NCBI GenBank assembly: GCA_944386415.1
Contig: CALXAY010000005.1
Coordinates: 3,439 to 67,438, forward strand
Origin: an uncultured Clostridia bacterium
GTDB taxonomy: Bacteria > Bacillota > Clostridia > TANB77 > CAG-508
DNA: 64,000 nucleotides
Reading direction: 5' to 3'
In this document: positions 1-64,000 of the stretch, one piece after another
Layout of the letters: every line of letters begins with the position of its first letter
Numbering within the stretch: position 1 is the first letter of the stretch
Notes under the pieces: model-generated
The model's input: the letters and a program-made list of their open reading frames with translations, nothing else
What the model was told of the DNA's origin: nothing
Databases searched by the model: none
Translations under genes and position numbers: made by a program

Positions 1-2230
1 TATTGTAATCATAATCAAAATCTATATTATTTTCATGAATCTCTTTTAAATCATACAATCTATTTAATTCGTTTTTAACTTGTCTTTTACAATAATATTT
101 ATCTATATTTAAGTTAGACTCTACTTTAAAATACACATCATAAAAAGCTTTAGGATAATGTACTTTAAACCATGCGATTTTAAATGCATTCATTGTATAC
201 TCTATTACATGAGCTTTTGGAAACATATATTTTATTTTTTCGGCACTTTCTATATACCATTTTGGTATATTATGTTCTTTTAATATTATTTTATATTCTT
301 CCCATTTGTCATTTATCTTTCTATCATTTTTAAATAAAATACCTTTTCTAACAAATTCAACTATATCAAAAGCTATAGATTTTTCTATTCCATGATTTAT
401 TAAATAATTAAACATATCTTCTCTATTAGAAATAACTTCACTTAATCTTTTATGCTCATTTTTTATTAAAAAGGATGCATTATAATTCCAAGTTTCTGTT
501 CCGTGAAATAGTGCCAAAATACATACTAAATCATTAAAGTTACGTGGTTTAGCTATTTCTATCATTTTTTTAGCAAAAGTCGTTCCAAACTCTGGAATAC
601 CATTTATACTAACTGGATATGAATTATCATTTGCATGTAAAAACATTTTTAATGTTTCTTTATCATTTAAATCAATAACTTTTGAATTTATTTTTGTTTC
701 TTTTTCTAATTCATGTATCATAGTTAAAACATCACTACTTAATATTTCGAGTTTGTATAACCCCAAATCACAAAGTTCACGATAATCACAATGTGTTTTA
801 AAATGCCCTTTATTTCCAATTTCTATCGGAAATAAATTTGATATTTCTAATCCATCAGGAATTATAAAAACTCTACCTAAATTTTCTCCTGTGCAACTTT
901 TTACTCCGACCAATTTATTTATAATAGAATATTTACAAGATATATCTTTTATTCCAAATAAGTCTACATATCCATTGCATGCTTTTTCTATTGTTTTATC
1001 CTTTAAATCCTCTACTGTTCCTCCCCATATTATTTTATTTTTGCCAAATCTTTTTTGAAGATATGTAAATATTTTTTCTTGTATTTTTGAAGAAAAATTT
1101 AGATCTATGTCAGGCTCTCTATCATAATCTTTTCCTGCAAAAAATTCAAAAGGAAGATTATGTTGTATAGGATTAATGTCTGTTATTCCTAATAAAAATG
1201 CTACAAATGAATTTCCTATATTCCCCCTACTACCTACTTTATACTCTAACTTTTTTGAATAATCTACCAATTCACTTGAAACTAGATATATTATTTCTAA
1301 ATTTTTTTCTTCAATAGAATGTAATTCTAATTTTAATCTTTCTTTAACTTCTTCTGGTAGCTTTTTCCCATATATTTCTTCTGCTTTTTTATAACATTTT
1401 TGTGAAATAGTTATTATTGCAGTTTCTAGTTTAGGATATGTAACTTTATCCGGTGCTAAATCAATATTTCTAATTTTCTCTGATATTTTTATAGGATTAT
1501 TTATCACAATATCTTTTGAATCTTCTATATAACTAAAAGAACTTAACAGCTCATCTGTACTTTGAAAATATTTTGTGTTTCCTAATTTTATATTAGTGCT
1601 TTTTTTATAAAGGTTTAATATTTCATTACATTTATAATCGTCTTTATCAATAAAATTACATTCTGACGTTCCTACAAGTATTTTATTATACTTTTTACAT
1701 AATCTATTAATTTTTATGTTTATATTTTTACTACTTTCATTAGGTTCAATTCCTATAAAATCATAAAAATTAAATATTAAATTAGTATTTTTATTTTCAA
1801 TGTTTTGATAGACTTCACTTTGATTTCCAATTGCTGCATACAATAATCCACTACGATATTTAATTAAATCATTTTTGTATATTGTAGGTATTTTATTTCT
1901 TTTATTGCTATATGCTTTTGATATTAGCTTATATAAATTTTTTAAACCTCTTTGTTCTTTAACATAAATATATATTGTATATAATTTATCAGAATCTTGC
2001 GAATTTTTGAAATGCATTTCAGAACCATATATTATTTTAAAATCAGTATTATTTGCATTTGATTTCAAATATCTATATGCTTCTAAAAAACTTTGAGTGC
2101 TATCAACATCTGTGATAGCAATAGATTTATAACCTCTATTTATAGCTTCTTCAATATATTCTTTAGCATAATTAATTCCTTGTAATTTTGACATTTTTGT
2201 ATGACAACATAATTCTACTCTATTTTTCAA
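1..2230 (-). CDS. C-family (PolC-like) DNA polymerase III alpha core, partial (3' end beyond left edge); no exonuclease insert
   Basis: Absent from ORF track (no stop in window). My minus-strand translation is open for all 743 codons from TTG at 2230. AGGAGG lies 5 nt upstream and the start overlaps the stop of the DnaB-like gene. Motifs read: VELCCHTKMS and AITDVDS (PHP), GSRGNIGNSFVAFLLGITDINP, EPDIDLNFS (catalytic Asp pair), GIPEFGT, KIKYMFPKAHVIEYT. Confidence 0.8.
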   Translation of the reverse strand, partial: MKNRVELCCHTKMSKLQGINYAKEYIEEAINRGYKSIAITDVDSTQSFLEAYRYLKSNANNTDFKIIYGSEMHFKNSQDSDKLYTIYIYVKEQRGLKNLYKLISKAYSNKRNKIPTIYKNDLIKYRSGLLYAAIGNQSEVYQNIENKNTNLIFNFYDFIGIEPNESSKNINIKINRLCKKYNKILVGTSECNFIDKDDYKCNEILNLYKKSTNIKLGNTKYFQSTDELLSSFSYIEDSKDIVINNPIKISEKIRNIDLAPDKVTYPKLETAIITISQKCYKKAEEIYGKKLPEEVKERLKLELHSIEEKNLEIIYLVSSELVDYSKKLEYKVGSRGNIGNSFVAFLLGITDINPIQHNLPFEFFAGKDYDREPDIDLNFSSKIQEKIFTYLQKRFGKNKIIWGGTVEDLKDKTIEKACNGYVDLFGIKDISCKYSIINKLVGVKSCTGENLGRVFIIPDGLEISNLFPIEIGNKGHFKTHCDYRELCDLGLYKLEILSSDVLTMIHELEKETKINSKVIDLNDKETLKMFLHANDNSYPVSINGIPEFGTTFAKKMIEIAKPRNFNDLVCILALFHGTETWNYNASFLIKNEHKRLSEVISNREDMFNYLINHGIEKSIAFDIVEFVRKGILFKNDRKINDKWEEYKIILKEHNIPKWYIESAEKIKYMFPKAHVIEYTMNAFKIAWFKVHYPKAFYDVYFKVESNLNIDKYYCKRQVKNELNRLYDLKEIHENNIDFDYDYN

Positions 2231-3038
2231 TTTTTCCTCCTCGATTAACTATAGTATTTCCAAACATACAATATTCTGGCATCCATGCTAGTTTAGTTAT
2301 ACCAACTTCTCCATGACTATTTTTTCCTATAATTATCTCAGTAATATTGCTTTTGTTATCTTTGTTATAATGAGAATCTCTATAAAGAAACAGTACCTTG
2401 TCAGAATATGTATAAATTCCATATTTTGAATCTGAAAAATCTGACATCATTGGTCTTTTGTTCTCTCTTTTATCACATTTACTTGATAATTGACTAGTAA
2501 TTATAACAGGAATATCTAAAGTTTTAGCTAGTACTTTAAGTTCTTTTAAAATTTCACTAATTTCTTCATCTCTACTTAATAATTTACTTTTATCATAAGA
2601 AATAAGTTGTAAATAATCGATTACAACTAAATCAATATCTTTTTCAAGCTTCATTTTTTTACATCTTAAACAAATATCCATAATTGAAATATTAGGTGTA
2701 TCATCTATATAAATTTTAGCATTTTTTAATAGTTTTTTTGCATATTCAATTCTATCCTTATCTTCTTTTGAAAGTCCTGTTTTATCTTTAGAACTTACAT
2801 ATAGATTGAATTTTTTGTATTCAACCATAGAATTACTTATAATAAATTTCTTAATAACACTTTCTTTATCCACATCAAGACTATAAAATAATACTGATTT
2901 ATTTTCTTTTATAGACACATTACTTATTATATTTTGTACAAATGTAGATTTTCCCATTGCTGGTCTTGAAGCAATTACTATTAGTTCATTTTTATTTAAT
3001 TTTATAATATTATCTAATTCTTTAAATCCTGTTTTCAT
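2220..3038 (-). CDS. DnaB-family helicase, C-terminal RecA-like ATPase domain only (no N-terminal primase-binding domain)
   Basis: TGFKELD, Walker A RPAMGKSTF, Walker B/DnaB signature DLVVIDYLQLIS, IPVIITSQLS. Only 272 aa. 4-nt overlap with the upstream gene and 11-nt overlap with the polymerase start. Confidence 0.75.
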   Translation of the reverse strand: MKTGFKELDNIIKLNKNELIVIASRPAMGKSTFVQNIISNVSIKENKSVLFYSLDVDKESVIKKFIISNSMVEYKKFNLYVSSKDKTGLSKEDKDRIEYAKKLLKNAKIYIDDTPNISIMDICLRCKKMKLEKDIDLVVIDYLQLISYDKSKLLSRDEEISEILKELKVLAKTLDIPVIITSQLSSKCDKRENKRPMMSDFSDSKYGIYTYSDKVLFLYRDSHYNKDNKSNITEIIIGKNSHGEVGITKLAWMPEYCMFGNTIVNRGGKIEK

Positions 3039-3910
3039 TTTATATCCTTTCCTTTCATTTGTTCCATTATCTCTGGAACATCTCTGAAACTTTTATTTTC
3101 ATTTAATGTTATTCTACCGCTTTCAATATCCATCCATTTTATATTATTTAATTTTATTTCTCCTTTAAAATATTTGCTTAAGAACAAAATTGGAGAATCA
3201 TTAGGTAATTTATCTGTATATAATTCAAGTTCTTTTTCATTAAAGATATCTATATGACACCCCTCATCATAACTATTATGATTAGTAATCACTTTATAAG
3301 AATTTCTAAAAAACTTTTGATTTTTATTTTTATGAGGAATATCTGTTATTACATGTAATTTATTACAAAAAATATAATCTTTTGAATCGCTATTATAACC
3401 TTTTCTTATTTTTACAATATCTCCTTTTTTAAATTTACTACCTGCCAAAGGACTTATATAATCTTCATATTCCATCATTACTTTTCTTTCTTTCCTTTTT
3501 CCATTATAATTAAAAATATATATTCCTATAATATAAATTTCTTTTCCATTGCAATCATAACAATGTTCTATTTTTGCTGGCTCTAAATCTGCACAATATA
3601 AATCATAAATATCAATATCATTAACTACTGGTAAATTTTCTATATAATTTAGTTTATCTATTTTATCAGGTTCAAATTCAGTTATTGTAAAATCGTATAT
3701 TACTTTTAGTTTAAATAATTCTTCCTTAGATAAATTTGTTTTTGAAGAGTCACTTTTTAAGTCTTCCTCAAATAAATTTTCATATTCTTTTCTAAATTGA
3801 TTTTCTAACCATTTTTTCCCTACTTCTTTTGCTAATCTTAAGTCTGAATATACTTGATGGTTATACTTCCATGAATCAAATGTTACTTGTAATAGATATA
3901 TTTTATTCAT
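3035..3910 (-). CDS. hypothetical protein (291 aa), first gene of the DnaB-like/PolC-like operon
   Basis: Long ORF with RBS GAAAGGAAG upstream. ATGA overlap with the DnaB-like gene. No motif recognised. Confidence 0.6.
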   Translation of the reverse strand: MNKIYLLQVTFDSWKYNHQVYSDLRLAKEVGKKWLENQFRKEYENLFEEDLKSDSSKTNLSKEELFKLKVIYDFTITEFEPDKIDKLNYIENLPVVNDIDIYDLYCADLEPAKIEHCYDCNGKEIYIIGIYIFNYNGKRKERKVMMEYEDYISPLAGSKFKKGDIVKIRKGYNSDSKDYIFCNKLHVITDIPHKNKNQKFFRNSYKVITNHNSYDEGCHIDIFNEKELELYTDKLPNDSPILFLSKYFKGEIKLNNIKWMDIESGRITLNENKSFRDVPEIMEQMKGKDIK

Positions 3911-4002
3911 TTTTTCTACTTCCTTTCATATTCTAATACGATATTGATACATTTGTTATATTCTTCTAAATACATTAGATTTATTTTTCCTAATTATAGA
4001 AA

Positions 4003-4031
4003 ATTATATTATGCAAAACATGTTATTTCAA
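4003..4031 (-). promoter_or_regulatory. sigma-A type promoter for the 291-aa/DnaB-like/PolC-like operon
   Basis: Minus strand reads TTGAAA (4031..4026), a 17-nt spacer, then TATAAT (4008..4003), about 90 nt upstream of the ATG at 3910. Confidence 0.55.
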
Positions 4032-4065
4032 TATATCTGGTCATACAATGCTTATTGCTAATTAT

Positions 4066-4092
4066 AAAAAAAGCCTTGGAATAATCCAAAGC
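4066..4092 (-). terminator. intrinsic terminator after the WYL regulator gene
   Basis: 7-bp GC-containing stem (gcuuugg/ccaaggc, one G-U pair) followed by a U7 run on the minus strand, 27 nt after the stop at 4119. Confidence 0.5.
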
Positions 4093-4118
4093 TCTATTTT
4101 ATATATTTTCTTAAATGT

Positions 4119-5114
4119 TTATATTTCATATTTTTTCATTGCATTTTTTACAACTTCTTGCATTTCATTTCTTAATGTAATAGGTCTTTTTACTTCTACT
4201 AAATCAATATTTCTCATAGCCCACATTTTAAATCCCATTGTGTTGGTATCTACTAACAATTTAAAATATTCTTCATCATTTGGTATTTTTTCAATGGTTA
4301 CATTTCTTCCGAATGTTTCAAATATTGTATCTAGTAACCAAATATGACAGATTGCTTCTATTTCTTCTTTTTCTCCTCCAAACATTTCTGTAGAAGATTC
4401 TGCAAAATCTTGTATTTCACTTTTTTTCTTCTTTATTTTAATATCTTCATTTAATATTTGAACATTCTTCATTCTATCTAATCTGTAATTATAAAATTTA
4501 GTTTCTCCTTCTTTTATTCCAATTAAATAAAATTCTTGTTTATTATATATAATTGCATAAGGAGATACTGTTGGCGTACTTACTATTTTCTTTTCTAATT
4601 TATTAGTTATTGCGTATTTCCAATATTCAAATTTAATTTTTTTATTTTGAAAAATACTCTCAGATATATCTTCTATATTTTTTATTACTTCTGCATTTTC
4701 TGTTTTACTATTAACAGAATATATTTGATAATCTTTTAATTTTTCATTTTCATATATATTTTGCATATTTTTACATTTTTTTATAATTTCTTTTGCTACA
4801 CTTGGCACAATATAATTTGCATAACTAAAATTATCTATTATTGCTCTTATTTCTCCTGGTTCGAAATCTGTTTCTGGGTCTCTATTTATATAATATCCTT
4901 TACCATTTTCTTCTCTTGTACTAATATCATAATCTAGCTTATATTTTAGTAAATTGATATTCCTTCTTATCGTTCTTGGATCAATTTCTACATCATATAT
5001 TTCTTTTACTTTTCTTTGAATCTCTATTGCTGATAGCATATGTTCTTCATCACTATATTTTTTTAATACATTTAATATGTATAATATGTTTCCATTTTTT
5101 TCATATAAATCCAT
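4119..5114 (-). CDS. WYL-domain transcriptional regulator (wHTH-WYL-C-terminal extension)
   Basis: N-terminal wHTH (LSAIEIQRKV..DPRTIRRNINLL). Central WYL-type region (IKFEYWKY..VSPYAIIYNKQEFYLIG..YRLDRM). Confidence 0.8.
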   Translation of the reverse strand: MDLYEKNGNILYILNVLKKYSDEEHMLSAIEIQRKVKEIYDVEIDPRTIRRNINLLKYKLDYDISTREENGKGYYINRDPETDFEPGEIRAIIDNFSYANYIVPSVAKEIIKKCKNMQNIYENEKLKDYQIYSVNSKTENAEVIKNIEDISESIFQNKKIKFEYWKYAITNKLEKKIVSTPTVSPYAIIYNKQEFYLIGIKEGETKFYNYRLDRMKNVQILNEDIKIKKKKSEIQDFAESSTEMFGGEKEEIEAICHIWLLDTIFETFGRNVTIEKIPNDEEYFKLLVDTNTMGFKMWAMRNIDLVEVKRPITLRNEMQEVVKNAMKKYEI

Positions 5115-5141
5115 AACTTTATCCCCATTTCTTTTATCTAA

Positions 5142-6092
5142 TTATTTGTTGGAATACCAAATTATATGATCCATTTCATTCCTAGTTATTTTTTCTGTTG
5201 TATTATTTCTTATATCTTCTAAACAGTTATAAAATTTTCTATATTGTTCAATTATTTCTTTTTCATTCGTATATTTCTTTTTATCAAATTTTAATTTTTT
5301 TACTTCAATTTTTTGTCCGTTTAAATATTCATTAATATAATATCCTATATTACTTATAATAATATTATCATATATATAATATTTATCATCTTCATCCTTG
5401 CTTTTATCAAATTTAAAAATTTTTTTTGCTTCTATATCAGAAGTAAAGGCATTACTTACATATTTACAAAATTTTGTAGCAAAAGAATAATGAAAATTCT
5501 CATCATCATTTTTAGGAACCGTTATATATCCTATTAATGAAAACTCATTTTTTTTAATTAGTTGTTTTACAAATTTTTCTATTCCATTTTGTTTATCTAT
5601 AATATAATCATAGATTTTTTGCGAAACATTTCTCCTACCTTCTGTATTACCAGATTGATGAGCAGATAAGTGGGTAGAATTTTCTCTATCTATTGCATAG
5701 ACCACTCCATTTATTATAGTTTTTAAATCTAATTTTATATTTATTTCTTGGTTTTCATTTTCTTTTTTCTTTTCATATGTTAATGTATCTAAAATCTTCT
5801 CGCTATTATTTTTTTTATCTTTAATTATTTTAGCTATTTCTATAAATTGCTTAATCCAATAGCTACTAGAACCATATCTATGTAATTTTATTTTTTTATC
5901 GCTTTCTTCTTTTAAATATTCAACATACTCTACACTTGGTTTATTAATTCTACTATTAGAATCTTTATAACGAGAATCTATCATTAGTACTGCTTCTATA
6001 AAATCTGCATTATTGCGAGTTAAACTTAATTTTTCATTTTCTTTAAAAAAATCTAACTTTTTATAATATTTATTATCTTCTATTTTACTCAT
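5142..6092 (-). CDS. hypothetical protein (316 aa) with C-terminal RNxxxH motif (possible HEPN-like)
   Basis: 8-nt overlap with the upstream nuclease gene. Only recognisable element is TRNEMDH close to the C-terminus. No other family assignable by eye. Confidence 0.55.
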   Translation of the reverse strand: MSKIEDNKYYKKLDFFKENEKLSLTRNNADFIEAVLMIDSRYKDSNSRINKPSVEYVEYLKEESDKKIKLHRYGSSSYWIKQFIEIAKIIKDKKNNSEKILDTLTYEKKKENENQEINIKLDLKTIINGVVYAIDRENSTHLSAHQSGNTEGRRNVSQKIYDYIIDKQNGIEKFVKQLIKKNEFSLIGYITVPKNDDENFHYSFATKFCKYVSNAFTSDIEAKKIFKFDKSKDEDDKYYIYDNIIISNIGYYINEYLNGQKIEVKKLKFDKKKYTNEKEIIEQYRKFYNCLEDIRNNTTEKITRNEMDHIIWYSNK

Positions 6093-7596
6093 ATCTTTCT
6101 TCCTCTATTATTTCATTAAATTTCATCCATATTTTTACCATTGCATAAGTATCAAGTTCACAATAAACTAAAAGTCCGTGTCTTATTTTTTCTTGTTCTT
6201 CTTTTGATTTACCTTTTAAACTTAAAAATGCATCTGAAGCTTCCTCTCCATTATGTACTACTGGCAAATTATGATAATTAAGCTCTGAATCATCTGGATA
6301 AAGTGCTGGAAGTACTGCTTTTATTGAAGCTGAACCATGCATTTCTTTGCAATAATATTTCCTTTGTTTAAAAGGCTCTAAAAAATCTACCATATTATTA
6401 TTAATTCTATCCATCTCATCTTTTAAATCAGGATACATTCTTGCGATTTCATTATTTCTTGCAGGTTCAAAAGATTTGTTATATATAATTACACTTCCAT
6501 TTTTTGGCATATCTTTAATCATGCTTTCTGCAAAATGTCTTATAAAATCTTTATCATCAATTTCTGCTAAAAATTCTTTATGCTCAAGTTGTGCTCCTTT
6601 TTCTTTTATTATATGTAAAGAATATTGAAAAGGAAGTTGTTGATAGGGTTTAGTACCTTCAATTTCTGGTATTGCTGACTGATATGTTTCATAATCTATA
6701 AAATATAAAGGATATTTAAGTGAAGTCATTATATCTCTTATTGCATCTACATCTATTTTAGGCTTTATATTATTTAATTCAAAATCAATTTGTTCTAAAT
6801 ATTTAGGATTTAACTCTTCATCATTTTTTAAATCTTCAAAAGAAACCTTTCCTTCGTAATATTTTTCAAACTTTTTACTCTTTCTCATTCCTCCTGCTAT
6901 ATCAAAAACATTAGGATTTGGTAAATCTCTAGTGCAATACTCCCAAAATTCACAATCGTACGGATTAGAACATTTTAATCCTATATCAGTTATTGGTTCA
7001 TTGCTTTTGTCATGTTCTTCCATATAGTTATTTATCATATCAATATTATTTTTTATTTCTTCTTGTTTTGATTTCACTATATCTGTTATATCTTCTATAT
7101 TAAATAATTTATCTATTTCAAGTTCTTTTCCTCTTACATATTGATTATTTATATAAACAATACATGCTTTTTTTATGCTTAATCCAAGATTAGACAATAC
7201 ATAATATTGATAAGATACATCATCTAGATAAATATCATGAATTTCAGTTGAACTTTTAACTTCGTATATTTCAATTCCATCTAAGTCATTTTTTAAAATG
7301 TCTATACTGCAAAAGTTGTTTTCGTAATTAAATGATGCTTCTGTAATAATGTTAGGTCTATTTTTTAATAATTCTTTTGTTTTTTCTATCATAACATTAA
7401 GAGTTTCATCAAATTCAATATTTTGATACTTGCCAAATAAACCTTTTGCAAGGGCTCCTACTTTTGTACCATTTTCTAATATTGAATCCCTAGCTGTTGG
7501 AATTGCACATTCTGGTTTATATTTTTTAAGCCATAAAATTTTTGGACACTGTACACATTTACAATATTTTGATTTAGATAAATGAACATTCCCCAT
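6085..7596 (-). CDS. DUF2779-like dual nuclease: Cas4/RecB-type PD-(D/E)XK domain with Cys cluster plus DnaQ-like exonuclease-fold domain
   Basis: N-terminal KYCKCVQCPKILWL, IYEVKSS (ExK), SYQYYV (QxxxY), CSNPYDCEFWEYC. The C-terminal half has FIDYETY and CELDTYAM. Confidence 0.7.
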   Translation of the reverse strand: MGNVHLSKSKYCKCVQCPKILWLKKYKPECAIPTARDSILENGTKVGALAKGLFGKYQNIEFDETLNVMIEKTKELLKNRPNIITEASFNYENNFCSIDILKNDLDGIEIYEVKSSTEIHDIYLDDVSYQYYVLSNLGLSIKKACIVYINNQYVRGKELEIDKLFNIEDITDIVKSKQEEIKNNIDMINNYMEEHDKSNEPITDIGLKCSNPYDCEFWEYCTRDLPNPNVFDIAGGMRKSKKFEKYYEGKVSFEDLKNDEELNPKYLEQIDFELNNIKPKIDVDAIRDIMTSLKYPLYFIDYETYQSAIPEIEGTKPYQQLPFQYSLHIIKEKGAQLEHKEFLAEIDDKDFIRHFAESMIKDMPKNGSVIIYNKSFEPARNNEIARMYPDLKDEMDRINNNMVDFLEPFKQRKYYCKEMHGSASIKAVLPALYPDDSELNYHNLPVVHNGEEASDAFLSLKGKSKEEQEKIRHGLLVYCELDTYAMVKIWMKFNEIIEEERYE

Positions 7597-7702
7597 GATA
7601 TATTCGCCCCTTTATAAATTATATCATTTGATTTTATTTAAAGTAAACTTGACTGGTCATGAAATGGATATATGTATTTATTAACTTAATATTTTCCTTC
7701 TG

Positions 7703-7731
7703 CTGTTTTTTTCCCCCGTCCTAAAAAACAG
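7703..7731. repeat. A/T-stem, G/C-loop hairpin element, copy 1 (copy 2 at 37124..37150)
   Basis: ctgtttttt / cccccgtcct / aaaaaacag followed by tttat. Lies just after the stop of the 7739..8383 gene. Confidence 0.5.
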
Positions 7732-7738
7732 TTTATTA

Positions 7739-8383
7739 TTACACATTTTTCTTATTATTATAAATTTTATCCAAATATTCATCTGGATAAGCTCTGTCTA
7801 GGAATATGTCCAAATCATTTTTAGGCGGTATGTTATTTCTTCTTTCTTGTTGTCTATTTGATGCTAGTGCTGAGATTGTAATATCAAATGTCATAAATAT
7901 TATCAAAAATACAGTTAATATCCTAACACTTTTCTTATAAATAAGAGGCTCTATTTTCTCTATCCAAGGATATATAATCTTTAAAAATGCTACTGCTATT
8001 ATTCCCCAATATACGCAATAAAGCAGGCAAGTTCTTCCATTTAAATTGAAGAAAAATCTACTATAATCCCAAGAAATAGTACCAAATAATATTTCTTGGA
8101 AAAATGAACATAAATATTCTAAAGCTCCTCCCATAATCATTCCAGCAAAAAATGCATCTTTTGGTTCTTTAAATACTTTTATTAAGAAATAATATGCAAC
8201 TGCCCCCATTCCATACACTTGTACAAATGGTCCATATATTAGCCCTTGTCTAATTACTAATGTTCTTGTATAAACTGTTGCATATAACATTTCTGCGACA
8301 AAACCAAATACGCTCCCTATAATAAAAATCCAAAATATTTTAATTATGAAATTAGTTACTTTTTTTATTTTATCTTTCTTCAT
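7739..8383 (-). CDS. polytopic membrane protein (CmpB / putative ABC-transporter type IV family-like)
   Basis: Multiple TM helices. IYGPFVQVYGMG and SWDYSRFFFNLNGR resemble that family as I recall it. Confidence 0.5.
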   Translation of the reverse strand: MKKDKIKKVTNFIIKIFWIFIIGSVFGFVAEMLYATVYTRTLVIRQGLIYGPFVQVYGMGAVAYYFLIKVFKEPKDAFFAGMIMGGALEYLCSFFQEILFGTISWDYSRFFFNLNGRTCLLYCVYWGIIAVAFLKIIYPWIEKIEPLIYKKSVRILTVFLIIFMTFDITISALASNRQQERRNNIPPKNDLDIFLDRAYPDEYLDKIYNNKKNV

Positions 8384-8396
8384 CTACTTCCTCGTT

Positions 8397-9104
8397 TTAT
8401 TTTAGAATATCTTTTATAACCTCTCCTGCAATTATCATTCCACAAATAGCTGGAACATATGAAATACTTGCAGGTGTTCTTTCTTTTATAACTGGCTCTT
8501 CCTTTGAATAAACTACTTTAACGTCCTTTATATTTCTTTTTCTTAATTCTTTTCTCATTGTCCTGGCTAATGGACATACATCTGTTTTATAGATATCTGC
8601 TATTTCAAATTTATTAGCTTCTAATTTATTACCCGTTCCCATTGCTGAAATAACTGGAATCCCTATAGTCTTTGCCTTTTCGATTATACTTATTTTTGTT
8701 TTTACAGTATCAACTGCATCTATTACATATGAAAAACTATCATCTATTAGATTTTCTTCTTTAAATTCTAATTTTTTTGGATTATAAATTTCCACGTTTG
8801 CTTTTGGATTTATCTCTAAAATTCTTTCTTTCATAACCTCTATTTTACTTTTTCCTACAGTTTTTATATTACTATGTATTTGCCTATTTATATTAGTTAC
8901 AGAAATATTATCTGGATCAACTAGTACTAAATTTCCAATACCTGCTCTTACTAATCCTTCTACAATATAAGAACCTACTCCACCTATTCCATATATTATA
9001 ATTTTAGAATCTTCTAATTTCTTAATCGCTTTTTTTCCTATTAGTTTCTCTGTTCTTTCTTTCCAATTACTTTCCATTTTCGTTTTCCTTTTTAATCTTA
9101 GCAT
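8397..9104 (-). CDS. tcdA: ThiF/HesA-family protein, tRNA t6A dehydratase TcdA-like
   Basis: IIIYGIGGVGSYIVEGLVRAGIGNLVLVDPDNISVTNINRQ (Rossmann GxGxxG plus DxD..N.NRQ). Confidence 0.7.
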   Translation of the reverse strand: MLRLKRKTKMESNWKERTEKLIGKKAIKKLEDSKIIIYGIGGVGSYIVEGLVRAGIGNLVLVDPDNISVTNINRQIHSNIKTVGKSKIEVMKERILEINPKANVEIYNPKKLEFKEENLIDDSFSYVIDAVDTVKTKISIIEKAKTIGIPVISAMGTGNKLEANKFEIADIYKTDVCPLARTMRKELRKRNIKDVKVVYSKEEPVIKERTPASISYVPAICGMIIAGEVIKDILK

Positions 9105-9184
9105 TTTGGTCTATTATAGCATAGTTTTTACTTTTGTGCTATAATAAGTTATATAATTTATTTAAAAGTTAGGGAGCATAGAAT

Positions 9185-10747
9185 ATGATTAAAATTAACA
9201 ACATAAAAATATATGATGATTTTGACAATGACGCTTTAATAAACTTTATAACTGATAAATATAAAATAAAAAAAGAGGATATTATTGAATGGCATATTGT
9301 AAAAAAATCAATAGATGCCAGAAAAAAGAATGATGTTCATTATAACTATTCTATTAATTTAAAACTAAAAAACGAAAATAAATATAGCAAATTTCCTAAA
9401 GTAGAAAAAATAGATTTACCACATATAAATATCAATAATTTAGCTAATAAAAAAGTTATTATAGTCGGATGTGGTCCTAGTGGTTTATTTTCCGCTCTTA
9501 CACTTGTTCAAAACGGTGCCTTTCCTGTTGTTATTGAACAAGGCTCTTCTGTAGAAGAAAGACAAAAACAAGTAGAAGAATTTAGAAAAACTGGCAAACT
9601 GGACAGTTTATCAAATGTTCAATTTGGTGAAGGCGGTGCTGGAACTTTTTCTGATGGAAAACTAACAACTGGTATTCATAGTCCTTTTTGTAAAAAAGTT
9701 CTTGAAGAATTTGTAAACTTTGGGGCACCTAAAGAAATTTTATATTTATCAAAACCACATATTGGAACTGATAAGCTAATTAACGTATTAAAAAATATGA
9801 GAGAATACATTATTTCTAAAGGTGGTAAATTTTTATTTAATACCAAGGTTATTGATTTTAATATATTTAATAATAAAATTACTTCTCTTATTTGTAAAGA
9901 CTATAATTCCACATATGAACTATTAGCCTCTCATATAATACTAGCAATTGGTCATAGTTCAAGAGATACTTTTCAAAAATTATATGAAAAAGGAATATTT
10001 ATGGAAAAGAAAAATTTCTCTGTTGGAGTTAGAATAGAACATTTGCAAGAATGTATAAATAAATCTCAATATGGAAATAGCAAGTTACATCTTCCTCCTG
10101 CAACATATAAGCTTTCTTGTCATTTACCTAATGGACGTTCATGCTATACATTTTGTATGTGTCCTGGTGGAGTTGTTATAGCTTCTTCTAGTGAAAAAAA
10201 CACAATTGTTACAAATGGTATGAGTAATTTTCTAAGAGATGGAAAAAATTCAAATTCAGCTATTTTAGTAAATGTTACTCCTAATGATTTTTTAGATTCT
10301 TCACCTCTTGGCGGTATTTATTTTCAAAAGGATTTAGAAGAAAAGGCATTTAAGCTTGGTGGGAATAATTATTTTGCACCTATCCAAAGAGTAGAAGATT
10401 TTCTAAATAATAAAAAATCTGAATTTATTGGAGAAATTAAACCTAGTTATTTACCAGGTGTTAAATTATCTAATTTACAAGAAATTCTACCAGAATTTGT
10501 AACATCTACACTAAAATATAGTATACCTTATTTTGATACTAAATTAAAAGGCTTCGCAAATCCTGACAGCATTTTAACAGGAATAGAAACTAGAAGTTCA
10601 TCTCCAGTTAAGATTCCAAGAAATGAAAATCTAGAATCTAATATTTATGGATTGTATCCTTGTGGAGAAGGAGCAGGATATGCAGGCGGAATTATGTCAG
10701 CATCAGTCGATGGAATCAGATGTGCTATTGCTGTTTTGGAGAGCTAA
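9185..10747 (+). CDS. FAD-dependent oxidoreductase (COG2509-like)
   Basis: VIIVGCGPSGLFSA dinucleotide-binding motif. Conserved C-terminal GEGAGYAGGI. Confidence 0.7.
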   Translation: MIKINNIKIYDDFDNDALINFITDKYKIKKEDIIEWHIVKKSIDARKKNDVHYNYSINLKLKNENKYSKFPKVEKIDLPHININNLANKKVIIVGCGPSGLFSALTLVQNGAFPVVIEQGSSVEERQKQVEEFRKTGKLDSLSNVQFGEGGAGTFSDGKLTTGIHSPFCKKVLEEFVNFGAPKEILYLSKPHIGTDKLINVLKNMREYIISKGGKFLFNTKVIDFNIFNNKITSLICKDYNSTYELLASHIILAIGHSSRDTFQKLYEKGIFMEKKNFSVGVRIEHLQECINKSQYGNSKLHLPPATYKLSCHLPNGRSCYTFCMCPGGVVIASSSEKNTIVTNGMSNFLRDGKNSNSAILVNVTPNDFLDSSPLGGIYFQKDLEEKAFKLGGNNYFAPIQRVEDFLNNKKSEFIGEIKPSYLPGVKLSNLQEILPEFVTSTLKYSIPYFDTKLKGFANPDSILTGIETRSSSPVKIPRNENLESNIYGLYPCGEGAGYAGGIMSASVDGIRCAIAVLES

Positions 10748-10748
10748 A

Positions 10749-11886
10749 TTAACTTAGCTCTCTTATTGCTTGTTCTATACTTTCTACTAAGTAATCAACA
10801 TCTTCCTTAGTATTTTCTTCTCCAAATGTTATCCTTAATGCTCCTTTTGCTTTTTTCTCAGATAATCCTATTGCTGTTAAAACATGTGAAGGTGAAGAAT
10901 CTCCTGATGAACATGCAGAACCACTAGATGCATATATTCCCTTTTCATCTAATTTTAATAACAAATTTTGAGCATCTATTGTATTAAACGAAAAATTTGC
11001 ATTTGAAGGCACTCTTAATTTTCTAGAACCATTTAATATAGCTCCATCTATTTTATTTTCAACTAAATTTATATAATAATCTCTTATTTCTTGTAAATAC
11101 CTCATATTCTTTTCTAAATTTTTCCTTGCAATTTCGCAGGCTTTACCTAATGCCACTATACCTGGAACATTTTCTGTTCCTGCTCTTTTATCTTTTTCTT
11201 GATGTCCACCATCTATTAATTTTTCTATTTTCACCCCATTTTTTATATATAATGCTCCAATTCCTTTTGGTGCATATAATTTGTGTCCAGATAATGATAA
11301 CATATCTATCCCCATTTTCTTCACATCAATAGGAATATGTCCGAACTCCTTGAACACTATCTGTATGAAATACAATATTATACATTTTAGATATTCTAGA
11401 TATCTCATATATCGGTTCAATTGTTCCTATTTCATTATTAACACTCATTATACTAATTAATATTGTATCATTTCTAATACTTCTTTTTAGTTCTTCTAAG
11501 TCTACTATTCCATCTTTATTAACATTTAAATATGTTATTTTATATCCATGTTTTTCTAATTTCTGACAAGTATGTAAAACTGCAGGATGTTCTATTTTAG
11601 AAGTTATAATATGTTTACCTTTACTAGAATTTGCATATGATATTCCTTTTATTGCCATATTATCACTCTCAGAACCACCAGCTGTAAAATATACTTCATT
11701 TGGCTCACAATTTATAAGAAATGCAACTCTTTTTCTTGCTTCTTCAATTGCTTTTTTTGCTTCTCTTCCTAAACTATATAATGATGATGGATTTCCACAT
11801 TTTTCTCCTAAAAACGGAAGCATTTCTCTAAGTACATCTTCTTTTACAGGTGTTGTTGCAGCATGGTCAAAATATCTAATTTTCAT
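10749..11886 (-). CDS. nifS: cysteine desulfurase (NifS/IscS family), split by a 1-nt indel as assembled
   Basis: N-terminal part: MKIRYFDHAATTP..HTDSVQ. C-terminal part: FGHIPIDV..SGHKLYAPKGIGALY (PLP Lys)..SSGSACSSG (Cys). The frames join if one G is removed near 11335. RBS GGAGG precedes the ATG at 11886. Confidence 0.85.
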
Positions 11887-11949
11887 AATAATCCTCCAAA
11901 ATAAAAAAGTAAAACAAAAATACATTATTTATTAATTATTATATTCACT

Positions 11950-12792
11950 TTATTTTAAAACTTGTTTAATTTTTTCAAGATTTTTAATTACTGCATCATA
12001 TCCGTATTTAAAACAACTATCCAATTTTTCTATATCAAATAGACCTGTTTTATCTGTTTTAATTGTAAGTACAAAGTCACTTAAAGCAAGGCTTTTTTCT
12101 GATATTTTATTTCCCATTATATCTAATGTTCTCATCCCTAAATCCATAATATTACTAGAACTATCTATATCATCTGCTTTAAAATTTATTGCAATTACCT
12201 TATCTGCTCCTTGTTTTTTCACTTCCAAAACAGGTATATTATCTAAAACTCCGCCGTCATAAAAACTATGTCCTTCAAACTCACAAGGACAAAATATTGC
12301 AGGAAAACTACTACTCGCTCTTACTGCTTTTCCAATTGTAATATTTGTTATATATCTATCTTTATCTTCCACATTTGGTATACGATTTGTGAATATATAT
12401 TCCTTAGCATTTTTTACGTCTACTGCTGTTATTACAAGAATTTTATCTAAAACATCTCCTACATATTTTATACCTTTCCTTAGTGCTATTTTGTTATATA
12501 CTTTTTCTAAACTAGTGCCTGTTTTTAATCCAGAAACAACTTTTTCCTTATCAAAAAAATTAGAAAACATATATCCAGAATTTAACCCTGCAATCTCTTT
12601 AGAATACATTTTAAATGCTTCATATATATAATAAGGTGAATATCCAATTGCATATAAGGAAGATATTAAAGCTCCTGAACTTGTACCTCCAATTACACTT
12701 ATTTTTATATTATTATCTTCTAATGCTTTTAATGCACCAGCATGAGCTATTCCTCTTATTCCTCCTCCTGATAATGCTAAACCTAATTTCAA
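11950..12792 (-). CDS. patatin-like phospholipase
   Basis: GGGIRGIAHAG, GTSSGA (nucleophile elbow), DGG. Confidence 0.85.
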   Translation of the reverse strand: MKLGLALSGGGIRGIAHAGALKALEDNNIKISVIGGTSSGALISSLYAIGYSPYYIYEAFKMYSKEIAGLNSGYMFSNFFDKEKVVSGLKTGTSLEKVYNKIALRKGIKYVGDVLDKILVITAVDVKNAKEYIFTNRIPNVEDKDRYITNITIGKAVRASSSFPAIFCPCEFEGHSFYDGGVLDNIPVLEVKKQGADKVIAINFKADDIDSSSNIMDLGMRTLDIMGNKISEKSLALSDFVLTIKTDKTGLFDIEKLDSCFKYGYDAVIKNLEKIKQVLK

Positions 12793-12866
12793 AATATCAC
12801 TTCTTTCCTAAATCCATTTTCCATTATTTATATTATTTACTTTTTCCCTATGTTTTAAACAGAAAA

Positions 12867-12890
12867 AAAGTTACTATTTCTAGTAACTTT
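12867..12890 (-). terminator. intrinsic terminator downstream of the GLUG-gene tail fragment
   Basis: Perfect 10-bp stem aaagttacta/tagtaacttt with a 4-nt loop and a U-run on the minus strand. Confidence 0.55.
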
Positions 12891-12895
12891 AATCT

Positions 12896-12967
12896 CTACT
12901 CCCAATAAAGAATTGGATAACATTCTTTTATATTTTCTACATCATCTTTAAATTCCGCTCCTAATAT
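12896..12967 (-). pseudogene. 3'-terminal remnant of a third GLUG/pilin-like paralog
   Basis: Translates ILGAEFKDDVENIKECYPILYWE*. The intact paralog tails are FLGNKFKSNTTGINNNYYPILYWQ* and SLGDAFKQDIDNVNDGYPILSWQ*. An in-frame stop lies immediately upstream. Confidence 0.6.
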
Positions 12968-13259
12968 TTAGCCATAAATCTATCATTTTGTATAATAGTT
13001 AATTTGTTTATTTTTTATATTAGAACAGTTTATACATCTATTTCACCTATTCAATATTCGTCTCTACCTTCACTAACAGTTTTTAATGTTTTTAAAATTA
13101 TGTAGACTTATTCTTAAAAAGTACCAAGTTCTCATAATGAACCATGTGCTATTATAGTTCCATAATTCTTAAATGAATTATATAATATATATTGGAAATA
13201 TGTAGCAAAACTTTTCATAAAATTCACTACCTGCTTATCAAAAATGAAAGAGAATTGTT

Positions 13260-14637
13260 TTATTGCCAATATAAAATCGGATAATAATTATTATTTATTC
13301 CTGTTGTATTACTCTTAAATTTATTTCCTAAAAAACTCGCAGCATTTTCTAGTTCATCGCTATTTAGCACCTTTATTCCACTTGTTTCGTTACTATATTG
13401 ACCTTCTAGAGCGTAGCAATTATTTACAGTTGATAGGTTTATTCTTCCTATAACTGAATTTATTTCAGTTGCTTTATTTCCATTAATTACTCCTGTGTTA
13501 TAACAATTTTCTGCACTACTGTTTTGAATATGACCTACTACACCACCAATATAATCTTCATCTCCGGTTATTTCACCAATATTATAGCAATCTCTAACAA
13601 TACAATTAATATAAAGCTTTCCAGCTATTCCTCCTATATTATCAGATTTTCCATATACAGAACCTTCGTTATATGATGTTTCTACTATTGATTCAAGCTG
13701 CACTTGACCTACTATTCCCCCTATCCAGGTTCCAGTTCCTTCTATACTTCCTGAATTATAGCAATTTAAAACTGTGCTATTTTTTTCACTATTTCCAACT
13801 ATTCCTCCAACACTACTAGTTCCTTTTACGCTTGCTTTGCTATAACAATTATTTACTTTAGTTTCATTATATGCATAAGCAATTACTCCTCCCGTTACAC
13901 CTTCTCCACTAACACTAGCACTTTCTCCTACACCTAGATTTGCAATTTTTGCACCATTTACTAAACCAAACAATCCTTGTACTTTTTCTGTACTATTAAT
14001 AGTGAAATTATCTATTTCGTATCCACAGCCATCAAAAATACCTCTAAATGGTTTGTTATTATCAGCATTAGGTGCATTTACATTTTCTGGCATATAATAA
14101 CCAATTGGCTTCCATCCTTCTCCACCTAAATCCATATCACTTGTAAGCAATACTACTTTTCCTTCATAACTATTTCCATTATTCACATCGTCTCTAAAAT
14201 CTTTTAGCTGTTGTTCTGTGCTTATTTCTGTTATATTATCACTATTTATTACTGTTTTATCATCATTAACATAGTATTTTCTTTGTGTATCATTTATAGT
14301 TATTAAGAAACTTCCATCTCCATTTGCAACTAATTGATAACCATCATTTCCAAATTGGTTTGTTAATTCACTTGTAAAACTATCCGTATCTAAAACATCT
14401 GCATATCCGTTGTCAGTAACACTGCTTCCTAATACTGCCATTTTTATTTTTTCCTCTTCCTCTGCTTTTGTTGTTCTTTCCTTTGCATTAGTTGCTTGGT
14501 TTAAAATTCCATTCTCGCCTGTTAGCATTGCAATAGTTACACTAGCAAGTATTAAAAGGACAATGATAGTAATAACAAGTGCAATTAATGTTATTCCGTC
14601 TATTCTTTTTTATTTTTTCGATTTTTATTTTTCCCAT
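13260..14637 (-). CDS. GLUG-motif repeat protein with type IV pilin-like N-terminal signal; frameshifted in an A-run as assembled
   Basis: Repeated GG(I/V)(V/A)G + NCYN units. ATG at 14637 (RBS AAGGAG) gives MGKIKIEKIK. Removing one A from the A6 runs (14606..14618) then restores RIDGITLIALVITIIVLLILASVTIAMLTGENGIL. Confidence 0.8.
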
Positions 14638-14972
14638 TTTACCTTTTCTCCTTTTCTTTAGTATTTCCTTCTTACTATTTTTCATACTTTTAGCTATATT
14701 GTATTTAATTAAAGATAAGAAATTACTGTTATTTTATAAATTTAGAACATTGCCTTACTATATACTCCGAATTTATTTATACTTTTGTAAGACATTTATA
14801 AATATCTCATTTTTTATCTGGTTTTGTAGTTTTTATCTTATATATATTTGTTTTATTAATATATATCTTAATAATATTTAGTGGTATTAATTTTTTATAG
14901 TTTTATATTTATAATTTTTATATAGATAACATTTATCTTAATAAGTTATATATAAAGATAGGAGGAGATTAT

Positions 14973-15236
14973 ATGACTTCCATGCAACTTGTAGGTTTAA
15001 ATACTAAATATTATAGATATCAAAATAAATTAACACAAGAACAATTTGCTAATAAAACAAAATTTAAAGTTGCATACTTAAGTACTATAGAAACTGGAGA
15101 TGCAAATTTAACTTTAAAAAACGTAGATTTAATAGCTAGTTCTTTTGGTATAAAACCAACTCTATTATTTAATGAAGAAACTGCTAAACTTGCTAAAAAG
15201 TTACCACCTAGAGTAGATATGTATATAAATAATTAG
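14973..15236 (+). CDS. XRE-family HTH transcriptional regulator
   Basis: LTQEQFANKTKFKVAYLSTIETGDANLTLKNVDLIASSFGI. Divergent from the GLUG gene. Confidence 0.8.
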   Translation: MTSMQLVGLNTKYYRYQNKLTQEQFANKTKFKVAYLSTIETGDANLTLKNVDLIASSFGIKPTLLFNEETAKLAKKLPPRVDMYINN

Positions 15237-15272
15237 CAGTTTTAGAATCTAAATTGCGTTCTTGTATTTATG

Positions 15273-15308
15273 TTTTATCTTATTAAGTTATATCTTAATA
15301 AGATAAAA
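15273..15308 (+). terminator. hairpin after the XRE gene (perfect 15-bp inverted repeat)
   Basis: ttttatcttattaag / ttatat / cttaataagataaaa. Contains the TATCTTAATAAG motif also found twice upstream of the gene. Confidence 0.5.
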
Positions 15309-15442
15309 CTATTATAGCATTCTAATTTCTTAAAGTCAATAAAAACTATTATAATTTTGTAATAAAAAAAGTAAGGTAACTTTGTGAAGTTCCTTACTTT
15401 TTTCTTTCTATCTTCTTAAAATCATTTTATATTTTATTCCGT

Positions 15443-17221
15443 TTACTGTTGTCCAGTCTCTCGCTCTGTTATTTGTTCTTGGTTTTGTGTATTTAAATCT
15501 GTATAATAAAATTCTCCTAGTCCATATTGCACTCTGTAATATTTTCCTATAAAATATGGTTCTATTTCTTCATTTAATACATATGTTGGAGCTATAACTT
15601 CTTCACCTTTAGAATTTACAACTCCCCATTTACCATCTAATCTTACACCTGCAAATCCATATTCATTAAATTCTGTAACTTTATCATATTTTGCTTCTAC
15701 AACTGTATTACCATTTTTGTCTGTAAATCCCCATTTTTCATTTTCTTTATTGGCAAATAATGTATTATTTGGATATACTTCTGTATCTTTTAATTCTTTT
15801 CCCTGTTTATCAAAATATCTTGTTTCAGTATCATTAAATATTTTAATATAATCATCTTTTACTTCAACATTTGCATTTGTCATTTGACAAAGTTCTGCCA
15901 TATCCTTTGAATATAATTTTGTTGTACTATCTTCAGTTGTACTTGCTTGTATAACATTTGTTCCTTCAATTTTTTGGAGTGCATCATTTCTCAATTCTAT
16001 TTTAATATTATCATGACTATCAATTACACCTAATTTTGCTTGTTCATTACTTGCAATAAAATAATCATCAAATAAATATTCTATATAATTATATTTTTCT
16101 TCTATTACTTGTTCTCCCTCTTTGTTTATCACTCCATATTTTGTTCCATTTTCATTATTTATTCTTATTTTATATTTTTCATTTGAAGTATTTAATATAG
16201 CTATATTTCTATCTATATTTGCTTGTGTTCCGTCACTATTATAAACTGTTACACCTTGACTATTTTGTGCATATAGATATATACCTGTAATATCTATTTG
16301 ATTATATTCTGCTGGTACAATTACTTTACCATCTAAATTTGCAATTCCAAATTTCTTACTTTTTTCTATTGTAAATAATTTATTGCTTTCATCATATTCA
16401 ATAGATTGATATTCATTTGGTATTAATTCTTCATCATTTCTCATTATTCCAAATTGACCATTTTTGGCACACAATATATAAGTATTTTGATTATCTATAA
16501 TTCCTATAACCCTAGACAATTGATTATATTCTGGTTCTAATAATAATTTCCCGTCATATTTTATATAACCATATCTATATCCTTCTTCTGTTGTATTAGA
16601 TATAATATATCCTGCAAATTTATAATTGTTTTCAGATGTATAATATCCATCTACTGAAATTTTATTATATTTAATATCAACTAATTTATTACCTTTTATA
16701 TTAATTACTCCGTATTTCTCATCTTGTTTAACTAACAATTCTCCCTCTTTATATGGTAACCCTTCAATTGATTCGTAAACTGGCTTTGTTATTTCTTTAC
16801 CATTAAAATCAATAAGACCAAATTTTCCGTCTTTCTCATATTTTAATACACTTTTTTCATACATTAAATCACTTGAAATATTTTGTAATCCTATTGGTTC
16901 TACATTATTATAATCTGTTAAAATTTCTTCTTTTCTTTCATTTAAAACTTTTGTATTTTCTCCTTCATAACATATATAGAGAGCTTTTTCAGGATTTGGT
17001 ATTACTACACTATCAAATTGCGGATCAATTATAATGTTACCTCCTCTATCTATTACACCTGATAACTCATCTTTTTCTAATACGAAATAATTATAAGTAC
17101 TTACCTGTTCTACTTCATATTCTCTGGCATTTTTGTATATAAAATATACAGAAACTCCAACAATTATTGCTATTACTAATACCACAATTATAATGTTACG
17201 AATTATAAAATTTCTTTTCAT
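15443..17221 (-). CDS. membrane-anchored WG-repeat (KWG-like) protein
   Basis: N-terminal TM helix. Many repeats of the form GK(F/Y)G(L/V)I(D/N)..G..(I/V)..P.Y..I. Confidence 0.75.
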   Translation of the reverse strand: MKRNFIIRNIIIVVLVIAIIVGVSVYFIYKNAREYEVEQVSTYNYFVLEKDELSGVIDRGGNIIIDPQFDSVVIPNPEKALYICYEGENTKVLNERKEEILTDYNNVEPIGLQNISSDLMYEKSVLKYEKDGKFGLIDFNGKEITKPVYESIEGLPYKEGELLVKQDEKYGVINIKGNKLVDIKYNKISVDGYYTSENNYKFAGYIISNTTEEGYRYGYIKYDGKLLLEPEYNQLSRVIGIIDNQNTYILCAKNGQFGIMRNDEELIPNEYQSIEYDESNKLFTIEKSKKFGIANLDGKVIVPAEYNQIDITGIYLYAQNSQGVTVYNSDGTQANIDRNIAILNTSNEKYKIRINNENGTKYGVINKEGEQVIEEKYNYIEYLFDDYFIASNEQAKLGVIDSHDNIKIELRNDALQKIEGTNVIQASTTEDSTTKLYSKDMAELCQMTNANVEVKDDYIKIFNDTETRYFDKQGKELKDTEVYPNNTLFANKENEKWGFTDKNGNTVVEAKYDKVTEFNEYGFAGVRLDGKWGVVNSKGEEVIAPTYVLNEEIEPYFIGKYYRVQYGLGEFYYTDLNTQNQEQITERETGQQ

Positions 17222-17236
17222 ATTAAAATCCTTTCT

Positions 17237-18572
17237 CTATTCTTCTTCCTTTTCATCTTGTTCTTCATTTTCTTCTTCAATATTATTTTTGCAAGCTTTT
17301 ACTTTTATTATTCTTTTATCTTCATATTCTTCTATTTTATATGTTACCATCTCTGTTTCGATTATAGGATTTTCTTCATCTTTTGGTATTCTTCCTAATT
17401 CTTCTTGTAAATATCCGGGATAATGTATCATAATCCCCCTCTGGAATTTTTGCATCTAACAATTTATTAACATCATATATTGGAAGACTTCCTGATAATA
17501 AATATGTATTATCATCTATTTTCTCATATTCTTTTTCTACCTTGTCATATTCATCATATATATCTCCAACTAGTTCCTCTAAAATATCTTCCATAGTAAT
17601 TAATCCTTCTGTTCCTCCATATTCATCAACAATAATTGCAATTTGAGTTTTGTTTTTCTGTAATTCTTTGAATACCTCATTTATTAATCTATTTTGTGAT
17701 ACAAAATAAGCTTCTTTTACTACATTTTTAACTTTAAAAGATTTTTTCCTTATATTTTTTAGTACATCTTTAACATATAATATACCTTTTATTTCATCTA
17801 TTGTTTCATCATATACAGGTATTCTACTATATCGAAACTCCTCTTTTTCTAGTTCATCCATTAATTCGTCTGTACTAATATTTATATCTACTGCAAATAT
17901 ATCTTTTCTATGTCTCATAATTTCTGATACTGTTATATCATTAAATTCAAAAACATTATTTATTAATTCTTTTTCTTCCTCTTTGATATTTCCGCTTTCT
18001 TCCCCTTGGTCTACCATCATTTTAATTTCTTCTTCTGTTACTTGTTCTTCATCTGTTTCAGATACTCCAAACATTTTTGATACTGCATTTGTAACAAAAG
18101 TTAATAATTTTACAAATGGTGATGTCAAAATAAATATTGCTCTTATTATACCAATAGTTCCAAATGATATTTTTTCATAATATTTCATAGCAAGTCTTTT
18201 TGGAACTAATTCTCCTAATACTAAAGTAAAAAATGACAATATAATTGTAATTAATATGATTGATATACTGTTCCATACTCCTTGGCTAAAAAATGGCATT
18301 AAATCATATAAAATTGGTGATAATTTTTCTGCAAATGCGTCTGATGCAAACGCACTTGATAAAAATCCTGCTAAAGTAATTCCTATTTGTATTGTTGCTA
18401 AGAATTTACTTGGTGATTTTAACATTCCTTCAATTTGTCTTGCTTTCTTATTTCCTTCTTTTGCTTGTTTTTCTATTTTAGCATCATTTAATGAGATAAA
18501 AGCAATCTCACTTGCTGCAAAAAATGCATTGATAAAAATTAGTATTACTAAAACAATAAGTTGTGCTAACAT
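17237..18572 (-). CDS. CNNM/TlyC-family transporter-associated protein (DUF21-CBS-CorC_HlyC), frameshifted as assembled
   Basis: TM-rich DUF21 N-terminus and a CBS pair. The CorC_HlyC tail (GYLQEELGRIPKDEE..IEEYEDKRIIKVKA) is in the next frame. It rejoins if one C of the CCC run (plus-strand GGG 17417..17419) is removed: DYDTLSGYLQEELGRIP. Confidence 0.85.
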
Positions 18573-18830
18573 TAAAAAATCTACTCTCCTTCTTTTATTA
18601 AAATATTACATGTATATTGTACCAAAAACAATTCATAAATTCAACTAAAAATAATGCTTATTAAAAATTTTCTTTTTTTATTACTTATATTATAACTAAA
18701 TATTTATATTCTCTGCAATATTTTAATTTTTTATATTTAACTCAAATAACTTTAAAAAATTGAGGTTGCTTTTAGAGCCACCTCAACTTAAACATCTTAT
18801 TTATAAAAATTTTCTAGCTTATTCTTCTTT

Positions 18831-19745
18831 TTATTTTACATCTTTTAAATTTATACATTTTATTCCAAATATTAGAATAAAAATAATAACTATTCCTAAT
18901 ATCACACACAGTGCTATATCTATTCCTGTTTTTGGTAATTGTGTTTTTGCAGTTTCATTATTAATTAAATTTTTATTACCGCTAATTTGGTTATCGCTAT
19001 TTTGACTAATTATATTTTGTTCAAGAATTGAAGAATTTTCTTCTCCTGATATAGTATTTCCATTATTTTGTCCACCCTGAAATGAATCTTTTACCATTTC
19101 TGCATATTCATGAACTTTTGAAAAATCTCCATTTGGATTAATTCTCATAGTTCCTACTACCCTACAAGATGTGTCTGTTACATCCTGTAGCTCTGTAGTA
19201 AGTTCATATGTGTTTCCATATTGACTATCATTATAGATTTGAGGTTCACCATATGAAGATTTAAGATATTCTATGATATTATTATCAATTTGTGAATTAA
19301 TAGACGAATCTATATTGATTCCTCCTGCACTTTCCAGTAAAGTCATTGCATAATATAGGAATGCCTCTTTAGGAATGACATTATTTAAACTTGCAATAGA
19401 AATATATGGCACAACAACTATTCCTGCATTTTGATTTTGTATTGCATATTCCATAGGTGTCATTCCTTGCTGTACATCAAAACTAAAAGAAAAAGTTGGC
19501 TCATTTGATAAATCATATTGCATCTCTAATTCTTGATTATCATAAGTGAGACTTATTGTATTATCACCAACATTTAGTTGTGAAATTCCCAAATCTAACT
19601 CATCATTTGAAATCACATTTTGAAGTTCCTGTGATAAACTCTCTTTTGTAACTTGTGCTATGGCTGCATAGCAATTTGAATATAAAATAAATAATATAAT
19701 AATTAAAATTATTATGATTTTTATTATCTTTTGTCCTTTCATCAT
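18831..19745 (-). CDS. LPXTG-anchored cell-wall surface protein
   Basis: Signal peptide. C-terminal LPKTG, a hydrophobic helix and a KDVK tail. Start moved to the ATG at 19745 behind a GGGGA RBS. Confidence 0.75.
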   Translation of the reverse strand: MMKGQKIIKIIIILIIILFILYSNCYAAIAQVTKESLSQELQNVISNDELDLGISQLNVGDNTISLTYDNQELEMQYDLSNEPTFSFSFDVQQGMTPMEYAIQNQNAGIVVVPYISIASLNNVIPKEAFLYYAMTLLESAGGINIDSSINSQIDNNIIEYLKSSYGEPQIYNDSQYGNTYELTTELQDVTDTSCRVVGTMRINPNGDFSKVHEYAEMVKDSFQGGQNNGNTISGEENSSILEQNIISQNSDNQISGNKNLINNETAKTQLPKTGIDIALCVILGIVIIFILIFGIKCINLKDVK

Positions 19746-19871
19746 TTTTCCCCTTTTTATTAAATATATTGTATATTTTAACATACTAAAATTTTTAATA
19801 CAAGTACTTAAATCTCTTTTTTATTTAGCAATATTTCTAAAATACTTATTTTAATTTTCTATAACTAATAC

Positions 19872-19907
19872 AAAGTCAAATAGTAAAATTAATTACTATT
19901 TGACTTT
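19872..19907 (-). terminator. intrinsic terminator directly after the adhesin stop
   Basis: Perfect 15-bp stem aaagtcaaatagtaa/ttactatttgacttt with a 6-nt loop, starting 5 nt after the stop at 19912. Confidence 0.65.
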
Positions 19908-19911
19908 ACTT

Positions 19912-21225
19912 TTACATTCCTGTTACTGGTAACTTTTTAACCTCCAAACTCTTTACTTCTTTGCTTATTTTTTCATTTGTATTTATTTGCGGTACATCCT
20001 CCTTGTTATTATTCACAGTAACAGTAACTTCTTGGTTTAGTTTAGGCTCAACTTTAATTAAATTTTCATATATTTCATAACCATCATTTGTTTTAACTTC
20101 CTTTAAATAATAATTTTCAGGAAGTATATTTGTTATCTCTATTATTCCTTCTTCATTTGTTTTTAAATCAGTATAAACAACCTCCTTATTTTCATCTAGT
20201 AATTCAAATTCTACTCCTTGTAACTTATCACCACTTTCTTGGTCTTTTTTTACAATTATTATTTTTGTTTCATTTTTAAAATATGAATCACTTATACTTC
20301 CTATTCCATCTTCAAAAACTGCAGTGGTTAGTGCATAATCTTGATAACTACTATTTGGTGCTATACCATATAATACTGGTTTAGTTTTAATTTCTGCTTC
20401 TACTGTTAATTTAATTTTTCCATCTTCTATTAGACTTTTAATAGGAATTAAAACTTTAAATTTTTCACTTGGTATAAATTCTGTTTTTTCTTGATTGTTT
20501 TCATCTGTTAATTTTATCCCTTCTAGATTACTTCCATCTTCTTTTACTACATTTATTTTATAAATAGAAATTTCTGCTCCTGCAGTTACACTATAAGTTT
20601 TTGATATATAATTTTCATCTAGTTCATCTTGCTTCCATTCATCACTTTCTCTATTTATAGATATTGTACTAGATATTTTTGTTTCACTAGAATTTTCAGC
20701 ATCACTTATTATTTTTCTAAATGCATTTAAAGTCCTTTGTCCAGCTTCACCTATTGCACCATAATCACTTGGATTATGTTTATATAAATAACAATAAATT
20801 GCTTGTTTTGTTGCTGTAAATGCTTCTTCTTTATTTTTTACACCTAGTTCATCTATTGTTTTGTATGGATAACCATTTATAATTCTTCTCCATAAACCAA
20901 CATCTTTTATACTTCCGCTTACAGAAACTGTGTATTCTTGTGTTTCTGCTCCTGGTTTTGATGCATCTAAACAATATGCAGGATAATGTACACCATCTTC
21001 TGTATATTCTACATAACTTACTTTTATAGGAGAACCTTTATATGTAAGTAACTTTCCACAATCTCCTACTAAATAAATATGTGCTGAATCTATATTTTTA
21101 GCAAATACAACATTGCTAAAACTTAGAAAACTCATTATCACTGAAGATATTATTATAAATATCTTTCTTAAATTATTTTTGATATTTTCTTTTTTCTTAA
21201 ATTTTATTTTATAATTATTATTCAA
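19912..21225 (-). CDS. thioester-domain (TQXA-type) adhesin with SpaA/CnaB-like domain, ending in LPVTGM without hydrophobic anchor
   Basis: PAYCLDASKPG (thioester Cys context), TATKQAIYCY (Gln), KIIIVKKDQESGDKLQGVEFELLD..NYYLKEVKTNDGYEI. Likely TTG start at 21225 behind AAGGAGGA, which overlaps the sortase stop. Confidence 0.75.
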   Translation of the reverse strand: MNNNYKIKFKKKENIKNNLRKIFIIISSVIMSFLSFSNVVFAKNIDSAHIYLVGDCGKLLTYKGSPIKVSYVEYTEDGVHYPAYCLDASKPGAETQEYTVSVSGSIKDVGLWRRIINGYPYKTIDELGVKNKEEAFTATKQAIYCYLYKHNPSDYGAIGEAGQRTLNAFRKIISDAENSSETKISSTISINRESDEWKQDELDENYISKTYSVTAGAEISIYKINVVKEDGSNLEGIKLTDENNQEKTEFIPSEKFKVLIPIKSLIEDGKIKLTVEAEIKTKPVLYGIAPNSSYQDYALTTAVFEDGIGSISDSYFKNETKIIIVKKDQESGDKLQGVEFELLDENKEVVYTDLKTNEEGIIEITNILPENYYLKEVKTNDGYEIYENLIKVEPKLNQEVTVTVNNNKEDVPQINTNEKISKEVKSLEVKKLPVTGM

Positions 21226-21226
21226 A

Positions 21227-21817
21227 TTATTCCTCCTTATTCTCTGATTTCTCTTCTCCTTGTATACATCTTCTGTATGCTGGCTCATTTTCTACACATG
21301 TAATTAATGTTATTTTATTTTCTTTTGTTTCTTCTAGATAACTCCAATCTGTATCTTTAATTATTACATGTTTTGTAACTAAATACTCTTTTCTCTTTCC
21401 TTGATAATTATAAAATATACTATCACCTTCTTTTAATTCTTTTAGTCTTTCAAAATAGTTATTTTTATAACCTCTATTATGTGCCGCTAATCCAACATTT
21501 CCTTTATCTTTTTTAGTTTCTTCAAAATGTCCTATGTAATCTTCCATTATTTCTTTTGTTGTTCCTTCTCTTATGTCTGCTTTTAAATTTATCTTTGGTA
21601 TTTCTAAATACCATATATTTTTTTCTTCTGTTTTTTCTATTACATTTTCATTAGCCTTTGCTTCTTGGATAGCATTTTTGACTTCAAATCCTGCTTTTAA
21701 TGAACTTTTCTTTGTGAAAATATCATAATTTGAAAAAAATAATTGTATGATGGAAAAAATTATTAGAGTTATAATAAAACTAAGTAAATTAATATATATA
21801 GAACTATATCTAAACAC
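21227..21817 (-). CDS. sortase-family transpeptidase
   Basis: N-terminal TM helix, LAAHNRG (His), TLITC (Cys), downstream Arg (YRRC). Confidence 0.85.
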   Translation of the reverse strand: MFRYSSIYINLLSFIITLIIFSIIQLFFSNYDIFTKKSSLKAGFEVKNAIQEAKANENVIEKTEEKNIWYLEIPKINLKADIREGTTKEIMEDYIGHFEETKKDKGNVGLAAHNRGYKNNYFERLKELKEGDSIFYNYQGKRKEYLVTKHVIIKDTDWSYLEETKENKITLITCVENEPAYRRCIQGEEKSENKEE

Positions 21818-22023
21818 TATATATATTTCCTCCTTATTAAATTGATTTTCTATTAGGATTTTCTAGATTTGAAATAAAATAATTTTAAAAAATAATAAAA
21901 CAAAAATGTTATGAGTTAACTCTTTATGTATATTATCATATTTTATATAATTTGTAAAGAACTTTTCATCGCAAAATTTGACATTAAACGACAAAAGACA
22001 ATTAAGTTCTTTACTTAATCGTC

Positions 22024-23520
22024 TCATATTTTTAATTCTAATTCAAAATAAAACTCTACACCATCTTCTTTATTTACTACTCCATAACTATTTCCATAAT
22101 TACTCATTATCGCTTTTACAAATGCTAAGCCAATTCCTGTTCCTCCTTCTTTTCTATTTCTAGATGCATCTACTTTATAAAATCTATTCCATATTCTATT
22201 TATATGTTCTTCTGCTATTTGTTCTCCTGTGTTAAATACTTTTACCCTTACTTTGTTTTTCTCTACATCAACAATATTCTCTATTTTTATTAATTTTTTA
22301 CCATTTATTTCTTCTACATGTTTTATAGCATTCGTAAAGTAATTTGTAACTACTTGTTCTATGTAAAAATCATCTGCTATAACATTTATTTCGTCTGGTG
22401 TCTCTAATTTAATTTCTACTTGCTTTTCATCTAACATCATTTGGGATTTTCTTATTACTTCTTTTTCTACTTCTACTATATTAAATGTAGTATCATTAAA
22501 CTCTCTTTTACCATACTCAAGTTTCATAAGTTCTAGCAATTGCTTTACTAGCTTATCCATTTTATTAGTTTCATCTAATATAACTTCTGCATAAAATTTT
22601 CTACTTTCATCATCTGTGTTTATATTTTCAAGCAATCCTTCACTATATCCTTGTATTAATGCTATTGGCGTTTTTAATTCATGTGATACATCTGAAATAA
22701 AACTCTTCCTCATTTCATCCAATTTTGATTTCTCTTCTATGTCTTTTTCTAGCTCAATATTTGTTTCTCTTAATTGCTTAATTGTTTTTTCTAACTTATC
22801 TGACATTAAATTAATACTCTTACCTAATGTGTTTATCTCATCATCAGTATCTGTTGTCCTATACTTATGACTAAAATCTAAGTTTGACATCTTTTTTGCA
22901 ATAGCATTTAACTCTAAAATTGGATCAGTAAATTTTCTTGATACATATGATACAATAACAGCTGATATTAGTATTGCAAATCCTGCCATTAAATATAAGA
23001 AATTATTTGATATTTTAACACTTTCTTGGATTGAATTTATTGGTATTCTTATATATAATAAATATCCATTATCAAGTGTTGCTGCAAGCAATACATATGT
23101 AAGTCCATTTTTTGTATCTTTTATTCTACTGATAATAAAGTTGTCTGTTTGTTCAATTATTTCTCCATCTCCTGTATTGAATCTACTTGTCATTTCATTC
23201 ATCTGACCATATGCAGAAAAAAAATCTTTATTAGATGTATATACATTTACATTTTGATCATCTTTAATAAGAATATCAAAATTATTTTTAATTGCCATTT
23301 TCTCTAGCTCATTTGACAAATCCCCTTGTTCATTATTATAATAGTCATTCACTGTAATATAAACTGATTTTAATGCATTTCTCTTACTATATAAGTAAAA
23401 TTGTCCAAAAACAAAATTATTAACTAATATTAAAAATATAATAATCCCTATTATAATAAGCGACAAAACTAAAAACAATCTTACCCTTACTGATTTAAAA
23501 GGATTTAATTTTTTGCTCAT
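22024..23520 (-). CDS. sensor histidine kinase (two TM, HAMP, HisKA, HATPase_c)
   Basis: H-box SHELKTPIALIQGYSEGL. N/G boxes NAIKH and GTGIGLAFVKAIM. Confidence 0.9.
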   Translation of the reverse strand: MSKKLNPFKSVRVRLFLVLSLIIIGIIIFLILVNNFVFGQFYLYSKRNALKSVYITVNDYYNNEQGDLSNELEKMAIKNNFDILIKDDQNVNVYTSNKDFFSAYGQMNEMTSRFNTGDGEIIEQTDNFIISRIKDTKNGLTYVLLAATLDNGYLLYIRIPINSIQESVKISNNFLYLMAGFAILISAVIVSYVSRKFTDPILELNAIAKKMSNLDFSHKYRTTDTDDEINTLGKSINLMSDKLEKTIKQLRETNIELEKDIEEKSKLDEMRKSFISDVSHELKTPIALIQGYSEGLLENINTDDESRKFYAEVILDETNKMDKLVKQLLELMKLEYGKREFNDTTFNIVEVEKEVIRKSQMMLDEKQVEIKLETPDEINVIADDFYIEQVVTNYFTNAIKHVEEINGKKLIKIENIVDVEKNKVRVKVFNTGEQIAEEHINRIWNRFYKVDASRNRKEGGTGIGLAFVKAIMSNYGNSYGVVNKEDGVEFYFELELKI

Positions 23521-23537
23521 CTTTTCTCCTTCTTCTA

Positions 23538-24215
23538 CTATTTAGTTTCAAACTTATATCCTACTCCTCTTATAGTTTTTATATATTTTCCTTTTTTACC
23601 TAATTTATGTCTTATCTTCTTTATATGGCTATCTATTGTTCTTGAATCTCCATAATAATCATAATTCCATACATTATTTAATATTTTATCTCTTGATAAA
23701 GCTATATTTTCATTATCTACTAAATAAACTAACAATTCATATTCTCTTAAACTTAACTCTATTGTTTTTCCGTCTACTTTAACAGTTCTTCCTTCTTTGT
23801 CTATTTCTATTCCACCATAATCTTTTACTTCTTTTATATCTTTGTTAGTCCTTTTTAATAATGCTTCTACTCTTGCTACTAATATCTTAGGACTAAATGG
23901 TTTAGAAATATACTCGTCAACTCCCAATTCAAATCCAAATAATTCATCTTGTTCTTCACCTCTAGCTGTAAGCATTATTATAGGCACTTTTGATTCTTGT
24001 CTTATTTGTCTTAATACAGACCATCCATCTAGTTTTGGCATCATAACATCTAATAAAATAAGACTTATTTTATTTTTATTTTCTTCAAAAACCTCTAAAG
24101 CTTTTTCTCCATCTTCAGCTTCTAATATACTAAAATCTTTAGCTGCTAAAAAGTCTTTTATCAATTTTCTCATTCTTTGCTCATCATCTACAACTAAAAT
24201 ATAATCATTTACCAT
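23538..24215 (-). CDS. OmpR-family response regulator
   Basis: LLDVMMPKLDGW receiver. Winged-helix RTIDSHIKKIRHKLG..IKTIRGVGYKF. Confidence 0.9.
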   Translation of the reverse strand: MVNDYILVVDDEQRMRKLIKDFLAAKDFSILEAEDGEKALEVFEENKNKISLILLDVMMPKLDGWSVLRQIRQESKVPIIMLTARGEEQDELFGFELGVDEYISKPFSPKILVARVEALLKRTNKDIKEVKDYGGIEIDKEGRTVKVDGKTIELSLREYELLVYLVDNENIALSRDKILNNVWNYDYYGDSRTIDSHIKKIRHKLGKKGKYIKTIRGVGYKFETK

Positions 24216-24351
24216 TTCTTTACTCCTTATCTTTTTTCACATATATTATATATTATAACTAGTTTTTATGTCTATAATGTGAATTAATTATAGAAAAAAT
24301 GAGATTTCAGATAAAATTCCAAAATCTCATAGTAAATTATTATCAAAATCT

Positions 24352-25419
24352 TTATTGTTTCTCTATATATACTGAAGTTGATGGATAAGATAACTCTACT
24401 CCCAAATTATGTAATATGTTTATTATATTTTTATTTATCTTATCTTTAAGCATTATATAATCATTATATCCTGTTGGTACTACAAACATATACACCAATA
24501 AAGACAATCCATTATCTGTTATATTCTCAAAAGATATTATTATATCATCATCAATTACTTGAGGTTCTTTTATTAACATTTCCTTTATTCTATTAGATAT
24601 CATTTCCATTTGTTCTGCAGTGGTATCTAATGGAAATGATAAACTAAATTTATATCTTCTTTTTTCCATTTTACTCCAGTTTATTATAGCTGAATCTGCT
24701 ATTGTTGAGTTTGGAATATTTACCACTGAATTTTCAAAATTTCTTATTCTAGTTGTTCTAAAAGTCATATCCTCAACTGTTCCTTCATAATTAGGCGTTT
24801 GTATCCAGTCTCCAACATTAAATGGCTTATCTATAAATAACACAATCCCTCCAAAGATGTTTTTAGCCGTATCTTGAGCTGCAAGAGTTACAATAATACC
24901 TCCAATTCCAATTCCTGCAACTAATCCATTTAAATTTATTTGTAATATTGCAAATATTATAAATAAAGCAATTAAATATATTATTACTCTTGTTACTTTT
25001 AATGCAAATTCTAGCATAGAATCTTCAACATCATTTTTCCAGCTTTTTCTTATTCTTTTAATTAATGAAGATTTTGTTGTAAAACTTGATGCTAAAGCCT
25101 TTGCAAAAGCTAATACACTTATTATCTGGAATCCTTTTGTAACTATTTCCATTACATTGTCTGGTAAATTAAGAGGTTTCTTTAAGAATACTACTGCAAT
25201 ATAAATACCTAGTATTGTGAAAAATATTTTTAAAGGAGTATAGAATGCACTCTCCTTTATAGACTTCTTACTTTTTGAATTAAATTTAAATATTTTTATA
25301 ATCATATATGATATACTTGGGCTTAATACTTTAAAAAGTATTATCAAGCATATCGCTACTATTATATCTATAATATCTACTGCTTTTAAACTTTCTATAA
25401 AATTTACTACTTGCTCCAT
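24352..25419 (-). CDS. MscS-family mechanosensitive channel
   Basis: GDWIQTPNYEGTVEDMTFRTTRIRNFENSVVNIPNSTI plus N-terminal TM helices. Confidence 0.85.
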   Translation of the reverse strand: MEQVVNFIESLKAVDIIDIIVAICLIILFKVLSPSISYMIIKIFKFNSKSKKSIKESAFYTPLKIFFTILGIYIAVVFLKKPLNLPDNVMEIVTKGFQIISVLAFAKALASSFTTKSSLIKRIRKSWKNDVEDSMLEFALKVTRVIIYLIALFIIFAILQINLNGLVAGIGIGGIIVTLAAQDTAKNIFGGIVLFIDKPFNVGDWIQTPNYEGTVEDMTFRTTRIRNFENSVVNIPNSTIADSAIINWSKMEKRRYKFSLSFPLDTTAEQMEMISNRIKEMLIKEPQVIDDDIIISFENITDNGLSLLVYMFVVPTGYNDYIMLKDKINKNIINILHNLGVELSYPSTSVYIEKQ

Positions 25420-25444
25420 TTTTTCCTCCGTATAATAAAATTGC

Positions 25445-26773
25445 TTAGTTCATATAGTCTCTTAACTTTTTACTTCTACTTGGGTGTCTTAATTTTCTTA
25501 ATGCTTTTGCTTCTATTTGTCTTATTCTTTCACGTGTTACGTCAAATTCACGTCCTACTTCTTCTAGTGTTCTTGCTTTTCCATCTTCCAATCCAAATCT
25601 TAATTTCAATACTTTTGCTTCTCTTGGTGTTAATGTATTCATTACTTCTTCTAATTGTTCTTTAAGCATTGTATATGCTGCTGAATCTTGAGGTGCTGGG
25701 CTATCTTCATCTTGAATGAAATCTCCTAAATGGCTATCATCTTCTTCACCAATTGGTGTTTCTAATGATACTGGGTCTTGTGCTATTTTTTGAATTTCCA
25801 TTACTTTCTCTACTGGTATTTCCATTTCTCCAGCTATTTCTTCTGGCGTTGGTTCTCTTCCTAATTGTTGTAATAAGTGTCTTGAAGTTCTTATTAGTTT
25901 ATTTATAGTCTCTACCATATGCACAGGTATCCTTATTGTTCTTGCCTGGTCTGCAATAGCCCTTGTGATTGCCTGTCTAATCCACCAAGTAGCATAAGTA
26001 CTAAATTTAAATCCTTTTGTATAATCAAATTTTTCTACTGCTTTTATTAATCCCATATTTCCTTCTTGTATCAAATCTAAAAATAGCATTCCTCTTCCTA
26101 CATATTTCTTAGCAATACTTACAACTAATCTTAAGTTTGATTCTGCTAATTTTTGCTTTGCTTCTTCATCACCATCTAGTATTCTTTTTGCTAAATCTAA
26201 TTCTTGGTCAAATGTTAAAAGAGGTATTCTTCCTATTTCTCTTAGATACATTCTAACAGGATCATCTACATTTATTCCTTCATAACTTGTATCTGTTATT
26301 TCATCAAGTTTTAAGTCTTCTACTTCTTTTAAGTCATCTATATCTGGTTCTTCATCTAAATCATCGTTTAAACTTACTCCCATTTCTTCAAAAGCATCAA
26401 AAACTTTGTCTATTTGATCTGGATTTGCATCATCTAATTCCTTTGCTAAATCTCCATATGTTATCTTACCTTGTTCTTTGGCCTTCTTTAATATTTTATT
26501 TACTTTTTCGTTTTTTATTTGTTCTTCATCTTTTTCTTCTCTTTTTTCTTCTTTAGATTCTAATTTTTCTTCTATCTTTTTTTCATTTTCTTCTTTCACA
26601 TTTTTTTCAGATTTTGTATTTTCTTTTTTTGATTCTTTATCTACTTTTTCATTTTTAGCCTTTTCTCCTTTTTTTGTTGTTTTTTTATTATTTTCTTTTA
26701 CTTCTGTTTTCTTCTTAAATTCTTTTTTGTTCTCTTCTATTTTTTCTTCAATTTCATTTTTCTTTTTAGCCAT
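25445..26773 (-). CDS. rpoD: primary sigma factor RpoD/SigA
   Basis: K/E-rich N-terminus, [14 protein letters not shown] (region 2.4), [29 protein letters not shown] (region 4.2). Confidence 0.95.
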
Positions 26774-26786
26774 TTTCTTCTCACCC

Positions 26787-28583
26787 CTATTTCATTTTAG
26801 CTAATCTATTAATAATATCGCTTAGCTCTTTTCCTAATTTATTTTTTTGCTCTTGTGTTAAATTTAATTCTTTGTTTTCTAGTGTTTCTAAAATACTAAT
26901 TTTTTTATTATTTAATTTATCTTTTTCATAACTTCTTAATACATCATCTATAGCTTTTTCAACATCCTCTATTTCATAGTCATCTGCTAAGATTTCAGTT
27001 ACATGATTTTGTTCTTCTTCTCCTAGCTCGTCCAAAATCCCATTAATATTACTATTTCCTTTTTCTAGTTCTTCATACAATTTTTCAGCAATTTTTTTGT
27101 TTATCTCGTCTTTAAAATCTTCCTTACTTATATTTTGCTTTATTATTTTATAAACATTTAAATCTCCATTTAGTAATATTGCAAGTACAGTGTTTTCCCT
27201 TCTCTTTACTGTTTCTGATACTTCATTTTTTTGAATATTTATATGCCTAACTACTGGTTTTGCCTTATCTAAAACTTTTTCGCCTTGTTTGTTTTCATAA
27301 GTTAATTTATTTACTTCAGCATAAATTGCTTCTTTGGATATTTCATATTCTTTTGATATTTTTTCGATATATACTTCCTTTTCAATGTTATTATCAACTT
27401 TTGAAATTAATTTTGCAATTTCGTTTAAAAATTTTATTTTATCATTAGTACTATTTAAGTCAAGGTCTTTTTTTAATAGTTTTACTTTAAACTCAATTAT
27501 TGAAAGAGCTTTATCTACCAAACTTTGAAATCTTGCATTACCATATTTAATAATGTACTCATCTGGATCTTTTGCTCCTTCCATTTGAAGTATTCTAATA
27601 TCGCATCCCATATTTTGCAATATATCCACTGCTCTAATTTTAGCTTTTAGTCCTGCTTCATCTGAATCGAAACTAAGTATAATTTGTTCTGATGTTTTTC
27701 TTAAAAGCCATCCTTGTTGCTGTGTTAAAGCTGTTCCTAAAGGTGCTACAACATTTGTTATTCCTCTTTGATGAAGTGAGATTACATCCATATAACCTTC
27801 TACTATTAATAGCCTTCTTTTTGTATCTTGTCCTTTTTTAGCAACATTTAATCCAAATAAGTTTCTTCCTTTATTAAAAACTATATTCTCTGGTGAATTT
27901 ATATATTTCGGTTTTGAATCATCTAAAACTCTTCCTCCAAAAGCTATTACTCTCCCTCTAGCATCACATATTGGAAACATCAATCTATTTCTATATCTGT
28001 CTATATATCTCCCATTATCGTTTTTGTTTACTAAACCTGATTCTAATATTTCTAAATCTTGAAATCCTTCTTTTCTTAATGCTTGATATAATTCATCAAA
28101 TTTTCCAGAAAATCCTATTCTAAATGATTTTAATGTTTCATTACTTAACTTTCTTTTTTTTACATAATCTTGTGCTATCTTAGCAGTGGGCTTATATAAA
28201 TTTTCATGATAATACTCCGCTGTAAATTCATTTACCTTATATACTTTTGCTCTTAATTCTTCTTTTTGCCTATCTGCTTGATTTTCAAATGTGGGTAATT
28301 GTATGTTCGTTCTTTCAGCTAACGTTTGTACTGCCTCTACAAAATTAATCCCTTCTATTTTGCTTAAAAAAGTAAAAACATTGCCTCCTACTCCACATCC
28401 GAAGCAATGAAATATTTGTTTATCCGGTGAGACAGAAAAAGAAGGTGATTTTTCATTATGGAATGGACATAATCCAAAGAAATTTCTTCCGCTTCTTTTT
28501 AAATGCACATACTGTGAAATTACATCTACAATGTCATTAGCTTGTCGAACTTCTTCTATTGTTTCATCGCTATATCTTGGCAT
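26787..28583 (-). CDS. dnaG: DNA primase DnaG
   Basis: Zinc finger [39 protein letters not shown] and DSDEAG. Confidence 0.95.
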
Positions 28584-28748
28584 TTCTCCCTCACTTTCTC
28601 ACAAATTCTTTCTTTTTTTATACACACTTATATTATTCGACGCATTTTACATAAATCCTTCCTTTATTACAAAAAAATGTTATTTTTTGTAATATTATTC
28701 ACATTTTGTGCACAATAATTGTATGCATTTTAGAATAAAATATAACAA

Positions 28749-28776
28749 AAAAACTAATCTTTAAAGACTAGTTTTT
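28749..28776 (-). terminator. intrinsic terminator after GLUG paralog 2
   Basis: 12-bp stem (1 mismatch) followed by a U-run on the minus strand, 9 nt after the stop. Confidence 0.55.
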
Positions 28777-28784
28777 CTAAAATA

Positions 28785-30138
28785 TTATTGCCAACTTAAA
28801 ATAGGATATCCATCATTTACATTATCTATATCTTGCTTAAAAGCATCTCCAAGAGAAGTATAAATATCTTTTAATACATTATCACTTACTGATTTAACAC
28901 CTTCATATATATTTTCATAACCACTTATTGTATTTTCTAAATAATAAGAATTTCTTATTGTTCCACTTTCTTTAAATCCTACTATTCCTCCTCCTGCTTG
29001 TCCAGTTATACTTCCTTTAGAATAAGTATTTTCTATTAAACAATTTCCGTTTTCCTATTCCTACAATACCTCCTATATTAGTTCCTGCTCCTGTAATATC
29101 ACCTATATTATAGCAATTAGTAATTGTTCCCCCCCTATTTGCTCCTGAAATTCCTCCTATATTAGTTGTATCTGAAATTATGCTTCCTAAATTATAACAA
29201 TTATTTATTTGTATAGTATTATCATTTAAAATTCCAATAATTCCACCAACCGTAGAATTTGCCTGTATAGTACCTAGATTACCACAATTTCTAATTATAC
29301 AATCACTACCTGCTGTTCCAACAATTCCACCAATATTAGCAGAATTTGATATTATATTTGCTTTATTAAAACACCCTTCTACAATAGAACTAGCATTTGC
29401 ATATCCTGCAACACTTCCATAGCTCACACCAACATTTATATTACAATTTTCTCCTATAATTACATTTTTTATATTAGCATTTTTTATTAATCCAAATAAA
29501 CCTTTTCCTTTTTCTTTGGAACTTATTTTTATTCCATCTATTGTATACCCCATACCATTAAAAGTCCCCTCGAACGGAATGTTAGTTTCATCATTTATTG
29601 ATGTATTTGAATTTAAATATGTTCCTATTGGTTGCCATTCTTCATTTATATCTAATGTTATATTTGCTGTTAATACTATGTATTTTCCTTCATAAGTATT
29701 ACCTTTATTTACTTCATCTCTGAATTTTTTTAAATCTTCTGCATTATTAATATATAAATCCACTTGAATTTTATCTACTTCATTATCTTTTATTTCATAT
29801 AGTTCATTATCTAAACTAACAATATATGTTCCATCTGCATTTTGTGCTACTTCTGGATTTGTTTCTTTAAACTGATTGTCAATTGCCTCTTGTAAATTAT
29901 CTTTACTTAATTTTTGATAACCATTTTCTCCAATTTGTGCTTCTGATACCGCCAATTTAATTTTTTCTATATTTTCAGCATCTTTTGTTTCATTTTTAGC
30001 ATTTTGTGCTTGTGTAAGAATTCCATTATTGCCTGTTAACATCGCAATTGAAACACTAGCTAAAATTAATAAAACTATAATAGTTATCACTAAAGCTATA
30101 AGTGTTATTCCTTTTTCTTTCTTTTGTATTTTTTTCAT
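28785..30138 (-). CDS. GLUG-motif repeat protein with type IV pilin-like N-terminus (paralog 2); frameshifted as assembled
   Basis: MKKIQKKEKGITLIALVITIIVLLILASVSIAMLTGNNGIL. The track ORF stops at 29017. The next frame continues GNCLIENTYSKGSITGQAGGGIVG...DGYPILSWQ* to 28785. It rejoins if one A of the A4 run (plus-strand T 29050..29053) is removed. Confidence 0.8.
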
Positions 30139-30244
30139 TTCATCTTCCTCCTAAAAATCTAATTCTTTTTTATCTTACACGTATAACGCGTAAAAGTCAA
30201 TACGCGTATAAAGAATATTCTATAATTTTTTAGAGGTGAATTTT

Positions 30245-30445
30245 ATGAATTTACGAATACGTGATTTAAGAGAAGATAATGATTTAACACAAACAGAAAT
30301 TGCTAAGTTACTTGGTTGCACACAACAAACTTATTCAAGATATGAAACTGGAGAAATTACAATTGATATTAATAGTCTAATAAAACTTGCACAATTTTAT
30401 AAGACTTCTATTGATTATTTAGTAGGATTATCAGACCAAAAATAA
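30245..30445 (+). CDS. XRE-family HTH transcriptional regulator
   Basis: LTQTEIAKLLGCTQQTYSRYETGEITIDINSLIKLAQFY. ATG at 30245 behind GAGGTG. Divergent from GLUG paralog 2. Confidence 0.8.
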   Translation: MNLRIRDLREDNDLTQTEIAKLLGCTQQTYSRYETGEITIDINSLIKLAQFYKTSIDYLVGLSDQK

Positions 30446-30480
30446 ACACATGAATTATTTTTTCATGTGTCCATTTTTAT

Positions 30481-31140
30481 TTATTCATTTAATAACATCA
30501 TTTTTTCATCTAACTTGTTAATTGCTTTTGCACAGTTTACCCACTCTTTAGACTTTTTCTTACTTGGTTCTTCTTTAGTTTTATACTTCATTTTATGTTC
30601 TAAACTAGACCAGAAATCCATCGCCATTGTCCTTATTTGTACCTCTACTTTAACATAAATTAGTTGCTTAGATAACATTACCGGTACTCCTAAGATTATA
30701 TGATATGCTGAATATCCACTCTCCTTTGGATGAGTAATATAATCCTTTTCTTTTAAAGTTTCAATTCCTGGTATACTTTGGATTAAGTTCTTTATTGAGT
30801 AAATATCTTTTTGTAGTGGACATACTACACGTATACCTGCAATGTCATTTATGTTCTCAATCATCTCTTTGTATGTTAATTTACATTCCTTTTTCTTCAT
30901 TTTTTGTATAATACTTTTTGGTGATTTAATTCTTGTATTTATATGGTCAACTAAATCGTAATCATAAAATGTTTTAAATTCTTCTTTAAAAATTTCTATT
31001 TTAGTATTTAATTCTCTAATTGCCATTTTGTAAATAAACATAAGCTTTTGGAATGTTACATCCTTTTCTTTTACTTTTCCATTGTAGTCTAAGAAATTCT
31101 TCAGGTCAATTAAATCTGTACTTTCCTCTTCAATTTTCAT
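30481..31140 (-). CDS. small alarmone synthetase (RelQ/RelP-type GTP pyrophosphokinase)
   Basis: GIRVVCPLQKDIY, SGYSAYHII, VEVQIRTMAMDFWSSLEHK. Confidence 0.85.
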   Translation of the reverse strand: MKIEEESTDLIDLKNFLDYNGKVKEKDVTFQKLMFIYKMAIRELNTKIEIFKEEFKTFYDYDLVDHINTRIKSPKSIIQKMKKKECKLTYKEMIENINDIAGIRVVCPLQKDIYSIKNLIQSIPGIETLKEKDYITHPKESGYSAYHIILGVPVMLSKQLIYVKVEVQIRTMAMDFWSSLEHKMKYKTKEEPSKKKSKEWVNCAKAINKLDEKMMLLNE

Positions 31141-31261
31141 ACACATTCAACTCCTTTTTTATGGTTTTTATGTATGTTTCTTATTTAGTATATGCTTATT
31201 CTAACCATATATTGTTTCTAAAAGGTATTTTGAATGTGTTTTTTTAGTGAATTAATTTTTA

Positions 31262-32701
31262 TTAATACTGTCTTCCCCAAACTACCATTGTATCAGCTTT
31301 TTTACCACAACATACACATGTATCTGATATATGTTCTTGTTCAAAAGGTATACATCTAGATGGTGCTCCTGTTAGTTCTTTTACTTTATCCTCACATTCT
31401 TGTGAACCACACCACATCGTTTTTACATATCCTTGATTTTCTTCTAGATTCTTTTTCAATTCATCCATATTATGAGCTATAGTTGTTTTTTCTATCATTC
31501 TTTCTTTACAAATATTAAACATATTTGTATGTATATCTTTTAAAAGTTTTTCTATTTCTTTCTCTAAATTATCTATCTTAATAGTAACTTTTTCAAAAGT
31601 ATCTCTTCTAGTTATAGTTACTTCATTATTTTCTAATTCCTTTGGTCCCATTTCAACTCTAACTGGTACGCCTTTCATTTCCCAGTCATTAAATTTGTAG
31701 CCAACAGAATAATTATCTCTATCATCTAGTTTTACTCTAAATTTTTCTTTTAATTTTCCTTCTAGTTTTCTTGCTTCTTCTAATACATTTCCTTTTTCTT
31801 GTGCTATTGGAACTATAACTACTTGTATTGGTGCAACATATGGTGGTAACTTTAATCCTCTATTATCTCCATGTGCCATTATTACTGCTCCAATTAATCT
31901 AGTACTTATTCCCCATGATGTTTGATATGCATATTCTTCTTTTCCTTCTCTATTTTGGAATTTTACATCAAATGGTTTTGTAAAGTTTTGCCCAAAATAA
32001 TGTGATGTTCCACCTTGCAAAGCTCTTCCATCATGCATTAATGTCTCTACTGTATATGTTGCTTCTGCTCCTGCAAATTGTTCTTTTTTAGTTTTTCTTC
32101 CTTTTAAAACTGGTATTGCAAGTAAATTTTCTATAACATCTGCATATACTTCCAACATATCTAATGTGAATTTTTTAGCTTCTTCTGCTGTTTCATGTAT
32201 TGTATGTCCTTCTTGCCACAAAAATTCTCTTGAACGTAAGAATGGTCTTGTTTCTTTTTCCCATCTTAAAACACTACACCATTGATTATATAAAAATGGT
32301 AAATCTCTCCATGAACTTAACCATTTAGAATACATTGTTGAAAATATTGTTTCTGAAGTAGGTCTTACACATAATTTTTCTTCTAATTCTTCTTCTCCTC
32401 CTACTGTGACCCATGCAACCTCAGGTGCAAATCCTTCAACATGATCTTTTTCTTTACTTAATAAACTTTCTGGTATTAAAACTGGCATAGAAACATTTTC
32501 TACTCCAAGTTTTTTAAATCTTTCATCTGCATATTTTTGTATATTTTCCCATATTGCATATCCATATGGTCTTATTGCTATAAATCCTTTTACTGTTGTA
32601 TAATCAGCAAGTTCTGCTTTTAATACTATGTCTGTATACCATTGTGCAAAATTTTCATCTATATCTGTTATATCATTAACAAATCCTTTTTTCTTACTCA
32701 T
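31262..32701 (-). CDS. proS: prolyl-tRNA synthetase (archaeal/eukaryote-like type)
   Basis: Class II motifs (FLRSREFLWQEGHT, GGTSHYFGQNF). C-terminal Cys cluster CIPF..CVCCGK. Start moved to the ATG at 32701 behind GGAGGA. Confidence 0.9.
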   Translation of the reverse strand: MSKKKGFVNDITDIDENFAQWYTDIVLKAELADYTTVKGFIAIRPYGYAIWENIQKYADERFKKLGVENVSMPVLIPESLLSKEKDHVEGFAPEVAWVTVGGEEELEEKLCVRPTSETIFSTMYSKWLSSWRDLPFLYNQWCSVLRWEKETRPFLRSREFLWQEGHTIHETAEEAKKFTLDMLEVYADVIENLLAIPVLKGRKTKKEQFAGAEATYTVETLMHDGRALQGGTSHYFGQNFTKPFDVKFQNREGKEEYAYQTSWGISTRLIGAVIMAHGDNRGLKLPPYVAPIQVVIVPIAQEKGNVLEEARKLEGKLKEKFRVKLDDRDNYSVGYKFNDWEMKGVPVRVEMGPKELENNEVTITRRDTFEKVTIKIDNLEKEIEKLLKDIHTNMFNICKERMIEKTTIAHNMDELKKNLEENQGYVKTMWCGSQECEDKVKELTGAPSRCIPFEQEHISDTCVCCGKKADTMVVWGRQY

Positions 32702-32723
32702 AAATTTTCCTCCAATTTTATTT

Positions 32724-33359
32724 TTAATTATTTTCTTTAAAATTTTCTGCTTCTTCCCTTTTGGGGCTAGGAGCCTCCGCAGGACCTTCTTTTGTTTCAT
32801 TTTCTTCTATTAAATCATCTATTACTATTTGTTTATTTTCATCTAATTTGTATCTTGGAAGTTCTGGTAAATCATTTAATGATGAATAACCAAACATTTT
32901 TAAAAATTCACCTGTTGTTTTATATGACATTGGTTTTCCTGGTAAATCTATTTTTCCCGCTTCTGTTATTAATCCATATTCTAATAATTTATACACACAT
33001 GCATCTGCTGACACTCCTCTTATTGCTTCTATCTCTGCTCTTGTGATTTTAGGATTATATGCAATTATTGATAATGTTTCTAATGCTGCTGTAGATAAGT
33101 TTGGTTTATTTCTTTTATCTAATACTGGATATATATATTCATACATATCTTTTTTTGTGCACAATTGATAAGAGTCATTGATTTTTATTAATTCAATACC
33201 TCTATCTTTATTATTATAATCACTTTGCATTACATTAATTATTTCATCTATTTCATCGCTAGAAAGTTCTAATGCTAACATTATCTCATTTTTAGAGACT
33301 TCTCTTCCCGCTGCAAAAAGTATTGCTTCTATTTTTGCTTTTGTCTCATGTATTTGCAT
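32724..33359 (-). CDS. scpB: segregation and condensation protein B
   Basis: KAKIEAILFAAGREVS.., LSTAALETLSIIAYNPKITRAEIEAIRGV. Confidence 0.85.
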   Translation of the reverse strand: MQIHETKAKIEAILFAAGREVSKNEIMLALELSSDEIDEIINVMQSDYNNKDRGIELIKINDSYQLCTKKDMYEYIYPVLDKRNKPNLSTAALETLSIIAYNPKITRAEIEAIRGVSADACVYKLLEYGLITEAGKIDLPGKPMSYKTTGEFLKMFGYSSLNDLPELPRYKLDENKQIVIDDLIEENETKEGPAEAPSPKREEAENFKENN

Positions 33360-33496
33360 ATTTATCCCTTCTTATCATTTATCAACTATTTACTATTATG
33401 TCATGAATTTAGCTATATGTCAATATTTTTTAAATATCTTGTCTTTTTAATTTTATTGTGATAATATATAAAAAAAGTTTTTCGGAGGTAATTGTT

Positions 33497-33721
33497 ATGG
33501 ATGAAAATAAAAAAATTGAAGTTGTTAATGGTGATGGCTCTAACCTTAATATTTCTCCAGCTTACGACCATCTAAATGCTGGTACTCCTACTCCTTCAAG
33601 TAAGAAACCTAAAAACATTGTTGTTCCAAAATCTATGAAGGAAAAAGAAGAAGAAGAAAACAAGGATAAAAAAGAAAATAATGAAAATGACTCAAGTAAA
33701 GATGAAAATAATAATAAATAA
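33497..33721 (+). CDS. small K/E-rich hypothetical protein (74 aa)
   Basis: ATG at 33497 behind GGAGGT. A bidirectional terminator follows. Confidence 0.5.
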   Translation: MDENKKIEVVNGDGSNLNISPAYDHLNAGTPTPSSKKPKNIVVPKSMKEKEEEENKDKKENNENDSSKDENNNK

Positions 33722-33732
33722 AACTTTTAAAT

Positions 33733-33766
33733 AAAAACTCTCATAAATAAATTTATGAGAGTTTTT
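33733..33766. terminator. bidirectional intrinsic terminator between convergent genes
   Basis: aaaaactctcataaa / taa / tttatgagagttttt. Confidence 0.7.
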
Positions 33767-33774
33767 ATTTATTT

Positions 33775-33945
33775 CTATTCTTCCTCAGGTGCTTCAACTG
33801 GACAAACACCTGCACATGTACCACATGAAATACATGCAGAACTATCAATTTCAAATTTGCTGTCTCCTTGTGATATGCAACCTACTGGACATTCAGCAGC
33901 GCAAGCTCCACAAGAAATACATTTATCTGTAATTTTATATGCCAT
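33775..33945 (-). CDS. fdx: clostridial-type 2x[4Fe-4S] ferredoxin (56 aa), missing from ORF track
   Basis: My translation: MAYKITDKCISCGACAAECPVGCISQGDSKFEIDSSACISCGTCAGVCPVEAPEEE*. Two CxxCxxCxxxCP motifs. Confidence 0.9.
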   Translation of the reverse strand: MAYKITDKCISCGACAAECPVGCISQGDSKFEIDSSACISCGTCAGVCPVEAPEEE

Positions 33946-33978
33946 TTATTTCACCTCCTATAAATTCTTTTCCATTTA

Positions 33979-34926
33979 TTATTCTCTATTCGTGATTTCT
34001 TCTAATTTTAATAACTCATCCCATCTTCTATCTACTTCTTTTTGGAATTCTTCAATCATCCACTCATTTCCTGGTTTAAACATATGTTTAAATCTCTTTT
34101 GTGGTTTTAAAAATTCTTCAATTGGTAATTTATTTGCTGGTTTATAATTAATCTTATATTTACCATCTACTACTTCATATAATGGCCAATAACATGTTTC
34201 TACTGCTAATTTATTTATTTGCATTAACATATCTGTCGGATATCCCCATCCTCTTGGACATGGTGCTAAAACATTTAAGAAACATGGTCCTTCTGTGTAA
34301 ATTGCTTTTTCTGCTTTTTCATACAAATCTTTAAAGTTCATATAACCAATAGTTTGAGCAACATATGGTAAATGATGTCCTGCCATTATAGTTGTCAAAT
34401 CTTTTCTTTGTTGCATTTTTCCAGGAATAACCGTTCCTGCAGGAGATGTTGTAGTATCTGCAAAATGTGGTGTTGCAGATGAACGTTGGATACCTGTATT
34501 CATATATGCACCATTATCATAACATACATAAACCATATCATGTCCACGTTCCATTGCTCCTGATAAACTTTGGATACCTATATCATAAGTTCCTCCATCT
34601 CCACCGAACGCAATAAATTTTGTTGTATTATCTATTTTTCCTTGTTTCTTCATAGATTTATAAGCTGCTTCTGCTCCTGAAAGTGTTGCTCCTGCACATT
34701 CAAAAGCTGTATGAATAAATGAATCTGTCCATGATGTATATGGATACATAAATGTTGAGACTTCCATACATCCTGTTGCTACTGCAACTACTGCATGGTC
34801 TTCTGGTTTTAAAGCTCTCATTATCATTCTAGCTGATGGTGGAGCTCCACAACCTGCACACATTCTATGTCCTGATGTAAATCTTGAAGGTTTATTTGCA
34901 ACTACTTCTTTTACATTATAAGGCAT
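33979..34926 (-). CDS. porB: 2-oxoacid:ferredoxin oxidoreductase beta subunit (TPP-binding)
   Basis: CAGCGAP, GGDGGTYDIG. Confidence 0.85.
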   Translation of the reverse strand: MPYNVKEVVANKPSRFTSGHRMCAGCGAPPSARMIMRALKPEDHAVVAVATGCMEVSTFMYPYTSWTDSFIHTAFECAGATLSGAEAAYKSMKKQGKIDNTTKFIAFGGDGGTYDIGIQSLSGAMERGHDMVYVCYDNGAYMNTGIQRSSATPHFADTTTSPAGTVIPGKMQQRKDLTTIMAGHHLPYVAQTIGYMNFKDLYEKAEKAIYTEGPCFLNVLAPCPRGWGYPTDMLMQINKLAVETCYWPLYEVVDGKYKINYKPANKLPIEEFLKPQKRFKHMFKPGNEWMIEEFQKEVDRRWDELLKLEEITNRE

Positions 34927-36119
34927 TAGTCTTCAGCCTCCTTTCTTAATCCTAAATATCTATATGGATTTTTAACTTCTCCTGTTTTTACAATTTCAAA
35001 TAAATCATTATATACTTTTTCAATTTCATCTTCTCTTGTATCTCTACCACCAATACCATAAACATAGTTTACAGTTGGTACATGTTTATTTTTTACATAC
35101 AAGCTACTTGTTACATCTTGGAATAATGCTCCTCCTGCTGCATTTAATGAATCTGCTTTGTCAAGTATTGCTACTGCTTTTAAATGACTTAGAGCTTCTG
35201 CTATTTCATCTACTGGGAATGGTCTATATACACGTAGTTTTAATAGACCAACTTTTTGACCTTGTTCTCTTAATTTGTTTACAACTGCTTTTGTTGTTCC
35301 TGCAGTTGAGTTCATACAAATAATTGCAACTTCTGCGTCTTCCATTTTATATTCTTCAAATAATCCATATTTTCTTCCTGTCATTTTTTCAAAATCTTTT
35401 GCTACATCTAAAATTACTTGTTTTGCATTTTTCATAGCTTCTGCTTGCTGTGCTTTATGTTCAAATAAATAACTTTGAACATCTAATGGACCTACTGCTA
35501 TTGGTTCATCTTGATTTAATAAATAATGTTTTGGATGATATTCTCCCACAAATTCTTTTACCTTTTCATCTTCTACTAATTCTATATTTTCAATAGAATG
35601 TGATGTAATAAATCCATCTTGACATATCATTAATGGAAGCATTACATTTTCGTTTTCTGCAATTCTATGTGCCATTAAAGTATTATCATATGCCTCTTGA
35701 TTATTTTCTGAAAATAGCATTATCCAACCGCTATCCCTTACTCCCATTGCATCTGAATGGTCATTGTGAATATTTAATGGACCTGATACTGCTCTATTTA
35801 CTAACGATAAAACTATTGGTAATCTTAAACTTGAAGCAATATATATCATTTCCCACATTAAAGATAAACCATTTGCTGATGTTGCTGTCATAGCTCTTGC
35901 TCCTGCTGCTTCTGCACCAATACACGCTGACATTGCACTATGTTCACTTTCAACTGCAACGAATTCAGTATCTACTGCACCATTTGCTACAAATGTTGAA
36001 AAGTATTGTGGTATCTCTGTTGATGGTGTTATAGGAAAAGCTGCTACTACATCTGGATTAATTTGTTTCATAGCTGTTGCTGCTGCTTCATTACCACTTA
36101 ATCTTTCTCTTATACTCAT
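34926..36119 (-). CDS. porA: 2-oxoacid:ferredoxin oxidoreductase alpha subunit
   Basis: GNEAAA..AAFPITPSTEI..ESEHSAMSACIGA. Confidence 0.85.
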   Translation of the reverse strand: MSIRERLSGNEAAATAMKQINPDVVAAFPITPSTEIPQYFSTFVANGAVDTEFVAVESEHSAMSACIGAEAAGARAMTATSANGLSLMWEMIYIASSLRLPIVLSLVNRAVSGPLNIHNDHSDAMGVRDSGWIMLFSENNQEAYDNTLMAHRIAENENVMLPLMICQDGFITSHSIENIELVEDEKVKEFVGEYHPKHYLLNQDEPIAVGPLDVQSYLFEHKAQQAEAMKNAKQVILDVAKDFEKMTGRKYGLFEEYKMEDAEVAIICMNSTAGTTKAVVNKLREQGQKVGLLKLRVYRPFPVDEIAEALSHLKAVAILDKADSLNAAGGALFQDVTSSLYVKNKHVPTVNYVYGIGGRDTREDEIEKVYNDLFEIVKTGEVKNPYRYLGLRKEAED

Positions 36120-36140
36120 ATTTTTTCTTCCTTTCTATTT

Positions 36141-36434
36141 TTATTCTTCTTCTTTCATTTCTATTGCTCCAAATGGGCAAACTTTTGCACAAACCCCACA
36201 TCCTTTGCAATAGTCGTAATTAAAGTCTTCTCTTTTCATTTCTTTATTTACTGGTATTGCATCATCTGGGCAAACTGGGAAACATAGTCCACATTGTTTA
36301 CATTTTTCGCTTAAAAATACCGGTCTTACACTTCTCCAGTCTCCTGTTTTAAATTCTCTTGCATTACCAGCTTCATATATATCTCCACCTGGAGTCATTT
36401 TCTCCATTGGAGTATCTGGATTTATATTTGTCAT
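36141..36434 (-). CDS. porD: 2-oxoacid:ferredoxin oxidoreductase delta subunit (4Fe-4S)
   Basis: CKQCGLCFPVCP and CKGCGVCAKVCP. Confidence 0.85.
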   Translation of the reverse strand: MTNINPDTPMEKMTPGGDIYEAGNAREFKTGDWRSVRPVFLSEKCKQCGLCFPVCPDDAIPVNKEMKREDFNYDYCKGCGVCAKVCPFGAIEMKEEE

Positions 36435-37015
36435 ATCTTCTTAACCTCCTTTAGAGCCATTTCTAAAGCTTTCATGTTTCCATCTATTACTTCTGGCTTT
36501 TTTGCAAATTTATGTTTAAAAGATCCTTTCATATCTTCTATTAGTTCTTCATCTGTCATAATTCCACTTACTTTTACAATTCCAGCTAGCATTGGAGTAT
36601 TAGGAAAATATTTTCCTAAAGTTTCTAAAGATATTTTCCTTGCGTCTAATGTATAAATATCTCCTTTATATCCTTTTAATTCTTTTTTTAATACTTCTGC
36701 TGGCTTTGTTGTATTAATTAATATTGCTCCATCTTCTTTTAATCCTGATGTTACATCAACTGACTCTAACAAAGTGTCATCTACTACTACAACATAATCT
36801 GGATAATAGATATTGCTATGAATTGTAATAGGTTCATCACTAATTCTGTTGTATGCTGTAATTGGTGCTCCCATTCTTTCAGGTCCATATTCAGGAAATC
36901 CTTGAATATATTTTCCTGTGTTAAATGCTGCATCTGCCAAGAGTAAAGAAGCTGTTTTAGCACCTTGTCCACCTCTACCGTGCCATCTAATTTCTATCAT
37001 GTTACTCATTTTCAT
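36431..37015 (-). CDS. porC: 2-oxoacid:ferredoxin oxidoreductase gamma subunit
   Basis: IRWHGRGGQGAKTAS. Confidence 0.85.
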   Translation of the reverse strand: MKMSNMIEIRWHGRGGQGAKTASLLLADAAFNTGKYIQGFPEYGPERMGAPITAYNRISDEPITIHSNIYYPDYVVVVDDTLLESVDVTSGLKEDGAILINTTKPAEVLKKELKGYKGDIYTLDARKISLETLGKYFPNTPMLAGIVKVSGIMTDEELIEDMKGSFKHKFAKKPEVIDGNMKALEMALKEVKKI

Positions 37016-37123
37016 TTAGCCTCCTTTTTCAAAATTTATATATATTTTTCTACACGCTTAGTATATGACTAAAAGCTTACATTGTCAAGAATTTTTAATT
37101 AATTTGACTGCTAAGTTTTAACA

Positions 37124-37150
37124 TGTTTTTTGGGACGGGGTCAAAAAACA
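37124..37150. repeat. A/T-stem, G/C-loop hairpin element, copy 2
   Basis: tgtttttt / gggacggggtc / aaaaaaca followed by gtttat. The loop is roughly the reverse complement of the copy 1 loop. Confidence 0.5.
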
Positions 37151-37205
37151 GTTTATCAACAATAAAGCCAAAAAGACTAACTCTTAGTTAGTCTTTCATT
37201 ATATA

Positions 37206-37850
37206 TTATTTTTGTATAATAATTTCATATCCTTTTGGTATTGCTGGATTCAAGATATCTTTTATTACATATTCTGCTTCCATTTCTGCAAATTCAAGTA
37301 TTCCTGTTTCCTCCGCCTCTTTTATTCCATCTTGTTCTGCTAATGCACATGCTTTATTTGCATCCTCTTTTGAATCTACATTAAACAGTGCAAACTTTTC
37401 ATCAAAATATTGAATATCTTCTTGATTTACATGACAATCAAAAACTTTTGCTTCTGGCATAACCACCTTTATTTCTTTTGCTATTTTATTAGGTATTATT
37501 TCTACTTCTTTAAGATCTACACCTGCACTAATTGTAGCAGTATAAATCATTGTAAAATCAGCTCTATTTATTATCATTGCACCTGCATCTTTATAATTTT
37601 CTATTCCTGTAATTTTTAGCTTTGCAGTTGTTAATTCACTTGACTTTTCGAGTAATTGATTTAAATATGTAAAGTCTGCTGTTGCTTCTAAATTAACAAG
37701 TTTAAATCCCGCAATAATTATAATTATTATAACTGCTACTACAAATATAATTTTTGACTTAGTAGTCTTGAATAACCTAAAAAATATATTAGGTTTTTTT
37801 TCTCCTTTAATTTTCTTTTCTTTCATCTCGTCATTCTTTTCTTTCTCCAT
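37206..37850 (-). CDS. membrane-anchored hypothetical protein (DUF4230-like by recollection)
   Basis: Charged N-terminus, a single TM helix, and a roughly 150-aa extracytoplasmic domain. Confidence 0.45.
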   Translation of the reverse strand: MEKEKNDEMKEKKIKGEKKPNIFFRLFKTTKSKIIFVVAVIIIIIIAGFKLVNLEATADFTYLNQLLEKSSELTTAKLKITGIENYKDAGAMIINRADFTMIYTATISAGVDLKEVEIIPNKIAKEIKVVMPEAKVFDCHVNQEDIQYFDEKFALFNVDSKEDANKACALAEQDGIKEAEETGILEFAEMEAEYVIKDILNPAIPKGYEIIIQK

Positions 37851-38152
37851 TAATTTTTCCCCTTTCTTTTAAAACACCGTTATTATTATTGCTCTTATTA
37901 CTATAAATGCCAAAATCACTCCAAGTACAATTAATAATTTTTTCATTTTTTCCTCCTTGTATTTATTTTCTTACCATATAATTTGTTTTTATAGATATAA
38001 AAAAACGTTATGTACGAATAAAATTATATCACCAAATTTTATCTTTTTCAATTATTTTTAACATGATGTTTGATATTTGAATATTTACTCAATAAAAATG
38101 AACCCTCCTTGTTAAACTTTTTCTAGCATTTGGGGTTCATTTCAAAATCTTG

Positions 38153-39862
38153 CTATTTTTTATTAGTCATAAATTCTTTTAATCTCTTTTCTACCTCTTT
38201 TGCAGATGACATTTGAATTATTTCTTCACTAATTTTTTCACATTCTTCTGAATTTAAATTATTAATTGTTTTTCTAGCTCTTAATATACTATTTGAATTC
38301 ATTGAAAATTCATCTAGTCCAAGCCCAACTAAAAGTGGAATAAAGCTTGGGTCTCCTGCTGCTTCACCACACATTCCACAAATTATATTTGATGAATGTG
38401 CTCCATCTATTGCATTTTTTATTAACTTAATTACAGCTGGATGATATTTTGTATATAATTTAGAAATCTTTTCATTTCCTCTTTCTACTGCTACTACATA
38501 TTGAATTAAGTCATTTGTTCCTATACTAAAGAAATCACATTCTTTAGCTAATTTATCTGCAATAAGTGCTGCTGATGGAATTTCTATCATAATACCTACT
38601 TGAATATTTTTATCATATTCTATATTTTCATTATCTAATTCTTTTTTACATTCTTCTAAAACTTGTTTAGCTTCTCTTAACTCATCTATAGAAGATATCA
38701 TTGGGAACATTATAGCTAATTTTCCAAAAGCACTTGCTCTTAATATTGCTCTTAATTGAGTCTTAAAAATACTTGGTCTATCTAGACATAAACGAATTGC
38801 CCTATATCCTAAAAATGGATTTGCTTCTTTTTCAAGTTCTAGATATTTTAAATCTTTATCTCCTCCAATATCTAATGTTCTTATTATTGCTTCTTTACCT
38901 TCCATAATTTCTGCTACTTCTTTATATGCGGTAAACTGACTTTCTTCTGATGGCATAATATCACTATCCATGTATAGAAATTCACTTCTAAATAATCCAA
39001 CACCTTCTGCTGTATTTTTTATTGCAATTTTTGCATCTGATGGAAGTCCGATGTTTGCATATAATTTAACTTTTACTCCATCTTTCGTAATGCTTTCTTT
39101 ACCTCTATATTTTTCTAATTCTACTTTTTCTTCCTCTAATTTCTTTTCTTCTTCTATTAATTTTTGTTTTTCTTCTTCGCTCGGATTTATATAAATTTCT
39201 CCTGATGTACCATTTATAGCAATATTATCATCATTTTTTAATATTTTTGTAGCATCTTTTACTTTTGTAACCGCTGGAATCATATGTGTTCTTGCCATTA
39301 TCGATGTATGTGAGTTTTCTCCTCCTAATTCTGTTACAATTCCAGATATATTATTAAAATTTAGTTTTGCTGTTTCAGATGTTGTTAATTCTTCTGCAAC
39401 AATAATTGTATTTGGATTTAGTTTTGTTAAATCAATAGATTCTTCTTCAAATAATTTTCCTAATAATCTATTTTTTATATCTAGAATATCTCTTGCTCTT
39501 GAAGCCATATATTTATCATCCATATTTTCAAATATTTGTATTACACTATTTAATCCAATCTCTACTGCATATTCTGCATTGTAATTTGAATTTTTAATAG
39601 CATTTTCTGTTTCTGAGATTAATGATGGATCTTGAAGTATCATAAGATATGCTTGCATAATATCTGCTTCTGTTCCTGTAATATTTTTCATATGATTTTC
39701 TGTTTCGCAAATTACTTCTTGCAAAGCTTCATGAACTCTTTTTAATTCTTCTCCTACTTGATCTTTTTGTATAATTTTCTTTTCTATTTTTCTTTCGATT
39801 TTTTTTAATATAACTACTTTTCCAAATCCTATACCTGCTGATACGCCATTCCCCTTTAGCAT
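38153..39862 (-). CDS. ptsI: PTS enzyme I
   Basis: GGENSHTSIMART (phospho-His), GTNDLIQY, MCGE. Confidence 0.95.
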   Translation of the reverse strand: MLKGNGVSAGIGFGKVVILKKIERKIEKKIIQKDQVGEELKRVHEALQEVICETENHMKNITGTEADIMQAYLMILQDPSLISETENAIKNSNYNAEYAVEIGLNSVIQIFENMDDKYMASRARDILDIKNRLLGKLFEEESIDLTKLNPNTIIVAEELTTSETAKLNFNNISGIVTELGGENSHTSIMARTHMIPAVTKVKDATKILKNDDNIAINGTSGEIYINPSEEEKQKLIEEEKKLEEEKVELEKYRGKESITKDGVKVKLYANIGLPSDAKIAIKNTAEGVGLFRSEFLYMDSDIMPSEESQFTAYKEVAEIMEGKEAIIRTLDIGGDKDLKYLELEKEANPFLGYRAIRLCLDRPSIFKTQLRAILRASAFGKLAIMFPMISSIDELREAKQVLEECKKELDNENIEYDKNIQVGIMIEIPSAALIADKLAKECDFFSIGTNDLIQYVVAVERGNEKISKLYTKYHPAVIKLIKNAIDGAHSSNIICGMCGEAAGDPSFIPLLVGLGLDEFSMNSNSILRARKTINNLNSEECEKISEEIIQMSSAKEVEKRLKEFMTNKK

Positions 39863-39921
39863 TTATATCCTTCCCTTAATTATGTATTTAGGTTTTACGG
39901 ATAAACCTATAAACCTATTTT

Positions 39922-40185
39922 TTATTCTCCAAAATTATTTTCAAAGCCTTTTTTTATTTCTAATAATGCTTTTTTTTCATCTTCTCCATCACATTCAATT
40001 TCAATTTCTGTATTACATTTTATACCTGCAGACATAATAGAAAGTATTGATTTTGCATCAACAGTTTTTCCGTTAACATATAATTTTATTTCACTTTTAA
40101 ATGTTGCTGCAAGCTTTGCAAGTTCGCTTGCTGGTCTTGCATGCAATCCTGTTTTATTTGTCAATATAATTTTATCTTTTACCAT
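39922..40185 (-). CDS. ptsH: phosphocarrier protein HPr
   Basis: GLHARPAS (His15), KSILSIMS (Ser46). Confidence 0.95.
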   Translation of the reverse strand: MVKDKIILTNKTGLHARPASELAKLAATFKSEIKLYVNGKTVDAKSILSIMSAGIKCNTEIEIECDGEDEKKALLEIKKGFENNFGE

Positions 40186-40190
40186 AATTT

Positions 40191-42119
40191 TTACATCCCT
40201 TTCTTTACTTCATACTCAGGTAAATTTTTCTTTAACTTTGCCATAATAAGTGTAGAAACAATAGTTCCAACTCCAATAGCTAATAAGTATTTAACAGGAT
40301 GTCCAATTGTTGCTATTACAAACATTCCTCCATGTGGTGCCATTAATGTACAATTAAATAACATTGAAAGTGCTCCTGTAACTGCTGAACCAACAACAAA
40401 TGCTGGTATAGTTCTTAGTGGGTCTGCTGATGCAAAAGGTATTGCTCCTTCTGATATAAAAGATAATCCCATGATATAGTTTACATATGCTGCTTGTTTA
40501 TCTTTTTTAGGAATTTTTCTTGGAAATGCTGTTGCTAAAAATGCAATTGCAAGTGGAGGTACCATTCCTCCTGCCATAACTGCTGCCATAATATCATATT
40601 GCCCTGATGCAAGCATCCCTGTTCCAAATGTATATGCTGCTTTATTAATAGGTCCCCCTAAATCCACAGCCATCATTCCGCCTAATATTAATCCTAATAT
40701 TATTTTATTTGCACTACCCATTGAAGATAAATAATCATTTATTGCTGTATTAATTGCCCCTACATAAGGATTTATTAATAACATAAATGTTCCTATTAGC
40801 AATATTCCAAATACTGGATATAAAAGAATTGTTTTTATACCTTCTATACTATCTGGTAAGTAACTACACAATTTCTTTAATCCTAAAACAATATATCCTC
40901 CTGCAAAACCTGCAATTAATGCCCCTAAAAAACCAGAGCTTACTAGTGTAATATCACTATTTGTAAGTGAACCAAATGTCGTTCCTTGTACTGCTAAAAT
41001 TCCTCCTACAAATCCTACTGCTAAACCAGGTCTATCTGCAATACTCATTGCAATATATCCTGCAAGTATATATAGCATAACATTAAATGCTGCATTTCCT
41101 ATTGTTTTAAAAAATGCCGCTATTGGCGTATTCATACCAAAGTTTGCTGGATTTATTGAATAATCATCTAACAAAAATGCTATAGCAATTAAAATACCTC
41201 CACCAACAACAAATGGTAACATGTGTGTAACACCATTCATTAAGTGTTTATATATTTTTGTTCCTATTTTTTCTTTTCCTTCATCATTATCTTCGTTTGA
41301 ATTTTTTGTATTTGAATGATACACTTTTGCATCTTTTGATAATACATGTTCAATTAGTTCTTTGGGTTTATTAATTCCATCTGCTACTTTTGCTTTCACT
41401 AATTTTTTTCCATCAAACCTTGACAAATCAACTTTTGTATCTGCTGCAATAATTATTCCTTTTGCATTTTTAATATCATCTTTTGTAAATTTATTTTTAA
41501 CCCCTGATGATCCATGAGTTTCTACTTTTACTTTATGCCCTAATTGCTCTCCCATTTGTTCTAAAGCTTCTGCAGCCATATAAGTATGAGCAATTCCTGT
41601 TGGACAACTTGTAATTGCTAAAATCTCATAATTATTATTTGCTTTTTTTTCTTCTCCTAGCTTTTCACTTTCAGCTTGGTCTATACATTTTAAAAACTCT
41701 TCTGGTGTTTTTGCATCATATAGTGCTTGTCTAAAATTTGTATCCATAAGTAGTGTAGATAACCTACTTAAAACATCTAAATGTACATTATCTTTTGTAT
41801 CTGGTGCTGCAATTAAAAATAATAGTTTTGCTGGGCTTCCATCTAGTGAAGCAAAATCAACACCATCTGGAACTACCATTGCAGCAAGGCCTGGTTTTGT
41901 TACTGCATCTGTTTTACCATGTGGAATTGCAATTCCTTCTCCGATTCCTGTTGTGCCTTCCTCTTCTCTTTTTAGTACAACATTTTTGTACTCTTCTTTG
42001 TCTTTAATGTTTCCATTTTCCATCATCAAGTCTACTAACTTATCTATTGCTTCATTTTTGCTATTTGCTTTTGCCTGTAACATGATGGATTTTTCATTAA
42101 GTAAATCTGTAATTTTCAT
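40191..42119 (-). CDS. fruA: PTS fructose-family EIIABC
   Basis: IIA GIAIPHGK. IIB ITSCPTGIAHTYMAAE. Polytopic IIC C-terminal half. Confidence 0.9.
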   Translation of the reverse strand: MKITDLLNEKSIMLQAKANSKNEAIDKLVDLMMENGNIKDKEEYKNVVLKREEEGTTGIGEGIAIPHGKTDAVTKPGLAAMVVPDGVDFASLDGSPAKLLFLIAAPDTKDNVHLDVLSRLSTLLMDTNFRQALYDAKTPEEFLKCIDQAESEKLGEEKKANNNYEILAITSCPTGIAHTYMAAEALEQMGEQLGHKVKVETHGSSGVKNKFTKDDIKNAKGIIIAADTKVDLSRFDGKKLVKAKVADGINKPKELIEHVLSKDAKVYHSNTKNSNEDNDEGKEKIGTKIYKHLMNGVTHMLPFVVGGGILIAIAFLLDDYSINPANFGMNTPIAAFFKTIGNAAFNVMLYILAGYIAMSIADRPGLAVGFVGGILAVQGTTFGSLTNSDITLVSSGFLGALIAGFAGGYIVLGLKKLCSYLPDSIEGIKTILLYPVFGILLIGTFMLLINPYVGAINTAINDYLSSMGSANKIILGLILGGMMAVDLGGPINKAAYTFGTGMLASGQYDIMAAVMAGGMVPPLAIAFLATAFPRKIPKKDKQAAYVNYIMGLSFISEGAIPFASADPLRTIPAFVVGSAVTGALSMLFNCTLMAPHGGMFVIATIGHPVKYLLAIGVGTIVSTLIMAKLKKNLPEYEVKKGM

Positions 42120-42199
42120 TTTTTTACCCCTTTCTTTTGTAATATTTTTATTATAAAAATTCAGCTCAAAATAAGCCTAAATTTTATATACAAAATAAA

Positions 42200-43120
42200 T
42201 CAAACTAATTGTTTTAATAATAATTCTACGTCCTCTTTAGTTGCAAGCTCTATTGAAAAAGCACTAGCACTTCCTGCTGCAATTCCTGTTTTTAATGCAT
42301 ATTCATAATCTTTTGTTTTATAATATCCAACTAAAAATCCTGCAACCATTGAATCTCCAGAACCTACTGTATTTACAATTTTTCCTTCAGGTGCTTTTGA
42401 ATATAATACTTTATCATCTTTAGTTAATAATAAGGCTCCTTCTTTTCCTAAGGATACTAAAATATTCTGTGCTCCAAGTTTTTTTAATTCTTTAGCTGCA
42501 TTTACAATATCTTCTCGTGATTCAATCTTACATTTTAGAGTTTCTTCTAATTCTTCTTTATTAGGTTTTATTAAAAAAGGCTTATATTCTAATACATTCA
42601 TTAATAATTCTTGTGTAGAATCAACAACAAATGTAATTTTCTTTTCACTAAGCTTTTTACATATTTTTCTATAAATTTCTTTGCTTATATTTTTAGGTAC
42701 ACTTCCTGATAAAATAACAACATCTTCTATTGTAACATTATCTAATTTTTTGAATAATTTTTCAATATCTTCTTCAGTTATTTTGGGTCCACTTCCATTT
42801 AATGCTGTTTCTTCTACTTTATCTTTGCCAATAGAACTAATTTTAATATTAATTCTAGTAAATCCTTCTTTTACTTTAACAAAATTTGTTCTTATACCTT
42901 TTTTCTCTAATTTTTTTATTAATTCTTCTCCTGTGAATCCTGCAGTAAATCCTAATGCTGTATTTTCCATCCCTAAATTCTTTAATACAATAGAAACATT
43001 AAGTCCTTTCCCTCCTGGTAATATTGTTTCCGTTTTTGTTCGATTTATTTCATCAATTTTAAAATTTTCAACTTGTACTATATAATCTAATGCTGGATTA
43101 AATGTTATTGTGTAAATCAT
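42200..43120 (-). CDS. fruK: 1-phosphofructokinase
   Basis: MIYTITFNPALDY, GKGLNVS, GSGDSMVAGF. Start moved to the ATG at 43120 behind AAGGAG. TGA stop. Confidence 0.9.
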   Translation of the reverse strand: MIYTITFNPALDYIVQVENFKIDEINRTKTETILPGGKGLNVSIVLKNLGMENTALGFTAGFTGEELIKKLEKKGIRTNFVKVKEGFTRINIKISSIGKDKVEETALNGSGPKITEEDIEKLFKKLDNVTIEDVVILSGSVPKNISKEIYRKICKKLSEKKITFVVDSTQELLMNVLEYKPFLIKPNKEELEETLKCKIESREDIVNAAKELKKLGAQNILVSLGKEGALLLTKDDKVLYSKAPEGKIVNTVGSGDSMVAGFLVGYYKTKDYEYALKTGIAAGSASAFSIELATKEDVELLLKQLV

Positions 43121-43270
43121 TTTTTTCTCCTTATTAAATTTATCATAACTAATTTTTGTAATATTTTTTATTTTAATAAACTTCATGTATTCTTTTTCAT
43201 ATTCATTATATCCAAATATCTTTTTTTAAATCCTTTATTATTAATCTAATTTATTTTTAATTATAGTAAT

Positions 43271-43299
43271 AATATAACATATCATTTTTTGATAGTCAA
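43271..43299 (-). promoter_or_regulatory. candidate sigma-A promoter of the fru/pts operon
   Basis: Minus strand TTGACT (43299..43294), 17 nt, then TATATT (43276..43271). Confidence 0.4.
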
Positions 43300-43490
43300 A
43301 CTTAGTTTATATAAACTTTTTATTAAGCTTTTATACAAAAAATACGCTATAATCTATTTAAATCTTTAAATAAATTTAATTTATAATCGCACACTATCTT
43401 AAGCATTTAATATTTAAGCATATCTATATTTTATTATTTGTTTTAACTTTCTGTAATACAATATTTGATTAATCAAGACCTTCGGGTTAT

Positions 43491-43550
43491 GAGAATTTAA
43501 TTGTGATTTTTGAAGAATTTTGTTAACTTGAGTTTTTATTGGTTTTAATA
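43491..43550. repeat. imperfect 60-nt direct repeat, copy A (copy B at 47527..47586)
   Basis: 47/60 identical by my manual ungapped alignment. Includes the exact 14-mer taattgtgattttt and the exact 9-mer agtttttat. Confidence 0.55.
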
Positions 43551-43610
43551 GGGTTATAGCAAATTGGTAAGATTATGAAAATCGTTAAAATGTGTACTTT
43601 TTTGCAATGA

Positions 43611-43632
43611 TTGTCCCCAATTTGTCCCCAAT
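43611..43632. repeat. tandem 11-mer TTGTCCCCAAT x2
   Basis: Read directly. Unusually C-rich for this DNA. Confidence 0.6.
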
Positions 43633-43747
43633 TTTTTGAGGCATCAAACATATGAAATTTCAATATATTCTTTAATTTGTTATTGCAGTTTTTTTACTGT
43701 TTTGATGTGTTAAATTTTAAAATTTATAAAAATGGAGGTTAATATTA

Positions 43748-44038
43748 ATGAGTACTTTTAGAGAAGTTAATGATGACATTTTAAGAGATTGGTTAAATTT
43801 TAGAGAGGAAACAATTTTTGGTAGACTTACCGAAGAAGATAAAAAACATCATATTTATTTTGATGAAATTTGTGAAAATATTTTGAAGAATGTACCTAAA
43901 CAGAATCAAAAATTTGTAAAGAAGCAATTAGATAAACTGGATAAGAATTTTATGGATTATCTTTGTTATTGGAATGAGAAGTATTATAGGAATGGATTTT
44001 GTGATGGAGTAGAATTGATTATTCATTCATTAGAATAA
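43748..44038 (+). CDS. small helical hypothetical protein (96 aa)
   Basis: RBS GGAGGT upstream. One of the few plus-strand genes. No motif recognised. Confidence 0.55.
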   Translation: MSTFREVNDDILRDWLNFREETIFGRLTEEDKKHHIYFDEICENILKNVPKQNQKFVKKQLDKLDKNFMDYLCYWNEKYYRNGFCDGVELIIHSLE

Positions 44039-44053
44039 TAGACAAATAAGTAA

Positions 44054-44090
44054 AAAGTGTAAAAATGTCAAAAAAACATTTTCACACTTT
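44054..44090. terminator. bidirectional terminator between convergent genes
   Basis: aaagtgtaaaaatg / tcaaaaaaa / cattttcacacttt (1 mismatch). Confidence 0.55.
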
Positions 44091-44094
44091 GCCT

Positions 44095-44676
44095 TTACTT
44101 TTTTTCTTGTTTATACATATCTATTGCATATGCAACATTAAAAGTAATCAAAATTATTGTAATAATTATTTCTGCACCTTTAATCAATGGATTATTCCAT
44201 GTACTATTTAGTATTAGTCTATATATTAGGGCTATTATAAATAAAGCAGGAAAAATAAATTTATAACTATAATAAACTATATTTTGTGTTATTGGATATT
44301 CATTTAAATAGTTTTTACCTTCTCTTCCAAAATTTCTACTTATGCTATTTGACAATTCTTCTTCTATTTTATGAATATATGGATAAGTTTTATCTATATA
44401 TGTATTAATTTGATAATACCTAACTACACAATATAACATACTTATCATAATAATTATTTGAACTGTATTAATACTAAAATAGAATCCCATTTTCCATTGC
44501 TCAATTAATAATTCAGATATTATATTAGTCATGCTATCTGGTCTTATTGATATTAAAAACAAGACAAAAATATGTAATAATATTATCACAAATAATTTAT
44601 TTCTTTTATTTTCTTGCTTTTTTGTCTCATTTACAGTCTCTTTATAGTGATCATATAAAATCTCTATATTACTCAT
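44095..44676 (-). CDS. small four-TM membrane protein, candidate effector coupled to the TIR-like gene
   Basis: Hydrophobic helices LFVIILLHIFVLFLISI, VQIIIMISMLYCVV, FIFPALFIIALIYRLIL, AEIIITIILITFNVAYAI. The start ATG overlaps the TIR-like stop (ATGA at 44676). Confidence 0.7.
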   Translation of the reverse strand: MSNIEILYDHYKETVNETKKQENKRNKLFVIILLHIFVLFLISIRPDSMTNIISELLIEQWKMGFYFSINTVQIIIMISMLYCVVRYYQINTYIDKTYPYIHKIEEELSNSISRNFGREGKNYLNEYPITQNIVYYSYKFIFPALFIIALIYRLILNSTWNNPLIKGAEIIITIILITFNVAYAIDMYKQEKK

Positions 44677-45107
44677 TATGCATTTTTCACCGCTTTCATA
44701 ATAGCGTCTTCACTAAATGAATATGCCCAACTTGCTCCACTACCAAGTAATTCTTCTGGTGATTCATATGTACTGTTGATTTTTATTGCAATTATTTTAT
44801 TTCCATTTTCTTTGCTTTTAGCAATTTCAAAATTTTGCCAATTTTTATAACCTATTAGTGCACTATCTTTATGTCTTTTATTTGCCTCTTTTCCGACTAT
44901 TACAATAGTATAATCAGCTTCATTAATTTTTCTAGTTAAAGCCCCTTTTATTGTTGGTATATTCCAACTATTTATTTCCTTGGTGGATTTATCATCAAAC
45001 TCGAATTCAAATTCACTATTTCCATTCCAAGCATCTAATAAATATTTATAGTTTCTATCATTTTCAAAGTCAAATGACACAAATATTTTTCTTTTACTCA
45101 TTTTCAT
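44676..45107 (-). CDS. ThsB-like TIR domain protein (DUF1863/MTH538 TIR-like)
   Basis: KIFVSFDFENDRNYKYLL, YTIVIVGKEA, NFEIAKSKENGNKIIAIKIN. These parallel the Bacillus ThsB segments RVFFSFHYQD / VTCVLIGSQT / VRYEIMKSIEKGNKIIGIHIN as I recall them. Confidence 0.75.
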   Translation of the reverse strand: MKMSKRKIFVSFDFENDRNYKYLLDAWNGNSEFEFEFDDKSTKEINSWNIPTIKGALTRKINEADYTIVIVGKEANKRHKDSALIGYKNWQNFEIAKSKENGNKIIAIKINSTYESPEELLGSGASWAYSFSEDAIMKAVKNA

Positions 45108-45225
45108 TACTTCCTCTCGTTTCTACATTTTTTGGTTGATAACTGTTTTGATGCATATCAATTTTTATTGGTGGGCATGTTGAATTATCATTACCATTAT
45201 TTAAATTATCCTTTTTTTCTTCCAT
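45094..45225 (-). CDS. unannotated 43-aa ORF bridging the TM-protein gene and the TIR-like gene
   Basis: MEEKKDNLNNGNDNSTCPPIKIDMHQNSYQPKNVETRGSNENE*. SD TAGGAGGTG lies 6 nt upstream and contains the stop of the preceding gene. Its own stop overlaps the TIR-like start by 14 nt. Confidence 0.5.
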   Translation of the reverse strand: MEEKKDNLNNGNDNSTCPPIKIDMHQNSYQPKNVETRGSNENE

Positions 45226-45237
45226 AACTTTCACCTC

Positions 45238-45810
45238 CTATATCATTTGGATAATCAAATTTATTCCTATTAGAACAATTTCAATTAATGTAATTATAGA
45301 TGCATAATTATATAAAGTATGTTTTTTATCAATTATTTTTTCATTATATTCAGCAATTTGTTTATAACTTTTTAACAATTCTTTATTTAAATCTATGTTT
45401 TTACTTTTATAATATATTTCTTCACAAATTGTAGTTGGTATATATTTAATATTGCGAGATTTTAAGCTATATATAAATAAGCATATAGAAATAATTGCTA
45501 AAATTAATATAATAAAATCCAGCAAAACTATAGAGCTATATTTTAATGCTTGCCCTATATTTTGAAATTGCATATTCAATATATTATTTACTTTTTCTGG
45601 ATTAACTAATAACAAAAGAACTGCTCCATGAAATGCTATGAAGAATCCATTTTTATTATCAATATTTTGACTTCTTTCATAATATTGATAATAATTGCTT
45701 TTTACTATATCTAGTATTTCCTTTATATTTTTTTCTTCATTTTCATTCTCATCATTTTTTTCTATTTCTTCTTGACTATCTACTTTTACTTCTTTTTTTA
45801 AATTATCCAT
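45238..45810 (-). CDS. multi-TM membrane protein (possibly Pycsar-effector/DUF5706-like)
   Basis: Acidic N-terminus, then YYQYYERSQNIDNKNGFFIAFHGAVLLLLV, IVLLDFIILILAIISICLFIY and ASIITLIEIVLIGINLIIQMI. Start placed at the ATG at 45810 behind GGAGG. Confidence 0.6.
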   Translation of the reverse strand: MDNLKKEVKVDSQEEIEKNDENENEEKNIKEILDIVKSNYYQYYERSQNIDNKNGFFIAFHGAVLLLLVNPEKVNNILNMQFQNIGQALKYSSIVLLDFIILILAIISICLFIYSLKSRNIKYIPTTICEEIYYKSKNIDLNKELLKSYKQIAEYNEKIIDKKHTLYNYASIITLIEIVLIGINLIIQMI

Positions 45811-45837
45811 ATTAGCCTCCATCTTAACATACATGTA

Positions 45838-47073
45838 TTACAATATTTTATCTTTCTCAAGTAACCAATCTAATACATTTATCTTCTTTATTCCATCAAA
45901 ATCAGCATCTAAATCATCATCTAATGTCAAAATATATTTAGGATAATTATCATTTATTTTCTTTAAAGGTGTTAGTTCTCTATCTAAAATTTTATTTTCT
46001 TCTTCACCTTCTGCTCTTGTTGTCAATGCAACTTGGTAATAAACTGTATTTTCAGGCTTTTTAGCAACAAAATCGACTTCTAATTCGTCATATTTTCCTA
46101 TATATACATCATATCCTCGTCTTAGCAATTCAAGATACACAACATTTTCTAATATATGTCCCATATCTCTACCAGAACCTTGACCTAACATATAATATCT
46201 TAGTCCTATATCTACTGCATAGTATTTTTCTTGTGTTTTTAAATATTCTTTTCCTTTTATGTCATACCTATTAGCTTTAAATATTAAATAGCTATCTATA
46301 AGTGCATCTACATAATTTGAAATTGTATTGTATGATGAATTCTTTTCTACACCTTCAATATTATCGCTTATGCTTTTCATACTAGTTCTATTTCCTATAT
46401 TATCATATAAATATTTTGTAACTCTTTCTAATACGTTTTTATCTGTTATTCCTTTTCTTTGCATCACATCTTTAAATAAAATTGTATTGTATATACCATC
46501 TAAAAACATATTGATATTTTCCGGATTTATTTTATATAGCTCTACTGCTTGAGGAAAAGAACTATATCTTAAATAATCTCTAAACTTTCTTGATATATCT
46601 GTTTTATCTTCAAAAGCAGATACATACTCTTTAAACGATAATGGTAACATTTTTATTTCAATATATCTTCCTGTAAGTAATGTAGCTAATTCTGATGATA
46701 ATAAATAAGCATTTGAGCCTGTTATATATAAGTCCACATCTTTATTTATAAATAAGCTGTCTACTGTCTTTTCAAATTCATTTACATTTTGAATTTCATC
46801 TAAAAATACATACATCTTTTTTCCTTTTAACAATTTTGCTTTTATATGTTCATATAATTTTTTTCTATCTTGTAATTCTTCATAATCAGCATTTTCAAAA
46901 TTTATAGATATTATTTGATTATCTTCTACTCCATTATCTCTTAAATAGTCTTGGTATATTTCTAATAATGTTGATTTTCCACATCTTCTAATTCCTGTTA
47001 TTACTTTTATTATTTGTTGATCTTTGAAATTCTTTAATATAGATAAATAATTATCTCTATTTATTCTTTCCAT
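45838..47073 (-). CDS. AAA_14/DUF4143-family ATPase (COG1373-like)
   Basis: Walker A GIRRCGKST, Walker B YVFLDEIQ. The C-terminal ENVVYLELLRRGYDVY..ELEVDFVAKK resembles a restriction-endonuclease-like fold. Confidence 0.8.
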   Translation of the reverse strand: MERINRDNYLSILKNFKDQQIIKVITGIRRCGKSTLLEIYQDYLRDNGVEDNQIISINFENADYEELQDRKKLYEHIKAKLLKGKKMYVFLDEIQNVNEFEKTVDSLFINKDVDLYITGSNAYLLSSELATLLTGRYIEIKMLPLSFKEYVSAFEDKTDISRKFRDYLRYSSFPQAVELYKINPENINMFLDGIYNTILFKDVMQRKGITDKNVLERVTKYLYDNIGNRTSMKSISDNIEGVEKNSSYNTISNYVDALIDSYLIFKANRYDIKGKEYLKTQEKYYAVDIGLRYYMLGQGSGRDMGHILENVVYLELLRRGYDVYIGKYDELEVDFVAKKPENTVYYQVALTTRAEGEEENKILDRELTPLKKINDNYPKYILTLDDDLDADFDGIKKINVLDWLLEKDKIL

Positions 47074-47214
47074 AGAATCTCCTCCTAACTATAATAATTA
47101 TACTATCTTTTAGTATTATAGTCAAGTCTTTTCAAAATCATGAAAAAACTTTGTAATTTTATAAACTTTTTTCAGTTCAATTATATTTAATACTAATTAT
47201 TATATTTTAACATA

Positions 47215-47262
47215 AAAAATATCGCTTATAAGCGACATTCTTATCTCTAAAGCGATATTTTT
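47215..47262 (-). terminator. terminator of the truncated phosphoesterase gene
   Basis: 13-bp inverted repeat aaaaatatcgctt ... aagcgatattttt, 3 nt after the stop at 47266. Confidence 0.5.
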
Positions 47263-47265
47263 AAT

Positions 47266-47490
47266 TTAAAATATATTTTCAAACTCCAATGGTACAATAT
47301 CTTCATAAAGTAAAACAAATTGTGAATTAATTTGTCTATTATCATGATAATGACCAAAATACCATTTATTAAATTCACATTTTTCTGATATTCCTTGTAA
47401 ATAATCTGTAAGATAATCTTTTTTATATGTTCCACCACTAAGTATAGCTTGTACACTTGTAGGACAACAAAGAGTTATAATATAGTCTAT
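47266..47490 (-). pseudogene. 3' remnant (74 codons) of a metallophosphoesterase gene
   Basis: IDYIITLCCPTS...NKWYFGHYHDNRQI...LEFENIF* (GHYH motif). There is no start and an in-frame TAA sits 3 codons upstream. The track ORF 47247..47456 is in the wrong frame. Confidence 0.6.
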
Positions 47491-47526
47491 ATTTTTAAAT
47501 TATATGTTACATTTCAATTTCATTAC

Positions 47527-47586
47527 GAAAATGTAATTGTGATTTTTCAGAAATTTTAATAATTTAAGTTTTTATCACTTTTAAAA
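47527..47586. repeat. imperfect 60-nt direct repeat, copy B
   Basis: See copy A. Sits between the CBASS effector stop and the truncated phosphoesterase remnant. Confidence 0.55.
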
Positions 47587-47602
47587 TGTAATCCTATTTT
47601 CA

Positions 47603-48397
47603 TTAAACTTTTATTCCTTTTTTATTAAACATTCTAATTCCATTATCTTCTTGTAAAAAAATTGCTATATTATATGTGCTCCTCTCGCCTTTCATTAAAA
47701 TTTTTTCTATCATTTCTTTCGTTGTTCTTGTATTAGTTGTTAAAAATAAATTTATTTTTCCTCCTGTTTTCTGTGCTCTTTCAAAAGCTTCTCCTATTTT
47801 ATTCAATAATTTAGGACTATATATTCTATTATTTACTTTTTCACTTTTATCTCTATATACATATATTGTATCTAAATTTCTTTTTGATTCTGGAATTTGT
47901 TCTTTTTTTATCTCATATGTATCTGATATTATTAAATTACATTCCCTAAGATTATTCGAATCCATTATATTACTATAATCAATATATGCTTCAACATCAT
48001 CTTCTTCTATTTCGTCTGGTATAATTTCAAACATTTTATATTTTACTATTTTAAATATTATATTATAAGGTTTTCTTATTAATGATATTTTATTATATCC
48101 TAACATTTTAGCTAAGCAATACCATATTATATGTTTACTACCATATACATCCCCTTTTAAAAATTCTGTTTTAAAAACGTGTCTATTTAGGATAAATATT
48201 CCAATCCATATCATGATAGAAGCAACTATTTTTTGATATGTAGTAATCTTCCACTCATTTCCAAACAAAGTTTCGTATATATTTATTATCATATTTCTAA
48301 TAAATTCAGGACATAATAATGGTATAATAATTACTATTATCGGAATTATTATTTGTATTATTATACTTATTATCAATTTCATTTTCTTTTTTACCAT
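47603..48397 (-). CDS. CBASS membrane effector: N-terminal 2 TM helices plus C-terminal alpha/beta domain (single SAVED/CARF-like unit?)
   Basis: TM helices LIISIIIQIIIPIIVIIIPLL and IVASIMIWIGIFIL. The C-terminal part reads CNLIISDTYEI..DTIYVYRD..KINLFLTTNTRTTKEMIEKIL. Starts 4 nt after cap3. Confidence 0.65.
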   Translation of the reverse strand: MVKKKMKLIISIIIQIIIPIIVIIIPLLCPEFIRNMIINIYETLFGNEWKITTYQKIVASIMIWIGIFILNRHVFKTEFLKGDVYGSKHIIWYCLAKMLGYNKISLIRKPYNIIFKIVKYKMFEIIPDEIEEDDVEAYIDYSNIMDSNNLRECNLIISDTYEIKKEQIPESKRNLDTIYVYRDKSEKVNNRIYSPKLLNKIGEAFERAQKTGGKINLFLTTNTRTTKEMIEKILMKGERSTYNIAIFLQEDNGIRMFNKKGIKV

Positions 48398-48401
48398 ATT
48401 T

Positions 48402-48878
48402 TTAATATAACCTTTCTATCTTTAAATTACATTTCCAAATTCTAATTTCTTTCGTTCCAACAATAACATTAAATAAGTCTCCACCATCTTTTTGATACCA
48501 AATTTTTTTCCAGTTTTTTTTATCTAGCAAAGATGGTTCAGGTATATTTTCTGGATGTGTATGCCACTCTCCAACATAAGCATATATTCCATTATTCTCT
48601 TTATAAATTTTATTATAATACTCAATATGTCCTTTATCTTTTCTATAAAATCTATATCTTTTTCTTATATCTTTTTCCATTGGATATGTTGCATACTCTA
48701 TTATTAAATTTCCATTATTTTTTTCTTCTCTCCCTATTAAAATCCCTCCTGATTCAGGCTCTTTTCCATTTTGTCTGTATTGTTTAAATAGATTCATAAT
48801 TTCTTCTGTAATTTTTACCTTCCTTCCTGAATCATTAAAAACTATATCATTGGAATTTTCCACAAAACTCACATTCAT
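48402..48878 (-). CDS. cap3: Cap3, JAB/JAMM isopeptidase
   Basis: ESGGILIG plus a perfect HxHx7Sx2D (HTHPENIPEPSLLD). Confidence 0.9.
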   Translation of the reverse strand: MNVSFVENSNDIVFNDSGRKVKITEEIMNLFKQYRQNGKEPESGGILIGREEKNNGNLIIEYATYPMEKDIRKRYRFYRKDKGHIEYYNKIYKENNGIYAYVGEWHTHPENIPEPSLLDKKNWKKIWYQKDGGDLFNVIVGTKEIRIWKCNLKIERLY

Positions 48879-50569
48879 TTTGCATAAATTTCTCTCCTTT
48901 TAGTATTTTTATATTGTCGCTTTGTTTATTAAATCTATTTGAAGTTACATATCCTAATTTCTTAAAATAGTAATCTGTTCCCTTTACGGAAAATAATATA
49001 TTATATTCTAATCCTTCATAGAATATCTTTTTCATAAGATCTATTGCATATGTTACTATTCTTAATGAGTGAGTAGAACTGTACGGTAAATATTCCGAAC
49101 CACAACCTTGCATTTGAACTGTATAATTTTGTCCATTTTTACAATATGATGTTCTGTCAAATATTTCATCTTTATCATCTAATTTAAATAGGCATTCGTA
49201 GCACCCTACATGTTGATTATTAGTTATTAATATATGATTGCCTATATCTAGTACTTCATTCCATAAATACATTATTACACTTTTTATATTAAATTTATGT
49301 ATATATTCGTTTAACCATCTATTAATATTATGGTTTCCAATAGCAGATATAATTAAGTCATAGTTATTTAAATCTATAGAACCATCCTCTAATGCTTCTT
49401 CAATTGTTGTTTGTGTTCCGACTATATTTATATGTGGAATATTTTTTCTTATATACTCACATATTGCCTCTGATTTATATCTTCCTACATATTCCATTCC
49501 TAAAACATGCCTATAAATATTTACCTCTTTTAATACATCATCATCTATAACTTCGATATTTTTTATCCCTGATTTAGCAATTTGTTCAATTAGATAACCT
49601 CCAATAGATCCACATCCGATTACTAATATTTTTTTTGATCTTAATTCAGTATCTCCTCCACCTCGTATGCATAACTGCTTTGGATTTATAGAATCTATGC
49701 TCAATAAACTAAATTTAGTATTATTCAAAAAAGTTATTTTTTCTTGATCAAATGTATATCTAGCTAATCTAATTCCTATGTTTACACTTTTGCCATTTGG
49801 TTGTTCAATTGTAAATATTAAAAATTTGTATTTACCTTTTTCTGATAAGTACTTTCTTATTATCTCTTCTTCAGAACGACATTTATTTAACAAAAAATTA
49901 ACAAATTCTATCTTAATTTCTCTCCTCCAATCTGGTGGATATATATAATCTTTGCTTTTTATATACAAAGAAAGTCCATTATATATAGTAAATCTGCTCT
50001 TATACATCGCAAAATCATTTTCATTATCTGAAATTAACATATTATCAGTTTCAACATTATAAATTTTATTCTTTATTCTGGTCGGTTTATATTTAACTGC
50101 ACATTTTATATTCGTAACTTTTCCTTCTATATTACTTAATAATTTGGCATACTTAACATTTTTAGATAAAATTACATATGAATTAAATTCATTTATAAAA
50201 TCCTCTACATTTTTTCTATCTATTCCATTAGTTAATATTTCTTTCATTCTTTGTAAGCAATTACATAATATACCAATGAAATCTTTTTCAATAAGTATTC
50301 CCTCTAATTGAAACAAGCATATTTTCCCGTTTTTCTTCTATATGTGGAATATAAGGTATCTCTGCATAATTAACAACATATATGTCTATTAGATTTCTAT
50401 CCCAATCTTTAGGAATACAGATCTTTATTGTAATTTGTATCTCTTTGTATGTCATTTTTGAATTTAAAATCAACTTGTAAAGTTTATTGTTATATAATGT
50501 TTCACTAGTAAAAGATACATCACTTAAATAATCTATATTTTTTAATACTTGTAAAATTTTATCTTTCAT
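48847..50569 (-). CDS. cap2: Cap2, E2-E1 fusion; split into 93-aa and 489-aa ORFs by one extra A as assembled
   Basis: E1: ILVIGCGSIGGYLIEQIAKSGIKNIEVIDDD..NIYRH, GCYEC. E2: ..IPYIPHIEE, then the frame switches. Removing one A from the A5 run (plus-strand T 50330..50334) gives PHIEENGKICLFQLEG with the catalytic Cys codon at 50317..50319. Confidence 0.85.
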
Positions 50570-51609
50570 TTTATTCCTGAAGCACTACTTGGAGGGATAA
50601 AGTTTTTTTGTGTTTTTGATTCATCTTTCTTTTCTGGTATTTCAAAATCATCTCCAAATATTTGATTTAATTTTTTGCACTGTTCAATAATATCAACTTC
50701 ATCTTTTACTATTATCAAATCATCATATAACTTACAAATTTTATTTCTGAAATTATTCATTTGATTTAATGTCATCTTACTAAACACATCTGTATATGGT
50801 TGAACTGGTAAATCCAGTGATATAGAATATTTACTTTCACTACTTTCTAAATCATATTTAAGTATAAATTTACTTTTTACTTTTGTAATAAAATCAATCA
50901 ATGCATTTAAATCATTATAAACATATTTTTCCTCTAAATAATCATATTCCTTTGATGGTGAGAACAAATTATATGCTAACAATGTAATTCCTATTCCTGG
51001 GACTTCATTATTTCCATCGGAACTAAAATTTAAATTTTTCCACCTTTTTAAATATCGTATTATCCTTTTATACTGCTCTTTATCTTCTCCACGAAATCTA
51101 TTTTCTATTTCATTTATTAGTCCTAATGGATCAGCTACTTCCCATTTTATATTTTCAGCTTTTGCAAATTCTTTTCCTTTTGCTAGATATAATTGGCTTT
51201 CTTTATTTTCTTTATCTTCATAAGTATATGTAACAATATCTATATGATAAGCCGTTTCTCCATCTTTTTTGTATGTAATTGTTACACATGGTGTTTTAAT
51301 TTGTGCACCATAGTCAGTATAATTTTTCAAAATATCCCTAATTTGCTTTTTTAATGTTAGAGGATCTTCATAATCATTTTTATTCACATTAAATCTTAGT
51401 CCTACATCTATATCGTAATCTTTGTCTATAGGTTTCACTTCCGTTCCCATTCTATAACTACCTTGTCCAAATTCTTCAAAACTTGGTAAATCTTCGTCAG
51501 CTCTAAGTTTATCTAATATTTTGTTTCTTTTTTCTCTTAATTCATCTAATTTTGTTGCTGATAACCTTATGTTCTCATTAAATTTTTTGAATTGATTTTG
51601 TAAGCTCAT
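50566..51609 (-). CDS. CD-NTase (cGAS/DncV-like nucleotidyltransferase)
   Basis: GQGSYRMGTEVKPIDKDYDIDVGL (GS...DxD) and third-Asp context AYHIDIV. ATGA overlap with cap2. Confidence 0.85.
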   Translation of the reverse strand: MSLQNQFKKFNENIRLSATKLDELREKRNKILDKLRADEDLPSFEEFGQGSYRMGTEVKPIDKDYDIDVGLRFNVNKNDYEDPLTLKKQIRDILKNYTDYGAQIKTPCVTITYKKDGETAYHIDIVTYTYEDKENKESQLYLAKGKEFAKAENIKWEVADPLGLINEIENRFRGEDKEQYKRIIRYLKRWKNLNFSSDGNNEVPGIGITLLAYNLFSPSKEYDYLEEKYVYNDLNALIDFITKVKSKFILKYDLESSESKYSISLDLPVQPYTDVFSKMTLNQMNNFRNKICKLYDDLIIVKDEVDIIEQCKKLNQIFGDDFEIPEKKDESKTQKNFIPPSSASGIK

Positions 51610-51650
51610 TATTTTATACCTCCTGTTTACTATATTTTTTTACTTTTATT

Positions 51651-52238
51651 TTATAAACTATCAAGACATTTCTTTATAAAAACTTGCATGTTAGTTCTAT
51701 TTGATTTTTCCAACTTGTCCATTAAATTTTTAACTTGTTGTATATCTGATTCTCCTTTATTGATTGGAAATAAATTTCTATATAACCTGCCTTTTTCTTT
51801 ATTATTTGGTAATTTATCTATTAGTTTTAAATCTAACAATACTTCATCTAAATTATTTTTATTCCAGATTGGAACTATGTAAGGATTTAACCAATGATTT
51901 TTAAACATTTCTCCTGAGATGTATTTTTGTTTTCTATCCTCACTGGTATCATCCAAATCCATTATTGGCATTAATGAAAAATTTTTTAATATTCCATTTT
52001 CTTCTTCCACAATATATCTTTTGTTAAATTCTCTTTTATTTTTAAAAATATTATTTCCTAATACAGTCATTAAACTATCTATTTGTATGCTCGTTTTTCC
52101 ATTACTTTCTGCATATATTTCTATAGGCAAATGTAAGTTACTTTTTATATGCTCTGCTAACAATAATTCACTTTTTCCATGTGCTATTACAATCCCTTTA
52201 CAGTAATTAGGTTTCTTCACCATCAACATTTTCCTCAT
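51651..52238 (-). CDS. small TOPRIM-like protein (RloB/DUF4276-like)
   Basis: IVIAHGKSELLLAEHI (G.sE element) and PIMDLDD (DxD). Overlaps the ATPase gene. Confidence 0.55.
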   Translation of the reverse strand: MRKMLMVKKPNYCKGIVIAHGKSELLLAEHIKSNLHLPIEIYAESNGKTSIQIDSLMTVLGNNIFKNKREFNKRYIVEEENGILKNFSLMPIMDLDDTSEDRKQKYISGEMFKNHWLNPYIVPIWNKNNLDEVLLDLKLIDKLPNNKEKGRLYRNLFPINKGESDIQQVKNLMDKLEKSNRTNMQVFIKKCLDSL

Positions 52239-53574
52239 TATTTTCTGAATCTTCTAGAGCATACTTAATTTCTTCAAAATCAATATAGTTTGTTGTTGGA
52301 ATTCCACCAAAAACACCTTTAAAATACAAATCACGAGCATTATTATTTTTTTGTATTTTAATTCCATATTCTTTTATAGAATTTATCGTTTTGTTTCCAT
52401 TATAGTCTGTTGATAATATATAAATATTTTCCTTTGGTAATATTTCTAATAGAAGTGTATTATGTGTTGTTATTATCAATTGTCCTGTTATCTCGTCCTT
52501 TATTGACATTATAATATTTTTCATTAATACATCATGTATTCCATTATCTATTTCATCTAATATAACTGTTTCTCCTAACAATGAACCTATTATTGTATCA
52601 AATTGATTTAGTATTCTTCTTGTTCCATCTGATTCAAGTCTAGAAGGTATAGACTTTATTTGTCCTCCTATCATTTTATTAAAATATAATTCATAATGAA
52701 TTCTGTCTTCTTTTTCATTTATTTCGTATTTGACTTCTTTTATATCTGCATATGCTTGTGTAAAAAAGATGTTTAAAACATTTTCATATTTCTTTATTTC
52801 AGGTAACTTATCTTTTTTTACAATTCCTTTTTGTATATTATTTAATTTCCTTACTTTTACAAAACCATCTGGTATTATTTTTAAAGCACCTTTATCAACA
52901 TGCACTGTCATTAACCAAATTCTATCTATTACTTCTATAATATTTTTAGATATATTATTATCTATATAGTCTTTATTTTTCTCTATTGTCTCAAATGATA
53001 ATAATGATAGAAAAGTATATTTCCCCCAATATTTATCAATTCCATCGACTAATTCTTCATTGTATTTTTCATTAATAAATATATTCTTATTTAAGTTTTT
53101 AGTAATTTTGTTATTTTCTTTATTTATTTGAAATAGATATGCTCTTTGTTTTCCCGCCATATAATATAGTTTTTCTTCTATAATTTCATCATCAAATTTT
53201 ATATAATAAAATCCATCTTTATTATTAATTTTGAAACCATATTCAATTTCAGTTGCTTCTTCTTCATCCAACATTCTATATTCTTTTAGGTTAAATGATA
53301 ATTGAAAAATTTGTCTTATTTCAGTTGGTAACTGATCTGACATTTCTTCTTGTATTTTCCAAAACTCTTTTGGCATCTTATTCATTGCAATATCTGTTGC
53401 TCTTGACATTATTGATTGTTGTAATAATTTAAATAATTCTACAATATTAGTTTTTCCACTTCCATTTTCACCATAAATAGAGATAAATTGATTTGTCTTA
53501 GTTTTTGTTTTATTTAAATTAAATTCAATATCTTTCAAAGATTTAAAATTTTTAGCTTTTACATATGTGAACAT
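52207..53574 (-). CDS. ABC/SMC-like AAA ATPase (AAA_15/AAA_21 type)
   Basis: Walker A GENGSGKTN, signature-like ESDGTRR, Walker B VILDEIDNGIH, H-loop TTHN. Confidence 0.8.
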   Translation of the reverse strand: MFTYVKAKNFKSLKDIEFNLNKTKTKTNQFISIYGENGSGKTNIVELFKLLQQSIMSRATDIAMNKMPKEFWKIQEEMSDQLPTEIRQIFQLSFNLKEYRMLDEEEATEIEYGFKINNKDGFYYIKFDDEIIEEKLYYMAGKQRAYLFQINKENNKITKNLNKNIFINEKYNEELVDGIDKYWGKYTFLSLLSFETIEKNKDYIDNNISKNIIEVIDRIWLMTVHVDKGALKIIPDGFVKVRKLNNIQKGIVKKDKLPEIKKYENVLNIFFTQAYADIKEVKYEINEKEDRIHYELYFNKMIGGQIKSIPSRLESDGTRRILNQFDTIIGSLLGETVILDEIDNGIHDVLMKNIIMSIKDEITGQLIITTHNTLLLEILPKENIYILSTDYNGNKTINSIKEYGIKIQKNNNARDLYFKGVFGGIPTTNYIDFEEIKYALEDSENNEENVDGEET

Positions 53575-54004
53575 TTTATCAACCTCCTATAATATTGTAT
53601 CATTTTTGAACTTTTCTATACTATTTTACATTATTTTTTAATATAAGTCAATTGTTTTTGATACATTTTGTATGTTTTTTATTAAACTTTGTATAATATT
53701 TTATGCTGTTTTTATAAAAATAGTACATTTTTTATATTATTTACTATGTTTCATTTAAATTAAAATAAGCAGACTTTTATGCCTGCTTGGTGTGTAGATT
53801 AGGAATTGAACCAAATGCTCTAATCTATATTTTTTAGTATTATATCTACTTAATATCACATTTGTTTCTACACATATACAAGAGCTAACACCATGTGAAA
53901 ATATTTTCATAGACTTCATCTCTTCATAAATTATTGTAAAATTACTGCAATCATTATTTCAAAGACATTTATCTATAATATAGAATCAAATCTATCAATT
54001 CACT

Positions 54005-54268
54005 TCAATTCATAGATTTGATTATTGAATGCTTTTGTAAACATATTTTTACATTTTTAGTATAATCTGCATAATCCCCTTCATCCAAAGTTTCCTTTAA
54101 AGCCTGTAATATTCCTTTATTGACTTTCACTTGTATAAGAATTCCGGGTGTCAATTCATCTTCATATGCAATAATATTTCTTCCAATTTTTACTCAATAT
54201 GTATTAATTGGAGTTTTATACACACGTATATTTTTACTCTCACTTACTAATTTATGCGTTTTTTTCAT
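54005..54268 (-). pseudogene. 87-codon ORF interrupted by an in-frame TGA, 2 nt downstream of the 1313-aa gene
   Basis: MKKTHKLVSESKNIRVYKTPINTY-TGA(54194..54196)-VKIGRNIIAYEDELTPGILIQVKVNKGILQALKETLDEGDYADYTKNVKICLQKHSIIKSMN*. Confidence 0.45.
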
Positions 54269-54270
54269 TT

Positions 54271-57200
54271 CTATTTTATTTTAGAATCTATATATTTCCA
54301 TTCGTCTTCTGTAATATTCCATTTTTCGCAAAGATATTTATCTGTATAAATTCTATCATACTTTCCTAAATCAGGTACAAAGCAAAATTTATTTCTTAAT
54401 ACATCTTGAGAAACAACCGCTTGTAGAAGTAAAAACCTTACTGTTTTAGTAAATAAATATGACTTGAAATTTTTAATTTCCTCTTCAGTATCAAGAGCTC
54501 CTGCTACAATAAATGATTCTGTACAACATTCACCTGGTTTTGCAATATTAGTATTACCATCGTAATAAAAACCAATCGGCTTAGTAAAGTCTGTTTGCCC
54601 TGCAATTGGAGATCTCGGAACTAATAATTTCCATTTATTTAATAATTTATTTTCATCATGTACATCTTTCGGATCAGCATATTTTTTTCCAATTCTTTGT
54701 ATAAACCAACAAGGAACACCTTTGTCCTTAGGTCTATAATTTGTTGGTAAACCAAATGGTTTTTGAGGTGAAACTACATTTTCAAGTGTTTTACCATTTT
54801 TTTGTTTACTAAAAACTTTTCTAATAATTGGAATAGCTTGATTAAACCTTACAAATGTATTAAATTCATTTAAGTTCCTATAAGAAGAATATTTAACATT
54901 GTTTATGACATTAGTAACTTCACATTCTTCTTTATTGCCCTTATCCCACAAGAAATAATTAACACCTCCTGCAATATCTGCAGAATCAAAAACATCTCTT
55001 GTATTTGGATAATCAACGATCTTAGTTAAACATGTATCATTTAACATATCTTTCCTGAATTCATTCAATCCCATTCCACCTGAAAACCATCTTGATGGTG
55101 TAATCATACTTATATATTTAGAATTTATTGATTTTGACATATTTACAAATAAATTGTATATTGGTTTAGCTTGTGTTCCATAACCTCCAGTCATTTCTTG
55201 ATATGGAGGATTTCCTACTACTGCATCAAATTTCATTTGTACTCCTTTCTTATTCCAACTATTGGGGCTCAATACATAATTTACAACTTTAGTCATATCT
55301 TCCTCTAATTTAGTTGCAATATCTTCTATTAGTAAAATATTGACATTATATTTTTTATATCCTGCTAATGTTCTCTTAACAATTTGCATTGCCATCTTAG
55401 TTCTGCAAATTATATAAATATTATTTTCCAATGTCTCTCTCCAAAAATCTTCATTTTTATCTTCTGTATAATCTCGTTTATTATAATTTAATAACTTATT
55501 CATATAAATGCTATAAGAACAATATAGAGCATACAACCCAGTCTTTGCATTTATTTCTAATATTTTAACATTATTATTTTCGAATAAGTCTTTAGTTACA
55601 TTTCCATTGTTTATAAATCTAGGCTCATTGTCTGGATAATTAAAATTGTATCCTCCTAAACAATCTCCTAAATGCATATTCACTGTTTTCCAAGGAGTAA
55701 GTACAGTTTCCTTATCTGGATTTTTAAACATTGAAAATATTTCAGCTAACTTTTTTATTCTTTCTTTTATAGGTAATGTATCTGCATATAATGTTGAATT
55801 TCTTATTTGTCTACCAGCTTCTATAAATATTTCATTATCATAATATTTAGAAAATTTCTTAAAAATTTCTTTAGTTACGCCACTTGGCATAAATTCATTC
55901 CATGACTTATCATCCACTAATTCAATCAAATTTTGACTGTCAATATCTTTCTTGATTTCAATATCTGCTCCATATATTAGTAATGGTATTCTTATTGATA
56001 TTCCTCTTAATATTGATATTGCTGTTGAAGCTTGTTTTTTCTTTTCTTTTTCTTCTTCAAGTAATCTTTTTTCTTCTTCAGTTAATTCTTTTTTATTTTT
56101 CTTTTTAGCTTCTTCCAATTTTTCATATTCTTCATTATTAAAGCCTTGATTATTTATATCAATACTATCAATTCTTTTTGTTTGCTTACTAACCCCAACG
56201 ATTTTTCTTAGATTTTCAAATTCTTCCAAATCTATTTCATCTAATTTAAGTAAATTATCATTATAAATACTTTTATCATCAAATCCATTATTCACTACTC
56301 TTTGTGCCACTGCCTTTTTCAATTGTCTTAACATTTGAGTAACATCATACTTGATCATTTTAGAGCCATCAATTCCTATAATTGGACAAAAATTTAAAAA
56401 ATGGCTCATTATTACTTTAGATTGAATTGAACCAGCCTTTACTGAAAGTTGCCCAGCTTGTGCAGCCATTTTTAAAGTTCTATCTGGAGCAAAATCAAAT
56501 ACATAACATTTTTCTTTAATTTTGCCACCTATTTTAGCTGGCGTTTGTACTCTAAATATTGTCTGTAAATAGCTAGAGGCTGATGTAGAATATGAACCAG
56601 AAAGCATAAAAACAGCCGTCCATTCTGGAATACTAACGCCCGTAGTTAATCTTCCGCATGAAATCGTAATAGTATAAGTTTCTTCTGGCTTATCTGTTAT
56701 TGCTTTTCTCACTTTTTTTAAAGCCTCTTCATATCTTTCTTCTTCATCACCATCTCCTGCAACATTAACAATTTTAAACATTCCAGAGCCAAATACTAAA
56801 TGTTCTTTTAACAATTTACTTAAAGCCTTTGCCTCTCTAACTCCTGGTACCATCCATAATGAGTGTCTAAAATATTCAATATACTCTTTTGTTGAATATG
56901 GATAATTAGAATTTGGATCTTGTTTTGATAATAAATTCAAAAATTTATTTATATCATCCTTATGCACAAAATCTCCCTTCTCATATCCTTGTGGAATAGG
57001 TTTTCTATCAATTTCTAATTCTCCTGTCCATGTTCTAAAAAACTCTCTAAAATTAAATGCATTATCTAATACATCCATATATTTAGGCAACACTTTATCT
57101 AAATAATATGTATAAATATTAAGTTGAGGTAAATCACTATATGGATTAGGATCACCAAAATGTTCTATATCTGTATCCCATTCTAATTTCGCTGATTGTT

Positions 57201-58212
57201 CCATAATGTAATCCCATGTGTAGATTTCATCATCTTTAAAATCACTTAATAAATTAAAAGGTGTGCCAGACAACATTAACACTTTTGTTTTATGATTATT
57301 ATGTGTTTTTACTATATTATCAATTGTCTTTTCTCCCAAACTAGTTTTTGTTCCCTCATGTGCCTCATCAATAACTACTAAATCCCAATCATTATTAAAA
57401 ATCTGTTCGTCCTTATGAAAGTTACCACCGACTTCCGTTGAACCCCTTAAATCTTGGATCGAAGCAAAATACACAAACGGATTATTGCTATCAAGCAAAT
57501 TCTCTATTGTTTCTCCAACAGTTTTAGAACCATATTTATACTCACCATCTTTTGAAAAAATTTTATTAAAATCTTCAAACCATCCCATATTCACTACTGG
57601 TCTGTGTGTAATTATTATTGTTTTCTTATATTTTTGTCTCTTAACTAATTCTAAAGCTGTTAATGTTTTACCAAAACGCATCTTTGCATTCCAAAGCATA
57701 ATGTTGCTTCTTTTAAAAGTTTCAATTGTTTTCTTTATAGCCTCTTCCTGTTCAGGTCTAAATATGATTGGATCTTTCTTATAAGAAATTTGTTGTGCAG
57801 ATAAGGATCTTTTATTCTCCTTAACAGCTTTAATTGCTTTTTTTGCAGTCATTAAATCTACACAAAACCATTCATTTTGTTTGTTTTCTGTATCAAAATA
57901 ATATCTTTCAATTCCAGACCTTAGTAAAACATTATGAACTTTTGTATCTTTAAATGAATTACCATTATTATCAACCGCCAACTCTGTATGTAGTAATTCA
58001 TAACTTATACCTGCAGTTGACGTATAACTATTGATTCTATTTTTAGCTGCCCTATTTAGGTCTTCAGAATCAGGTAGTAATTCATCCAAAGGCTTATTAG
58101 TATGAATTGTCGCCTCTCCAATTTTCAATTTGCCTCTATGTATTTCATCATTAATTCTAAAAATATAAATCAACTTATAACTAAATGTTGAAGTAAATTT
58201 ATTTATTCCCAT
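54271..58212 (-). CDS. GIY-YIG(T5orf172-like)-SF2 helicase-gamma N6-adenine methyltransferase fusion (type ISP-like restriction-modification enzyme)
   Basis: N-terminus YKLIYIFRIND..GKLKIGEAT..EWFCV. Helicase motifs AKMRFGKT, VVIDEAHEG, LSGTP, QTIFRVQTP. MTase motif I ILEINAKTGLY and motif IV VVGNPPYQ, followed by a roughly 330-aa C-terminal region. Confidence 0.8.
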   Translation of the reverse strand: MGINKFTSTFSYKLIYIFRINDEIHRGKLKIGEATIHTNKPLDELLPDSEDLNRAAKNRINSYTSTAGISYELLHTELAVDNNGNSFKDTKVHNVLLRSGIERYYFDTENKQNEWFCVDLMTAKKAIKAVKENKRSLSAQQISYKKDPIIFRPEQEEAIKKTIETFKRSNIMLWNAKMRFGKTLTALELVKRQKYKKTIIITHRPVVNMGWFEDFNKIFSKDGEYKYGSKTVGETIENLLDSNNPFVYFASIQDLRGSTEVGGNFHKDEQIFNNDWDLVVIDEAHEGTKTSLGEKTIDNIVKTHNNHKTKVLMLSGTPFNLLSDFKDDEIYTWDYIMEQSAKLEWDTDIEHFGDPNPYSDLPQLNIYTYYLDKVLPKYMDVLDNAFNFREFFRTWTGELEIDRKPIPQGYEKGDFVHKDDINKFLNLLSKQDPNSNYPYSTKEYIEYFRHSLWMVPGVREAKALSKLLKEHLVFGSGMFKIVNVAGDGDEEERYEEALKKVRKAITDKPEETYTITISCGRLTTGVSIPEWTAVFMLSGSYSTSASSYLQTIFRVQTPAKIGGKIKEKCYVFDFAPDRTLKMAAQAGQLSVKAGSIQSKVIMSHFLNFCPIIGIDGSKMIKYDVTQMLRQLKKAVAQRVVNNGFDDKSIYNDNLLKLDEIDLEEFENLRKIVGVSKQTKRIDSIDINNQGFNNEEYEKLEEAKKKNKKELTEEEKRLLEEEKEKKKQASTAISILRGISIRIPLLIYGADIEIKKDIDSQNLIELVDDKSWNEFMPSGVTKEIFKKFSKYYDNEIFIEAGRQIRNSTLYADTLPIKERIKKLAEIFSMFKNPDKETVLTPWKTVNMHLGDCLGGYNFNYPDNEPRFINNGNVTKDLFENNNVKILEINAKTGLYALYCSYSIYMNKLLNYNKRDYTEDKNEDFWRETLENNIYIICRTKMAMQIVKRTLAGYKKYNVNILLIEDIATKLEEDMTKVVNYVLSPNSWNKKGVQMKFDAVVGNPPYQEMTGGYGTQAKPIYNLFVNMSKSINSKYISMITPSRWFSGGMGLNEFRKDMLNDTCLTKIVDYPNTRDVFDSADIAGGVNYFLWDKGNKEECEVTNVINNVKYSSYRNLNEFNTFVRFNQAIPIIRKVFSKQKNGKTLENVVSPQKPFGLPTNYRPKDKGVPCWFIQRIGKKYADPKDVHDENKLLNKWKLLVPRSPIAGQTDFTKPIGFYYDGNTNIAKPGECCTESFIVAGALDTEEEIKNFKSYLFTKTVRFLLLQAVVSQDVLRNKFCFVPDLGKYDRIYTDKYLCEKWNITEDEWKYIDSKIK

Positions 58213-59191
58213 TTCTTCTACTCCTATTTAATAAAGTAATATATCTTATTGGTCTATTTGTATCCCAATTCATTATTTTACAATAGATTCCATTATGTTT
58301 TTTGTAATTATTTTTTTCACAACCAATACAATATATTTTTTGAGTAACATCTCCAAATAATGATATGTTAATTACTTCATCTGTTTTACAGCTATATGGA
58401 ACAACAAATTTAGTACCATCCATTTGCCAGATATTCCAAGAAATAATTTTTGCAATTTCTATAATATAATTAATAGAAGGTTCTTCCTTAAATTTATCTG
58501 AATAATTATCTATAAATGTATATAATAAATTTTCCCTTGCTATTAACAAATTATCACCTTGAAATTCAAATCCATATATATTCTTATATGCTTCACTTGC
58601 CCAATATATCCATTCTAATTTATCATTCACATTTTCGTTTATAACTCTTAGCTTTCTATCTAATAGTCCTATTCTGTTATGAACTTCTATTATGTTTCCA
58701 GATACATTATCATATCTACTTACCAAGTAAGGTGCTTCACCACACGACACCTCCATCCTTGTATCTAAAATATAATCTTGCCATAATTTTTTTGTTTTTG
58801 TTGGAAATTTAATTTTTTCTTTATTTGAAATCCATCCTTTATCAATTTCAATATTAAAAAAGTTTTCTTCTCCAGACCATGCATTATCTATTAAATTATT
58901 TTGCGAATTACATATCCAAGATGGAGTAAAAACTTCAGCTTTGTCCTTTATTCTTTTTTCCTGTTCTCTTTTACTTTTTTTTACTCTAGGTTTAATTATA
59001 TTTCCGTTATTTCCTGTTACACTTTCAATTCGTATATTATCTTTAACATCGAATCCAATACCTTTTTCTTTATAATTATCTGTCGCCCATATAATGTTTC
59101 TATTAGTTGTATGATCTTTAAGGAGAATACTCATTAATTCATAATTTGTGTTTAATAATGTATTTTCTTTTATATCCGTAGTTTTTTTCAC
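58199..59191 (-). CDS. 330-aa partner protein with partial methyltransferase-like motifs but no NPPY
   Basis: AEVFTPSWI (motif X-like), EVSCGEAPYLV (motif I-like), YGFEFQGDNLLIARENL. No (D/N/S)PP(Y/F) found. 14-nt overlap with the 1313-aa gene. Confidence 0.55.
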   Translation of the reverse strand: MKKTTDIKENTLLNTNYELMSILLKDHTTNRNIIWATDNYKEKGIGFDVKDNIRIESVTGNNGNIIKPRVKKSKREQEKRIKDKAEVFTPSWICNSQNNLIDNAWSGEENFFNIEIDKGWISNKEKIKFPTKTKKLWQDYILDTRMEVSCGEAPYLVSRYDNVSGNIIEVHNRIGLLDRKLRVINENVNDKLEWIYWASEAYKNIYGFEFQGDNLLIARENLLYTFIDNYSDKFKEEPSINYIIEIAKIISWNIWQMDGTKFVVPYSCKTDEVINISLFGDVTQKIYCIGCEKNNYKKHNGIYCKIMNWDTNRPIRYITLLNRSRRNGNK

Positions 59192-59281
59192 TTCATTCTC
59201 CTTTCCACTTTTTAAATCTTCTATAATATTTTATATCACAAAAAGCTTTTTTTCTCAACATATTTATTATATTTATTGTCT

Positions 59282-59902
59282 TTAATTCATTCCAAAAAAC
59301 TCATCATAAATATATCCAGCTTTAATATACATTTCAGTTAACTCCATCTTATACTTTTCTAATAACTCTAAATACTTCTGTTTAAAAATATTTTTGCATA
59401 ACCATTTAACACCTTCACTAGAAATAATAACTTTATTATTATCAAAATATTTATAATCATAAAAACCACTATCACACATTTTCCTATTTGCCTTTTTAAT
59501 ACTTGAATTTGATCTATTAAAATATTCTTCTAATTGTTTTATTGTCATATCTTCATTCCACCAATTTTCATTATGCTTTACTTTTAACAATTCTTCATAT
59601 TGTTTTATTCTGTTTTCAAAAAACTCTACATCAGCATCAATTTGCTTTTTCTCGTTTTGAAAATACACATATCTTAACCACTTATATCCTTCATCTAGGA
59701 TATAATATCTTCTACCTAATATCTTTTCACTTCTCCATCTACAGGTTGGATGTTTTTTTAGCATTACATATACTGCATATCTTAAATCTTTATGTGTTAT
59801 TTCTTTTCCATTTTTGGTTTTTATATTTAACATTTTAAATTTATTTAATATTTTTTTATAAGATAAAAATATTTTATCGAATTCGTTCATTGCAACTCTC
59901 AT
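59282..59902 (-). CDS. hypothetical phage/ICE-associated protein (206 aa)
   Basis: Internal duplication EGYKWLRYVYF / EGVKWLCKNIF. No confident family. Confidence 0.5.
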   Translation of the reverse strand: MRVAMNEFDKIFLSYKKILNKFKMLNIKTKNGKEITHKDLRYAVYVMLKKHPTCRWRSEKILGRRYYILDEGYKWLRYVYFQNEKKQIDADVEFFENRIKQYEELLKVKHNENWWNEDMTIKQLEEYFNRSNSSIKKANRKMCDSGFYDYKYFDNNKVIISSEGVKWLCKNIFKQKYLELLEKYKMELTEMYIKAGYIYDEFFGMN

Positions 59903-60150
59903 AATATCACTTTCCTTCTTTCTTCATTTTGCTAAATCTATTATTTATATTTTCTGAAATAGCAAAAGCTATTTTCAGAAAATCAAGAGCAAATTTTTTG
60001 CTCCGAATATTGTAGGTATTTATTCCTGCCCAATATTCGCCAGCCTGGTGTCTTGACACCCTTTTTGCTGTTTAGGGCAAAATTGCCCTAAAACCTTTTT
60101 AGCTTTCCGAGGGACATTTTTTATTTATTTTTGTATTTTATTTTGATAAA

Positions 60151-60196
60151 AATTAGGACAGTTTAGTAAAAAATTTTATACTTACTTGTCCTAATT
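60151..60196 (-). terminator. terminator after the DnaC-like gene
   Basis: 10-bp stem aattaggaca/tgtcctaatt with T-runs on both sides. Confidence 0.5.
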
Positions 60197-60276
60197 TTTT
60201 TGTAAATTTTTATTTACTTTTTTGCAAAAATAAATTATAATTTTTATAGAAAATATTTAAAAAGTTATCTTTTTAG

Positions 60277-61146
60277 TTAGCAATTGTTACAGCAATTACT
60301 AACTTTTTTATTCTTTATTCTATGGTCTCTATCTTCAATTTTTACTAAGTAACACATCTCGTATAGTCTTGAAATAATGGACTTTGCTGTTTCGATTTCT
60401 CCATTTATACTTATCCTATTTATTAATGAATTTTGATCATAATTTGTTGTTATAATTACTGGTAAATTATTTTCATATCTACTATTTATTATAGTAAATA
60501 ATTTTTCTAATCCCCATTCACTTGGCTTTTCTTTTCCTAAATCATCTATTATTAGCAAATCAACTTTTTCATATAATTTTATAATTTTCATCTCTGAAAT
60601 ATTATTATCTACATCATAAGTATTTTTTAATTCTGCTAATAAATTAATGAGTGTTCCATATATGATTGGTATTCCGTTTTTTATTAATTCGTTGGCAATA
60701 CTACAGGCTAAATGTGTTTTTCCAACTCCATTATTTCCTACTAAAATTAATCCTTTTCTTTCTGCTGAATTTGCTAGTTTTTCACTATATTCTTTTAAAA
60801 TCTTATACACTTTTTTATTATTTGAATTCACCTCAAAATTCTCAAATTTATAATTCAAATTTCTTTTACTCATTTTGCTATTTTTTATTATTTTGTCTAC
60901 CTTGTTAGCAAATTCCTGCATCATTCGTAATTTTTTCTCTTCTTCAAGCATTTGTAATTTTTTCATGTCATATTCATTCCAATACTTTTGTGCATCTTTG
61001 CAATTACATCTTTCATAATCTAATTTCATTACTCGTTTAGTGCTATATAAATTCCACTCTATTGTTTTTCTATATAATTTATTTTTGCAATATTCGCACT
61101 CAATGTAATCATTTTTATCAATCGAGGGTTTCAAAATTTGATTCAT
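60277..61146 (-). CDS. DnaC/IstB-like AAA+ helicase loader
   Basis: LILVGNNGVGKTHLACSIANEL, DLLIIDDLG, N-terminal Cys pairs. Confidence 0.8.
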   Translation of the reverse strand: MNQILKPSIDKNDYIECEYCKNKLYRKTIEWNLYSTKRVMKLDYERCNCKDAQKYWNEYDMKKLQMLEEEKKLRMMQEFANKVDKIIKNSKMSKRNLNYKFENFEVNSNNKKVYKILKEYSEKLANSAERKGLILVGNNGVGKTHLACSIANELIKNGIPIIYGTLINLLAELKNTYDVDNNISEMKIIKLYEKVDLLIIDDLGKEKPSEWGLEKLFTIINSRYENNLPVIITTNYDQNSLINRISINGEIETAKSIISRLYEMCYLVKIEDRDHRIKNKKVSNCCNNC

Positions 61147-61588
61147 CTATTCTTGTCTCCTTTCTATTCTCTTCTTTTCTTATCTTTTCTTGTGTAGAAT
61201 TATAAAAACTTTTTTCATTTTTAGATTCTTCAATTACTTTATTTGATTTTGCAATTTTGTTTAGTTTTTCAATACTTTGATACTTGTTCCAATTTTTAAC
61301 AAAGTATGTATTATCTTTATAAATTAGCATTCCTAAATCGATAAATTTTCTGAAAACTTTCGTAAAAGTTTTGGAAGATTTTCCGATAATATTCGTAAAA
61401 TCTTCAATTTTAAATGGTACATTATCACTAATATATAGCCCACCATTTCTGTTACATTCTCCAGCAATAGTTAAAATTTGAATCCATAATCTAAAATAAG
61501 TGTCCCCATCCTTTTCTTTTAGTAGAATTTTAATTTTTCTATTAGAGAATATATCGGTGCTTAATTTTATCCATCCAACTTGTCCCAT
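61118..61588 (-). CDS. phage replisome-organiser N-terminal domain protein
   Basis: WIKLSTDIFSNRKIKILL..GDTYFRLWIQILTIAGE. Confidence 0.65.
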   Translation of the reverse strand: MGQVGWIKLSTDIFSNRKIKILLKEKDGDTYFRLWIQILTIAGECNRNGGLYISDNVPFKIEDFTNIIGKSSKTFTKVFRKFIDLGMLIYKDNTYFVKNWNKYQSIEKLNKIAKSNKVIEESKNEKSFYNSTQEKIRKEENRKETRIDESNFETLD

Positions 61589-61602
61589 GACCTCCCTTCT
61601 TT

Positions 61603-61809
61603 CTAATCAGATTCTAATAATGAATCATTTTCTTTTTTGCTCAAATAAATATCTAGAGCTTCTTTTCTAAATAAGATTCTTTTTCCAACTCTAGAGCAAG
61701 GAATTTGTTTTCTTCTAACTAACTGAGTTATTAGCCAATATGATATTCCTAGATACTCTGCTGCTTCTTTTGCTGTTAGAGTTGTTCTATGTATTTTATC
61801 CAATGCCAT
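61603..61809 (-). CDS. excisionase/MerR-type HTH DNA-binding protein
   Basis: LTAKEAAEYLGISYWLITQLVRRKQIPCSRVGKRILFRKEALDIYL. ATG at 61809 behind AGGAGGTG. Confidence 0.75.
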   Translation of the reverse strand: MALDKIHRTTLTAKEAAEYLGISYWLITQLVRRKQIPCSRVGKRILFRKEALDIYLSKKENDSLLESD

Positions 61810-61857
61810 AATTACCACCTCCTATTCACATTAGTTAAATAAGTTTAAAGTTTTGTA

Positions 61858-61886
61858 TTGACAATTTTTATTTAACTATGTATAAT
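61858..61886 (+). promoter_or_regulatory. consensus sigma-A promoter for the 62013 gene
   Basis: TTGACA (61858..61863), a 17-nt spacer, TATAAT (61881..61886). It is immediately followed by the palindrome CTTGTTAACAAG. Confidence 0.7.
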
Positions 61887-62012
61887 CTTGTTAACAAGCT
61901 TGTTGCTTGCATTTTAATTGTTAATTTTGTAAAAGTCAATATTTTAAATGCATATATGATATAAATTAGCAACTTTTATAATACTTTTTCAATTGTTAAC
62001 AAGGAGGTTCTT

Positions 62013-63224
62013 ATGAAGTTTGATATTGTCTCTACAATTTACTATATAAAATTACATATTACTGATAACAAAGAACTTTTTACAAGAGATTCTTTTTCTA
62101 CTGTAAACGCATCATATGATAAAATCAATGACACATACACAATACTTAAGGAAAGAAATGAATTTAAAACTAAAAAAGAATACAATAAATATCTTTCTAC
62201 TTATTCTAGCAGTATATGCAAATTATATAAATCTGATTTTGTTAGCGAAGTAAATGAATTAGGAACTCTTTTATTAAAATTTGTGAATTATGATTTTACT
62301 GATTTTAATCGCTTTGTAGAGTTTGTACGTGAATATGGAATACCCGGAATAGACTTTTATGATGTTAACAAAGGACCTAGCAACCCATTTAATAAATATA
62401 TCAATTTAAATATTACAAATGACAAAAAAAATATTTTTTTAACTGAAAATGATTTTATTATAGTCTGCAAAAAAATTTTTGAAAAACGAAAGAAAATTCT
62501 AATAAAATATCAATCTGAATTTAAGAAATTAATTAATTTTACAAATAACCTATCAAATTTAGACTATTTGAGTGATTTTTCTATTGCTGATAGATTTTAT
62601 ATATATAAATATGCAAATGATGATTATATGGATATGTCACTAGAATTAAGTATATTTATTACTCTTTTGTATGATATAGAACCCCTAAAGGATTTTAATC
62701 CTCATTTATTTTATCACGTTAAAAGTAGTTTTGAAGAAAATGCAAAAACTATTGTGGAAAAGCTAAAAAGTTCTCATCAAAAATACGATAATGACTTTTT
62801 TCTATCTTTCTGCTTTAATTGTCATACAATCGAATCTGCTTGCTTTATAACTCTTTTAGAGTTAATAAAAAATGATACACCTATATATGTATGTAAAAAT
62901 TGTGGTAAATATTTTATTCCTTCTTCAAAGAAGAATACACTATATTGTGACAACATATATGAACATAACAAGACTTGCCAAGAGATTGGTGCGATGATAA
63001 CTTACAATGAGAAATTAAAAAAAGATGAAGTAAATGCATTATATAGAAAAACCTTATCAGCCAAAAAGATGTTAGCAAATAGAAATCCTGATATTCCTAT
63101 GTATTTAGAAAAATATGAAAAGTGGAAAGAAGAAGCTAATAAGTTTAAAGATGATATAAAACAAGGTTTAAAAACACAAGAAGATTTTAAGAATTGGATA
63201 GAAGAAACTAGAAAGAAATATTAA
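62013..63224 (+). CDS. hypothetical protein (403 aa) with C-terminal zinc-ribbon-like Cys cluster
   Basis: CKNCGKYF..YCDN..KTC. AAGGAGG RBS. Confidence 0.55.
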   Translation: MKFDIVSTIYYIKLHITDNKELFTRDSFSTVNASYDKINDTYTILKERNEFKTKKEYNKYLSTYSSSICKLYKSDFVSEVNELGTLLLKFVNYDFTDFNRFVEFVREYGIPGIDFYDVNKGPSNPFNKYINLNITNDKKNIFLTENDFIIVCKKIFEKRKKILIKYQSEFKKLINFTNNLSNLDYLSDFSIADRFYIYKYANDDYMDMSLELSIFITLLYDIEPLKDFNPHLFYHVKSSFEENAKTIVEKLKSSHQKYDNDFFLSFCFNCHTIESACFITLLELIKNDTPIYVCKNCGKYFIPSSKKNTLYCDNIYEHNKTCQEIGAMITYNEKLKKDEVNALYRKTLSAKKMLANRNPDIPMYLEKYEKWKEEANKFKDDIKQGLKTQEDFKNWIEETRKKY

Positions 63225-63270
63225 ATTCACATATATTAATTAAAACTATAAATTTAGGAGGTTAGATACA

Positions 63271-63777
63271 ATGCAAACCTTATACATAATAACAGGTCCA
63301 GCTGGAGTCGGTAAAAGTACCATTTCTCAAGGATTAGCTAAAAGAAGCCAAAAATCCGCATTAATTGAAGGAGACAATATATATCATCAAGTTATTGGTG
63401 GATATGCACAAGCTTGGAAACCTGAAAATCATTTAAAAACTTTTTGGAAAATATGCATAAATACAATTAAAATATATTTAGAGGATGGGTTTGATGTCGT
63501 ATTTAATTACATAATCTCTCCTAAAAATATTGAGTTAATAAAATCTTCAATTCAAAATTATAATATTAAAGTTGTCATTTTATTAACTGACGAATCCACT
63601 CTATTATCTAGAGATAAACAAAGACCTATAAATTGTCAAATGAATGAACGTTGTCTAACTTTATTAAATAATTTCAAGAATAGAAATTATAATCCAAAAA
63701 ATATATTAGATACATCTAATCTATCAATTGATGAAACTTTAAATATTATAGAAAATGAAAATAGATTTATTTTATAG
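63271..63777 (+). CDS. P-loop kinase-like protein (AAA_33/zeta-like)
   Basis: ITGPAGVGKST Walker A. 168 aa. Confidence 0.6.
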   Translation: MQTLYIITGPAGVGKSTISQGLAKRSQKSALIEGDNIYHQVIGGYAQAWKPENHLKTFWKICINTIKIYLEDGFDVVFNYIISPKNIELIKSSIQNYNIKVVILLTDESTLLSRDKQRPINCQMNERCLTLLNNFKNRNYNPKNILDTSNLSIDETLNIIENENRFIL

Positions 63778-63787
63778 GAGGTGTCAT

Positions 63788-64000
63788 ATGAACATACAGT
63801 TAGATTACTCTTTTTCTATTAATGAATTTCTAGAAATGGTCGAATCCGTTGGTTGGAAAACATATTCTGAGCTACAAGTTGAAAAAGCCTTGAAAAATAC
63901 AATGTATATGGTAAAAGCTACTGTTGACGGAAAACTAGCCGGCATAGGTAGAGTAGTTGGCGATTATAGCATTGTTTGTGTTTTAACAGATATCTGTGTA
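63788..64000 (+). CDS. GNAT-family acetyltransferase, partial (runs off right edge)
   Basis: ATG at 63788 behind GGAGGTG. MNIQLDYSF..ATVDGKLAGIGRVVGDYSIVCVLTDICV. Confidence 0.5.
   Translation, partial: MNIQLDYSFSINEFLEMVESVGWKTYSELQVEKALKNTMYMVKATVDGKLAGIGRVVGDYSIVCVLTDICV

Follow-up and report, generated by a model that had tools for sequence, protein, structure and literature searches.

Two overlapping genes on the minus strand of the window (the whole stretch of 64,000 nucleotides analyzed here, from contig CALXAY010000005.1 of an uncultured Clostridia bacterium) probably constitute a minimal anti-phage signaling system of the Thoeris type. The first encodes a stand-alone TIR protein of 143 amino acids, similar to ThsB and predicted to serve both as phage sensor and as synthase of the signal. 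The second encodes a protein of 193 amino acids with four transmembrane (TM) helices, predicted to be a membrane effector that the signal activates. Similarity of sequence places the pair in a putative Thoeris type that has already been listed, under the label '4TM'. The locus has three of the features that one looks for in Thoeris: a ThsB-type TIR with the catalytic glutamate, a conserved operon partner, and a location within defense islands.

Organization of the locus

The thsB-like gene lies at 44676..45107 and the gene encoding the four-TM protein at 44095..44676, both on the minus strand, which the first-pass annotation had not specified. They meet at the sequence TAATG (44674..44678, minus strand), where the stop codon of the TIR gene (44676..44678) and the ATG of the effector gene (44674..44676) have a single base in common, position 44676. 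This overlap, pointed out at the outset, is as described, and it suggests that translation of the two proteins is coupled. A terminator-like hairpin with a run of T's (44054..44090, minus strand) begins 5 nt past the stop codon of the effector gene; its stem of 16 pairs is followed by a T-rich tail. Three terminator-like sites were seen in 4 kb, where 0.4 would be expected, and this one, 3' of the four-TM gene, is the only one on the minus strand.

Scans with Pfam and PADLOC agreed with the initial impression that the cassette encodes no SIR2, SLOG, Macro, or protease domain, nor did any turn up in the other ORFs of at least 110 amino acids between 43.7 and 63.8 kb. NCBIfam gave no match for any of five cassette proteins (the pair plus the products of three upstream ORFs considered in the last section).

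The TIR protein

The 143-aa protein had been assigned to the TIR/DUF1863 family from the segments KIFVSFDFEND, YTIVIVGKEA, and NFEIAKSKENGNKIIAIKIN, all of which are present in the ORF at 44676..45107 (minus strand), and profile searches lead to the same place. The protein matches Pfam ThsB_TIR (PF08937) with an E-value of 2.7e-11 (44.2 bits, relative to a cut-off of 21.2) and PADLOC ThsB1 at 2.9e-12, and in a search of PDB profiles, the profile of its family matches the ThsB structures 8v6t, 9b7d, and 6lhy at about 1e-7. An AF2 model of the protein (pLDDT 84), submitted to Foldseek as the first-pass annotation had proposed, finds ThsB structures as its best matches. The highest TM-score is with EcThsB2 of type II Thoeris (8v6t), and the model also resembles the TIRs of SPARTA and SARM1. 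Of lesser note, the protein matches PADLOC PDC-M50B (the four-TM protein matches no PDC-M50 model), and it alone among the cassette proteins has a match in PHROGs (phrog_6988).

The presence of a glutamate where ThsB has its catalytic residue, also claimed from inspection, is borne out. Glu94, read from the sequence as the putative catalytic glutamate (codon GAA, 44826..44828, minus strand), aligns by profile alignment with the Glu of the RYEI motif in ThsB of B. cereus, which we take to be the catalytic Glu85 of that enzyme. It is invariant among the aligned relatives of the TIR, 16 of them in one alignment and 20 in another. The TIR of the window is 41-43% identical to the TIRs of Bacillus type VII Thoeris systems, and relative to them it carries a 10-residue insertion, KRHKDSALIGY.

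The four-TM family, a predicted effector

The 193-aa protein had been described as little more than four TM helices and a loop of roughly 50 residues. Four hydrophobic segments are indeed found, at about residues 28-45, 66-85, 133-156, and 166-187, and the loop (residues 88-130) has 43 residues. The prediction of an N-in, C-in topology comes from the positive-inside rule and from a monomer model left unrefined. In that model (AF2, pLDDT 79.9), the protein is all-helical, including residues 1-27.

The near-invariant polar and aromatic residues of the family (Tyr, Arg, His, and Glu) fall on two segments predicted to be cytoplasmic. One is the N-terminal helix, residues 1-27 (44596..44676, minus strand), which includes 6 Lys/Arg and runs through ILYDHYK to R25; among 148 representatives of the family, H10 is conserved in 97%, Y11 in 99%, and R25 in 100%. 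The other is the loop between TM2 and TM3, residues 86-130 (44287..44421, minus strand), with the motifs RYYQ, Y-x-Y-I-H, E105, and REGKxYLxxYP. Conservation here is of the same order: Y87 (100%), Q89 (91%), Y98 (99%), Y100 (97%), E105 (100%), R118 (97%), E119 (97%), Y123 (99%), Y127 (92%), and P128 (93%). The two segments are proposed to be the two halves of a ligand site.

The family is a large one, with 811 clusters at 50% identity, but it answers to no significant model in Pfam, NCBIfam, or PADLOC and has no recognizable nucleotide-binding domain. The AF2 model of the effector found no match in the PDB at E <= 0.001 by Foldseek; the best-ranked entries, with E > 0.2, belonged to designed helical bundles and to alpha-pore-forming toxins. 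No homologs of the four-TM protein were found in collections of phages or plasmids. With neither a nucleotide-binding domain, nor a fold match in the PDB, nor detectable homology to SLATT (see below) to go on, it is the pattern of conservation that leads us to propose that the protein binds a ligand.

Some assignments of the effector were considered and dropped. Pfam 8xMP (PF24838) gave 17.5 bits (E-value 0.0039), well short of its gathering threshold of 30 bits; it was matched at E <= 0.01 by 3 of 38 members of the family, and the literature yielded nothing relevant on 8xMP, PF24838, or an "octameric membrane protein". The motifs of the family look like those of SLATT proteins to the eye, but hhalign gave homology a probability of 0.4%, with a SLATT profile built from three sequences. 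The corresponding value for the PycTM-like protein encoded in the neighborhood was 8.7%.

Association of the two genes

The pairing of TIR and four-TM protein goes far beyond chance. The first-pass annotation had proposed to survey the neighborhoods of homologs of the 193-aa protein and to ask whether a TIR gene always lies beside it. It does so in 23 of 25 genomes. Viewed from the other side, the four-TM family adjoins the TIR in 68 of the 80 species genomes that carry a relative of the TIR, so homologs of the two genes do co-occur. The spacing is tight as well: 65 of the 67 other genomes have the N-terminus of the effector between -16 and +53 nt of the TIR stop codon. Both gene orders occur (the order is reversed in loci L005-L008), and loci L024 and L027 are triplets, TIR-4TM-TIR. 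The pair was found in Bacillota, Bacteroidota, Pseudomonadota, Actinomycetota, Chloroflexota, CPR phyla, Methanothrix, and others. It had been supposed that no ThsA-like gene belongs to the system, and none recurs near the pair; no SIR2 or SLOG domain appears among the annotated neighbors of the related loci inspected.

TIRs of four architectures stand beside members of the four-TM family: short ThsB, TIR_2, TPR-TIR, and LRR-Roc-COR-TIR. Those found from the effector side include LRR-Roc-COR-TIR proteins, proteins with two TIR domains plus TPR/Sel1 repeats (the TPR-TIR form), and pairs of TIR_2. Domains that resemble sensors (LRR-Roc-COR and TPR) are fused to the TIR and not to the four-TM protein.

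The TIRs also change partners. Members of the same TIR sequence cluster occur with SLATT proteins in Bacillus and staphylococcal prophages, and elsewhere beside an HD-motif protein. Matches to the TIR in phages include a type VII cassette (DUF4231 plus TIR) in a prophage, Staphylococcus phage X2, and a protein of Streptococcus phage Javan199 whose neighbors are unannotated.

Relation to published Thoeris types

The first-pass annotation knew of no described system with this architecture, a claim of novelty that publication has overtaken. Yirmiya et al. (bioRxiv 10.64898/2025.12.03.692087, 3 December 2025) include in their Table S1 a set of 33 TIRs with a putative effector labeled '4TM' (cluster 2727267812). 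Three members of this set recur with 100% identity as the TIRs of loci in the present survey, namely L044 (Blautia producta DSM 2950), L038, and L062, and the genes immediately downstream match the HMM of our effector family at 1.8e-64, 1.9e-60, and 4.1e-57, respectively. It is through these three identical TIRs, not through effector sequences themselves, that the published label is tied to the effector family of the window. Also, ten of the '4TM' TIRs in Table S1 match the window over their full length at 38-64% identity (tblastn), and motifs in common can be seen in the sequences. By these comparisons of sequence, the pair is an instance of the putative '4TM' type, and its architecture was already listed.

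The window pair shares with the published entry its TIR family and its two-gene layout, and even the triplets are reflected in Table S1, as pairs of gene ids. We see no structural difference between them. What the window adds is a new sequence, that of an uncultured Clostridium of the gut, in whose lineage the cassette is preceded by a separable module consisting of a PycTM-like gene and a micro-ORF. As published, the type amounts to a catalog line, unaccompanied by any phenotype, signal, or analysis of the effector. Table S2 of Yirmiya et al. gives 30 operons that were tested, the '4TM' type not among them, and we found no later literature that validates the type.

Combinations of a TIR with a membrane-only effector were validated by Yirmiya et al. 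for types V (DUF2270), VII (SLATT), and X (ion channel). Type VII, which consists of ThsB and a SLATT/DUF4231 protein, ThsH, and uses canonical cADPR as its signal, has TIRs in the same cluster as that of the window. It, too, is an operon of two genes whose effector is small and membrane-only, and the presumed logic, in which a TIR signal leads to membrane damage, is the same. However, ThsH has 135-156 amino acids and two TM helices, matches both DUF4231 and SLATT_1, and is encoded upstream of the TIR, whereas the effector of the window has 193 amino acids and four TM helices and does not match SLATT. Genuine type VII effectors match DUF4231 at 1e-21 to 1e-25 and the four-TM family does not match it, so the pair does not fall within type VII.

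Type V (ThsB and the three-TM DUF2270 protein ThsF, with 3'cADPR as the signal) offers a different likeness: its effector, too, is a bare multi-TM protein lacking a known ligand-binding domain. The ligand site proposed for it lies in positively charged cytoplasmic pockets between protomers (Yirmiya et al.), a parallel to the conserved cytoplasmic residues of the effector considered here. The types differ in the number of TM helices (three rather than four) and in their TIRs, which come from different clusters, and DUF2270 (PF10028) is matched at E <= 0.01 by none of 38 members of the effector family, which places the pair outside type V.

Type II (ThsB and a TM-Macro effector, signal His-ADPR) also has an effector embedded in the membrane, but the effector of the window has neither a Macro domain nor any other soluble domain. 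No match to Macro was found in it or in 38 members of its family, so type II does not apply. Type I (ThsB and ThsA, with SIR2 and SLOG domains; signal 3'cADPR) similarly has a ThsB-type TIR with a catalytic Glu; a ThsA with SIR2 (or TM) plus SLOG was found neither in the ORFs of at least 110 amino acids in the 43.7-63.8 kb region nor in the related loci. Finally, the membrane effectors of CBASS and Pycsar (S-4TM, SUa-2TM, and PycTM) are small multi-TM proteins activated by nucleotide second messengers. The four-TM family has no significant match to the models of these effectors, and its partner is a TIR rather than a cyclase.

A proposed mechanism

Two readings of the pair had been offered at the outset: a minimal Thoeris-like system in which a membrane effector reads the signal directly, and a TIR NADase that is anchored or switched on at the membrane. 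The first is the better supported, by the ThsB-type TIR, the conserved pairing, and the absence of ThsA noted above, with signaling itself the inferred part of it. The second is less likely.

From sequence and genomic context, we infer a defense activity, the identity of a signal, its direct binding by the effector, and disruption of the membrane, as follows. The 143-aa TIR would detect infection and, by means of Glu94, would turn NAD+ into a second messenger derived from ADP-ribose. The leading candidate for the messenger is canonical cADPR, the product of the nearest TIRs that have been studied by experiment. Three SLATT-associated TIRs produced cADPR upon infection, and the type VII system of B. 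licheniformis, with a TIR of the same cluster, was verified, cADPR being toxic to cells that carry it (Yirmiya et al.). The 193-aa effector (N-in, C-in) may then bind the messenger on its cytoplasmic face, in a site rich in Tyr, Arg, His, and Glu that would be formed by the N-terminal helix (H10, Y11, and R25) together with the loop (Y87, Q89, Y98, Y100, E105, R118, E119, Y123, and Y127). Binding would cause the effector to oligomerize or to open, the membrane would be breached or depolarized, and the damage would stop phage replication by abortive infection.

The scheme may need modification at two points. Since the TIR of the window is 41-43% identical to the cADPR-making TIRs of type VII and carries the insertion described above, its signal could differ from theirs. 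Also, the products of some TIRs did not activate their cognate effectors (in type IX and in one type V system; Yirmiya et al.), so simple two-component logic is not guaranteed. One might go further and suppose that the four-TM family is a new kind of ligand-gated effector, with a Tyr/Arg-rich cytoplasmic site, and that it responds to a messenger possibly undescribed for Thoeris. A different messenger is conceivable because the insertion is conserved and about 58% of residues differ from those of the type VII TIRs, but we consider this broader claim rather doubtful.

Perhaps the logic runs in reverse, with the four-TM protein sensing perturbation of the membrane or entry of phage DNA and activating the TIR, which would kill by depleting NAD+ and would have no need of a diffusible signal. 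In CBASS, Pycsar, and SPARTA, bacterial TIRs serve as effectors with NADase activity. Such cases were excluded from the survey by Yirmiya et al., and the resemblance of the TIR model to the TIRs of SPARTA and SARM1 would fit the idea. So would the tight translational coupling, which would suit a stoichiometric complex, and the lack of a known ligand-binding fold in the four-TM protein. The TIR, however, is a stand-alone protein of the ThsB type, from the same cluster as TIRs that make cADPR upon infection, and its clade exchanges SLATT, HD-motif, and four-TM partners, as one would expect of a signal producer with interchangeable effectors. Sensor-type domains, where they occur, are fused to the TIR and not to the four-TM protein, and the conserved residues of the latter are aromatic and basic ones on the cytoplasmic side, not the periplasmic. 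On balance, reversed logic seems unlikely, and we return to the reading in which the effector responds to a signal made by the TIR.

Most of the predicted Thoeris effector types lack experiments, though by current estimates about 8% of prokaryotic genomes have TIR signaling of the Thoeris type (Yirmiya et al.). For one of these types, a bare catalog line has now become a defined protein family with an HMM and a predicted topology, and the near-invariant residues of its members provide a short list for mutagenesis. This one effector family serves very different TIR sensor proteins, LRR-Roc-COR-TIR included. If validated, the pair would add one more number to the Thoeris types, with an effector shared by at least four architectures of TIR sensor. 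It becomes testable how a helical membrane protein of 190 residues, lacking a known binding domain, may recognize a nucleotide, and which cADPR isomer or other product comes from this branch of TIRs.

Genomic context

In the window, Pfam and PADLOC identify as defense neighbors of the cassette a type II CBASS system, a restriction-modification fusion protein, and PDC-S01; in related loci the neighbors include type I restriction-modification (R-M), CRISPR-Cas, a KAP NTPase, and AbiE. The cassette is thus located in defense islands, on evidence of a qualitative kind. According to Yirmiya et al., the TIR cluster is statistically enriched beside defense genes.

Genes of mobile elements are also at hand: TnpV, integrases, and recombinases lie close by in relatives, and the window itself has IstB-like and replisome-organiser genes. 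DNA of this kind would fit a pair that is not immune at all, a housekeeping or toxin-antitoxin-like membrane module that had come to lie on mobile DNA by chance. Against such a module stand the retention of the catalytic Glu, the membership of the TIR in a cluster enriched beside defense genes, and the repeated appearance of R-M, CBASS, CRISPR, and Abi neighbors. So does the patchy distribution of the pair over bacteria and archaea, which points to horizontal transfer. We regard a non-immune pair as very improbable, below the other alternatives considered here, and retain a role in defense as the preferred reading.

Genes upstream of the cassette

Three more ORFs, passed over by the first-pass annotation, are packed tightly upstream on the same strand. 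A conserved micro-ORF of 46 amino acids (45094..45234, minus strand) overlaps the start of the TIR gene by 14 nt. Before it comes the gene for a TM protein of 198 amino acids (45238..45834, minus strand) of the PycTM family (PADLOC PycTM, 4.8e-6), whose homologs match PF18967. The first gene of the packed string encodes an AAA_14/DUF4143 ATPase of 411 amino acids (45838..47073, minus strand), which matches the PADLOC candidate PDC-S01 at 1.2e-153.

The packing of all five ORFs, with gaps of no more than 3 nt or overlaps, raises the possibility that this lineage of Clostridium has a functional unit of more than two genes, in which everything from the ATPase and the PycTM-like protein through the micro-ORF to the TIR and the four-TM protein makes up one system (for example, one in which a single TIR signal serves two membrane effectors). 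Consistent with this, the strongest promoter-like match on the minus strand (47125..47097) lies ahead of the ATPase gene, and the sole minus-strand terminator follows the four-TM gene; promoter-like matches, however, occur at the level of chance in this AT-rich DNA (38 seen, 39 expected). A block of PycTM-like gene, micro-ORF, TIR, and four-TM gene recurs in relatives, with proteins 57-85% identical to those of the window, and many homologs of the PycTM-like protein are found on contigs of the same size as those that carry four-TM and TIR homologs.

The distribution of the genes speaks for the smaller unit. In the TIR-side survey, the upstream genes were seen in only 2 of 79 other species genomes, those of the closest relatives, L015 and L016. 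The ATPase is confined to the closest relatives, L015 and L001-L004; L016, L098-L100, and all others lack it. The PycTM-like gene and the micro-ORF, for their part, occur as a pair without TIR and four-TM genes in loci L101-L104, behind HsdR or behind an AAA+/S8 peptidase pair, and both are conserved across contexts with and without the cassette. They are a separate module, outside the TIR-4TM core. The upstream genes were accordingly rejected as core components, absent as they are from most TIR-4TM loci, and a single five-gene system in this lineage is a doubtful prospect, about as improbable as reversed logic. In the same island, one SUa-2TM protein and one protein of the PycTM family are encoded near the cassette.

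The TIR Protein and Its Membrane Partner

The 143-aa product of the gene at 44676..45107 (minus strand), which carries the motifs quoted in the first-pass annotation, matches the Pfam family ThsB_TIR with an E value of 2.7e-11 (44.2 bits vs a curated threshold of 21.2) and several PADLOC ThsB models (best 2.9e-12), and a profile of its family found the solved ThsB structures 8v6t, 9b7d, and 6lhy at about 1e-7. When this profile is compared with the structures, Glu94, invariant across the aligned TIR relatives, coincides with the RYEI-motif Glu of B. cereus ThsB, which we take to be the catalytic residue. The top Foldseek matches of the AF2 model (pLDDT 84) are the ThsB crystal structures, followed by the TIRs of SPARTA and SARM1. 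Pfam, PADLOC, the PDB profile, and Foldseek thus agree with the original assignment of a ThsB-type TIR with a Glu at the catalytic position.

As first noted, the stop codon of the TIR gene overlaps the ATG of the gene at 44095..44676 (minus strand); the two codons have one base in common and read TAATG on that strand. The 193-aa product (4TM), described at first pass as little beyond four transmembrane helices and a loop, indeed has four hydrophobic segments, with a loop of 43 residues between the second and third, and its AF2 model is all-helical (pLDDT 79.9). Among 148 representatives of its family, H10, Y11, R25, Y87, Y98, Y100, E105, R118, E119, Y123, Y138, and P143 show conservation of at least 96%, and Q89, Y127, P128, and Y183 of 89-93%. 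Except for Y138, P143, and Y183, all of these fall within the N-terminal helix (1-27) or the TM2-TM3 loop (86-130). The count of Lys plus Arg is 6 in the N-terminus, 5 in the TM2-TM3 loop, 3 in the C-terminus, and 1 and 0 in the other two loops, a distribution that points to a predicted topology of N-in, C-in, with both conserved segments cytoplasmic. A predicted surface with many aromatic and basic side chains and two invariant glutamates is what might be expected of an adenine-nucleotide site.

The match of the 4TM family to Pfam 8xMP is below threshold, and no other significant match was found in Pfam, PADLOC, or NCBIfam, nor did the model match a PDB fold significantly. None of the 84 close 4TM clusters (from a word-indexed search) carries a Pfam domain. 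Profile-profile comparison gave no significant match to SLATT proteins, whose profile drew on three sequences, and none to the neighboring PycTM-like protein. In the Pfam scan one family member matched putAbiC, a domain probably carried by P0301 (477 aa), and at L109:3001-4200 a 399-aa 4TM effector is fused to a C-terminal PRTase-like domain (a weak UPRTase match, E 0.0088).

Pairing of the Two Genes across Genomes

An exhaustive profile search placed 811 clusters (at 50% identity) in the 4TM family with E <= 1e-3, 596 of them with E <= 1e-10; nearly all members are 185-250 aa in length. The TIR has relatives of 50-67% identity in CPR groups and methanogenic archaea as well as across many bacterial phyla. 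Surveyed from the TIR side, the gene adjoining the TIR matches the 4TM-family HMM in 68 of 80 species genomes, and in 65 of the 67 genomes where both ORFs were called, the N-terminus of 4TM falls between -16 and +53 nt relative to the TIR stop. The 12 exceptions comprise four contig-end or insertion cases, five with an HD-motif partner (one also cut), and four orphan TIRs. Surveyed from the effector side, a TIR gene adjoins 4TM in 23 of 25 species genomes. Gene order is unchanged in relatives of 4TM at 69% identity; a relative at 39% has 4TM ahead of TIR, adjoins a type I R-M system, and lacks the upstream genes.

Consistent with the first-pass claim, no SIR2, SLOG, Macro, or protease domain was found in the cassette formed by the two genes (Pfam, PADLOC) or in other ORFs of at least 110 aa from 43.7 to 63.8 kb, and no SIR2, SLOG, or Macro gene is among the annotated neighbors in any related locus inspected. 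The profile searches place the 143-aa protein with the TIRs, the two gene families co-occur from either side, and no ThsA-like gene appeared in the window ORFs scanned or in the related loci; these are the three points on which the first-pass annotation had staked its reading, and all of them favor TIR and 4TM as a genuine TIR-effector pair.

Three of the adjoining TIR proteins in the effector-side survey are not of the ThsB type: coupled to 4TM are an 865-aa LRR-Roc-COR-TIR_2 protein (L122:2992-6191), a 764-aa protein that combines TPR/Sel1 repeats with two TIR_2 domains (L113:720-3663), and two consecutive TIR_2 proteins (L124:2986-4919). The interest of the cassette lies in its large, structurally uncharacterized effector family and in the variety of TIR sensor architectures that this family accompanies. 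In Omnitrophota, relatives of Methanosarcina, and a Negativicutes MAG, TIRs of the window TIR's own clade show translational coupling to a protein of about 400 aa encoded upstream, with an HD-like motif (QRDHYxH...FHDIAYP; L051:3773-5991, L068:3803-5429, L076:3761-5429, L079:3757-5432, L081:4058-5426), which has no Pfam match and is probably an alternative effector. A second ThsB-like TIR sometimes accompanies it (in L068, at 6762-7316). At L024:5004-6524 and L027:5007-6527, two different ThsB-like TIRs flank the effector, and Yirmiya et al. (bioRxiv 10.64898/2025.12.03.692087) have gene-id pairs in their Table S1 that match these triplets.

Relation to Catalogued Thoeris Types

On 3 December 2025, Yirmiya et al. 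(bioRxiv 10.64898/2025.12.03.692087) reported a scan of defense islands for TIR signaling systems, annotating 29 putative Thoeris types, validating types V to XI, and renaming the effectors. The first-pass annotation knew of no described system with this architecture, a view that no longer holds: Table S1 of that study lists "4TM" as the "putative associated effector" of 33 TIRs, every one of them in TIR cluster 2727267812. Ten of these TIRs were compared with the window TIR, to which they are 38-64% identical. Three of the 33 are 100% identical to TIRs of L044 (Blautia producta DSM 2950), L038, and L062, where the gene downstream of the TIR matches our effector HMM at 1e-57 to 1e-64; by these sequence matches, the "4TM" of Yirmiya et al. 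is the window's effector family. The cassette is therefore a further example of a catalogued, putative Thoeris type. The 30 operons tested in that study (Table S2 of Yirmiya et al.) do not include this type, and a literature search turned up no subsequent paper about it.

The Bacillus type VII TIRs belong to the same TIR cluster; cADPR added to the medium is toxic to cells carrying the B. licheniformis type VII system, and the three SLATT-associated TIRs made canonical cADPR on infection (Yirmiya et al.). Unlike 4TM, the type VII effector in the loci retrieved is a two-TM DUF4231/SLATT_1 protein of 135-156 aa, encoded upstream of the TIR. Two phage TIR matches were inspected: the one in Staphylococcus phage X2 is part of a type VII cassette (DUF4231 + TIR), and the neighbors of the one in Streptococcus phage Javan199 are unannotated.

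The best explanation of the cassette, and in our judgment a probable one, is a minimal Thoeris system in which a predicted TIR messenger acts on a putative 4TM membrane effector. The TIR would sense infection and make an NAD-derived messenger, with cADPR the leading candidate, and 4TM would bind it on its cytoplasmic face and damage the membrane. The coupled genes could also be read as a TIR NADase under the control of a membrane sensor; set beside the cADPR results with type VII, this seems unlikely.

The Upstream Module and the Surrounding Island

The cassette is the 3' end of a five-ORF string on the minus strand, whose members overlap or are separated by gaps of at most 3 nt: an AAA_14/DUF4143 ATPase (PADLOC candidate PDC-S01), a 198-aa TM protein (45238..45834), a 46-aa ORF (45094..45234), TIR, and 4TM. 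A terminator-like hairpin lies 3' of the 4TM stop, and the best minus-strand promoter-like match sits 5' of the ATPase, such matches being no more frequent in the local AT-rich DNA than in shuffled sequence. The 198-aa protein is a member of the PycTM family (its PADLOC matches are weak; its homologues carry PF18967), and the conserved 46-aa ORF (STCPPI.I..HQNSY.PKN) travels with it. This pair precedes the cassette in the window's sub-lineage, as a larger lineage-specific system that included the PycTM-like module would have it; the pair is also found without TIR-4TM, behind HsdR (L101) or an AAA+/S8-peptidase pair (L103), and the ATPase accompanies only the closest relatives, so that we think such a system improbable. 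The PycTM-like gene, the micro-ORF, and the ATPase are island neighbors, not the core of the TIR-4TM system. No Pycsar cyclase was found near the module, which consists of a PF18967 TM protein of 168-198 aa and a micro-ORF of 38-46 aa (window 45094..45834, minus strand; L101:3501-4157; L103:3501-4153) and sits immediately 3' of various defense genes (AAA_14 ATPase in the window, HsdR, AAA+/S8 peptidase).

The cassette region is a defense island on mobile-element-like DNA; a non-immune role for the pair strikes us as very unlikely. IstB-like and replisome-organizer genes also lie upstream, and a fructose PTS operon is beside the island. The window, of 26% G+C, is nearly identical to contig CAKNJR010000002.1 of an uncultured Clostridium MAG. 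Upstream of the cassette is a complete type II CBASS (47603..51609, minus strand), with a SMODS/DncV-like cyclase (50566..51609), an E1/E2 Cap2-like gene (48847..50316), a JAB Cap3-like gene (48402..48878), and a SUa-2TM effector (47603..48397). Within 51651..58212 (minus strand), an AAA_21 ATPase gene (52207..53574) overlaps a downstream 195-aa ORF without a family match, and upstream of it is a 1313-aa ResIII helicase/Eco57I-type methylase fusion (54271..58212); the ATPase region and the fusion are likely further defense genes. Convergent with the cassette is a 96-aa ORF (43748..44038, plus strand), conserved (57% identity) beside TnpV in L001-L004, and also in L017, which suggests that the cassette is carried along with a small remnant of a mobile element.
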